Positions 1-63,918 are shown, counted from the whole stretch's first letter. The stretch: 63,918 nt of DNA, filler included, from Hausera hauseri (GCA_046269625.1; 11 parts of 11 records of this genome joined end to end with filler, not necessarily neighbours in it), one strand, 5' to 3'. Numbers and translations: made by a program. The notes: generated by a model not told the origin, from the sequence alone.

Positions 1-516
1 GGCTATCAAAGGAATTGACTTTTTCTATTCCAGTGCATCCGATAAAGAGACAATGAGTAATTCATATAAAGATTATCTTGTCCATTCCCCGCCACTGAAA
101 TCATTTGTAATTAAGCCACATGAAGCCCAGCAACTAGCCTTTACATCTAACGACTACAATGAACAGCCAGAGGGGTCATTGGTCATTCCGAAATGTGGAA
201 CCCGCCGCTGCGAGACTAAGGTCCCGGCCGCCCACCCTGCGCCAGTGGGTCAGACGGTGCCTTTCGCTTCAGCCCCTCATCACGCCCCCATGCACGCTAC
301 TTTCCCCCTCCATCTTTCTTTTTCTAAACAATAAACATACACAAGTACATAGCATTGCATTTACACACTGCAACCATTGATAACTTAATCTCTATCTTAC
401 TCCACTCCTCTGATTTCCATCTTACACACAACGGATCTCTTGTACCCCTCGTTGGAATTCTACAATCTCCCTCAACCCACATCTTTCTCCATATTCAATT
501 TCGTATCCGTGGTGGC

Positions 517-1597
517 ATGGATTCGTCACCCACAATTGACACCACGGACAAAATCAATAAACCACAAATCCAGTACTCATTCATTTACCCAAACACAGCG
601 CTTCCAACATCCCTACACTACATACTCTCCTCACTCATTCACCCTGCACTGAATATTTTCTCGACAGCCAAAACTCTACTCAAACTTGGTTAAAACTGCA
701 CCAATTTTGGTTCCAATTGCAAAATGTTATCAACTGTTTAACCAAAGCCAACAGCCTCTTTTTCCTCTTACCAGCCTCCGTCAAAACTAAAATCACCAAT
801 ATAACCGATATCCTTCACCACGTTGACCCATATACCCAACTCTATAAAGCCGTTCTCAAGCTTACTGAGCATTTAATCGATTCAATTATTCAAAGGTTCT
901 TTAAGGACAACGCTTTGGGCCTTCAGAAGCCTTCTTAATTCCTACGCACATACTTGTTTCACCTCAACACCCTTGGCGTAACCTCTGAACACAGTCCCGT
1001 GCTTCTACGTCGCTATTTCTTAAATTCAATCCCCTTCAAATAAGAACTTTGCTAACTGTGGTTGAAGATTCCACGGCACTTGACAAGCTAGCCGAACTGG
1101 TAGACAAGGCATACGAAGTATTGCATTCACGTGCAGCACCAAATATCTCTGCAGCACTGACAACAAATCAACCACAACAAAATGCAATGCTGCAGCAACA
1201 AAGTGCGCAACTGCGCACAGAAAATGAAACATTACGAAAAACAATTAAGAACATTGACGAAAAACTAAACGAATTAACGCTGTCTCGACGGGGTTTTTCT
1301 GGGCCTGCTTACCCTGGTGTATTTAATCAACGTCAAAGACGGTCTCTTTCGCCCTCGCGGTAGTTTATTTGCTATTATCATAGCAAATTTGGCAACAATG
1401 CTCAGAAGTGCTGCATCGGTTGTAAATTATATTCTCTTAATTTCAATATAAGCAACATCGTTTGCATCTACCACTCAAAATTTGGCACAAAAGCACGCAC
1501 ATACCTACCTGCCGGTACATACAGCACACACAATAAGACCAACACTAATACGTTCACACAAAACAGTAGACCAAACTCACCAGCTCCAAAAAATTAA
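517..1597 (+). pseudogene. gag: gag (disrupted) with two CHCC-type Zn motifs
   Basis: ORF pieces 355-693, 717-938 and 1049-1363 are colinear with the copy at 16980-18050 on the minus strand; the frame ends AAAAAAT-TAA at 1588-1597. Confidence 0.8.
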
Positions 1598-1636
1598 TTT
1601 CGCCAATAGGGCGCACGGCAAGTCCTAGCAAAGGCA
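1588..1636 (+). promoter_or_regulatory. -1 ribosomal frameshift site (A AAA AAT plus stem-loop) at the gag/pol junction
   Basis: Heptamer 1588-1594 directly precedes the gag stop; the -1 frame is open into the protease ORF (1684); stem TAGGGC/GTCCTA at 1607-1627. Confidence 0.7.
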
Positions 1637-4600
1637 ACAACCAGCAAATACATAGCCGACACATTTATTTTGCTCTTTTCACGTTGAAAGCAATAGTTTT
1701 TACTCCAACAAAACAAAACATAAACTTTCTTATGGACACCGGGGCAGCCATCTCTCTACTGCCACCAACACAACACATACAGCACAATTACACTGCACAA
1801 AAGCAACTATTCACTGCGTCCGGTGAAGCTTTACAAATCTTTGGAGTTACCACATTGACATTCACCCTCCCACACTTCACAAATACATTCACATGGAAAT
1901 TTGCAATAGCTAATATACGCACACATATATTGGGTTCAAACTTTCTGTCACACTACAATTTAGTTGTAGATTGCAAACAATGTTCCTTAAAGATTGGAAA
2001 TAATCTTAATCAAATCAGCAGCATTTCGATAACCACCCGTGTGATTGCGTCCAGTAAGTCAATACTAAAAAAACGTACTACCGATTTGAATTATTTTTGT
2101 AATCATTTCCTATATAGAAATTTTTATTACGGTGACAAATGCGATATTGCCAACTGCGTGGCATCCATTACTAATAGCACAGCTGCCAACACCATTTTCA
2201 ACACGAACATCCTGCACCAAAAACCACCTAGTCGCAACACCTTGTCTATAACTCATACCTCAACTTCATTCAGTCACGATGCATCGACACCATCGGATAA
2301 TTTGTCATATTTGCCTTCTGATTTACAACAAAACATTTTGTCCTCCTTCATGCGTCTGTTGAAAAAGGACAAATCATTTGTACCACCTTAATCCACCTTT
2401 CATCACATAGTAACAGAACATCAAAGACCAATACGTCAAAAGGTCCGTCCGCTATCACCTTGTCAAAGACAGGCAGTGGAAGCTGAGTTCTTTGAACTTG
2501 AAAAATCAGGCATAATCAGAATATCGAAATCTCCCTGGTTTTCACCACTGCATGTTGTTCCAAAAAAGATGGTAACTTTCGCTCATGCGGTGATTACCGC
2601 CAACTTAATACCATAACAACAATAGATGCCTACCCTCTACCATTAATCAACGATATCCTCCACAGGCTCCATGGTTCGACCATCTTTTCCTGCATTGATC
2701 TACACAAAGCATGCCACCAAATTCCGGTGGCACCAGCAGATATTCCGAAAACGGCTGTCATTACACCTTTCGGCCTTTTCGAATACTTCTTTATGCCATT
2801 TGGACTCCGTAGTGCTTCCCAGAACTTCCAAAGGCATATTGATACAGTTCTTCCAGGTTTAGACTTCGCCTATCCCTATATTGATGACATCTTAATTGCA
2901 TAATCTTCCTCGAAACAACACTCCTAGCGCTTGCACCAAAACAACTTGCAAATCAATTTCTCCAAACACTCTTTCTTTCAACATAAGGTCAACTTCCTAG
3001 GACATGTTATTAGCTCCTCCGGACACTCACCTCAGCCAGACCGCATCAGACAGCTCAAAAACATTCAGCTACCACGTACATCAACAGAGATGCGTTCTTT
3101 CCTTGGAAACTTGCACTTTATTTATAAGTAAGTTCCACATTGCTCCACTCTAACCGTTCCATTTGCATCACTAAGCTTTGGCAAGAAGAAACAGTTTATT
3201 CAATGGACCGCCAATTTAGTCAATGCTTTCGATTGTCTCAAAGACAATTTGACAACGGTAGAAATCCTGGCCTATCCAGACTCCCATGCAAAACTCTTTT
3301 TAATCACGGACGCATCCACAACAGCTGCAGGTGCTATCTTCCATCAAGTCAAAAATGGATCCCATGGGCCATTGGAATTCTTTTCTCGAAAATTCACAGC
3401 ACAAGAGCAAAGATATTCCACCTTTGACCGAGAGTTTCTTGCAATGGTCCTTGCCATAAAAAACTTCAACATTTGCTAACTGCACGAACTTTCACAATAC
3501 AAATGGACCACAAGCTCTTGCTTCAAATTTTGGCTATGAAATCGCCTTCTCCACGTTAGGAGAGGCAAATATCGTATTTTTCAACATTTAGTTTTGTAGT
3601 TAAGCACTAAACGGAGCCGACAATTTAGTAGCTGACTTTTTGTCCAGATCGATCAGCTCGATTGATTTTACTCCATTTTTCCTTCAATCCAAACTTCAGC
3701 AAAACCAGCCACTTCTTGACATCCTTAAATCGCTTCAAAAAAGCATTCAATAGCATTCATTCGTTGCATTATTCCGATACCAAGGCCATTTTTCGACTCT
3801 TACAACGCCAAGTAGTATGGCCGTCAATGCGCTCTGACGTGCAGGCATGAGTTAGGCAGTGTGAGGCACGCCAAAAATACAAAGCTACTAAGCACCTAAT
3901 GTAACCACTATTTCATTTTCCCTGCACGTCTCGTTTCGAATCTGTCCACATTGACCTTGTAGGCCCATTACCCTTAGACAACGGACATCAGTTTTTCCTC
4001 ACAATGATAGACCGTTCCTCGCGATGGCCAGAGGCCGTTTCGCTTCGGAGCACCAACACAGAAACCACCGCAGACGTTTTCATCCGCATTTGGATCAGCA
4101 GGTTTGAATCACCTCGCCATATCATTTCGGACAAAAGTCCACAGTTCAAATTCAACCTGTTTAAAGCTCTTGTCAATCAATTGGGAATCAGCCACATTCA
4201 CACGTCACCATATCATCCCCAATCAAACGGCCTTTCCGAACGCTTTCACCCAACAATGAAAAGGTCTCTTAAAATTCTTGCTGAGTCCAATTGCAGTTGC
4301 ACTACACTCCTTCCGTACGTCCTGCTTGGCTGGCGGAACACACCATCTACTTCTACAGGCTGTTCACTTGCAGAAGCATTATTTGGCTCTTCCATTAGAT
4401 CATTATTTGAGCTGACTGAGCTGGACAATACTCCCACAGACGAAACCATATAAGCGGCACAGAGACACTTCGTTAAGATTAGCAAAGACTCATTTTGCAG
4501 ATTGTTACACGCAAATAAACCCTACATACACGACGATTTATATACTACCAAGTTCGTTTGGGTAAAGAATCAGACGCCGTGTGGCTTTCAACCTCAGTAT

Positions 4601-5593
4601 GTCTGCCCTTACAAAGTAATTCGTCTACAGTCTCACAACATCATCATTCTCAAAGACAACAAAGAAGTAATCGTTCACATCAATAATGCTAAACCGGCTT
4701 TCTTTCTAGACGATACGCCTCCCATCGAAACCACTTCTTCGCCAACATATTCATACTACGCGCAGCTATATAACAATTCACCTTCCATCTCTGCTCAATT
4801 TCTTAACCCACTCTGCCCTACGTCTTCTCCTATAAACTCCACTTCAGTTTCTTCTCACAATTAAGCCTCTTTCTTCCCATCTGATTTTGCACCTCCAAGC
4901 CCTCCAACACCTCCTCCATCACTTGGTAACAATCTACTCTCTCCTCTTACAATACCTCCTTTATCAAACACCATTTCGACTTCACCAATCTCTCCATCTA
5001 CACCTTTCATCATTTCAACCTCTTGCACACCACTTACCAACTATTTTCATTTGCTTTCTCCATCTTCTCGCTTTCTTTCGACTTGTACCTCTTCGCCGTT
5101 TTCTTTTTCTCCCTGTCCCTCTCTTTCCATGCCTTCCTCGTCTTCGGTGCTTTTCCCCCTTTCTCCTCACACATCAACCTTTACTCCTTTCACTTCCGCT
5201 TCACAACATTTTCATCTATTTACCTCTTTCCCTATTCCTTTTCCTTTCTCTACTACAACTTCTGTTTCATTTTCTACTTCCACTCTCTCACACAATTCAA
5301 TTCCAACCTCTACTCCCACTTCTCTTTCTCTTCCTTTATCCGCCACTACACCTTTAATCATTCCTTCGTCTTCAACAATCTCTCTTTCTCCTTCACCTTC
5401 TTCTTCTCTTCTTTCTGACTCGTTTTGGCATCACACAACACTTACAACAAAATCCGACAATTTTTCCCAAACTTCCACCTCCGCAAACAAACACACAGCA
5501 TAAAAACAAAACACGCGGAGTCACATTCAACAAATATAGCAGGGAAAAATCACTAGACGGCACCGAACGTCTTATCCACACTAAGATCGACTG
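1594..5593 (+). pseudogene. pol: pol (PR-RT-RH-IN) with a long Ser/Thr/Pro-rich low-complexity C-terminal extension (~4720-5500)
   Basis: Domain motifs as listed for the element; the pyrimidine-rich tail translates to S/T/P-rich sequence. Confidence 0.85.
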
Positions 5594-6419
5594 ATACAGA
5601 CACTTTTTTGTTTTGCGGTTTTTTCTCTTTCTTTTTTACCCTTCATAGTTTTCACTTTGCTATGAGGAGGGGGTGATGTGGTACACACAGCGGCCGGCAC
5701 CCTCTGGACCATTTGGTTGGGCACGGCCAGGCGTCCGTTGCCGCCGCCTCGGGCCCATAAGCGGGCCCCGATCTCCTTTCTCAAGAAGTAGTCAGGTATC
5801 AGTGGAATAGAGAGAATGGCAGTCTTGCAGTCGGTGACGTTTAGGAAAACATTGAATATGTGGAGAATGGATATTTTTCTTGTTAGTAACCTTTCAGACA
5901 ATCAACCCTTGACTGTTATTTCCTTTGCTTTGTTTCAAAAATACCACCTGTTTGAAAAATTTAACATCCATTCAAGCACCTTTCTCAAATTCATCCCAGA
6001 AATCATCCTTGTGTTACAAATTAATACCCGATAAACACAAACTATCACCAAGCATTATTGTACAATGATTCACCAGTCCTCTAAAATTATCATCTGCCTG
6101 TCTCATTTACGGTGCAATCTCAGCCACATTGTGACATTCTTGTCCAATTGACAAAGAAACAACGTCAGACCTTTAGGAAAATAATCTGTAAACAATGGTG
6201 GAAACGAAGAAAGTTGCAGATGCTGCAAGACATGGTCAGATTTGGTTTATCCGGAGGCTCGAGATTTTAAATCGATTGGAAGAAAATCGAGAGTGGTATT
6301 TTAAACCAAATATCAAAGGCAGATGAACCAAAATCCGTTGAAGGAAATGGCTGATCATTTTTACTGTTTTATACAGATATTTGACCGATTAATAGATGTT
6401 TATTGATTGATTCAAATCC

Positions 6420-7658
6420 TGAACCTATATTGGTTCATATGTACTATACAAACTGATAGGAGCAGAACTCAAAGTCATTGGGAGATTAATTGTATTCAAC
6501 TGCGAAGGTTATTAAGACACAAACCTCAAACTAATGAACAATAGTGGTTCACACCAGGAGAAGAGACTGTTCCACCCTCATTAAATTATGTTACGTTAAA
6601 GCAAACGACTGAACAGAATACAGAATACATCTAGCTCGATAAATAATGCAAACGCGAATAATAGAAACGCCTTTGAATAATACCCCTTCGACGATTTTCG
6701 AAAATCCCTTTAATTTGTCTACCATCACCTTGATAACTTTAATACTACTCAAATTATTTGGATGCGCGAACGCCCAACCAACTTTAACAACTACCACTAC
6801 CAAAACCTGTAGTAGTACAGTCGTATTATTGTTAATATCTGTATATTATGCTTCATAGCAGTACGGCATGTGACGACGAGGAAGCAGATAATCTCTCTTC
6901 GAATGACCACGTAAGAAGACAAGTACCCTTACCCTCAGTAGCCAACATGGACATCTATTCTGTGTCTAGCTTAGCAATTATTCCGCATAAACCACCACAA
7001 AATTCTTAACAAGATTTATCAAGACCAGTATCACCAACTTCCATTTATCCCGACTTAATAGGAATGCAACCTACAAATGAGTTTCAAACACCTGCCAGCT
7101 ACACCGTTATAAGTAAGAAACTGGAAGAAGCAGAGGAGAATATCAAACTCCTAAGGGAGGAAATTAAAAGATGCTAGCCGGATGAAACCAAGAAACTACC
7201 ACAGAATAATAAGATTAGGACACAATGAGAACAGACTTCACCGAACAAGTACAAGGAAAAGAAGTCAAACCAATCGAGCAAAATTACACAGAATTACCTC
7301 AACGGAAAGTGAAAAATCTGCCACCATTACCTTTAAGCAGAGAAGCTGAAAATCGACACCGACAGGAGAATTTCCTGTTAGCTACTCAAGAACGTATTAA
7401 CCATGCCGAACAATTAGTCAAGGGACCCATAAACAGTGTAATGGAACTAAGAGACTTTCTTGGTAAATAACACGAAAATTGTGGAATAACAGATGAACAA
7501 TATAGACCTATAATAAAAATAATATACGAAGACTTAAAATTAGATTTCAATACACTGACCCCATTGGATAAACTTCTAATAAAGATAAGTTGTGAAGAGG
7601 TATATTACACAATTCCCGACTTAGTTAGCCCAGGGAAATCTAAGCATAATGATTATGT
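6420..7658 (+). pseudogene. Decayed homolog of the large membrane polyprotein in contig 37181-41285
   Basis: NPFNLSTITLITLILLKLFGCANAQP resembles NPILLSTLVTCCLISGCAAQP. Ungapped 32-aa match YRPIIKIIYEDLKLDFNTLTPLDKLLIKISCE (7501-7596) vs FKPIIDTILIEFGKTYEEVSAEDKFLLLKSCD (39754-39849). Confidence 0.6.
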
Positions 7659-7758
7659 NNNNNNNNNNNNNNNNNNNNNNNNNNNNNNNNNNNNNNNNNN
7701 NNTTAATTAATTAANNNNNNNNNNNNNNNNNNNNNNNNNNNNNNNNNNNNNNNNNNNN
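7659..7758. other. Artificial contig spacer (first of ten)
   Basis: N44-TTAATTAATTAA-N44 gives stops in all six frames. The others are at 14235-14334, 21177-21276, 28804-28903, 32996-33095, 37081-37180, 41286-41385, 49342-49441, 53869-53968 and 59347-59446. Confidence 0.99.
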
Positions 7759-7835
7759 TGGGCTACCAGTTTCTGTTGTCTCCCCCAAATCTGTTAAGAA
7801 CACAATAGATTTCCACTTTCTTGAAGTCTCATTTG
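7759..7835 (+). repeat. Left arm of a perfect 77-nt inverted repeat bracketing contig 2
   Basis: Exact reverse complement of 14158-14234. Confidence 0.97.
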
Positions 7836-7856
7836 TGGAGATTTTAAGTGACAGCA

Positions 7857-8303
7857 TTTTGCACTTCTTCAAATTCCCTTCCTCCACTATGTTTAGGAAT
7901 TTTAACTAACTTTTCTCGAATTAATATTCGATTTTTAGTGTTTTCTGTCAACGTATTCGTCTAATTAGCAATCACATTCTCTCATGTTTAAATTTAGTCC
8001 ATACAAATCGGTGACCACATAATTTAGATCAAATATTAGATGAATATTTGATATTTCCGCTGAACATAATACAAATACTATAAATCGAATATTAACTTGA
8101 AAAAAGTAATGAAAAGTTTGTCAAAAATCGAAATTCCTAAACATAGTGGGGGAGATTTAAACAAGTGTGAAAATCTCAAATGCATTAAAATAATTTTTCA
8201 TATTATTCATTAGAGTTATATTTTACACGTCTCTGTATGACTCTTAAGCACAACGGATGGGGGGATTTGAACAAGTGCAAAACGGTCCCAAATGCATTAT
8301 TTT
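7857..8303. repeat. Degenerate inverted-repeat (MITE-like) remnant
   Basis: CCACTATGTTTAGGAATTT (~7884-7902) is the reverse complement of AAATTCCTAAACATAGTGG (8131-8149); an extra partial arm lies at ~8255-8303. Confidence 0.5.
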
Positions 8304-8488
8304 AATACCCCAATCTTAAGTAAATTTATTTCCTGACTACCTGTATGCTACAGGATTCGTCCAATCATTATTAATTATTCAATCGTACTTCCAACAAAGA
8401 CCTTCAAACAAAATTGCTCGACTATGTCAATATATCATCAAACGCCACCGACCAACAAACGCGCAAAATAAGAAAACGAACGCATCGA

Positions 8489-8824
8489 TCATTTCTGGAC
8501 ACATTTTACAAACTTCACGAAATAAGATAGCGGAATATTTTTCGTCGACCCGTAATAACGACGTCTTTTGAATTCGGTGGGTAACGACTGCAGATCGACT
8601 TTACTGACAATGCCGCTTCGGTCGGATTTTCGGCATTTAGTTGTATTCATCATCATTTCTGCCACTGACACAATGTTTCTTTCTGCATCCAGACCCAAAC
8701 CCTGACCGTGTTTCCATCCCAATTTTCTCATCAATTTCAGAGGAAACTACAAGGCCGCATAAAAAGATAATACAACATTTATACAATAAAACCCTCATTT
8801 CAAAGATCAATTTACCTCTGACAT
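8489..8824 (-). CDS. Small G-patch domain protein (2 exons: 8824-8816 and 8746-8489)
   Basis: MSE|FPLKLMRKLGWKHGQGLG G-patch signature; 69-nt GT-AG intron at 8747-8815. The start codon is uncertain. Confidence 0.7.
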
Positions 8825-8937
8825 TAACGAAATTTGATTTTTCTTCACATAGACTTTTTCGTAGAAATCTGATTCTTTAAATAAAGCTTGTCTGGCATTA
8901 TTTATCTATAATACACATTTATCAACACCAAATAAGA

Positions 8938-9117
8938 CTATTGTACATTGGACGTTAACATCAGCCATGCATTGGCCGCAGCACAAACTGATGCAACACC
9001 GCACGTCGATCCGGTTTGCTGTTGTTTAATTGTTGATATTAGTAAATCCTGGCATTGATGATCGGCTTTGCTTCGGCGCAGTAAGGAATTGCCTTCAGGA
9101 GAGTTTAAATCACACAT
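8938..9117 (-). pseudogene. Phytochelatin synthase-like N-terminal fragment
   Basis: LNSPEGNSLL...QQTGSTCGVASVCAAANAW matches the PCS pattern S-x-EG...Q-x5-CG-x-AS-x5-N; catalytic Cys at 9001-9003; no His/Asp exon found. Confidence 0.6.
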
Positions 9118-10598
9118 TGTAATGGATTGTCCATGAAACAAAATGTAAATTTCGACACAAACGAAAGCATAAAAAGAAACAAAGGAGATGATAAATTATT
9201 GCATCCACAATTGTGTGCATTATAAAATTAAAGTTATATAGTAACAAAATGTCATGTACAGACTATATTATCAAATGATAAATTTAATAATATATAAACT
9301 GTTAGATTCAATCTTACATTGCTGTAAACTTCTCTCAGCATGTTATAATGTAAAATAATTAGAAATAATATACAAATAACTGCAATATTTTTATTTCCGG
9401 ATAATGAACAGGAATCCAAATTGTGGTTTGACAATTTTAGACGAAATTGGAGAATCTATAGTCTAATATCGTATATATTAGGTTCCGAAATTTTTGGAAT
9501 TTTATTTCTGTACATTAATTCCATTTTGTTTTCTGTTTGGGTATTTAACAGTTTGTTGCAAGTCAGGGAAATGGATTTTATCTATTTTGTTAAAATATAT
9601 CTATATTATCGCTTTTGTTTATCTGTGCTAATTTCATTATTTATTTGTACCGTCGTTTTAAATTTAGTTCTATTTTTTAAATTTTACTGCAACGAGATTT
9701 CTATATAGTTTGGATATTTCATATCAAATATAAAGTAAATATTTTGTTATTAATCGTAAATTATATTTAATACTATTATTTGTGTGTTGCTAAATTTGCG
9801 AAATCGATTATTTCTTTTATACTGGTGTAAAATAAGTTGTTATACCTTTCTGGCTAATTACTATCTAATGTCTGTTTCTGTTGACTACACTTACATTACT
9901 GTTTGCATTTATAGGACAGAAATTATAATTGGATAGAAATGATATTACATTTTATATTTGTGTCTGTGTGTGTTGGAATAATTGCTTGTGTCTGTGTTTG
10001 TCCTTTCTCAAACTTCACCGAAAATGTTTTGTATGTACGAATTTAAATGGAAATATTTGGAGATATTTGGATAAGAGGCACTGTAGATTGTATTGCGATA
10101 ATGAAAGCAGAAGATAGTCAAATGTCGGTGGCTATGCGAATAAAAAACAATGGAAATAATCAGTTTTCTCTCGTGGCACTCGGTGATAAGGATTTGGTTA
10201 ACGGTGTGTCCCAATTGGCAATATTTGATTTGGAGGAGGATGTAAGTATATTCTATTATCGGGATTGTGTTCGTTCAATAACACGATACATTTACATATG
10301 AGTAAATAGTGTTTAACAATGAAAAAACACCCTGCATGGATATTTTATCGAATTTAATGTAAAATCCGGAACATTTCCATAATTATAAATTGAGCTTAAT
10401 AATCTATATAATACAATTTTATTACTATATGTTATTAATAATTTCATAATTTAATTATAAGTAATTTTCTATGTACTAACAATTTTGAAATCATGTAATT
10501 AATGGTATATTGAAATAAAATTGTACTATATAGAACATTAAGCTAAATTTTGCTTACGAAAAGTTTCAGTTTTTCTGATTATTTTATAATATTTTGCT

Positions 10599-10902
10599 TG
10601 TTCGCTTATGATGCATGGTAGAAACAACGGAAAAAAATTGAAGTCAAACAACATCTTATGAGCAGTGAAGTAATGGCAACATTTTGTATACAGTTATATT
10701 TTCTGTAGAATCCACTTGAAGTTTTGATCGATGCAATTTCCAATAGTGGTGCTCGATAAGATTCAACAAAAATCGGACGAGGTGGAACAGTTAAAAGCCA
10801 GGCCGTTGATGTGGCGCCACTCAGAAGAGTTAACAAGGCGATCGCACTTTGCACTGGGGCTAGAGAATCATCATTTAGAAATAGCAAAACATTTGCGGAT
10901 GA
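10599..10902 (+). pseudogene. RPS5: 40S ribosomal protein S5 (uS7) unprocessed pseudogene fragment
   Basis: LMMHGRNNGKKL, an internal deletion, a retained intron, then [44 protein letters not shown]...[11 protein letters not shown]; TAA at 10757-10759. Confidence 0.9.
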
Positions 10903-12241
10903 CTTCCAAACGGAACAGATCGTTTGCTAATGCCGACATTTTGCAGATGGAATCAAATTAAATTTTTTCAGGTCAGTTGAAATTGTGATTACTTTACAAT
11001 TTCACGTGTCGAACATATTTGCTAATCGAAATTTACAACTATAAAGACTGTGTATGCATCAAGCATTCTTCTTTTTGGCTGTAAGAAGGGAGAGGACTAT
11101 GGCGGAATCGGCTTCTGCTTTTACAAAATAAAAAAGTTGGTATAACTGGTTAGTCAGAGAGATAGAAAGTGTATCCGAAAGGTGTTGCACAAAATGATTT
11201 AAATGTTAAAGTATGTCAAAAGTCAGGACGAAAACAGGTTATCAAAATGCATATATTAGCACAACTATATAGAGTATTATATCTGACAATGAGTGTATTA
11301 TGTAAGATTAAATAAAGTAAAATAAACACTTTACAAACTCTTTGGACTTATTTCAATTATATGCGAAAACAAAGCAGGTGAACTCCAGGATTTCGATCCT
11401 CCGACTTTGCCGAGCAAAGTCTTCTTTACTGAGCATACTATCATATTCCTTTTAGCAGTGGTTATTAAATTAAACTTCGCCTCACGTATAACGTTAGTAT
11501 TTTTCAAGTTTCTGGAGGGAATTTATTCCCAAAATCCACCTTAAATAAACCACTGTTTGTAGTAACCAGGTTCATACTGTGAAAAGATTCATAAATCTAA
11601 AGAATGAAGAGACAAAAAATATCGGTTTCTGTGTCCTACAACCAAAAGGTAATACCAATTGTCTTAATCTGAGATATTGTAAAAATATGAAATTCACACA
11701 TGCACATCATTTTATAATAATTTGTCTTAAAACTGGATCAAAGTACTATATATGTTCCACAAGACAAAAGTATAACTAAAATATCAATATCGCGTTTAGT
11801 TGGAGGAAAATATATTTTTTACAAAAGGTTTAACAAATTATACCTGGAAACGACATTGATGCATAAAATTATTCCAATACATAAATAATTCTATTTCTTA
11901 CTAAACATGTGCCTTTTGTTACTCTATACATAGTGTGTACCTCCTTAAGTGTTACATTCTAAATGACGTGTTTAGTAGTTTCTAACGTAAAAATTTAAAA
12001 ACCAGAATTTTGCATTTCTATAAAGATATGTGAAAACAGTATTTGTAATTATCAAAATTTCTCTTCAAGAAATTGTCGAAAAATCTTAATTGGAAAATGT
12101 CACACAAGAACTGTTCATATATTTATATTTCATTTGTCCATTTGCAGATGTGGTATTTAATACTAGGACACGTTTTAACGTCGTTGTTTAAATGTCTCAA
12201 ATTAACGCCATGTGTAAATTCAGTCAATTGTCTAAATCAAA

Positions 12242-12625
12242 ATGCCGTTGTTGCAAATTGTTACCAATGTTCCCAATTCGAAAATCCCAAGGGATTTGGC
12301 TGTTACATTTTCCAAAGAACTAGCGCCATTAATCGGAAAACCGGTAAATTACATGGCTTGCTCCATTTCCGGTGATAGCGCCATGGCATTTGGTGACTCG
12401 ACGGAACCATGTGCAATGGTGTCGTTGCAGTTTATTGGAGGCATCGGTCCGAAAATAAATGCCGATTATTCGAAAAAGATTAGTGAATTATTGAGACAGC
12501 ATTTGGGCATTGAGAAATGTAGGTTGCTGTTTGATGATACTGTTAATTTATTGTCAATTAGGTATTATGCGACTTTTATAGACTGACAATGTTCCCATGT
12601 TGGATTTCAAGGAGCTACATTTTGA
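12242..12625 (+). CDS. MIF: Macrophage migration inhibitory factor (tautomerase) with an in-frame TGA at codon 102
   Basis: MP-start, TNVP, GKP, FGDSTEPCA, IGGIG; 39-nt intron at 12523-12561 within Arg94; exon 2 RYYATFID*QCSHVGFQGATF* is colinear with the MIF C-terminus. Confidence 0.9.
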
Positions 12626-12755
12626 TTTTCTTATGTAAATGTGTGAATCGAAAATATTTGTTGTGCTTTGTATTTCGTAGTCTTAGAAATAAATTTAGAA
12701 TTCTTTTAGTCATATTCTTATTTAATCAGTTTGTTTTTTTTCAAATATGTTGATT

Positions 12756-12794
12756 TATTATGCGACTTTTATAGACTTACAAGGTTCCCATGTT
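12756..12794 (+). repeat. 39-nt duplicate of the start of MIF exon 2
   Basis: 37/39 identical to 12563-12601; has TTA (Leu) where the gene has TGA and GGT where it has TGT. Confidence 0.9.
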
Positions 12795-13105
12795 TTTCGT
12801 ATTTTCTCTGCTTGCTTCTCTGTTAACGTACAGATTTCATATCACTGGTGTGATCGCCAGTAAGAGAACTAGAAGATTACATATCAATTTATTATTCTAA
12901 TATTACAGTGACACTATTTAAAGAAATTATCACATTTTCTAACTAAAATAATAAATATTCACAAGGTTTTGCGGAGAAATACTTCAGAAGTGCCGTAATT
13001 AAAATACAGTATACAATCACGGAATTCTGTAAATTTGTTTAAATAAGTAATGAGTTGATGCTTTTGAATTTGTTCAGACGACTTTCATCATCAAGAATTT
13101 CTAAA

Positions 13106-13525
13106 ATGTCAGAGGTACTTAACTATATTTGTAGAGATGATAATAGTAGTAAATTGTAAAGAGACGAGGACCAGTTGAAAATCAAATTCTTTGCAAATTG
13201 AAAGAAAAACTCCAACCAGATTATTTGGAAGTCATCAACGAAAGTTCAATGCATAATGCTCCAAAAGGATCCGAATCACATTTCAAAGTGATAATTGTCT
13301 CGTCGATTTTTGATAAATTGTCATTGCTGAAAGTGAGAATAATGAATTTGTAATCGTTAACGTCAAATTTTACGGCAGAGACATCGAATTGTTAACGAAT
13401 TACTCGCTGATGAACTGAAGGAACTCATTCATGCCATGTCGCTGACGACGAAAACACCGGAAGAATGGCATACGAATAATGCCGTCAATCCGACACCGAA
13501 TTGTCGTGGTGGATTTGGTCAATGA
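13106..13525 (+). CDS. BOLA1: BolA-like protein 1 (exons 13106-13114, 13162-13332, 13379-13525)
   Basis: [26 protein letters not shown]...RHRIVNELL...[14 protein letters not shown]...TPNCRGG; 47- and 46-nt GT-AG introns keep the frame; an upstream targeting exon is possible. Confidence 0.92.
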
Positions 13526-14044
13526 TTTTTGTGAAATATGAGTTCATTAGGCCTGTTTGTTTGTGGTTCCGTGTTGATTCTTTGCTAATGAAATGTAGAT
13601 ACTTAAAATTGATTTCTCTTAATTGGTTCTCATCAAATATTTTATTTTTTGTCAAGCTGATTAGAAATCAAATGAAACAGGCTGTTTGCGCTTGTTGTTT
13701 TTTATTTCTCTTCTGTGTCGAAATAAATTTTCGCATGCGAAATGAATGCGTCGTTTTCATTTGAATATAGCAAGAGTTGGTGATAATGAATCATAAGGCA
13801 CGCAGTACAACTTTGCTTTTTGTTCTTCTAACATGTTAATATGCTTTAAAGGTTCCGCCATTGTAGTGTGCAAGCGCAACAATAATTTGTGAAGGGGAGT
13901 AATGAATAAGTGCCACAAAAATACAATAAACATGAACGGAATAAAATGCTGCACGACTTATGGAAAAATGGACTTTTAACAAAATAATTTTTATAAAACT
14001 TTATTAGACAATAAAAACATTAATAAAAATGTGACAATAACATT

Positions 14045-14233
14045 TCATCGGGGGAATATCGGAATAATCGGGTTGCCGTAGTTGGATTCAACTAAAATGT
14101 ACGTGCCAGGGGCTTTGGTAATTTCCTGTTGCAATTGAACGGAATACGGCACCACTTCAAATGAGACTTCAAGAAAGTGGAAATCTATTGTGTTCTTAAC
14201 AGATTTGGGGGAGACAACAGAAACTGGTAGCCC
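14045..14233 (-). CDS. Probable terminal exon of an unidentified gene; includes the right arm of the 77-nt inverted repeat
   Basis: 62-codon open frame GLPVSVVSPK...PIFPR* with AATAAA ~40 nt downstream (14000-14005). Confidence 0.4.
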   Translation of the reverse strand, partial: GLPVSVVSPKSVKNTIDFHFLEVSFEVVPYSVQLQQEITKAPGTYILVESNYGNPIIPIFPR

Positions 14234-14334
14234 ANNNNNNNNNNNNNNNNNNNNNNNNNNNNNNNNNNNNNNNNNNNNTTAATTAATTAANNNNNNNNNN
14301 NNNNNNNNNNNNNNNNNNNNNNNNNNNNNNNNNN

Positions 14335-17300
14335 CGTGATGATGAAGCGAGGTGATCCAAACCTGCCAATCCATGTGCGAATGAAAACGCAGCTATGGTG
14401 TCAGTGTTTGTGCTCCGCAGAGGGATGGCTTCTGGCCATCGAGAGGAGCGGTTCATCATGGTGTGGATGAATTGATGACCGTTGTCTGGAGGGAGAGGGC
14501 CAACGATGTCGATATGCATGGACTCGAAACGCGATGTACAGGGAAAGTGGAATAGTGGTGGCTTTAAATGCTTAGCTGTTTTGTAATTTTTGCATGCCAC
14601 ACACTCCTTAATCCATGCCTGCACATCAAAACGCATTGACGGCCATATTACTTGTCGATGAAGTAGACGAAAAGTGGCTTTAGCACCAGGATGGTGTAGT
14701 GAATTCACATGGTGAAATGCTTGCCTTTGCAATGAAGGTGTTAGAATTATTACTAAATGGCCTAGTTTACAGGTGCCCAAAGCCACGCCGTCAACGACTG
14801 TGCAAAATTTCAAAGACTTAAGCATGTTTTGAGGTGGCTGGTTCTGTTGAAGTTGTTCTTGAGTAAAAATCGGAGAAAAACTAACCGAACTAACCGACCT
14901 AGATAAAAAAATCAGCAACTAAATTGTTAACTCCGTTAATATTTTTAATATTGAAGTTAAATGTCGATAAGTATGATATTTGTCGTTCTTGGCGTGTGGA
15001 AGGGTGTTTGATGGCCATGATGTTACGTAAGGGTTTGTGATCGGTTTGTAGAGTGAAATGACGAGAGACAATTAGATGTGAAAAGTGCTTTAAAGCGAGA
15101 ATAATTGTTAATAGTTTTCGATCAAACGTGGAATATCGGTTTTCAAGTGATGTTAGCTTGCGGGAGAAAAATTCTAAAGGTTGGTTTTTTCCCTTGTAGA
15201 TCTGGTGGAGTACAGCTCCTACTTCAGTGGTTGACGCGTCTGTGGTGAGGATATGTTTTGCATCAGGCTTGGAAAAGTTAGAATATCAACGGTTTTGATG
15301 CCTTCGCGTAGCTTGTCGAATTTGTCAACCAATTCAGGTGTCCACTGGATTGGCTGATGTTTTTTGCCGCCGCTTAGATGTGCGAATGGTGCTGTCAATT
15401 CCAAGCAATATGGTACGTATTTATGTACAAAGTGTAGTGTGCCAAGGAAGCTGCGCATTTCGGTGGTTGTACGTAGCAACTGGATGTTTTTAAGAGCTTC
15501 GACTCGGTCTGATTGGGGCAAATGACCCTCTGGTGTAATAACGCGGCCTAAAAAGTTAATGTGTTTTTTGAAAAATTGGCATTTGTCGAAATTGACTTGC
15601 AGATTATAGTGGTTGAGACGTTGAAATATTTCGCGAAGGTGTTCTTCGTATTGTTTGGCCGAAGATGAAACGATTAGAATATCATCGATATAAGGGTGTG
15701 CAAACGGGAAATCGGAAAGAATTGAATCAGTGTGCCGCTGAAAAGTTTGTGCGGCATTCCGCAAACCGAATGGCATAAACAGATATTCATAGAGGCCAAA
15801 AGGAGTAGTTACTGCGGTTTTTTTCTGTCTTTGGGTGCTACCGGTATTTGATAGTATGCTTTAGCTAGATTAATGGTTGAATAGATGGTAGTTGAATTAA
15901 GACGATGCAAAATATCCTTGATGAGTGGTAAAGGATATGCGTCCGTGATAGTCAAGTTATTCAGCTGTCGGTAGTCACCGCATGGTCTAAAAGTACCGTC
16001 CTTTTTTGTACAACGTGTAAGGGGGATGATCAAGGAGATTTGGAACGGCGTACTATGTCGGAACGATCTAGCTCAAGAAATTCGGCTTCTACGGCCTGTC
16101 TACGACTAGGTGACAGAGGTCGTAACTTTTGATGTATTGAACGTTGATGCTGTGTAACCATATGATGTAAAGTGCTGTTTGCGGGAGTAAAAGTACGATC
16201 TTTTTTAAGTACGCGTGAAAATGATTTGTTGATGAATTGCTGTAACGTTGTAAGTAACTGTAAAAGATTCGGTGAAAGTGGTGAAACGGTTTGAGTAGTA
16301 GCGGATGCAATTTGTGAGTTGTTTGGTGATATGAAGGTAAGTGGTATCTGGTGTAAGATGGTCGAATTGAAGATGGTGTTTGATGAAGTATTGTCGTGGA
16401 ATGAATCAGCGCTGGTGGCAGTACCACAATTATCGAGATCACACCTCAATCGAATATCAATATTATTATTTAAAAATTTACGAATTGCGTTATCATTACG
16501 GAAATTAGAATTAGTTATTGATTTTTTTAAGATTGACCTTCGCATTCCGGTCGACTGAGCGTTAGTCGAAACGCTATTAACATGTCCAGAAATGTCGCCA
16601 ACGGCGCCGTTCCTCAAACATCGTTGACCGCAGTCAACCGGTAAGTTAGTGTGATAGAAAGTCAGGTCCTAGAATTGCCGACTGGACGTTAACGACTGCC
16701 AACGTCCAGTGGAAGGTGAAAGAAAATTCGGCAGAGTGAAAGATAATTTAGTCGTGCCAGAAATGTGCAGCGGTTGGCCTGAAGCAGTGTGTAAGGATTT
16801 TGTGCGGGAAAGGTTTGTGGTAATAAAGAAATCGCTGCACCTGTATCCATGAGAAAGTCAACAGACTGTTGTAGGAGCAGTGATTGCAGCATTTAGAGTA
16901 AAGACATCAAAAGAGACGTATCGGCGTGCAGAATGTGAAATAGTGCCTTTGCCAGAGTTTGCCGTGACCTCTGGCGGCTTAGTTTTTTTGAAAGGGTGAA
17001 CTGGGACGACTGTTAGAAGGAAAGGCAGTACGTCCGTTGTTCGTAGTGGATTTGAAGGTGCAGCCAGCGATACATTTACTATCTTGATTTTTGAATCTCG
17101 CATGGTAAACGCCAACAACGGTGTCCGAGGAAAAATTCTTATTATAAAATTTTCACCCTAGGCAGCACTTCTGGGCATTATTGTTGAATCTGCTGTGGTA
17201 ATAGCAGATCAACGAACGCGCAGACGATGGTGAGCGGTTTCGTCACGCAGAACGGTACGGCCAGCGGCAAAACTCCCTCGGCGGGACGGAGACAATTCCT

Positions 17301-18370
17301 TCAATTTATTAGTGATGTTGTTGATTGTTGCATGTACTGCAATGTTTTCAGAATGTAGCTGATTAAGTTGTTGTTCTATAGATGTATTATCGTTAGCTGC
17401 AACTTCTGCTGAAACGACTGGTGGAGAATTTACGTGTAGGACATTGTGTCCTATCGGCTAATTCGGCCAGTTTCTCAAGCGGCGTGGGTCTCCCACCACG
17501 GTAAGGAGGGACCGGATTTGGATAGGTAGTGCATTGAGGAAATAATGGCGCAGGAGGTCTGGATTATGTTCCTTGGTTACGCCAAGAGTATGTAGCTGCG
17601 CTAAGGATGTACGTAAGAATTCTGATGGCCGTTGGGTTCCTATCACGTTGCCATGAAAGAAAGGCTGCATAATAGTGTCCATGGACGGTTCGGTGATCTT
17701 TAGGACTGCATTAGAAAGGTGTGAATATGTGTCTGGATGTTGAAAGATTTCGATGATATTATGAATGTGGGTTTTGATGTTATTGGGCAGTAGAAAAAGA
17801 AGGTTATTGGCTCTAGTTAAAGAGTCGGTGATGGTATTTGCTTGCAGCCAAAGTTGGTGAAATTGCAACTACGTTTTGCTAGAACCTTGGTTGTCGATGA
17901 AAAACTCAGTGCACTTGGGGAAAGGAGCTGAAGAGGTAATAGGTGAGAGGTTGTTGGCCGAGTTAGGAGTGGGCTTCTGGAGTAGTATGACAGGTATAGA
18001 TTTTGTGGTGGTTTTATCCGTGGTGTCAATGGCTGGCGAAGAGTGCATGCCACCACGGATATGAAGATGTATGTGCAGGCATGTGGCTTGAGAAAAATGG
18101 TGAGAGTCCTTTAAGAAATATGATAGCGCCGTTATGGGTGAGGGAAAAGTCAGAGGAATTGAGTAAAAGAGAAATGGTGGTATGAAAGATTGGAATGTGC
18201 GGGTATGATATATTGAGGGTGTAAATATGTATATTGTTAAAAAAGAAAATGGAAGTGGGAGCAGTGGTGCGCCTGGGGGCGTGATGTGGGGCCGACGCCG
18301 AAGGCGCCGTCCGACCGACCGGCGCAGAGTTGGCGGTCGGAACTTCCCCCCGGCATAACGGGCACGAAAA
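14335..18370 (-). mobile_element. Second, diverged CsRN1/Kabuki-like Gypsy copy (3' end lost at the contig edge)
   Basis: CYYHSRFNNNAQKCCLG, FLMDTGA, PCGDYRQLN, MPFGLRNAAQTFQR, YIDD, HIDIVGPLP; the 5' terminal ~80 nt match copy 1 at 64/81 ungapped by hand count. Confidence 0.93.
16944..16988 (-). promoter_or_regulatory. -1 frameshift site A AAA AAC plus 7-bp stem-loop
   Basis: AAAAAAC-TAAGCC-GCCAGAG(11-nt loop)CTCTGGC at the gag/pol junction. Confidence 0.75.
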
Positions 18371-18379
18371 TGCATGGTG

Positions 18380-20989
18380 GCCGAGTTTTCCCTCAAATGG
18401 CGTAATATTAAGATGCTGTCTTTATCCCTTTTCGATGCTGTCAAATAACATTTCATGGCAGAAAATATAAATACACCATCAATCGACTTACATTTGCGAT
18501 TTCCGGTTTGATAGCTCTCAATCGTGCGCCACATTCGTGTAACATCCTGGTAGTAATAGTACAACGCACAAACAGCCGGGAGTCCGTCTTGTCCAGCACG
18601 ACATGTTTCCTGGTTATCCCTCAACAGATGTCGGGATCGAGTAATGGGTAACGAATTTCACAACCGCTTTATCAGTACCCATACCAGGTGCAATTGTAGC
18701 GCAGAATACTTTGCAATTTTGCTCGTCCATCCGCATTTGTTGAACGTTTACTCGTACCCTATCAACCATACCGGCATGACATAATTTTGTTTTCAACCCA
18801 GCTTTGTTCAATTTGTTTGGTTGAAATTCAAGGTGCAACTTGAACGCGATAGCAGTGTCGGGTAAATCTTTCGTAATACTCGTGTTGGAAAACATGTGGA
18901 GTTCTTCGTTCTTGATATAATGAAAAGTATTTATCAATGCATTTTCAATGGTATGTTTCGCAGAGAGGTTAACAGAGTTTCGACAGTTCGATTTTACAGA
19001 AATAAACGAGACCGTAGTTGTCCATAACGGTGTAGTGTGGTAAATGTTGGGTAATCCAATTTAACAACCACTCGGTGAACTGAGTTTGGGTAGACTTCGA
19101 CTTTATATGAGCACTTTTTATCAATGCCTCGTTTAATTCTCTGCGTGGCATTTTTGTCAAATTCGGAGTAGAATTGCTGGACGTAACATTGGTGTTCATT
19201 AATCCCACTGACTTTTGTTCAGCATTATGCATCAAATCGCGTATGTCGGGATTATTTTCTTTACCATACAACAGTTTGGCATTAGCTCGTTTTACACTTT
19301 CAACAATATCCGATCGTGCAAGACCACAATCCAAATGCATTGTCAAAATCTGATAGAATTTATTGACTATCCGGGTATCAGAAATGTGCGAGATCAACTT
19401 AAACAACCATTCCGAAAAATGGTAAAGTCGCATTTGACTGGTATGGTTTTTTATCGGGGGCCAATTTGTTATTTGATTATACGATAATTCGCTAATGGTA
19501 AATGTCTGTTCAGAGAACTCTTCTGAGTTCATAAAATGTTCAGTTAGACAATATTTATAATGAGCGAGAACGTTTGTTGTTGAAAAACTCAAACAAAAGA
19601 ACAAATCCGTAACGACGTATTTGTACCCTGGTCCACTCAATTGGAGTGGAAACGAGTTCAAAAACAACGACGTTATGAAAGAGTTACCCAAATCCGTTGG
19701 GCTTGTGGTTGGAAATAGTTCGATAGATATTTGAGGTAAACAGCGAATCGTTAGTAAGGATTCATTTACGCTTGTTGAACTCGGTGAAGTTTGTTTTGTT
19801 AAATCTAGATGAGAATCATTCCAATTAGAACATGTTTTTGATTGAGGATTATTTATCCGATATTGTTCTCTCAGTAATTCAAGTTCGTTACAGCATCTCA
19901 CCTTGTCATGTTTCGCTTTCCGACGATTTTTAACGACAGGTTGAAATGGTTCTGAGTCACGATCTTCTGGCCGAGGTGTATTACTGTTACTGCTATTCCA
20001 CAATTTTATACACCGATACTCTGCCTCTGGACTACTCGTTGACGTGAGACCACGCATCATCGACGAATAGTCTCCATCTAAATTTTCAGTGCCACATTGG
20101 TTCTGTACCATGCTGTCGTAAGAAGGTTGAACCAAATGAAATACTTTGCTATCTCCAGCGTTTTCATCGTTGTTACGTCGACTTTGCAAGTATTTAGATG
20201 CGTCTGAATTTTCCGTCAATGCAAAGCATTGATCCATTTTTTGGTGGGTTCAGAAATAATGAATATGGCTGATCGAGCCTCTGCACGTTACGATTATCCC
20301 ATGGCATTGTTTGCTGAGCTCGATATATAGATTCAACTAGATTTTTTCTCGCCTTTTTATTGACTATCCAATAGGCACCTTTGCCAGGCTCGCCGTGCTG
20401 ACCATCACGTGGCATCCTCCGAAAAGATTTGTTGATGGATAAATTATGCCGCAGGGAATTCTTCCACGACAGACCAATGCGTTTATAATATGGATAATTT
20501 GCTTCAAACCCTTGGTAAATATCATTGACAGTCATGGCTCTGTCGCGACATATTTCGATTGCCATGAATATCAACTGGGTATAACTGAGGTTGGGTTTTA
20601 CAAAAGCATTAAAGCTGTGTTGATGCAACTGACCGCTACAGTGGTCCACATACGAATTACTACTGCGTAGTGCCGTCTGACTGCCGTTATTGACCATACT
20701 GTTGCGTATCACCTGATATCGGACAAAATCGTGCACGTGAGTTCTCTTGTGATTCTACTTCAACTTTCTGACACAAGAGCTGCGTGTCAACGAGATCGTC
20801 ATGACCGACCGGAGCAAAACTGTCACTGTGTTCCTTCACCTCATCCTCAACATCAAGAGGATCTATATCGATAATACTGTGCCGTTGGAGCCAATTCAAT
20901 GGTTGCAAATCCGAATTGTTCGTCATTTCGGCATTTTTCACAGCAATATTTTGAAAATTACTCCATGATTTTGTTAGATTCGCTTTCAA
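18380..20989 (-). pseudogene. Forkhead (FoxN/FoxJ-like) gene with a long unidentified C-terminal region; frame-broken
   Basis: N-terminal DLQPLNWL motif; forkhead domain KPNLSYTQLIFMAI...WKNSLRHNLSINKSF...GKGAYW in 20194-20736; abutting ORFs 18969-20237, 18614-18937 and part of 17869-18624. Confidence 0.75.
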
Positions 20990-21276
20990 ACTGAACAGTT
21001 TAAAAAGCAGTGCATTCTCATGAGAAAGAAGCGGTTCAATACTGGGATAACGTTGTTGGCTGCGTGCGCTTCCACACCGTCCACGTCATCGCCCAGCCAG
21101 GGTAGGGTTTTAAAATACCCGCCCTCTGGTATGTCTGCTGAATCGGAATTGGATTGTTTGAGAGTACTCATTGAAANNNNNNNNNNNNNNNNNNNNNNNN
21201 NNNNNNNNNNNNNNNNNNNNTTAATTAATTAANNNNNNNNNNNNNNNNNNNNNNNNNNNNNNNNNNNNNNNNNNNN

Positions 21277-21760
21277 GTAGCGAAGGATCAAAAGGATTGG
21301 GACGAATTTTTAGAAGGAACGCAATTTGCTATTAACACAACCCCACATCCCGCAACCGGATTTACACCGTTTTTCATGATGTATGAAAGAGAAGCCATAT
21401 TACGAACGGATTTGGGAATGACACCGTGTACGATAAATCCTGAAGACTTAAAGCAGAAGTGTTGGGAAATTGCAAAGAATTATCTCAAGAATACCATGAA
21501 CAATTTGAAAAACAGTATGACAAGAAAGATAAACTGCACGATTTAGAAAAAGGAGGTTGGGTTTATGTACATTACCCAGTAGCCAAAAAAGGCACATCAC
21601 TGAAACTTACACGTACTGGAAGAGTACCATACGAAATCACCAAAACCACTCCAATTACAGTTTATATTAACAAAATTGGTAGAGGTCGTGTTAGTGCAGG
21701 GAGTTGTCAAAACGGATAAGGCCGAATAAACTCTATAATCTGCATTCTAATAACAGAACT
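21277..21760 (+). pseudogene. Gypsy integrase C-terminal half with GPY/F-like module
   Basis: KDWDEFLEGTQFAINTTPHPATGFTPFFMMY...YDKK...KLTRTGRVPYEI. Confidence 0.88.
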
Positions 21761-21793
21761 CGGAATCGCAGAGAAATGAAAACTTCTTCAATA

Positions 21794-22950
21794 ATGGCTA
21801 GACTGATGTCATATGTGCAAATAGTCCTTGCACTATCACTAACCGCTTCATATGTACCGAGAGCAAAAACCCAATGGATGTGGGACTAACCCGCTGTAGA
21901 AGATATCTATGGAATCCACTAGAGCGGAAAGCGACAAGAACAAATCGAGAAGGAACAAAACGACTAAAAATTAGTCTACAATATGGATTGGAGTAAACCA
22001 TGCGCCTGGTTTAAGTCAAGTAAACCCCTTAGAAGTTACATAAAATTCACAAACAAAATCAATAGTGTACCGAAAATGTGTAATTTACATTACGGAATCC
22101 AGCAGAAATGTTGCAAATTACACTTCGGACAAACAAATATAAATTTTGTATGTACTACTACCACTTTTACGGAATTCAAGCAGACGTAGATTTGCAGTTC
22201 GAAATAACCATACCAGGACAAAATCAAATAAACGAAGTGAAACTTAGCGATATGACCTGAAGTACCGATCCACAAAAACAAATTTTGGACGATAATATAA
22301 TCGGAATATCCAAAGATATCAAAAATAGATGTGTCCAGATAAAAACCAATTCAACGCTAACCAGCGACAGATAGATCTCCATTCAGTTCATACAAATAAA
22401 GAAGTCAAACCTTTCAGCGAATTATTGTCATATCTGACACAGAAGACCCTGTCCGTGTTGTAAAGTACCGATTGGTCACGAATTTAAAAAACAATGTGAT
22501 CTAATATAAAATCCGACCCAACAAACCTAAAAAGTTATCCGAAAAATCGAATATGGAAAATTACTTTCGAGATAACTACAAGAAAACCGAATATTGATTC
22601 GAGTACTATTACTGAAGTCGTCACTTCGAGTAAAATTCCTGAAAGAGAATTAGAAAATATACCTATTAAGTATTTGAAAACCTCTTCAATCACCATAAGA
22701 TCGTGTTCTTCGTTGAGGAAAAATTAAACTATGATGCCAAAATCGACTGACAAACTTTACACACTAATCAAGCTGTAATGCTAAAGGGTAACTATGAAGT
22801 TAATTGTAATTTATTACAACCTCAACATGATTATAATCGAATTTCCGCAAGACAAAAGAGAAAACTCTTACATTTCGAACGTTGAGCGAAATTCACGCAG
22901 AATCATATAAAAGAACTAACACAGAGAATATAATTACAACTAATATTAAA
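21794..22950 (+). pseudogene. Env-position ORF: signal peptide plus Cys-rich region, decayed
   Basis: MARLMSYVQIVLALSLTASY immediately after integrase; multiple Cys; many stops. Confidence 0.45.
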
Positions 22951-23204
22951 ACGGAAAAATCGATTGAGTCAACGGCTCCGCGATTATATCAACGTTCGTT
23001 CTCTTAATGATAATCACGTCTTTTTATTTAGTTAACAAAAACTGCTTTAAACGTAATAAAAATCAAGGTGGAAAGGTAAGGGAAATGAAGGACCACGACC
23101 ATATTTATGATAGGATCGCCTGCCAACTACAGATCGGGTTTTCCTATTACAGAGATAACGTTTTACTTAGGCTTAATCGTTATTTTTATTTCAGAATTGT
23201 AAAT

Positions 23205-25338
23205 ATGGCCGAAAAGGCGAAGACCAGACAATCAGAACAGAGCTCCGAGTATGATATGAATGACTTACTCCAGCAACATGCCACCGTCGAAAAGCTTCTA
23301 CAGACAAATCGGAGAAGAACTATGAAACAAAACCTACATTGAAATTAACAGAGAAAATCAGATTCTCAATAACCTGAAATGGATAACCCAAGACAATCGA
23401 ATAGTGCGTGTTTTTGCCATAAGAAAAAGATTCAAGTGCACGTATATACGCACTCAAGGCTTGTATCCCATGAAGGGGAAATCCGGGTTAGCGGTATCCC
23501 TAAACTAATAATGATCGAAATGGCCTGCAAAACCAAACCACCAGAACCATTGCAAATACTAGTATGCAGACAACGACCCTCCGAAGACGAAATAGAAAAT
23601 TGTAAGGCATCATACCGATTCGTCTCAGAAGGAAGGAATACCCGAATTTTAGCCGTGAGCTGCGGAGAAAACGAACAAGGATGGGATATACCAACTAAAA
23701 TTTCTACATGAGACATCAACGGAAGTGAAATAATGAATAAGCAGATCGCATCTAGGATAAAAACAAAGGACACATTTCCTGATTTGACCGGCATCAGGAA
23801 GGAAAGATTTCCACGAGCTCCAAGAAATTAAGCATTATCTGTATGGATGAGTAATTGTCAGTTATGAAGTCAAAATATTTTAGATAGATTAGAAATGGAA
23901 CGAACAATCATAGCCGAAATTCGACAAATTGGACGACACCCACAATTACTAGCCGAGTCAATCAGTTGTTGAAGAGACAGGATCATCTCTTACCCCTGCC
24001 TCAGAATGACCTCGTTTCAAGTTTATGATCGAGGCTATGAACGGCAAGTACTGCTAACTGCCAGTCAACAGACTCAGAACTTGAGAAATGTCTATATATC
24101 TTTACAATGTGACCACGAATGGTCACCAGTGAACCCAATGCAAAACGTCCAGAGTTCAACCAATCCAATCAAACTCGTATCATCAGGTCGGAACAAATAA
24201 CCCTTAACAAAGCAGAAGCAACAGTCAAACTATCAAGAAAGACCGAATATCCGGAAATATCAGAATGTCACTCGAACAATCAAAATGAAAGGAGGACAAC
24301 CGAGAAGGAAACAGGAAAATCTAAACCATCCCATTTCGAATACATAATAGAGAAGAAAACCAAAAGCAACGGGCCTAGTACCAGATCTCACATCACCCCA
24401 ATCGTACAAGATGCTTCTGAGATGGAACGCACCCAAGACGACAGAAGGATGAAGTTGGCGACAAACAACAAATAAAAAGAACAAAGATTTCACCTTCCGA
24501 CCTATCTGCCAGAGAATGAGAAAGAGAACCACAGCAAAACAAAAATGACCGAAGTAAACGTCCTATGAAAAGCCAATGTGCCCGTAGAGATAAAGAAGCC
24601 CCTAGATATCAAAGAGGCCCTATTTTATGTCCACACAGCACCCAAGCGAGAAATTCATGGAAACGCATATGCCAGAGAAGAGCCAGATATAGGGAGATAC
24701 TTAGCGCCCATTTTTCGTTCAAAAATTGGGACAAAAAATTAAAGGTACCTGCATAAAACCACGTAAAAGTACAGATGAAGAGGAAATACAAGCAGATGGA
24801 CATACCCGACCTCAATGAACAAGACGTTGTCGAATGGACCCTAATTGCCATAAATAATGACCCAAGAATAAGTTCAATCAACTCTAAACAGAATGAATTA
24901 TTTGGATACTTGTACCAGGACCGGAAAGGTTTAGTGGTCGAACAAATGGAAATAGTGACTGATGTGGACCTAGACGACGAAAAGGATGACAAATGTCCTG
25001 TCTGTGAAACAAGTCTAAGACAAGGATACGTATCTTTGCAAAAAATGATTGTCGACACAAATATTGCAAAAGCCGCCTAGAAACCTGAACGTTAGAAAAC
25101 GGTAAAACAACTTGTCATGTGTGTCGAGCACAAGTCACGACACACAGGCTTCGATAGTGGTAAAAGCAACCGAACTGTAAACATCTACTCTGATCAACCA
25201 AGGACTAGCTATTTTATAGAGCTAAATCTACGGACGAATCCAGAAATGAGTCTGCAAAGAAGGATGAATTTATTGAAAAGACCCAACGACCCCCCTCCCA
25301 CATCCGAGTTCGCCAATCAAGGAAGAGAAATGTTATAG
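23205..25338 (+). pseudogene. Additional decayed accessory ORF(s) of the same retroelement
   Basis: Chain of A-rich plus-strand ORF pieces with the same strand bias; CPVC motif in 24775-25080. Confidence 0.45.
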
Positions 25339-26039
25339 AGAAGGACAAAATGTAAAAAATTTGTACAAAAAACAACTTTAAGTTACAGTATTTTACTAAT
25401 CAAGAGTAGAATTATTAATTTTAGCACTAGTCAGAAATGAATAATCTAAATTGCAAATTGACCTGGAATGGAATGTCACAATACTTCGAACAAATTGATG
25501 GAAAAGGTGAAATAACAAATATGTAATGTGTCAAAAAGCAAATCAAAATGGATACGAAATAAAATAGAGGTAAATCCCACCCATAGAACATATATAAAAA
25601 GCGGAGAATTAGAATCGCAGTCAGTTGTCGATTGAATTGAACCAGTACCGAAATAAACCAAAAATAATTATCAGACGAATTCACAGAGAAGGACGAAACT
25701 CACTAAAACGAAATACCGCTGCGATTGACGAGAAATTCTTCAATGTAATCGTTAATAATGAAGTTAAATTGCGAAGCATCATTATTTACCGACGCCGTTC
25801 GTCACGAGTAAATCTGCTATTTATTTATAAATAATTCTTTTCATAAAAATTAGTGTAGTAATAAACCCAGTAATAAAAGGGTTTCGATTTTTTGTCTAAT
25901 TGAAAGCTGGAAATCCAGAAATATTTTACAGCATTTACGACAAAATGGGGGTTATTCAGATATTCTAGTGTTTGACAATAAAAGGAGAAACATGATGAGT
26001 GCTATATTCCTCTCACTTTATCTCAACAATTATCACGAC

Positions 26040-26754
26040 GGGTTACGCAGACAAAAAGCAAGATTAGTAACGTGTTATCAACGGTCGATTAGCAGCTGAG
26101 AAAATTCACAAATGATAAATAGAATTAAAATCAAACTTTACCGCTCCACATTTTCTTTACTGTTAAAGAGCGTCCGCAAAAGTTTCTCATCGGACGCAAT
26201 ACAATACGCATGAAAATCATTTCTTAGTTCTTTGTTTGTCTCGACAACAAATTTAACTTCTTCCAAAATCTAATAAAAATTATTTTCCGCAAAGAAACAA
26301 AACCACATTTACTACTTTACTGATAACTTCTTTCCTTTGACTTTTCAGTATTTGCTTTAGATTTTTCAGTATCTTGCCAATCATGTCGTTGTAGTTATTT
26401 GGTGTTTTAAATGTATCTACTTTAACAAATTAACGGTAATTGAGAAATTAATACGGAATTCAATCTTACCAGCAATTTTCTGTTTCACCACTTTGACACA
26501 TCCACCATCCTTAATACCGATATCTTTTAAAATGCTATCATCGCCAAATAACATACCACGATAAATAAATGCTTAACATATTTCAATATAATTAGTAAAA
26601 GTAACAGTTTACTCAGTTCTAAATCGCGGCCAAGTGAACATGACTGCTTCAAATCTTTAACGGACGCACAATCTTTTATCATAATGGGAACTGTTGTTAA
26701 CTTTCCATCTTTCATTGATTGATCATCGACAATAACATACAAATTAATATTCAT
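26040..26754 (-). CDS. Ubiquitin-like domain protein (UBL7-like), 3' end broken
   Basis: Spliced SVKDLK...ELT|FIYRGMLFGDDSILKDIGIKDGGCVKVV (41-nt intron 26572-26612); a later exon LEEVKFVVETNKELRNDFHAYCIASDEKLL resembles the UBL7 middle region. Confidence 0.65.
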
Positions 26755-27352
26755 TATATAAATATACGTTGACTATCTACTCATTCAAAGTAAGAATTGA
26801 AATGCAGAAAATCAAAAAATTCAGTGGAATATATTGAATACACTGAAAATGAAAATAATTTAGCTTATTAAATCATATAGTACATAAATTGAAATACCTA
26901 GTGTCCCTTAGGTCGTGTTGCATTCAATTAAAACAAACCGCTGTTATTTTTTTTTAAATTGGCGTAATTTGTCGAATACTTTGGAAGTTTTAACTTTTGT
27001 CTAAATTTGATTAAACTATTTAGATGTGTTTGTGTGATAGGATTGAATGTCATAGCCTGAAGTTATAAAATAATTTTAATTTACATATTGTAAATTTCTG
27101 ACCCAATTTGAAGAATAATAATAAACACACAATCATATGATAAATACACACTTCAAATTATGTCACACAAATTTTGAGGTTTGGCGCGAAATTAATTCAC
27201 TCGAACTTTATATACAAATGTTATAAAAATTTAGACCTTTGGAATTTCTTAGTTTTTGTTTACTTTTTTCACTTTGCATACATATTTATACAATTTTACT
27301 TTTTAAATTATTTTTCAGAATTTCAGTTTTTTTTACAATTTGGTAAATTGAA

Positions 27353-27605
27353 ATGGCATTCAGTTCGAAACTTGTAAATTTTAGGAATATTAAATTGTTG
27401 ACTCAAAGAGGAGTTGCCTGTTGCTTTTCTTATTTGATAATATTCAACTTATGAAATGTTTCAGATTACAACCAAGAATGGAAACCCGGACCTTATCCAC
27501 ATTATCCACATAGGAGAAATTGGAATGAAATGCATACATTGAACGATGATATTTATAGAGGGATTTTTGGATCCAGAGGATGAACAAACATTACAAATTT
27601 ACAAG
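27353..27605 (+). pseudogene. NDUFB8-like fragment with internal deletion
   Basis: Exon from 27465 reads YNQEWKPGPYP joined directly to HYPHRRNWNE, two motifs normally ~40 aa apart; TTATCCACA is duplicated at the junction. Confidence 0.45.
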
Positions 27606-28558
27606 GTAAAATTTTGAAGTGTTTTTGCTAGTTTGTTTTGTATTAATTTATGTCTTGTGGTGTTGATTAATTGTTTTGTATTTCTAATTTTGTGGTTAGT
27701 AGACAAATAATACTAAGAAATTTGTGATCTTGGAGGATTTGTAACGTCTGAATTATAGGTTTTTGAAAATTACGTAAGTTTTATATTCATGTTGTATTAG
27801 CTTAATGAGTATCTGAAGGAAGATTTCTACTTGTTAAAGACTTTACATCAATTAGAATTTTCAATCATGTTTAAAATATTTAAAAGTAACGTCAAAGGCT
27901 CGATGCTGGAAAAATTTTTTGATTGATCGAATTTTCCTCAGGATTCAAATTCAAGATTTTGGTTACTTTCAATACGCAATTAATATTACATAATAACTTG
28001 TATTATGCAACTTGCTTCTTCCTCGTTCCGTGGCTGAATCTATTTTTCGTAGAGTACTCTCGGTAACAGTTTTGGTATGTTGGCCATACTATCTCTGTTT
28101 AACATCTTTCCTTCACTTTCCAGTTTCATTGCGTTCGACTTTACATTTTGGATCCGGAATAATATTAAAATTTATTTGTGGATAATCTTTTTTTAATTGT
28201 TAAAATGCGAAATTATCCATAATCTGCACTTTGTTGATAAGCAAGTAAAATAATTACAGATCTTTTTGCTGCAATATCTAATGATTGATCAACAAACCAC
28301 CACGTGCCCAGAATTTAAAAAAATCAAGCGCTAGATATTTTAATGCGATTATTCTGCATTCTGCAAGATACTGTCTATTTTCTTCATATCCATTATGCAA
28401 TTATAAATATTTTAAAAAGTAAATTAATGTAGTTTTGGATTAAATCACAATACAAAAACAACCGTTTATTCTTATCTGTTTCCAATGCCGTCTTTATATG
28501 TATAAACTCGAGACTGTGTACACTGCGAGGCTGCATGGGGCGCACTCGTCACCCATAA

Positions 28559-28615
28559 AAGATGGCATGGTGAGCGCCGGTTTCGGTCCTGTGGGTTCGA
28601 TTCCCACCTATCTTA
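28559..28615 (+). other. Short tRNA-like fold (acceptor stem plus T-arm)
   Basis: 7-bp AAGATGG/CTATCTT stem stacked on GTGGG-TTCGATT-CCCAC; only 25 nt remain for the D and anticodon arms. Confidence 0.45.
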
Positions 28616-30183
28616 TTGTGGCGTTTGTGCCATGTGCAGCCAAGCACGTCAGTGAATGGTGTCGAGGTCGTATATGTCGATAACTTGGCCAGTTGCGCAT
28701 AACGCAACCTGGTATTTGAGTAACTGGTGTGGAGGTAGGCCGTGTCGATGGTTTAGCGACGAAATTCGACCACTACGGAGGGGTGATTGGGTTCATCGGC
28801 GAGNNNNNNNNNNNNNNNNNNNNNNNNNNNNNNNNNNNNNNNNNNNNTTAATTAATTAANNNNNNNNNNNNNNNNNNNNNNNNNNNNNNNNNNNNNNNNN
28901 NNNATTTTGGAACTGCACTTGCTGAGTCACCATATATAAACATGACATCCCCTGTACATGGGAACACGGTAGGCCTGTGTTATGTTTTGATTACGTTTTT
29001 GAACTGTCTGATGCAGTATCGATTTTCTGGTTAAAATGTTGTGTTAAGGCTTTTAATGTTCATATATTCCATAAGTTTCCAACATTTTGCGATCGCAAAC
29101 CATTTTAACGGTTGCGATAACTGTATTGATCTTTTGTGTAAAGTGAGATTCTCTGAATTAAAGGAGTTAGAGTATATAAAATTTACAGTGTAAATCATTT
29201 TTAATATGCATGAATGTATTACACCGAATTAAGTGACTACTTTGATGGGTCTCTTTCGACGTGCTTAGAAGTTGTATTTTGAGTTTAATAAACAATATTA
29301 CGAAGTCTTTTGAAGTGCAATGATAGGTTTTCATATTTACTTATAGGTGTCCAATTGCTTGACTCACTCGGTAGAGTTAATAACAGCCCACTCGAAGTAC
29401 AAATATCATCCAAATATAGAACGCATTGATGCGGTCTTCGTAGAGGACAGCAAAAGAGACTTAAGCCTCCCACTGTCTAAAATGGAAGTGGGACAATTAT
29501 CCTTTTGTCTCCCTACTTTGAGTAAAGTTTATCATGCGATTAACAGCATCAATTACGAACTATTTTAAAAACGAATATGACGACAGTGCTTATGAATATA
29601 CATATGCTATTGACTTCATTTTATTTGAAGTCACACTGAATACATAATAAATTTGAAAATTGTACCCGAGTTTTTATAATCATCGATGCAAGTTATTTGT
29701 TCTATTTTTTTCTAAAGTATTTATCATCCATACTTTTCAACCTTCTAAAAGTAAATGTTAACCATGAATAGTCATCGTTGACATTCATGAAATTTACAGG
29801 ACATCGAACAGTATGGATGGAAAAAAGCCGAAAAGAAAAACCTCGGAAAGCACAAATCAAAGTCCAATTATATGGACGATTACAACACGTTCATCATCAA
29901 AGTTTCCTCCAAAGTTTGCCCAAAGGCACCGAACCTGCATATTTTTAGTTGCAACGATCCGAAATTATTCTGTGATACACTCGAGCGATTGACAGCTAAC
30001 CAAGAAAACTCTAGTCAAATTGAATTCGGTGACATGTTCACGTATCGACGGCGATGCGAATCATTTAGTACGAGAAAGAGTTCGTTTTGTCATGATAATG
30101 ATATGAGTCCCGAATCGCCAGGAGGCGTATGCAATAAATTCTTCAATGAATTTACTATAATTTGGCTACTTTTCGTATTTTAG

Positions 30184-30565
30184 TCAGAATGGGTTAAACT
30201 TTGCTTCGAATGGGGAAAATGCCAATAGTATGCTGTTTTTGATTGTTAGTTGTCTAAATTTATTATAGTGCAAAAGCATTCCATCCGGCCGTAAGGAAAC
30301 TTTTCGTTAACAAAGTTTTTTTCATTACCAATGTCCAAAGTGATGATAAAGAGAAATTACAAGGCTATATAAGAATTTTTGGAGGTTCCGTTGTTAATTC
30401 AATCGTGGAGGATATTACTCATGTTATAGTTGGAACAATCGAAAAAGAGAGGCACAGGGTAATTATGAAACAGTTATACAGTCAAGCTGTTATTGTGACA
30501 CCAAATTGGATGGTCGATTGTACTCAATTAAGACATATTTTGATCCTATGCCTTATCATCCATAC
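30184..30565 (+). pseudogene. Tandem BRCT fragment, PAXIP1/PTIP-like
   Basis: SEWVKLC...|AFHPAVRKLF...YIRIFGGSV...ITHVIV...IVTPNWMVDC...(frameshift)DPMPYHP. Confidence 0.6.
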
Positions 30566-31292
30566 ATACTATATGATCGATTAAAAAAAATTACTGATAT
30601 CAACTGAAAATGAGAAAATCAAAATTTATTTTTCTTTTGAACACAACTTGTTCAATCCTCAATAACCAGAATTTGGGAGAGACTTTTAGTTTGAGACTTT
30701 CCGATTAATGGGGAGAACAATTTTACGTTATTATGACAATTGGGATATTTCGTGGAGGTATCAAGTCACCTTACCTACTTATATACTCGGTAATGTGTTT
30801 CAAGGAAACGTGAGCTTGGTTATTCTTTACTTTCTAAGGTTTAAACTCTTATGCTTTACTTATAATTATACTGGCCCTCGTCAGGTCGTTTTTACCTGGT
30901 CGAGGAATTAACCACAGTTACTTGAATTCTTACTTAGGTTACTTTCTTTATTTAGAAGATAATCAGCGAACGAAAATATACAAAAATTATAATTAAATGC
31001 AAAGAAATAAAAACGTATGGATAACCAAAAATGACGACTACGTAACTTTTACCATACATACGCATAAAGAAATGCAAATAACTTACATGAAGACATGATT
31101 CGTAACGATCAAAATCACCAGAAAGTTTGTTATGACTTTACTTCTAAATGTTGCTACTTATATAGTAATTCATGTTCTCTACATGTAAATAAAAAATTGT
31201 TTATACATGCTCAAAAACCCATGTCTATGATCATAAAATCAACATATATTTGTCAACACAATTAATAAAATCACGATTGTGAGCAAAAAATT

Positions 31293-31427
31293 TAATTGCA
31301 CATTGTTTGCATGATGAAAAATGTCAATGAGACATAATTGCACATTATTTACCATTGTTTACACATTAATGAAACATAATTGCACATTGTTTGCACATTC
31401 GGAAACATAATTGCACATTGTTTGCAC
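31293..31427. repeat. Degenerate tandem repeat (core TAATTGCACATTGTTTGCA)
   Basis: Four to five imperfect copies. Confidence 0.85.
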
Positions 31428-32214
31428 AAAATTACCGTAAAAATATTGAAAATTTCTTTATAGAAAGGTTTTGACTCATAATTCACAAATTAACTTTATA
31501 CACGAAAGGTGTTCATTACGCCAAACACTAAGAAATTTAAGAAGTATATACTGGTGTACAAGCTGAGAGTAATATTCAAAAAAATGATTCGAAGCACGAT
31601 AAAATAATACGCGTGATTAACGTAATTTAGATTCTGCAAACGCCCAGAATCATATTTATACGGCAGCGCTATTTAACACCCCATAAAAATATATTTTGTA
31701 AAACAAACCCAACCAAATTTACTACTGTGTACTAAGATAAACTATCTTCAATTTAAATAAGTTGGTAAAAGTATTTTGCAATTATTTTTATGTGTATATT
31801 ATACACAAATTTCCTGTTTAAGTCAAAACATTGAAAATAATGCAAAGTTTGACACATTTTTTTAATCTAAACCGTTAATAAAGTTAATAAGGTAAAAAAT
31901 ACGACTATGTTGAAGGTATATTAAAGAAAGTATATTGAAGACTACATTACGCAAATGTAAAACAACACTTCATAGTTAACAAAAGTTGTTTGTACTGTCG
32001 CATTTATGCGTTTTCAAACATTGTTATTATCAGTTTGTTTAAAAATACCTGGAAAATTATTGTATTTTGAATGAAGAGAACTACAGTGGTGTGATTTTCA
32101 TTAGAGAAAACAATTAAAATTAATTAAAAACAGTATGTTCTTAAAAGCCAAAACTTTTATTGATAAAACTACAATTCAAATAAAAATATGTAAGTCTTTG
32201 CTCTTGAGTTAATA

Positions 32215-32930
32215 CGTATTTAGTGTGTCCACATTTTGATCAACCGTCATGGCATAGACTTGATCAAAGAAAGACAAGTTTCATGAATTATCTTGTCATT
32301 GTGACAATTTTTATTAATAATAAAATAAGATCATTTTTAGTCGTTGTATTGTCATCACTTATTTTGTCTTTTAATTCATCCCAAAGGTTCTCGATTGAAT
32401 TTCAATCGGGTGAATTCCCGGACTAGTCAAGAACCTTTAACTTGAGTTCATATAGAAGAGAATTCATCGCACGTTTTGCTCTGTCAGAGGGGACACCATC
32501 CTGCATAAATATGAACTTAACCGGTGTCTCTGATCAATACCCTTCAGGAAGTTGGGGAATAGGTCGGCTTTTGATTACATTTGAGATACTTATTTGCATT
32601 CATATTTCCCTTCATAATAATGCTCAGACAACCGGAATAATTACGGACTAAACCGTTACTGATCTGAGACGTTTGACAGTTTGTTTGATACGGTCAGAGT
32701 GATATTCTTCATTCACTTTTCTTCTAATGTATTGTTTTCTATTTTCCAAAGTGCAAATTTTGGCTTCATCACTAAATCCAACTCCTAACCAATTTTTCTG
32801 ACCAATGAACATCTTTTTTGACTATGCAAGTCGTTTTGCTTTCATAATAGGAGTTAACGTAGTCTTAGAACGATGCCGACGTCTATTGTATCCAAGTTGT
32901 ATTAAACAAGAGTACATGGTGCTGGAACAA
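32215..32930 (-). mobile_element. Tc1-like transposase pseudogene
   Basis: FSDEAK, FMQDG, GNSPD*NSIENLW and a C-terminal GHTKY. Confidence 0.88.
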
Positions 32931-33095
32931 ACGTTTATACAAATTTATATATACGAAGTAATCGGAATAAAACTATAGTAGGGGGGAAATGGCAGNNNNN
33001 NNNNNNNNNNNNNNNNNNNNNNNNNNNNNNNNNNNNNNNTTAATTAATTAANNNNNNNNNNNNNNNNNNNNNNNNNNNNNNNNNNNNNNNNNNNN

Positions 33096-33388
33096 TGCAC
33101 CAAGTGGGGTGGGAATAGTGAAACCCAATCTGCCGCAGAAATCCCTTTGTTCACAACCAAAATTTAAACAAATTCTTTCGCGCCAAATTCAAATTTTTAT
33201 ACGTACCTAAAATCCATACAGTACGCGTGCTTGTGTGTATTCACTTTGTGACTGTGTGTCTCCTATCTCCGCCCTATTAAACGTGCGTATGTGTATCGTT
33301 TTTTCTACCCATGACTCATCCCGAACCATTTGCTTTCCTTCCTTTCCTGGGAGGGGGGCTTGCAGCAGTGTGCTCCTATCTAACTACT
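33096..33388 (-). mobile_element. Probable Polinton terminal inverted repeat
   Basis: Starts AGTAGTTAG on the minus strand; CCCCTCCCAGG..GAAAGCA is shared with 48919-48939. Confidence 0.4.
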
Positions 33389-33527
33389 GCTGATGGATTT
33401 ATTAGCATCTATTTTTTATAAATCTGTCCTTGATATTCGTCAACCAGATTTAATTGTGACAGGTCAGTTACCAATCTTCGTTTATACTTCTGTTTCCGTG
33501 GTTTCAATGAATATCGTTTGAGTCTTT

Positions 33528-36500
33528 CTATGTAGCTGCTTTTTGGCTTAGGGTCTGAGTAGTCATTATCGTTTTTTTTTCACTTAGTTCACAATATGGC
33601 GAATTTTCATCAGTGTTAACCCTTTCCATAAGTATCTTCCTTTTCCACTTTGCGTCATGTCTTGCCAAGAAACAACTTGCTACCGCAGGTACTACAGCTA
33701 TTAAAATTTTCCAAGAACATCCAACTGCTGCGTGTATCCCATAGGGTTTACTAAGCGCTGTAAATATCGTACGTAACGCACTAATAATAAAATATATAGC
33801 TAAAAATCCTGAAGCCGCTTGACCGAAGTATAGGAATTTTCCCCACATCTTCTCCATGATGTTCTTTGTAACTTTCTTTAGATAATTCTTTCCCATCAGG
33901 TTCTCCCATTGAGGTGAGCCTTCTCCGTCCCACATGACTCTTCTGGTTAGTTCTGTTATCACTCGTTGCCTCTGTTGGGGGAACTATATCACTCGTCTAT
34001 AATCTTCTAAATTTTGTTGGGTATAGATTCCTCCTTGTGCTATTCAGGTTAGTGGCTGAAATCTTTGATTTCTTTGTAAGTTTATTAAACTTAATGTATC
34101 GGATTTTGCCATTATCTCTCTTTTGGGCATTCTTATCCACATTTTATCATCCATTTTAAACATCGGCGACATACTGAAAGTACAATTATCTAGTTGTGTT
34201 GGTTTAGGGTTAGCTTCCTATAATATCCTGGTTACGGGCAAAACATATCTAGGTTCTGCGTTATAGAGTACTCGTAATTCAGATGTACAATCCGTGGTGG
34301 GTCTTATCGTAACTTCTACTTTCTGACATTCTATACTTACTAGTACTTCACCCATCACTCTCCCAATTATTTCATCTACAAATGGCATCACTGTGGCTAC
34401 CATGTCAGTGTTGGTTATAACTAAAGCCATTTTGTTTCGTATTATTTTGTAATTTACTTTACATTCATTCATCAGTATTTCTCTATATAGGCTTCTGATT
34501 TATTTTCTGACATAGTTAATTAAGAAATATATTTTATTATCAAAGTATTGTGTCAACTTTATATCTTTCTTTCAACTTTCGTTTTTGCTCCGGGTATTTC
34601 TCTTGTTGAGAGAAAAATACCTTTATAATTAGTATTGAATATTTCTTCGCCACACTTACTCGCAATTCCCATAATTTTGAATCGCACCATATCTTCAGGG
34701 TTTTCTGAATATACTGTTGTGGCGACTTCTGTCATTTTCACTTCCTTCATTCCTTCCTTATACGTTGCCGTTTCTTTTTCGGCCGTTTTACCCACTGTCT
34801 TGTTAAATCTTCCTTCTTTTAACATCGTTAGATGGCATTTGTCTTTGGATGTATCCCATGTTATCTTTGATTCACCAGTGTCGCACTCGCCATTGGTGTA
34901 TTCACATTCACTCATTGTTGTCATTAGTTTAGATTGTGAGTTGAATAATGCTTCGTATTCTTTTAACTGAATTTGATAATCTTCAATAGCTACTGTTCCT
35001 GGGGCGATTATACCTCCGACATGATGTCAGAGGTATAGTGCCTATCACACGCTACCCTTGTACGCACAAAAACTTATTCAAAAAAAACGTATTTATTCAA
35101 TCTTTTCTTTACACTTTTTCAACTCAACCACGGGGCGTATTCTAGTGCCTATCACACGCTACCCTTCTGTCCATGTATTTTTTATTTTTGTGTTTTCCAA
35201 TGTAAAGTTCATGTACATAATTTTATGAGATAAGATGTTGTAAATTATTTCATATTGTGAAGTTTGTAACATATTTTTATGGCGTTATTTTGTGTTAAAA
35301 ATTTGCTTTTGTTCACAATGATTTCTCACCTTAATATATGTATATAAACATATGTCATTTTGCTTATGTTTAATAATGCCGATTAAGAATATGAAAATTA
35401 TTATACTAAACAACTGCTGGGGGTTCATGGATAAAAGCCTAATTCTATTAACTTCTTGATTTTATGGTGTAAAAGATTTTGTTTTAAATGCACAATATCT
35501 GAGATCGAAAGTTAATATAGTTTTGAACGTTTTTCAATAAATGTTAGAAAGTTAACATGCCTTTCCTTTTTGATAATATAATAGAGACCGATGGACAAAA
35601 GCATACATTATTAGTTATGATGTATTATAAAATTTCCACATTACAGAAAAACGACGGTATGTTGTTTGTGCAGAGAAATTTGGTAGATGACATTTCGATG
35701 CACCAACAAAACTTGGTTATGAATTTTGTATTTTTTGACATTCTTACCTGCATCCAAGGATCAGTGTCCGATACATTCGTACTTCAATCGTACTACAATC
35801 TTAGCTTACCCCCACACATTTACCTTCCCTCGTCTTATCAATTTTTCCTATCCTAAAGATTGGAGTATATTTCATATTATTCCGTACTGCTGGTATTTTT
35901 GCATTCTGAATTGTTATTGTCCCGATCTTGAAGGCATCTTGACATTCCTCTCGCGCGATTATTATTGGTTCAAAAGGCGTTGTTGGTTTGATGATGGCAG
36001 AGGTCCCTGAATAATATGCACAGTTAAACAGGAAAAATGATTTCTTCACATAACATTCTCTGATTTTAACTTTTATGAATTCCGATTCTTGGTGGATCCA
36101 ATACCTATGACCGCTCGTAGTTATTAAGTGTTCTGGGTCAGCTTCTGGACATTTTTCTAAATCGACCAAGGAGTATTTTTGTCCTTCGTTTGGCTTTGAG
36201 CAGTCGTAGGCTGCTATTCCCACAGCTTTCGGCATCAACAATGATATTATCATTAGTATCTGTAAGATTTCCATTACTGACATGCCCGTTATACTTTGCC
36301 TGGAGGGATGTATATTTGGCTGTGTGGTGGTTGGCGTCTCTGCCCGTTTTCCACTTCCTTCTGGCCTCATTGTGTTTGTCATCAAGCTTGATAACCATCC
36401 ACCTCTTCACTGAACCCAATTCCCCAATGTATCCTTCAATATCTTAGTTACTGTTTTAATATTTCGGTCGATTCCTTCCAAATTCTGGATTTGGTGATTA

Positions 36501-36640
36501 ATTATTATTACTTTGTATAGCAGATAGGCCATGGCCTTTCGTGCCTTTTATCGAGTGCTACCGGTTGCGAACATTTTCTCTAAGGTATCCTGTTCATGTA
36601 GTTCATTGATCCTTTCTTCACTAATATTTTTGTAAAACTG
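33528..36640 (-). pseudogene. env: Chuvirus-like (class III) envelope glycoprotein plus the C-terminus of upstream ORF-X; split by an insertion
   Basis: Signal ILQILMIISLLMPKAVG then IAAYDC...YSLVDLEKCP; GRVMGEVL...C; PVTRIL; TM KMWGKFLYFGQAASGFLAIYFII; colinear with 44190-46092. Confidence 0.8.
35025..35800. mobile_element. ~780-nt AT-rich insertion in env, with a 24-nt direct repeat
   Basis: The env frame breaks after GKCVGVS and resumes at HVGGIIAPG; TAGTGCCTATCACACGCTACCCTT occurs at 35036-35059 and 35143-35166. Confidence 0.6.
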
Positions 36641-37920
36641 TCGACTAATTCATAACATATTATTTCATAGCGTCTGAAATACAATTTCTGATCTCCTGGG
36701 TCCACGGAGTAATCCACAAGAAAATTGTGGCTGGTTCGATCGAAGATATTCTTTTTCTATCGTTTTCCAAATGGTTTTCATTTTAAAGACATGCAGGCAG
36801 GCTTTCAGACACAACCTTTCAAACAGCCTGCAGGACTGCATTCCATATAGAGGTGGTGTTCGGTCACGGATTCATCCGAACTCTTAAGACGTTTAGGGCC
36901 ATCTAGGCAGAAGCTGCGCTTGTTGCAGATGCTTTCCTCTTGGTAATTTGCTCCAGTTTTGAATAGAATGAAAGAATCTGAAATTAAAAGTGGCTTTACA
37001 TCAAAAGTAGTTGTAGAGTAGCTTTAATCTACAATTCAATCACGGTGCTTAAGGACTGTTCTGCCTTTCAAGCTTCGGCTNNNNNNNNNNNNNNNNNNNN
37101 NNNNNNNNNNNNNNNNNNNNNNNNTTAATTAATTAANNNNNNNNNNNNNNNNNNNNNNNNNNNNNNNNNNNNNNNNNNNNACAAAGACAAACGCCAAATG
37201 AACACAAAGACCTGGACTAAATCATTGATGTTACATTATCTTTGATGGTGGATGATGATCACCAGGTTCATGCATTTAATTGTAGAATTTTTGTTTTTTG
37301 TATGAACTGTTGCTGCTTAGATATTACAAAAAACACACCACAAAGTTGCGTATAGGCTTGCATGTGGAAATGATGAGTAATGTAAAAGATCCAGCAGAGC
37401 CGAGACAACACAGACGGACGGGATTGCAAATGCAGGAACCCATCAGGCCACTTTCTAATTTTCCATTCTTATAGTAAAAACAGCAGATTTGTGTTTACGC
37501 TGAAACAAGCTTTTTTATTGGATGAAAGTTCAGTTGAGTCTATTTAATTACTTGATTTAAAATAACTGTAATCATAATGCTGTTAACTCACTGTGTCTCT
37601 GTTGCATTATACCACTGAACTTCCTGTGCTCCATGCTCCACCCTCCCTTCGCCCAATCGGTGACACAGCAAACATACGAACGGGAACCCTGACAGTTCTT
37701 CAGTTGACAAATAGTCCAGTGTAGCACCGGAGCACACTCCAGGGCTCAGAGCTATGCTTTATGAATACACCTGTCACTGTGTTTACTATGAATCTGCTGT
37801 AACACAGGATCAAGGGCACAGTGGTGATTGGAAAGTGGGGATTTAAAAAAAGTGTTCTGCCTGGTGTCTGCCATCACATAAAATGACTGCAAGCAGATGT
37901 ATGACTCTAGCTTGATTTAA

Positions 37921-40900
37921 GGATTTCTACGAGGGAACAGAGCACCCTTACCAATCAAGTACGTTAAGGAACAAATCGAAGACGAATTACCTGGTATAAA
38001 TGATTACGTAGATGATCGTGAAATATGTAGTATAATTAATTATAATTTAACTTTATACGAATGGTTCGGATTGGAACTAGCAAAACAATGTAAAGGAAAT
38101 GTGTATATACCATGCATTACCGCTTATTCAATAATGGAATTGAAGAATAAGTTAGATGACGAAGCGTTACAAATAATAGAAGAAAAAGAGATTAAGGTCT
38201 TATGGAATAAATACTTAGAACGAGATTTAAATCAAGAACTATCAAAATAAAATTATCAAGATATATATTCATTCTGCAATGTGAATGCTGAAGGACTAAC
38301 CGGTCGAATAAATGCCATACGATACCGCCTAATATTTTGTTCATTACCTATACCAAATGAGAAAGCGAAACTCTTTAAATTGAAAAGAGAAAGACTAATA
38401 TCCCAGAGAAAAACAATTGTACGAAACCGGTTTAACGATCTGGTGAAGTTTGCAACTAAATCCCTTACTTTAGTAACACCCATGTTTATACTATCTCACT
38501 TAATCAAGAAAACGGATGCGAAACTGATTACCAACACTACCATACCAGTTAACAAACCAACGATTCCTTCAATTTCCATATTGAAATATACCGTTTCCGC
38601 AGTAATATAAACACTTTTGATTAGCCTTATAATAGGAGCAGTAATATTCTTTAACAAGAGGGTTAATCGATATAAACGATTTAATTCCACTGGACGAGTT
38701 ATACTACCAACAACTAGCGGATACATAATTGGAAGCAGTTTGATACCCATGACGGAAGCTGGAATCTGTAATAAGGAGATATACGCTTATAGTCGAGCCA
38801 TGGAAGTGACGTCATTAGCACTACTAATAGTGGTCATTTTGGCGATAATTAGTCCCATTGCTATACTGATCAGGAGATCGTATAGAATACGGAAAGAAAC
38901 AAAGAGGGAGAAACAATTAATGTTGGATATAGAAGCAGCAAAGGAGGATCCACCTCCAAAATACGACAATATCGTAAGCAAACCCCCATGTGTTTATAAA
39001 CGATTGGTAGTCCCTATGGCTCTGTCAGCGCTCAATGTAACCACAACTGAGGCAAATGAATTCGATTATGCAATTATTACAACATTACCGGTTGTAGATT
39101 ATAAATCATTCCTATTACTAATGTTTTTAATAGGACTGGCCAGTAGCACGATAGTTGCACTAATAGCGGTAATACTTTATAGATTATGCCAGATAGTAAA
39201 ACACTCCAAAAGAACAATCAAACACCTACCACCTCCTGACTATGAAGAGAATGAAAGAAATTATACTAGACCCAATCCAATACTTTTGTCAACTTTGGTA
39301 ACATGTTGCCTAATAAGTGGTTGCGCTGCTCAACCTATCAATGCCAACAAGATGGACTATGCGAAGTATGTAAAATTTCTATTGTACATATTGGCAGTGT
39401 ATGCAGTCGAACAGCTGACTGAATTAATCCAGTTTGCAAGAATGCAATGGGAAAAGAAAAAACAGGCTAATAGAGAAAGATTCTTAGGTGAAATTTCAGA
39501 CATAATAGTCCCGAAAATAGTATTCAATTATATGATATCCGAGATAGAGATAACCGAAAACCAATGGTCAAAGGATCCTTATATACAGCGCTTATTACAA
39601 GAAGCATCAAATAATCCTACAAAAGAGACGATAAAAAGCCATACATGGCCAAGGGCAGAATTGGAAAATATACCTTGGATGGATAACAAAGAAATATAGA
39701 GGGAACTTAATAGAATAGCCATAGAACGGTACATTATATCGAAAAATAACATATTTAAACCAATAATTGATACTATTTTAATAGAATTTGGAAAAACATA
39801 TGAGGAAGTATCAGCAGAAGATAAGTTCCTACTATTAAAATCATGTGATACAATAAGAAATAATGAAATAACCAAAGGAAATACTTGGGACAATTCATCC
39901 TACCGAAATATAACAGCAATAATAAAAAGATACAAAGCATATAAGAAAAATGAAGTAGAACGATCAATCGAAGTTAATGAAGCAACACATCTATTGCAAA
40001 TGCTTAACAAATTACAAGAATCGGACACAAATGCAGAAAACGAAGTAGTCAAATTAAGACAACAATACCCAAAACAAAATCTACATGAAATAGTACATTC
40101 TCTCCGCCAACAATATTCGAAAAGTTTGAAAACAGAAAATAATGAAATCGAATCAATCAAAGAAATGGTAGAAGAATCAGACATGGAAGTGACCTATAGG
40201 CAAACTTGGATACGAATATTTTTATGGGAAATCAATAGATCTCCAGATAAACGACAATCTCCTGAGTATCAGTACTTGAAATTGCATATTTATAATCCTG
40301 AAAAACAATACTTTACACAAGGGGATGCTTGTGCTTTTAAAACAATAGCACTAGAGGCCCAACAATATTTGAAAACAAACCCTCTTAATCTACATGCAGG
40401 AGTTTTTACATCTTTTATTACTTGGGATATATCCTTATATCAATTACTTAATATAGCTTTATGCAGACCTAAACGATTAAAAATTTCAACTCATGATAAG
40501 GAAATCCTTAGAGAATCAATGAAAGATTGTGGTAACGACCATATAATTAATGGATTGTGGACACATAAAATTCAAAACATCGAAAACAATACTGAGGAAT
40601 ATAAGAAACTTATATGGATAGATTGGTTATTATGGGAGGCCGGATTAGAACACGAACCCCTCACGATAGAATTAATTGAAGTAGTCACTGACATTATGGA
40701 AAAAACAGAGTATTACAAGATATTAGTAAAATCAAATTTACAAACACTGGAAGAACTTCGGCATGAAGTAGAAATATTGTATGATGAACACCTTATAGAC
40801 AAGTTAGCGATAGGAATAGTGCATCTTGATAGAGAAAGGTTAAGAGCACAAAGTAGATATCTTTATAATACAAGAATGAGGATAAACAGCGACATGCCAC

Positions 40901-41285
40901 AATTGCAAATGGAGAAAGAGATTTATGAAAGAAGTCAATATCCTGAAGCTGTCTATAGATTACGAATACGCGAGTACTACGATAAGAAGATCATAGCATC
41001 AGCACATAAATACGGTTATGATAAAGAAGAATATAGAAATAAAATTTGGACGACTCGCCTATTACATCAGATAAAAATACACAAGCCTACTATAAAGCAG
41101 TATGCACAAATGTGTTTGTGTATTAAAGCGTTTAACAACACTAAGTTAGAATTCCAAGGCTATTCCAGGTGTTCCAGATATAAACGAATGACCCAAACCA
41201 TAATTAAAGATTTTAATAAAGGGTTTAACCAACCAACAGAAGGAACTAAATCTGAACAACAGACAATGCTGAAAAAAGCTCAAAA
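37921..41285 (+). pseudogene. Very large unidentified intronless multi-TM polyprotein (>1100 codons, a few in-frame stops)
   Basis: ORFs 38281-38610, 38617-39699 and 39994-end share one frame; repeated hydrophobic segments; PPPKY at 38950-38964 and PPPDY at 39229-39243. Confidence 0.7.
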
Positions 41286-41479
41286 NNNNNNNNNNNNNNN
41301 NNNNNNNNNNNNNNNNNNNNNNNNNNNNNTTAATTAATTAANNNNNNNNNNNNNNNNNNNNNNNNNNNNNNNNNNNNNNNNNNNNCTGGATAACTCTATC
41401 CTTTCTTTGTTCTGTTGAGATTTTAATTGCTTTGTCCATCGTTAAGGTGCGTTGACGATCTATTATTTCTTCCATTTGA

Positions 41480-43565
41480 CTTTTCTTCATTACTGTAATC
41501 GGCATCTACATGTTTATTTCCTGGCTTATACTGGAATTAGATTTTCTTCGATTCACCTGTTTAGTCTGCACGTCGGGTTATTTGCTCGACCCTTTAAAGT
41601 CGTGAGGGCTTTGTGATCAGTGACAATTATAATTTTCTGCCCATATGCGTAAGCGTTAAAATGTCGAAGTGCTTCTTTTACGGCTAGAGTTTCTAATTCG
41701 GCAACAGAATAATTTTTCTCGGCCTCCTTCAAAGATCGTTCTCCATAAGCAATTTGGTGTTCTAATTCTTCATCTTCTCTTTTTGCGCTAATTCTTATCC
41801 AATGCCTTCTTTACTGGCATCTGTCTTGATTATAAAGGGTAAATTAAAGTCTGGATAACGTAAACCAGGTAGCTTGTTAATATTTTCTTCATCTCATCAA
41901 AGGCTTTCTGTTCGACATCCGTCCACTTCCATTTAATTCCTTTTTTAAGCAGACGATATAAAGGTGCATTAATTTTTGAATTATCTGGTACATAAGTGGC
42001 GTAATAATCGCCAGTGCCTTAACTCTTTCCGGTTCTGAGGTTCCATGCAATCTGATATTTTGTTTATTAACGATTTATCTGGTTTTGATCCTCCTTCTTC
42101 AACTATATGGCCAAGGTAGGATACTGCATTCTGGGTACATTTACATTTCTTCGGATTCAGTTTCAATCCGGCTTGTTCTAAACGCATCAGTGTATGTTCA
42201 ATGTCTTTCAAGTGTTCTTCTTCGGTCCTCGACGCTATCATTACGCCACCTAAATACGCAAAAACATGGTCCAGTCCTATTAAAATTTTGTTCATCATTC
42301 TCGTAAATATAGCTGGTCCGGTAGTAATACCGAACGGCATGACATTAAACTAGTAAACACAATCGCGCGTTTTGAATGCTGTCTTATAACAGTCTTCGTC
42401 CTCAATCTCTACTTGCCAATATCCGGATTTTAAATTCAGAGTGGTAAACCATTTCGCTCCTGAGAGTCGATCTGAAGCCTCTTTTACTGACGGCAATGGG
42501 AAAGAATCTTTCATCATAAGATTATTTAAAGCTCTGTAATCGATACAATATCGGTGTTTTGTAGTGGTTTTCTTTTTAACCATAAGGATGAGTGAGTACC
42601 AAGATCTATAACAGGGTCTAATTATGTCTGCTTTAAGCATACGTTCAACTTCTTTTGTTATCTCGGGTCTTAGTGAATGTGGCGGAGGGTACCATTTTGG
42701 CATCTTCTGGTCCTCCAAGTCTATTTCGTCGTTTGAACAAGGCTTTTTCTTAAGTGGAATAGTCAATTTCAACGCTTTTGCTCTACAATATCTTATTCGT
42801 CCTTAGCGATAATCGATTTGTAAAGGAATAATAATTCGTATAATCGACAATAAGATTTAGGAGAGAACTTAGTTTCGACATGAGGTGGAAATTCGTCATA
42901 CATATAAGGCTTTTCTTCAATAGTTATTAATGATACTCTATACCTATCTCCTAGAGTGGTGTAAAGATGAAGTTTAGCGGGAGTTGGTGCATTATTCGCT
43001 ATTCTAATCGGTACACGACCGGAATGTACTCTTGTCAGCACGTTACTGAGCGTTATATTTGGGTTCAATGTTTCCTTTGGTTCAAAAGATACCGGCTGAT
43101 CGTCATCTTGCTGAATCTGTGCGTAAATTATTATCTCCGTTCTCAGTGGAATATTTTCGTCTACTGGTATCCACAATTCTCCAAAATTCCTATCCTTAGC
43201 GTTCCTTACACCTTTATTTGGTCTAATATCTATGAACATCCGTGCTTGTAAGTCGATTGCTATATTTGGTAATCTTTTTGGCAGATCGCATCCTAGGACG
43301 ACGTCGTCAGTTAGCTGTTCCATAATCCCAAATTCGTGACGGAATGTTTGCCCAACTATTTGGACTTCTGGGTTCCATTTAAACATCGGTTTTGACATTT
43401 GTCCAAAAGCTCCTGTACTTCCTGATACTCCTCTTAAATTTGAGATATTGAATCATTTTTGATATAAGACATCTCAGAACCTGTATCTATTAATGCATAA
43501 ACTTCTCAATCTTCGATAATAATTTTAGCGAAAGGTTTTCCTTCTATGACTGTTCCGAAACAGTT
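41480..43565 (-). pseudogene. pol: pol (PR-RT-RH), decayed
   Basis: ALIDTGS (DTGS at 43476-43487), YCIDYRALN, LKSGYWQ, MPFG, YLGG (degenerate YxDD), TDAS, NYSVAELETLA, TDHKAL, YKPG. Confidence 0.9.
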
Positions 43566-44189
43566 TTATGCTATTTTTGGGCGTTTTGACACCGATATTT
43601 CATGTCCATTGATTCGGATCTGTGAGAAGGACACTATGTTCTCCGCCAACTGCCTTAATTCACCGTTTGGATACAGTTTATTATTTTCGATACTTAATCC
43701 TGCCGCTTCATCAGTACTAATTAACGGTTCTCGATTGTTGGTGTGTAACTCGGTGTTCTGGAAGGTTTTTATCCTAGGATTATCCCAGACCATCGATCTA
43801 GTTTCTATATTCTTAGGTCTTCTCGAAGAATATAACAACTTGGGATCGTCCATGGAATGTCGATAACATTTTCTGTAGGATTCCGTACCGTTTCGTTCCT
43901 TCATAAGGGTCCTCTACATTAATGGTCCTTTTATAGATTTCAGTCTGATATGAACTCATGGATCGTTTGTCACAGTCTTTATAGAACGGAGCAGTCGGAA
44001 GCAACATAGGCAAGGGTACTTTGATGACCGAGTATGTCTTATGTCGATTCATTCCTGGCAGTGCCTTTCCTCTCTTAGGCTCATCATCATCTGAATTATT
44101 TCTCTGCGTATTACGTTTTATGAATTTCCGTTTGTACAAGAACGTAGACCTTCTTTTCCGTTTGCGATGATAATAACCAATATGGCGTT

Positions 44190-46092
44190 CTACGTCCGAT
44201 TTCCATTTATTTTCTTTGTATGTTTTAAGAATTTTCCGAAGAGCGTTATAATTGCAGTCAGTATGTTACTTGAAAATCTAGTCAATGTAAATATCTCATA
44301 CCCATTTATTACTGCTTGGATGACTGCTTTGATCATCTGTATCAGGAAATATATAGCTAAAAATCCGGATGCGGCTTGTCTGAATATTAAAAATCTTCCC
44401 CACATTTTGTAAAGTATTTCCGCTGTTACTCGCTGGTAATGGTTTACACCGAGTAAAGATTCACATTTAGCTTGATATCTGGTGTCGGCTACTACAGAGG
44501 CCATGGATAGATTTAATTCATATGTCCGCTATCGCGGAAAAGCGAGAAATTGTCTCAAGGCTTCGATTTACTTCGGCCTGTATATGCCTTTCGACAAGGT
44601 ATCTTAAAATTTATCGTCTGTAATTCCTTTGCAAGATTTGTTTCTGTTAATTTATTTGGAGCAGCAGTAATACCTCAATTTAGTAAACTAACCCAGTCTG
44701 TTTCACTGCGTCTAAACAAGGGCTCTCCTAAGCTTGCTTTACAATCTTTAAGAATGGTTGGTTGCGTCGCGTTATCCAACAATACTCTTGTCAACGGTGT
44801 ATCTAGTCTTGGAATGTTCTGATAAATAACGGGAAGTTCCTGAATACAACGTTTTTCTTCCACATTTATGGGTACATCTCTCTTTTCACACTCATAAGTT
44901 AACAATACTTTGCCCGTAACTCGACCGAAAATTCCTTCTCTTATAGGAATTATGGGAGAAGCTAACTCTCGGTTTACATATATAAGAGCCAATTTAGTCC
45001 GCATGATTTCAGTATCCAATTTGCAGTCATTCGTTATAATTTTGTGACATAATTTTGTTATTCCGACTTGTCCTTTGTAATAGAAGTAATCTTCTCGGTT
45101 TTTTAGGTAATCTTCAATTTGGATATCGCGTTTCTAATTTGTAAGTTTTTGCATTTATTTCCATTTGGGCTACGAAGAACGCCTCGTAGTTTGTGGTGAA
45201 CATTACTACGTCACAACGGGACATCATCTCCTTTTTTATAAATTTCAGTCCGTGCTAATCTGAGATCAATATAGTGGGTGTAGGGTGTTCTGATACATCT
45301 TCGCGTGCCTCAGAATTAGTCTCAGATTTGTCCACATAACGCTTTCCGGTAGTTTCACTAAACTTTAACTCCCTAATTTTAACAAAATTACAGCTTCTTC
45401 CAGAGGGAGGTTGTTATATTATAACAGAACTTCTAAAAACACAAGTTTCGTCTTGTAAGTGGCATTTTTGATTCTCGGTGTATAACTTAGTGACGCTATA
45501 AAACATCACCTTCTGCGATTGCATCTCCGACTCGTAAAAATCCACGACTACCATGTTAGATTGTAATCCTTTTTCGGTGTCATATTCTGCTCCGTAACAA
45601 TGTCCTCTATGCATATCTAATCTTCAAACACTACTTTGTTTGCCTTAATTATCTTTCCGGTTGCATTTCCAATTGCATACTATCCCATTGTATCCTTCCA
45701 GTTTCTTTAGCATGCTTGCAATGTTGACGCTCTAAGTTCATTGGGATTAGCGGAGTTGTCGGCTTGATTATGGAGGAATGTCCGTGTACTAACTCACAGT
45801 GGAAAATACTATGCGATCGTCTCAGCATGCATTCCATTCCATCTAACGATATCAATTCTTGTTGTTGGTACAGGAAGTAATTTTTCTCTCTTGTTTCCAA
45901 CTTGTGCGGTCTGGCATCTTCGCATACTTCCAGATCCATTAGAAAATATCTCTGTCCTAGTTTAAACTTATCGTAGTCGTAAACAGTGACAGCGCTTATG
46001 TGCTTTACTAGCATCACCAAGGTGAATAGGCCGATTAACCAATTTGACTCATTTTTCCCGTGGCCAACATCCGTCGTTGTTAGATTGCGCAA
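44190..46092 (-). pseudogene. env: Chuvirus-like envelope glycoprotein
   Basis: Signal WLIGLFTLVMLVKHISA, VYDY..LMDLEVC, IIKPTTP, GRVTGKVL..C, PLTRVL, KMWGRFLIFRQAASGFLAIYF. Confidence 0.8.
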
Positions 46093-46149
46093 TATATTGT
46101 CGAGTCGATTACAGTTCCGTCTGTCTTCTTCCTTGTCGAACAGTCTCGG

Positions 46150-47570
46150 CTAATTTACTTCGCAGGGCAATCTTCTTGCTGCTTTCCGTGCTAAGCTTAT
46201 AGCTCTATTGATTTCATTTTTCCGGTTCGGGTTTATTTTGATAGCTAAGTATAATAATACTTTTTTCAATTCCTCGTTGGTGTTCTCTACCATAATCCTT
46301 TCAATTACCGATTCATCAGTTAAGTTACTTTTCAATAGTTTGAAACGTGAACTTCGCATCATTTTAGCTGCATTGAATATAATCTTCTCTTTATCATCTA
46401 ATACATCACGTCGAAGACTGGAGTAATTTACGATTCGTATTAGATTCTTCATTAACTCGCTTAATTCCTCATTGTCTGTACGGAGAGTCGGAATCGATAT
46501 TTGTTTCAATTCTCTGATCAATTTTCCATTATAATCCGGTTCTCCTCGCGTTTTCTTGGGTCTACCTACTGGGCGTTTCGATCTCGGACCCTTAGTGGTG
46601 GTCTCACTCAATGGTACTAAATTTATGTCGTATTGTTCCTTATCCTCATCCGTTTGTAAGTATTCAAAATACATCGCAGCGTCTCGGACTCCCATAATTT
46701 GTTCTACGCATTGTTCCGTTTTGGCCTTACGTGTACCTTCCTCCTTTGTCTGTTCATTAGATATTAATGCCACTATCCAATTTGTCTCGCCGGGAATAAT
46801 CCCTACATTTATTGGCTGTTCTAGGTCATCAAGTATTCTGCTTCAAAAATAAAACCTGTAGTTTAACTCGTTTGTTTCGCCGTTGTTTAGCAGCTATTCT
46901 CTTACGTCTCTCACATAGGAATAAGTAGTTAACTCACATTCTTTTTCGTCCATCCACTCGGATGATATAATTACATTTATCGTCACTTCAGGTTTAGCCC
47001 TCAATATTTTAGCGTATTTCCTTATCAAAAGTTTCGGCACCGTGCTATAAATCGTATTTTCGCTACATAATTTAGTTAATGTCGGAATAAGTTGCCTTAA
47101 CGTACTTTCACTAATATTTACGTTAATTAATTCAATTAAATCCTTTTCAATTTGCGCTGAATCCAGGAGCATCTCCATATTGAATCTCCTGTCCTGCGGT
47201 CATGTTTCTATCTCGTTTAGCTGTACTGGAGTCAGGGATTTTTCGGCAATTATTGCATCGAAGTATGCATCCCATTCGGGTTCATTTCCAGCTTCAGGAA
47301 ATCCATGGTCTATCAAAATGGTCTTTGCTCTCTGTACATTTTCTCTGATTTCCTTCAATCTTGGTTGTATTTCTATCATCTGCGTAGTTCGGAAACTTAT
47401 GACGTTTCCACAGGCATACTGAATCAATTTCGGTAGCTCGCCCAATTCATTAGGATCAACGAATCCTTTTTGGTGGTAATCCGTTAATTCTATAATTACA
47501 TCTCTTTGCCATCTTTGTACAAATTCTCGTTTATTTTTAATCTCTGACTCAGTAAGAGCATATTTGTTCT
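46150..47570 (-). pseudogene. ORF-X, unidentified helical protein in frame with env
   Basis: ORFs 47200-47445, 46894-47178, 46150-46773 and 45649-46092 are all in the same frame. Confidence 0.65.
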
Positions 47571-48891
47571 ACAATAATATAATTCAAATATAGCAAGTTC
47601 TATAAATAATATAACTTAATTCTATAATGCAGTCTAATTACAACATCATGCATAATAGATTTAAGCTATTTACAGCTTAATCTATTGTTGGCTCCGCTTA
47701 TTGTCGTTCCATCTACATTTTATTTTTATTTTATTCAGTATCATGTAACGATCATTATGTTACACCCATTAAAAACTTGTTATCTATATCATGTAGATAG
47801 TTATCAAATATAGATTCCGAAAATATTGTACTTGACAAATCCGTTTTATCTCGCCATGGATATCAGTCAATTACATAATCATAGTGGTGAATAATTAATC
47901 GAAATTCTCATTACACCAATCAACTTGACCTCCTACAAATAAGGTGCAGATAATCAAGTTACCGAACCACAACCGAGCTTGCAACCTAATGAGTTGAGTT
48001 GCTTTGCAAACTACAAAGAAAACTACCACGACTGCACCTATTGGGAACGAGAGGCATGTGATCAAAGCGGATTATCATTGACGTTTCGACATAATACTGA
48101 CTCGTATCATGCGCCACTTAGACACTTGAAACTGATCATTCAATTACTTTTATTCTACAATTGAAAAATTATTAAAATACTTATAACAAAATCATCAAAA
48201 TACGGTTTGAAATTTTTACGTAAGGGAATATTCCGTTGTATTCAGGAAACCAAATGGCTCAGAACTAGTAAGAAACAGAAATTAATCTTGATTTGATTGA
48301 TGGTCGCAAGGGTCATAATACCATCGTGGATAATGTTTTTCATTTCATACTATTTGCGTCAACGATTATTACAAAACCCACTCACATTAGTTGGAACTAC
48401 TAGAAAGTATAGACTATCGATTCCTCCGAAATTGTTCGTATGCAAACATAAGCCCATTGTATTCATCAACCTTTAAATTTACTACATGCATAAAAATGAT
48501 TTTCTATATTGGTCGTACAAATAAATGCAATTTTCTAAAGTATAGTTCTTTGTATAATTCGTTTATGTAATGATACAAAAAGATTACGAGAGATAATATA
48601 TTATTACAATCGAACCGAAGGTAACATACTATAAATTATTATAAATTTTATTGTATTTTAGATGGTGTTGATTCGATAGAAACAACGGTTTTGCGTTATG
48701 GTGTAGAGTTACGGAACCATACCCAGTTGTAATTTTGTCAGATATGATAGATCTATCGGAATGTCATTTATCAATATATTGATCCAAATTGATTAGGTCC
48801 TCGCAAAGATAGTAGACACACCGCACGAACATGGTCTTGTTTTAGGTAATGAATATTGTTGCGAGTAATTTTTTTACCATAATAAAGAACT

Positions 48892-49341
48892 AGGTAGAAG
48901 TGAGGACATGACACCAGACCCCTCCCAGGGAAGAAAGCATTGAGCGTGGGAAAATTTTCTGGACCGTGGGAAAATTTTTTGTTATTGAGAAAATTTTTTT
49001 TCCTTCGTAGCTACATTTTTTTGAAAGTTCTATATTCAGAATTTAATTGTGCGTCGAAGGGTGTATGAGTCAACTTCATAGGTCTTTCCCCTGTTATGCT
49101 ACAACACAAAATGTGCCAATTTTGCACTTTCTACCGGCGTAAAGTTGGTTTCACTATTCCCACCTTCTAGAACAAAGCATTCTGGCGTGATCGTGGTTTC
49201 ACTATTCCCACGACATTGTTTAAATTTTTATAAATACCGCTGTGTAAGTGTCACTTATGAAAATGTCTCAACCAGATATCTTGTCATCATTCAAGGCTTT
49301 TCAGCTGTAGAATATTTTAATACTGTGGAAAAGTTGTGTGT
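48892..49341 (+). mobile_element. Polinton terminal inverted repeat (left end)
   Basis: Begins AGGTAGAAGTG, the exact reverse complement of 62549-62559, which ends the Polinton gene block; internal GTGGGAAAATTTT and CACTATTCCCAC repeats. Confidence 0.55.
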
Positions 49342-49699
49342 NNNNNNNNNNNNNNNNNNNNNNNNNNNNNNNNNNNNNNNNNNNNTTAATTAATTAANNN
49401 NNNNNNNNNNNNNNNNNNNNNNNNNNNNNNNNNNNNNNNNNCCAGTATCCCCTCAACAAGAAGGAAACGTCAAGCATTCACAAGTCTTGACGAATACATC
49501 CGAAACAGTGCCTAGCAGCAGATGCAACAGCAGGAACCTTCTATTACTGTCAAGTACAATCTAAACAAATCGTACGTGGACATGAAAGTAAACGTGTCGG
49601 GGACAACAACACTACAGCTGAGGCATGTTCCGCCAGGATGCGCAGTCCGTTGGAATTAGAGGTGGAGAAATTCCTATGCAACAACTGCAAAGTGCAATA

Positions 49700-52600
49700 T
49701 TATGCATTTGAAGAATTTGAAAACGTTGAAGGTGGCAGGAAACAATAGTATCACATCGAGCTGTACTGTATTCGGAAGATTTTATTGCCGATGTAGGCGA
49801 AAAGTTGGATGAGAAAATCGCCAAGTATACCGAAAAGGGTAGTGGATGGCGAATTATACGAATTGTCATATTCCGCTTTATCATAACAAAGTCGAATGAC
49901 GTGGTATATTTGTCTGGACGGTCATTCATATTGACACCTGCATCTCTAAAGCAGTCTCTGGCGGTAGTGAATGTACAAAATACTGACGACAAATACTGTT
50001 TTCTGTACAATATTCTGGCTGTATTTAACTACAGCGAAGTGAACAGATATCATGCAAATCGTCCAAATCAGTATCGGCAGTATTTTTGCGAATTGCAATT
50101 TGATGAATGCTGGATGCCGATGAAACTGAAATCCATTCCGGCTTTTGAACGGCGTAATCCAACGCTGTCAATCAACGTTTTCCGGTACAACACAATAATT
50201 GAAATACCGGAAGACGAAGAAATTTATAAGAACCCTGATATGGACATAATTTATCGTAGTCGGAACCCGAATGGACCCTCGGTAAATTTGTTGCTGTTGG
50301 AGCAAGCGGAAGAATTTCATTATGTGACAGTCACAAATCTGGATAGACTGCTGAACATGGAGCAGGATCAGTTCATCAAAAAGCTAATACGATGCACATG
50401 GTGTCCTGTATGTCTGCATGGATTCAGATCGGAAACAACGTGGGCGAAACATGTCACGCAATGCAGGTTAAATGCATCAGGGACAACAATGTACGTCATG
50501 CCCGTCAAAAAGGAGCTCAGATTCAGTGAATCGTCTAAAACGGACAGTCCGGCATATGTGGTATATACCGATATCGAAGCAATTCTACCACGGCATAATG
50601 TATACGATAACAACCATGTTCCAATTGCCGTCAGTATGTTGCTAGTACCAATAAAAGCCGCCGGGCAACCGCAGTATTACGTTTTCTATGGTTGGAACAG
50701 TGTACGTGATTTCCTGCAGCAGTTGGAAACCATAGTGAAAACGGAAATCGCTCTGTGGTATCGCAAAAATTGCAATAAGCCATTGATTTAGGCAGAGAAA
50801 TATCAAACGTTTCTTTTTGCTGTCATTAATAAATGCTATCTGTGCCACAAAATAATACAGTTTGATGCACAGGAACGGCTCGTACCGGATCACGACCATT
50901 TCAGCGGTCGATACTTCGGAGCAGCATGCAATTTATGAAATTTAGCAAGCCGAGTGCGACCATTCCTTCCGGCTATCTTTCATAATTTCCGAGGTTATGA
51001 CTGTTACCATATTCTGAAATTGGCCAGTAAAGGCCTTCTGCATGGGAAACTGTCCATAATCCCAACGACAATGGAAAAATACTTATCGCTGTCGTCACGA
51101 GTAAGCCAATTCCAGGTACGCTTCCTTCATTTATTGCAATTTTTCAATGAATCATTGGCGAAGCTGGTAAATGCCTTGCCAGATGTGCCAATAGCACTGA
51201 TGCAGTTCCCTGTAAATATTGCACGCAGCAAAGGCATTTTTCCATATAACTTCACAACATCATATGAGCGACTCCGAACAGCAAAGGAATTACCGCCGTG
51301 ATGGATAGGTATCGCAGAGGATGAATATCGGAGAGCATAAGAATCTTGGACAGAACTGGGATGTAAAAACATGTTTGATTACATGCTCCAGTATCTCAAA
51401 CTGGACGTGTACTTATTAGCCGACGTGTTCAAAGCATTTCGGACCGAAACGCTAGCGAAAGGTAGGTTGAAGCCACTCAACTTTTATTTCATACCGGGAA
51501 TGAGTAGGGCGCAGCTCTAATGTCGCTGGATCGAGACATTGAGCTACTGCAAGACCCGGAAATGTACCGAATGTTTGGTATTATTTTCGGCGGCATGACG
51601 TTTGTCAACAAGCATAAGGTCAGTGCTACCGATATCACATCACTGCTGTATATTTATATTAATAACCTGTACGGCTAGGCGCTTTCACAACCCCTGCCGT
51701 AAGGTTCATTTGAATGTGTAGTCGACAGAAAAGATCTGGACGATATAATCGTCAACCTACCACGAGCAGACACGGCAGGCTTAGTCGGATACTTAATGGA
51801 GGTTGACCTCAAGATACCAGATGAGCTGCATGATGTTTTGGACGATTTACCGGTCGCACTATTTAACCAATGTCCGCCAGGCTCAAAACTGAAGAAACTG
51901 CTAATGGCGCATGCACCGAAGCGGAATTACGTTGTCCATTGGCGTCTGCTACAGTTCTACATGCAGCTCGGTGTATATGTCACACAGCTACATCGTGCAA
52001 TACGATTTGCTCAGGCACCCATATTCAAGGCGTACATAGATGGAAATTGGGAGAAACGAGCCGCAGCTTGTAAAAAGTTCAAAAAGGACTACTAAAAGCT
52101 GGAAAACAATTCCATATACGGAAAAACAGTGGAGAGTTTGAAAAAGCGGCTCAATGTGTGCCTATGTAACTCGGAAAACCAGCAAGACACAGTTTCGGAA
52201 GGTCAATGCATATTACTGACCGATTGGTTGCGCTGCTGTCAAACAGGGAAGAAGTCGTTTTGGACCGACCAAGTTACATCGGACAAGTAGTATTGGATCT
52301 GAACAAGTTACGGATGTATGAGCTACAGTATCGCAACCTGACACGTTACCGGCAAATGCTTGACGGCTGCAATATTGACATAATTGCCGGTGACACAGAC
52401 AGTTTTTACCTACGGCTGGAAAAAGTCAATAGCAAACATCTACTGCAGCAAATGCAGTCAGATGGATTGCTGGACACGTCCAACCACCCACCGGATCATC
52501 CGTTGTACAGCAGCGCGATCACCAATAAAATCGGCCGCTTCAAGGATGAAAGTTAAGGTCGCGTTCGGTATCGGGAATGGATATTCCTACGCCAAAAGTG

Positions 52601-52832
52601 CTACAGTTTCCTGACGGACTGTGGACCAAAAATGCGGACAAATGGAATCCAGCTTAGACAGACGGAAACCGGCCACGGTGATCATCGCCATATATATGAA
52701 GAAGAAAAAGGAAAATCATTGACTGTTGTGTCTCAAACGATCATCCGATCAATTGAACACCATCTGTACACAATAACTAGTGCGAAAGTCGCTATGTCAT
52801 ATAACGATGATAAGCGAAGGTGGGTGGGGTGA
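49700..52832 (+). pseudogene. Polinton/Maverick protein-primed DNA polymerase B
   Basis: KGSGW, VNVQNTDDKYCF, DHDHFSGRYFGAAC, FHNFRGYD, KGIFPY, DVYLLADVF, NNLYG, KLENNSIYGKT, DTDSF; stops and frameshifts. Confidence 0.93.
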
Positions 52833-53170
52833 AATAAGAATTGGGTGTAGGGAAATTGGCGGCTCAAATAAACGCACGTCCAAACAATCGGTGCTCTGCC
52901 TGTTCAGACAAATCAGTTCAGTTCAGTTCAGTTACTGTGACAATCATTGAAAATTATCCGATGTATATTGTTTTTTATATTTCAATAACGTATTTTGTTC
53001 AGTGTCTTTTGTGTTTTGTTTTCGGTTACTTATTTAACCTATTATTATTAAGATACAACTAAAAATAAAACAATAACCTTGTACGAGAAAACAAAATATG
53101 TAACACGAATACATTTATTTATTGGTCGGAGAAAAACATCACAAAAACGCAGTCAGTTATCATCATCGTA

Positions 53171-53644
53171 TCAGTAAATCATAGAAAACTTCCCCATTTT
53201 ACATATTGGGAATTTGACACCGCTCCTTTTCTGGAATCCTTTGAGCTTCAGTGTCACGTAGCCTTTAGCTCCTTCTGGCGGCAAAACTGCTTTTGCTGCT
53301 TCTCCGCCATGTGAACTGACAATTTTCGCCATATTTCCTTTGAGAAAAATCGACAATGTATCTCGGGTATCGTCACTCAACGCCAAGTCACTATCAATTT
53401 TTCTAATTGTGTCTTCCATCGTTTCCAAATCATCGTCGCTCATCTTTTTCACCAATGGACCATATTTCACCAGTTTGATTTTGACCATTTGCATGAATAA
53501 AAATTGAATAGCGTTGCGCAGATAATGTAAGTTGTATCCATTATACAACCGGGAATTTCTGAGCGAATATTCACTATACCGTGGCTTTTTTGAGAGACTG
53601 TCACCTGAAGAATTAAGACAAACGTGAAATGAAATTGGATCCAT
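53171..53644 (-). CDS. Hypothetical protein convergent with pPolB (probable Polinton accessory gene)
   Basis: Intact 157-aa ATG-initiated intronless ORF. Confidence 0.5.
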   Translation of the reverse strand: MDPISFHVCLNSSGDSLSKKPRYSEYSLRNSRLYNGYNLHYLRNAIQFLFMQMVKIKLVKYGPLVKKMSDDDLETMEDTIRKIDSDLALSDDTRDTLSIFLKGNMAKIVSSHGGEAAKAVLPPEGAKGYVTLKLKGFQKRSGVKFPICKMGKFSMIY

Positions 53645-53968
53645 ATTTACATCACCGCTTTGTTTTCACTGCAAACGATAGACATTTACTTTCTGAGTAT
53701 TGTCTCATATCACAATGATACAAATTACCTCCACGTCATTGAAGCTCCTGTTCGATTATTGACGTCATTCGTAATGTGTACAATTTCCATTATAGTACAT
53801 TTACGTTCTGGACATTGGGTTGTTACTTTGTTGGAACACATTTGACAAACAACAACATGGCCGCACATNNNNNNNNNNNNNNNNNNNNNNNNNNNNNNNN
53901 NNNNNNNNNNNNTTAATTAATTAANNNNNNNNNNNNNNNNNNNNNNNNNNNNNNNNNNNNNNNNNNNN

Positions 53969-56900
53969 TACTAAAGTGAACATGAATAGTAAACATCAGA
54001 ACATAGGACGTTTGTCCAACCGTTTAATGGAAAAGGAACAAAAGCCTTCAAGACTTGGATTTCCCAAATAGAGAAATACGCATATCTAGTAAAAGCAACG
54101 GAAGCGGAAGAGAAAGAACTGGCGTATATGACGTTGAACGCGCTAGCCAATGATTTTATTCGAATGAGATTTAGTTCACACCGGAATGAGTCCTGGGAAG
54201 ACTTCAAGAAGACATTGGCCAGTTGTTACGCGGAAGTGAGTGACACACATTACGCGATAGTGGCACTACGGAAAATAAAACAAGAAAGAGAAGAAGCAGT
54301 CCAACTGTATGGGATCGAATGTTGAATATGGCAGAAGAAGCATACGTCGGACAAGACATAATGACACCGGAAATAGGGAAACTGTTAATTCCGATTTTCA
54401 CCGACGGCTTGTGGAATACCAGGATCAAGATCAAGCTAATGAAAGACGAGCCCAAGACAATTCAAGAAGCCATACAAACGGCAGTTGAAGACGAAAAGTT
54501 TAGTAAGAGAATAAATATACGGTTGGGTCGAGAAAAATACGATGATCGGAGAGAGGAACAAATGGACGTTGACCAGTATCACCCTAAATGGCAAGGGAGA
54601 TCCCATGACCATCACAGAAATAGAGAGGGGAGACATGATCGCAAGAAGTTTGTAAGAAGTGGAAAGGAGAATACAATGTTATAGTTGTGGCAAACTCGGC
54701 CACATGGCAAAAGAATGCAAAAAGCAAAACGATGAGACCAGTAGAGGTGAACCGAAAAATGTACGAGGGTAAACAATGCTTCAAATGCGGCAAGACGGGA
54801 CACTTTGCCAAAGTATGTAGAGCGAATAACACAAATGAGCGAGGGGATAGTAGAAACCAAATGCAACAGGGAAACAGAAGTCCTGCTCAGTGTTAGGGCT
54901 CATGCAGGGCAGGAGAATAGTAAGGGCCCATCAGAACAGTATAAATAGAAGTAGAACAGAAGTGAAACGACGAATTCGAGGTGGAGCAAATCACACAGAA
55001 AGCAGACAATTAGCAAGATATCGACCGAATAAAACAAGACTTGACAGCCAAGATAACGAACATAACAGAAGAACTCGGGAGAATCACCGACATAGAACAG
55101 AAGCGAGACAGGAAATAAGATATACACGGCGCAGAGTCAGGAAGCCGAGAAACAGAAGCACGGGACGAAATACTAGAGAAATCAGAAACCAAAAGAATTA
55201 TGAGAACTACAAGAGAACAAGTAATAGGAACCGAAGTTTAAGTAAGGGAAACGACATGAAACAAGGTCAAGGTAGAGAAAAACAGACATTACAAAGGAAA
55301 TGGAATGTGAACCAAAGGGTAACCCGAAGCAAACGAAACAGAAGCAAAGTGGAAAGTAAAGATAATCAATATCGTGGGCATATCGCATGCAAAGATCAAA
55401 TTGAAGAAGGCAAAGGCAGATATACTAAAGAAAGTCAAAGTCAGAAACGGGAAGTAGAACCAATGGAGATTGATGAAACTAAGAAGAAACAGCAGCAGGC
55501 GAGAGAAGCAAGTAACAAACCCCAAAGATATATCCAACCCATACCCCGACAAAAGAAAGAAGTTAACACCCACTTCCCAAATTCCGAAAACCAACGACCC
55601 GGTCCCACACGACAGCGAATGGAGACGCCAAACGGAAAATGGAAATGACAAAGAACATGGACAACACAACCCAGAGAAAAAAGCGAACCTAGAAGAAAAT
55701 ATGAGATCAACTACACCGAAGATCCTAGTTCGTGTTTAATATACTTCGGCAAAGTAAGAGTCAGATGCCTAATAGACACCGGAGCGCAAATACGTATACT
55801 AAGTGAACGAGTATACAGAATGCTGAAAAACCCAGGAAAGATCACAAAACAGGATGTAGACTTGAGAACCGTGTCCGGAAGCACACTCAAGGTGATAGGA
55901 AAAACTACGGTACAGTTTACGATTGGAGGAAATGTAATGAAACACAACTTTCTGGTGGTCAAGAACATATGTAGGAGTGCGATAATCGGGCGAGATTTCT
56001 TGCAGAAGCACAACGTCCGCATTTACTTTGATTTAAAGAAAATCCGAATCAAAGATCAGTATATCGACTTGGAAGACGACATTCATATTGCCTCGATAAA
56101 AGAGTAAAAAGGAAAGCCACGATGAAGCCCAATTCAGTGAACATTGTAGTAGCCATGATGAAGCGAAGCGAGTACTGGACAGAAGGGGAAGATGTAATGG
56201 TAACACCACTAGAAGGGAGAGAAATCGTTGAAGAACCGGGACTTCAAATCGTGTGTGGAGTAGTGAAGATAGATAGGAAAAAGGAAATGCCAGTGATGAT
56301 AATAAATCATGCAGGAAAAACGATCACTTTACAGAAAGGGTGTGTCATAGCAAAAGCCGACAAGACCGAAGCACCAGTATGTGCAGCGGTGAATATAACA
56401 GGGAACAGAGATGAATATTGGAAGGAGAAAAGACAAAGAAGGTTACACAGAGACGAGGTATTGAAGGAAATAAGAGAAGGCCTGTGGAGACGAAGACAAG
56501 AGAAAATCATTGCAGAGGTCAGCCAAGATAGTGACAGAACAGCAAAACTGCTAGAAACGCTGAAAGTAGACGCCAACCATCGTGAACGCATAGAAAAATT
56601 TGTAAGGAAGCATGCCGATGTATTTGCCTTATCTGACATGGAACTTGGTCGAACCCAGACGGTCACAATGAAAATCGAGATGGGAGACCATGCTCCAATA
56701 AGCCTAAAACCCTACCGGACACCGTTGGGGAATCGAGAAATTGTAGAGAGAGCTGTAGAGGATATGTTAAAGGCCGGCGTTATTGAGAGAACCAGGTCGG
56801 AATGGTCCTTTCCGGTGGTCATCGTCACAAAGAAAGACGGTTCACATCGCTTTTGTGTTGACTACCACCAGCTGAATGCAATACCTGCTAATGTCAGCTA

Positions 56901-57225
56901 TCCTATGCCACTTATTGACGATATCCTCGGACTTCTCGATGGTACGACCTATTTTACCACACTAGACGCTAGGTCGGGTTTCTGGGCAATACCGTTGTCA
57001 CACAGAGGCTAAACAGAAAAATTCATTTTGCACCCACACTGATCTATACTCCTGGAACGTTATGCCTTTTGGTCTAAAGGGATCCCCAGCGACGTATATG
57101 TCCTTAATGAACATCGTGTTGGAGGGCATGCAACGATTCGCTTTGGCATACATTGATGACGTCCTCATATTTACCAAAGGAGACATCGAGGATCACCTGA
57201 ACCATGTGGAAAACGTTTTTCACCA
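53969..57225 (+). mobile_element. Truncated Gypsy element: gag (2 CCHC), basic spacer, PR, RT
   Basis: CYSCGKLGHMAKEC, CFKCGKTGHFAKVC, CLIDTGA, FCVDYHQLN, LDARSGFW, MPFGL, YIDD; breaks off at ~57225. Confidence 0.92.
54869..54910 (+). promoter_or_regulatory. -1 frameshift site G GGA AAC plus stem
   Basis: Heptamer in the correct phase; the -1 frame is ORF 54890-55648; stem GTCCTGC (54880-54886)/GCAGGGC (54904-54910). Confidence 0.75.
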
Positions 57226-58053
57226 ATTGATTGTTCTCCGCCGGGAAGAAAAATTCATACAGCGAGTTGGTCTGGCGCCTTCCACTGGAAACCAATTAAT
57301 ATTGTTATTCCAAATACTGGATAAATTTTAATTTGAAATGTTTTAATTAACTTCTTTGCTATATTCATTACCAAGTCTCCTATTAAATGGTTATGTCTCT
57401 TTTTCACGTCTTTCTGTCTACAAGGTTATCACGTCTTGCTGGGTATGAGGACGATATTAGCTTCGCGGTCTCAAGGTAAAGCACCCGGGTTCAAACACCA
57501 GTGGACACATTAAACGTTTTTCTCCTGGATCCTTTGGTAAAATGTACCCATATTCTCTGTGTAGTGTATATTGTTGTGCAGGTAAACAATCTTTTGGCAA
57601 CTGCAAATCGAACAAGAGCAGGCATAACAGCTTCCGCTATTCAAACATTGTTCGCAAAGTATATCCTACCTCCGTGATATTTGTTCGTACAACCGAGGTT
57701 CGTGAACTCATCTTGGATATTCCAAAAAGTAGATCGGAGAACTTATGGACATATATATCCGCGTGAGAAAATTTGACGCTTGGACTAAACTAGGGGTGAT
57801 CCAAAATTAGAATTTGTTTTCGAAACAATTGAAACATCATTAGAGACTAAACGATACGGCAGACTGCGTGCGCTACAAACAACAGTGAAGTTCATACAAG
57901 AGACAGCTTTACAACATACCGAGTGTTTCAAGCGAACGAAAGACGAAATTTCGAACAAACATGAATGTGAAACAACACAGAATGTATACAACTTTATATG
58001 ATCGTAGAATAACTGACTTTAACTAAAATTCAAAATAGGCCTCAGTATGTGCA

Positions 58054-58123
58054 GCGGGTGTCCGGAGTCGGTCACAAAACTATCAACTGCGGGTGTCCGG
58101 AGTTGGTCACAAAATTATCAACT
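58054..58123. repeat. 35-nt tandem duplication
   Basis: GCGGGTGTCCGGAGT(C/T)GGTCACAAAA(C/T)TATCAACT x2. Confidence 0.9.
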
Positions 58124-58420
58124 CCATCTTTATATTTCTAGTGTTTTCGAGGATCAATTGTATCGGTTTCTAAAAACTGTAGGACTTTTGAAATGTTTCT
58201 AGAATTAGCGTTTGTGTGCATGACAAGAACAACTGTTTTAACCGGTAACATCAACAATTAATTTGTTTCCTTGGGGCAGGACCGAAAGGAAAGGTTGGCG
58301 TTTTCTAGGTCTGTCAATCAAATTAAGACCTATCCTTAATATAGCTCTGCTCTCAGCTAGGAACAGATAATGTTCTGCCGGTACTTCCTCCTGCACTTCT
58401 CTTTCTGTTTATTTGTTTAC

Positions 58421-58472
58421 GTGTGTGTGTATATGAGTGAGTGTGTGTTTGTGTGTGTGTGTGCGCGCGCGC
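58421..58472. repeat. (TG)n/(CG)n microsatellite
   Basis: Direct reading. Confidence 0.85.
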
Positions 58473-59095
58473 CTCGCGAATGTAAGCTGTATGATCGACC
58501 TACGATAGTGAGGACCATATTCCGCAATCAATCAAATTGATTGGCTCTAATCTACTCAAAGCCGTTCACGAACGTTTTGCCTGCGACAGGCGTCTGTATG
58601 TGAGCAAGATGTCCCTCACCAGGATCCTAGAGCAATTACTAAGTACTGGAAAGAAATAGCCGATATGTTGTCTGGACGCTTTGTGATTGCAACCTTCATC
58701 TCAGGAACGGCGCAAAGCAGTCCATCAAAACACATGTCAAGGGAGTTAAGTAAAACTGAAGATTGTGGTAGGAAAGACATGTACCCAGACAAATAAAAAA
58801 AAAACACAAACGGAAACAGAGGGATGCGCCTTTAAAACTCAGAGAGATACAAACATAAGAAACAAATAGATAATACATTTCGCGTCATTGGAAAAGAAGA
58901 TAAAATAGAACGTCCTACACAAGTTCATGGGTACACGTGGCTAGAATCAGATTGGTTGGAAAGTAACGAACTGGCGACCAGAACAAGTCATAAGATGACG
59001 CGCTGTCCACCTACCGGAGTTACTGCCCATACTTTGTAATGAACAGAAGCATTTTGTATTAGGGAATGAAATTACATGCTATTCATTTTGGTGAT

Positions 59096-59346
59096 CGTGG
59101 ACAACCTTGTCCCACTCCGAGCATCTGTTTCATAGCTTTTGGGAGGAGATGCCTTTCTGTGGGGCAGCAGATTACAATGATGTCAGCTTGGCTGAGCGTG
59201 GACAACCTTGTCCCACACCGAGCATCTGTTTCATAGCTTTTGGGAGGAGATGACTTTCTGTGGGACAGCAGGTTATATTGCTGTCAGCTTGGCTGAGCGT
59301 CGACAACCTGATTCCACACGAAGCATCTGTTTCATGGCAAAGCCCA
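59096..59346. repeat. 101-nt unit satellite, ~2.4 copies to the contig end
   Basis: Units start at 59096, 59197 and 59298. Confidence 0.92.
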
Positions 59347-59446
59347 NNNNNNNNNNNNNNNNNNNNNNNNNNNNNNNNNNNNNNNNNNNNTTAATTAATT
59401 AANNNNNNNNNNNNNNNNNNNNNNNNNNNNNNNNNNNNNNNNNNNN

Positions 59447-59609
59447 GCTTGCGACAACCCATAATACGACACTTTCCTGATTGAAATATGGTGCATGTAA
59501 AATCCGATGGGTACTTGAGGATATACTGCCTCGGCTTCCATTGATTAAAAGGTAGTGTGTTAATGTCACATTCGGTAATATGTTCTAGATACTTGATATC
59601 AGCTAACAT
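59447..59609 (-). CDS. N-terminus of a TBP-fold-like protein, divergent from the Polinton ATPase
   Basis: FTCTIFQSGKCRIMGCRK resembles the TBP repeat motif IF-x-SGK-x3-G. Confidence 0.45.
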
Positions 59610-59696
59610 TATGGAAACTGTTTACTATAGCTATTTATGTGTGTAACATGATTATAAACAAATCATTTGAGGAAAGTTTGTATTATTATTATTTAG

Positions 59697-60349
59697 ATGA
59701 AGCTGCAGAGTGATGCAATTTTCCAGATTGTAGGCCCCAGTGGAAGTGGCAAAACGCACTTTGTGCGTAAACTATTGCAGAATTACCGTGACATGTTCCA
59801 TTTATCTCGGTACAATCACATTTACTGGCATCAGGGTGTTGGTAATGATAGTGAGTCCGGTTTGACAAATCCGGAAATTTTGTAAATTAAAATCGATAAC
59901 GGTAATTGATGGATTTGATGAGAACTAGTCTGAGAGATTACGCAATGGTGACGTTATGTCATTGACGATTTATTTCAGGAAGCTGCAAAACAATCAGACT
60001 TCAACAACCTGTTCACGAAGATTGCTCGACACTGGCGTAACGGTTATTTTCATTACGCAAAACGTGTTCCATCAAGATGGACAGCATCGAACAAGAAATC
60101 TAAACATACACTATTTGGTGTTGTTCAAAAATCCCCGTGATCAGACTATCATTATGTTGCACGACAAGCATTCCCTCACAACCGAGCCTACTTGATATAT
60201 GCATAACATGGTGCTATGAACAAACTGCATGGATATGTTTATTGACTTTACACAACAGTCCCGATGATATGCGTGTACGAACAGATATTTTTAGTCAGAA
60301 AGGTGAACATGTCTATAAACAAATTCGAAAATCGACGACATCATTGTGA
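59697..60349 (+). pseudogene. Polinton packaging ATPase (A32/FtsK-like)
   Basis: Walker A GPSGSGKT, Walker B VIDDL, VIFITQNVF, N-x-HYLVLFKNPRD. Confidence 0.9.
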
Positions 60350-60539
60350 TAAAATGAAGAATTTCCGAAAAACAATTGTGAAACGTAAACCTACCAAGCG
60401 GGTGTCCGACCAGAAACGTGTATCAATACTAATTTCTACAGTTGAGCGATTAATCAATTCTGTGCTTCGAACAACAGCTAGAAGCAAATTACCGTCACAG
60501 TGGCAACAGCTATAAACAACTACGTCTCATCAGCATCAA

Positions 60540-60863
60540 TACGTGCAAAAAATGCGATTCAAGCGTAATCAGCCGTACTTTATCGCTTTGCTCAAGGTAC
60601 CTACAAGACATAAGCGAAACATGCGACGATCATTCCTGCAATTTGTAGTAGACGATTTGATGGAAATTTCGTTGTGAGTCACGTTGACATTGGTAGTGGA
60701 AAGTGGAATTTACTAAAGTGTCGAAAACGGCTCATTGGCCTTGCCAACGCACGTAGTAAACGAATGAAACGAGATTATGTACCAACAAGACGGAAAATTC
60801 CTTGGTGCAATTTTACCCCTTATCACGTCATTACTGGGTAGACTCATTGGTGGAACAGTTTAG
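60540..60863 (+). pseudogene. Small basic Polinton virion protein ending in an amphipathic peptide
   Basis: C-terminal QQDGKFLGAILPLITSLLGRLIGG. Confidence 0.55.
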
Positions 60864-60899
60864 TAAAAACAATGACAGTATATGATTTAGCGATATGGA

Positions 60900-61385
60900 T
60901 GCATGGTTTTCATCATTTTGTCCCAGTTTACCGAATCTTTCATCGACGAAATTTGTGCTCGTTACATTTCAAACAACTGCGCAACAAACGGGCAGTTGTA
61001 CCACCGATTCGGAAACGTTTGCCCATAGCAATGTGAGTTACATCAGTTTGGGTACGAATGCGGATTTCTTTGAGGCATACTAGAAGGATTTCGAGACCGA
61101 CGATTACGCTTGCAGACATATGCAATCTGTCGTGTGCCACATGTGTTTGCTGAACAAAAATGTCAACAATGGCATATCGATGGATCAGTTCAAGTCCACC
61201 TATTCATTCTTCACCTTTGTCATGTCTCCGGATTATGACGTTGAACATACTTAACTATCTCAGCAGAGAAACCTACGATTGGAGGTTCACTTTGCTAAAG
61301 CGTTGGAGCAGTCTACCGTGATGTACATTTACTGTGTATTTATATCGAGGTGGAAATAACGAAAAACTGAACCGTCATTGTATGA
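60900..61385 (+). pseudogene. Polinton major capsid protein, C-terminal fragment
   Basis: FAHSNVSYISL...GISMDQF...FFTFVMSPD...NLRLEVHFAKALEQSTVMYIYC. Confidence 0.7.
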
Positions 61386-61760
61386 ATGAAACTTTCCTCT
61401 GTACCTGGAAGTAATTTATTACCATTACTCAACTGAGCTCAGTCACTATGGAAAACTGCTGTTGAGCGCGAAATTTCGTGGTGTGTTTCCACTGAACTCT
61501 ACGACAAACTGGCGGCGGTGGCTTTATTGTCAAAACACACGTCATCGTTACCTGGCGAACATTGCGTTACGAACTTCGTCATCAGAGTATTCGATCCGCT
61601 CGGATTTTACTATCCGTCATAGTTAGTTTCTAAAATTGAACGACAATCATCATCATCATACTGTGTTGAATATAATCGATTTCATAATCAGCATCCAATG
61701 ACTATACTGTGTGTACATTACTGCTTATTGTGGTGTGGATTATATTAAAATCACTTTTGT
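61383..61760 (+). pseudogene. Adenain-like cysteine protease fragment
   Basis: FRGVFP, LPGEHC (for GxHW), FDPLG, Q...CVHYCL. Confidence 0.7.
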
Positions 61761-61835
61761 GAAACGAAAAACACGTTTTCTCTTTTGTGAAATATATTAT
61801 TTTATTACTGTTGTTTTTGGTTAGTGTTTTGTGTA

Positions 61836-62092
61836 ACAAAAACAGATTGAAACAACGGTTAAAATGATGATGATGATGATGATTTTCATCAACGTTTTTC
61901 GCACACACCTTATAATCGTCTGATCGTGAGGCGGCTTTTCTCAAACTAATGGTGAGCTGCGTACGTGCTTAATCCATTTCCACCACCACCGTCTGGTATA
62001 AAGCAAAAACAAATTGAACTTTTTACAATAATGATGATGATGATTTTCAACGACGTTTTTCACCGATTTATAATCGTCTGATCGTGAGGCGG
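61836..62092. repeat. Subterminal ~95-nt direct repeat with (ATG)n
   Basis: Copies at ~61836-61934 and ~62002-62092 share TTATAATCGTCTGATCGTGAGGCGG. Confidence 0.85.
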
Positions 62093-63918
62093 TTATATGA
62101 AAATTTCCCCAATATTGTGGGAAATGTACGAAACCCACTTCCATCACCGGCAGACTTGAACATGGGGAAGTTTTATCCGACGGAAATTTTACCAACCGGT
62201 TTTCCTGATGTTCCCTTGGTCGGACAACGACGAAACCGTGTCTATTCGACTTGCCAACATCAATTTTACCTCTGTACAAAATGTCGGTGTATCAGCAACG
62301 TGTTGCGTTGCCAGTTGCACATTGCTCATTTTCCTTCTTTCGCCTCCTGTGCCACCGGGTTACATTTTTCGGCTTCGCGAGGCTGTTGACTTTTGTTCGC
62401 CTTGTTCGGATCGTCCGATAGGTCTCGGTCCAAAGTCCATTGCCCGATCTTCTGTTCCTGGAGGAGGGGGTTCTTCGACCTCTAGACATGATGCTCAGTT
62501 GTGAGATAGGTCGATCTGAGCACTTTTTGGGAAGTGGTTACGAGAGGACACTTCTACCTGCTAACGACCTAAATGCATTTAAGCTATCACAAAGTTAGGA
62601 TTACATATTACAATAGACCTGATTTCAGGTGACTTTCAAACTTTATATTGTATGTGAAGTGAAGCCGTCTTTTGTTTTCTCTTGCTTAACCTTGTATTCA
62701 AAAGTAACGAATTAAAACAATCAGGCCTTTGTGACTAGGACATTTTGTTTAAATCAACTTCACATTGTAGAAATAATAGAAATAATATTTTCCTAATATT
62801 TACATGATATCTCAAATCGCGTTGTAACTGAGACTGTAAGAAATGTTCTATGATTATGATCAGCGGTGCAATGTGAAACATGGTTCATCCTAAACATTCT
62901 ATGCTAAGCACCCTGTGCTCAAAAACACGCTATAGATTTTCTTTTTATATTCCCTGAAATTCAAATGTTGGACCTAATTTTTTATTCTCCCTCCATGTAA
63001 TGTTATTAAACTGTGCTTAATATTTCCCAACTGGGCTTGGAACCGGCTGTGGCTATTTTACAGGTTGTTTTTTAATAAAGCAAAGACATTTAATATAACA
63101 ATTATTCCTCCTCAGTGAAGTAATCCTGTACAATTTCCTCCACTCTTTCCTCCGCCTCCGCCAAGTCCTCGAGATTAGTTTCAATACTCTCCTGCTGCGT
63201 CATCCAAAACCTCCATTGCTCAGCATGGAGTTGAGTCATTCAAGGAGGTCTGCCGTTGCCTCGTAATCGTAGCAGCTCCTATGTTAAGTCATCCACCTTT
63301 TTGCAGATCTGCAGGTAATCGGTAGTGAGCTTGGCCTTGTCTTTTTTCATATCCTGCAATGTTTTTCTTGCCAACTGCTTCGCTGAGTAGCTAATGGTGT
63401 TCAATAAAACTCTGCCAGTTTATTCTAAAAATAAATTCCATACATTCTTTGTCCTTTATGACTTACAAAGAAATTTTAAATCAACTTCAATTTAATAATT
63501 AACTAAAAACTACATAGAAAATTAAGCTAAATTTTTTGAAGCTGCCAGCTTCAAAACTATTCCCCAGTAATTGAATTTTGAAGCATTTGACCTTCAGAAG
63601 TAACACATTAAAACAAACGGGCCTTTGTGACCAACAAAGACGTTTTGCTTAAATCAACTTCAAATTAGCAATTAAAAACTAAAAAATTAGACAGTTAAGC
63701 TAATTTTTTTGAAGTCGCTAAAATTCTATATTGCCGAAGATACTGAAAATCGGAGTGGTGTATCTTTTGCGTTCAAAACAACCTACCGAGTATTCAAAAT
63801 TGTAAAATGGCTATTCAAGCTTCTTAGTGGGCATTCAGTATAGTCAAGCTTTCATTAAGTTAGTCAAACGATTATTCAGAATAGACAGCATTCAAAATGT
63901 TGATGCAATCAAAGCATC

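Follow-up and report, generated by a model that had tools for sequence, protein, structure and literature searches.

A broken array of predicted membrane units with PPxY motifs in a high-copy reading frame, probably from a giant retrovirus-like transposon of flatworms

Burro elements of planarians are among the largest retroelements known, and roughly half of their coding space lacks annotation. In the accessible text of their description (PMC6431247), they occur in thousands of copies, encode env in frame between BCL2 and protease, leave half of ORF1 unannotated, carry accessory ORFs (including upstream ones) and survive as decayed fragments in some species. Their cargo is tied to ubiquitin and apoptosis control (PMC6431247, PMC13465017), and one Burro element reportedly protects the stem cells of planarians (PMC13465017). 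GAG-ENV-POL errantiviruses with a gB-type env have been described in flatworms, nematodes and bryozoans (PMC13524379). In the accessible portion of that study, annotation is limited to gag, env and pol and all six Schmidtea rows lack a listed LTR, so that flanking accessory regions are undescribed there.

Small membrane proteins of viruses and retrotransposons provide a second set of comparisons. Herpesvirus UL56, ORF0, UL42 and U24 are small membrane proteins with cytosolic PPxY motifs and little mutual sequence likeness (PMC5849660). The sORF2/FAST-like proteins of the MDG1 group, which gypsy elements encode on either side of gag-pol, are about 60-110 aa long and combine a short ectodomain, a strong transmembrane (TM) segment and a polybasic patch (PMC11952523). 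LTR retrotransposons of bdelloids carry, downstream of pol, accessory TM ORFs without known homology (ORF3, PMC5408684). Our literature search found no array of TM segments and PPxY motifs described in Burro or gypsy elements, though existing Burro or Repbase maps may include the ORF reported here. We consider this array real, and probably a previously undescribed form of the accessory cargo carried by giant retroelements of a known kind.

The window, the whole 63,918-nucleotide stretch of DNA that we analysed, is eukaryotic and consists of 11 contigs separated by ten copies of one 100-base spacer; contig order is uninformative. It is rich in mobile elements, including compact gypsies, two env-bearing gypsy pieces and a PolB element. 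The ORF occupies most of one 4,105-base contig (37181-41285) and runs into the spacer at 41286, and its 3′ end is therefore missing. A sequence-only reading had described a single intronless frame of more than 1100 codons with about four stops; the frame stands, at 1,121 codons with no introns across 3.3 kb, but its internal stops number three (38248, 38608 and 39697), against 88.6 expected from base composition and 35-115 in the other five frames. Outside its central array the frame is laid out as follows:

37921 to 41283, plus strand: decayed long ORF fragment of 1,121 codons, with unrelated DNA on its 5′ side and the contig end on its 3′ side
37921 to 38445, plus strand: N-terminal non-membrane region, broken by the stop at 38248, with no family match
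39484 to 41283, plus strand: hydrophilic tail of about 600 aa, interrupted by the stop at 39697 and still open where the contig ends, with no relative or fold match

Ten public sequencing runs, under ten organism labels, share part of this stretch, none of them half of its words, and no RNA run is among those listed. Copies were taken from four of the ten (X1-X4), and X5-X10, with small shares, were left out. Aligned contigs numbered 7,192 in X1, 1,460 in X2, 48 in X3 and 50 in X4; those from X1 comprised 638 at 99+% identity, 1,450 at 95-99%, 2,700 at 90-95% and 2,404 under 90%. Summed depth in X1, which does not equal copy number, was 0-3 over 37181-37865 and 3,744-22,982 from 38003 on, and X2 showed the same step at the start of the ORF. 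X4 had no such step (flank 22-25, ORF 0-21), and its flank piece ends near 37850-37880. The step marks an element edge at the start of the frame, and this copy is therefore also truncated on its 5′ side:

37866 to 38002, no strand: left edge of the repeat family as present in this copy, placed approximately by the X1 depth step

The copies in X1 and X2, 80-99+% alike, bear out the mobile origin suggested earlier. A diverse multi-copy family of this kind is no single-copy host gene, and the view that the ORF is a single-copy or low-copy gene of the host is largely refuted and barely credible. A long frame is what such a gene would show, and short TM-plus-PPxY adaptors exist in animal hosts; against this stand the divergent contigs of X1 and X2, which run to thousands, the sharpness of the depth step, the absence of introns, the three stops and the lack of a homolog in protein-set searches. 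We conclude that the ORF is a broken fragment of a mobile element present in many copies; this element is probably a giant flatworm transposon of retrovirus-like type.

The family also shows indicative signs of coding constraint, namely an excess of synonymous change and almost no indels. Among the best-supported 38 of 936 frame differences (stop codon excluded), codon positions 1, 2 and 3 account for 16, 5 and 17, and 18 of the 38 are synonymous against 10.5 ± 2.7 expected (p 0.006). Gaps were counted in 32 listed pieces of 8,771, mostly the longest: the 29 from the ORF span 7,081 aligned bases, with 902 substitutions and 2 gaps among them, and the three from the flank span 1,037 bases, with 72 substitutions and 26 gaps. 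Since both samples are best-supported or longest rows, they are indicative only. The stop at 39697 is absent from nearly all aligned contigs, and those at 38248 and 38608 are not among the 40 of 936 difference rows listed.

Residues 176-521 hold four units, each with a signal-like segment, an outer piece of 12-24 aa, a membrane helix and a basic patch:

38446 to 38520, plus strand: signal-like segment A, ending T-D-A, with predicted cleavage
38521 to 38682, plus strand: unit A, with a 24-aa T/P-rich outer piece bearing a glycosylation sequon, a helix and a basic patch, and no PPxY
38698 to 38760, plus strand: signal-like segment B, ending T-E-A, weaker than the other three with a best 10-residue hydropathy of 1.43
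38761 to 39054, plus strand: unit B, 98 aa, with an 18-aa outer piece
38815 to 38871, plus strand: helix of unit B
38872 to 38913, plus strand: basic patch of unit B
38950 to 38964, plus strand: PPPKY of unit B
39004 to 39054, plus strand: next signal-like segment, within unit B
39055 to 39330, plus strand: unit C, 92 aa, with an 18-aa outer piece, tandem duplicate of B
39109 to 39180, plus strand: helix of unit C
39181 to 39225, plus strand: basic patch of unit C
39229 to 39243, plus strand: PPPDY of unit C
39274 to 39330, plus strand: next signal-like segment, within unit C
39331 to 39483, plus strand: unit D, with a 12-aa outer piece, a weaker helix (39367-39417) and a basic patch (39439-39483)

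Of the four hydrophobic helices, three are strong (residues 225-244, 299-317 and 397-420) and the last is weaker (residues 483-499); each is followed within 15 residues by 4-8 lysines or arginines, a positive-inside pattern; that of unit A is interrupted by the stop at 38608. The cores of all four signal-like segments are free of charged residues. These segments end in small-X-Ala after residues 200, 280, 378 and 470, the last three of which had been recognized in the first reading and the first missed, and the hydrophobic segments that alternate with the helices are shorter and weaker, each ending in such a site. T-[ED]-A occurs at three of the four predicted sites and nowhere else in the ORF; three occurrences compare with 0.4 expected, and at least three arose in 0.75% of 20,000 shuffles, for a pattern picked after inspection. 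Though similar to the env signal segments of neighbouring contigs, the signal-like segments are mostly less hydrophobic than these, and the array is at its weakest in helix D and signal-like segment B.

Units B and C are true tandem duplicates. They form the best of 136 segment pairs (z 6.1), and their score of 74 (z 4.8-9.4) was matched by 0-2 of 2,000 shuffles, also when shuffling was local or the PY motif masked; at the DNA level the likeness is weak (z 2.3). Neither unit A nor unit D has a PPxY or a significant similarity to the other units (z 0.1-1.8), and the full unit is therefore present twice, so that the repeating module proposed earlier holds for B and C and fails for A and D. Further internal repeats in the tail reached z 2.9 at most. 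The PPPKY at 38950 and the PPPDY at 39229 picked out by that reading are present beyond shuffle expectation: two or more PPxY appeared in 0.3% of 20,000 shuffles, and two PPPxY in none of 20,000. They lie 26 (unit B) and 16 (unit C) residues past the helix, beyond the basic patch, on what is predicted to be the cytosolic side of a small membrane unit. The "long helical region" placed after these modules was not confirmed: single-sequence structure models had mean pLDDT of 42 and 37, and the second begins with strands.

The alternation of signal-like and stop-transfer helices, together with the positive-inside patches, implies co-translational threading, in which the intact chain would pass back and forth through the ER membrane. 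Host signal peptidase would then cut after each small-residue site and release hairpin membrane proteins of 80, 98 and 92 aa, each with a short lumenal N-terminus, a membrane helix, a cytosolic basic loop and the leftover signal helix, while unit D would tether a cytosolic tail of at least 600 residues. A signal-peptidase-processed array, as first proposed from the sequence, is a fair reading of four regularly placed −3/−1 small-residue sites, and cleavage of the product seems to us rather probable. Flavivirus and alphavirus polyproteins offer a parallel for such processing by a host protease. An unlikely alternative is that the same element made an uncleaved multi-pass anchor of up to eight segments, with PPxY loops, which held the tail at the membrane and left any processing to the element's own protease. 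This would suit the very short outer pieces (12-24 aa), and cleavage is predicted from −3/−1 residues and hydropathy alone; it would not account for every second hydrophobic segment being shorter and weaker with a small-X-Ala end (three of four T-[ED]-A), nor for the env genes of neighbouring contigs, which start after comparable internal segments.

Binding of PPxY motifs to the WW domains of NEDD4-family ubiquitin ligases is established, and the PPPxY of units B and C, lying in the cytosolic loop, would recruit these ligases to membranes. Host membrane proteins might thereby be rerouted or degraded, or trafficking of the element's particles helped, as with herpesvirus UL56-type proteins. We give functional NEDD4 binding by these units a better than even chance. 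The motif had previously been interpreted as a late domain, which is possible, but retroviral late domains place PPxY within Gag or matrix; here it sits in short membrane-protein tails and not in Gag, and membrane-bound NEDD4 adaptors therefore fit better.

A related proposal, that the role of the small products lies in particle exit or in spread from cell to cell, as a late domain, as sORF2/FAST-like fusogens or as p7/6K-type viroporins (a possible model for units with a TM segment and polybasic patch), appears quite unlikely. The family probably carries env and must therefore bud, and a short ectodomain with a TM segment and then a polybasic patch are sORF2/FAST hallmarks (PMC11952523). However, the ORF units are internal to one frame and none begins with MG, so that neither a stand-alone short ORF nor an initiator MG myristoylation motif is present; this kind of element already has a fusogen in its env; and the PPxY motifs lie in a membrane-protein loop, not in Gag. 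The sORF2/FAST-like proteins, which the units resemble in size and layout, are stand-alone myristoylated (MGxxxS/T) ORFs of env-less elements, and the accessible description mentions neither PPxY nor a signal-like spacer (PMC11952523).

Returning to membrane-bound adaptors, the UL56-type comparison would apply to how the proteins might work and makes no claim of homology. The herpesvirus proteins are separate and tail-anchored, whereas the ORF units are in tandem in one frame, have the helix before the motif and have predicted lumenal N-termini (PMC5849660). The bdelloid ORF3 proteins differ in being single ORFs of 210-230 aa (PMC5408684), compared with a repeated array in a frame of over 1,100 codons here.

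Neighbouring contigs point to the kind of element from which the ORF may come. The X-Env-Pol contig and the contig at 33.5-36.8 kb both encode a Monjiviricetes-type (mononegavirus-type) fusion protein followed by PR/RT/RNase H, and a weak Bcl-2 match (E 0.034, under the cut-off) lies immediately before one env. This Bcl-2-like/env/PR/RT/RH order is like that of Burro/GYPSM1 as far as the accessible text describes it (PMC6431247). Of the 144 pattern matches in an env-based scan, a single one was a related locus (L001), whose gag-env-pol frame is intact and 3,184 aa long; the gene order of L001 and of the window's env-pol contigs is like that of the GAG-ENV-POL errantiviruses (PMC13524379). By eye, the window env is similar to planarian rows (Platyhelminthes_C1a) in the accessible supplement of that study, where four of seven occurrences of the env motif QES, likewise seen by eye, fall in planarian rows. 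The X-Env-Pol neighbours thus look like Burro-type GAG-ENV-POL retroelements, and because their domain order matches Burro and their env resembles planarian rows, we infer a planarian-like host.

Codon use in the ORF correlates with that of the window's env-bearing pieces (r 0.87, 0.84 and 0.64) and of L001 (0.90), compared with 0.66 for a further gypsy, 0.48 for host-like frames, 0.31 for PolB and 0.25-0.32 for compact gypsies. In 982 of 1,000 bootstraps an env-bearing group came out nearest, although this likeness may mostly mirror an A-rich, AT-rich composition. The giant retroelement put forward earlier as the source is in this respect supported, the env-bearing kind next door being the best source by codon use. 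We consider a Burro-type source likely, with the ORF as a decayed, doubly truncated piece of an accessory polyprotein of a high-copy Ty3/gypsy element of the GAG-ENV-POL type; physical linkage of the family to env and pol would be expected on this reading. The Burro-type source, cleavage and NEDD4 recruitment, which are not independent, fall somewhat short of an even chance when taken jointly.

Comparison with Burro/GYPSM1 itself yields likenesses and differences. The ORF family is, like those elements, high-copy, with a very long frame decayed by stops (PMC6431247), and its predicted NEDD4 role is akin to their cargo's ties to ubiquitin and apoptosis control. The described elements are LTR-bounded and about 30 kb long, whereas the ORF is a 3.4-kb internal fragment. 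Of the domains listed for Burro (Gag, CCHC, AIR1, Smc, MATH, Ubi2, BIR, ankyrin, BCL2 and env), none was found in the fragment, and a Pfam search of the frame gave no Gag and none of the MATH, BIR, Ubi2, ankyrin or BCL2 markers, but half of Burro ORF1 itself has no annotation. The accessible Burro description mentions no array of signal, TM, basic and PPxY elements (PMC6431247), and homology of the ORF to Burro-type proteins was not significant against the window pieces or L001.

Searches for relatives elsewhere were likewise negative. No Pfam family scored above the cut-off in the ORF (best DUF3169, E 0.004, under it), and PDB sequence searches gave no usable match, one returning two at E 0.09 and 0.5. 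In a set of 5.8 billion proteins, none of 5,222 candidates matched the tail part among proteins of near length, none of 3,646 the membrane part among longer proteins only and none of 7,848 X-env among longer proteins; the tail part, the only one compared with 1.84 billion representatives, had no match there. The ESM Atlas queried with both halves of the ORF, an exact look-up, metagenome and viral contigs queried with the ORF and viral contigs queried with env gave no usable match. Fold searches with the same poor models reached E 0.12 at best in BFVD and 0.46 in PDB, where several rows were GNAT, and VIA-align Z scores of 6.7 and 5.8 at best; none of these is informative on fold. A degenerate exonuclease, considered by eye in the tail, found no support in any search. 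A Troyka LTR retrotransposon was rejected, as the ORF is not gag-pol and its related neighbours carry env; Troyka, in the accessible account, is a compact gag-pol element without env and with an internal part under 7.7 kb (PMC12440569).

These results bear on whether the ORF might instead come from some other high-copy family, be it a different retroelement, a Polinton-like element or an endogenous virus in amplified form, and have Burro-type neighbours by coincidence. No linkage or significant homology of the ORF to any Burro part was found, the spacers between contigs are all identical, a PolB element and further gypsy families lie in the window, and a planarian nidovirus with a giant polyprotein has been published (PMC6211748). 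We nevertheless regard this origin as distinctly unlikely: codon use is far from that of PolB and the compact gypsies, viral contigs and viral folds gave no match, and signal/TM/basic units occur in Burro-type relatives.

Assuming the Burro-type source that we favour, the ORF could lie on either side of env-pol. The first reading placed it 5′ of X-Env-Pol, citing a weak match to the start of ORF-X; that 13-residue match (score 30, z 0.8) was reached by 189 of 1,000 shuffles, and the whole ORF scored z 1.5 against X-env, which is not significant. The ORF faces the RNase H end of the next, opposite-strand contig, and the gag-env stretch of L001 lacks the units; this placement is not supported. 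That the ORF forms the 5′ part of the X-Env-Pol polyprotein and runs into ORF-X is accordingly very unlikely, even though the A-rich sense strand and codon use are shared and half of the 4,873-aa Burro ORF1 carries no annotation, with upstream accessory ORFs known (PMC6431247). The cited match is at chance level, frames upstream of X or of the second env gave no match, the interval from gag to the env signal in L001 shows no strong membrane helix and just one marginal hydrophobic segment, and the orientation is convergent with the next contig. Aligned public contigs gave no informative extension past the stretch and no physical link to env/pol, and the ORF matched neither the post-integrase part of L001 (z −0.9) nor its gag-env linker (z 0.1); of 12 junction comparisons with L001, the best (p 0.005-0.024) lost its significance after correction.

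A more far-reaching possibility is that an expandable cassette, grown by tandem duplication, of miniature membrane NEDD4-family adaptors released by signal peptidase lies behind the Burro integrase, which we put forward only tentatively and think rather unlikely. If it were true, a retrotransposon would be using a flavivirus-style host-protease polyprotein strategy to deploy factors that remodel host membranes beside its known anti-apoptotic cargo. Cleavable membrane-bound ubiquitin-ligase adaptors would in themselves be a new cargo class and a route to manipulation of host membranes. This significance is tempered by the state of the copy, which is broken, unlinked and without detectable relative.

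Given a Burro-type source, a position downstream of the integrase is likelier than one upstream of env, and we hold the 3′ placement to be moderately probable. In L001, the integrase is followed by a signal-like segment, an ectodomain, a TM segment and a basic patch, then a stop and another signal-like segment; these membrane units lack PPxY. This in-frame membrane extension suggests that an accessory zone at the 3′ side, passed over in surveys of gag-env-pol, is general. The window contig starting at 21277 shows a decayed form of the same post-integrase order, and the signal/TM/basic layout therefore follows integrase in both of the two relatives in which the region is visible.

The related locus recovered by the env-based scan (L001) comprises a compact, Burro-like element at positions 403-11781 that is apparently intact. 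Its single frame of 3,184 aa encodes CCHC knuckles, a weak UBX match, env, protease, RT, RNase H and integrase. Past the integrase this frame extends through a signal-like segment and about 270 further aa to a TM helix with a basic patch. One stop lies behind this TM/basic part and is followed, in the same phase, by a 607-codon frame with a signal-like segment at its start, for which no Pfam match was found. By eye, this last frame bears some likeness to a degenerate DEDD exonuclease.

Elements and frames in the window (coordinates, strand, description)
18969-20868, minus: forkhead domain frame (E 2e-27) and adjoining intronless frame with a weak ORC3_N match (E 3e-05)
21277-23200, plus: integrase C-terminus, then decayed A-rich frames
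33528-36775, minus: second element with an env; a weak Bcl-2 match (E 0.034) lies immediately ahead of the env signal segment
41386-47580, minus: decayed X-env-PR-RT-RNase H element
49622-52862, plus: decayed DNA polymerase of the protein-primed type B, with a segment resembling endonuclease VII

The order of signal-like segment and TM/basic patch behind the L001 integrase recurs in the window at 21277-23200, where the decayed frames contain, at about 21800, a signal-like segment and, at about 22980, a TM helix with a basic patch. In the element at 41386-47580, an internal signal-like segment joins X and env within one frame; X itself had no match in Pfam or among the longer proteins of the 5.8-billion protein set. 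With its weak Bcl-2 match placed ahead of env, the element at 33528-36775 shows the order reported for Burro, the planarian giant retroelements. The type B polymerase element at 49622-52862 is Polinton-like.

A five-residue motif occurs at two places in L001, the RNase H/integrase border (7492) and immediately behind the integrase (8965), and is a candidate site for the element's own protease. A loosened pattern, written after the place in question had been seen, matches the decayed PPxY-bearing frame once, at aa 67 (window ~38119).

The flank of that frame (window 37181-37880) consists of other sequence, present at low copy: a single contig of 1,164 bases covers it in sequencing run X4, and almost nothing does in X1-X3; its six frames gave no Pfam match above noise. 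Because all 10 gaps in the window hold the same 100-base spacer, which has stops in all frames, the contigs may stand in an arbitrary order. One contig carries the same 77 bases, inverted, at both ends (7759-7835 and 14158-14234).
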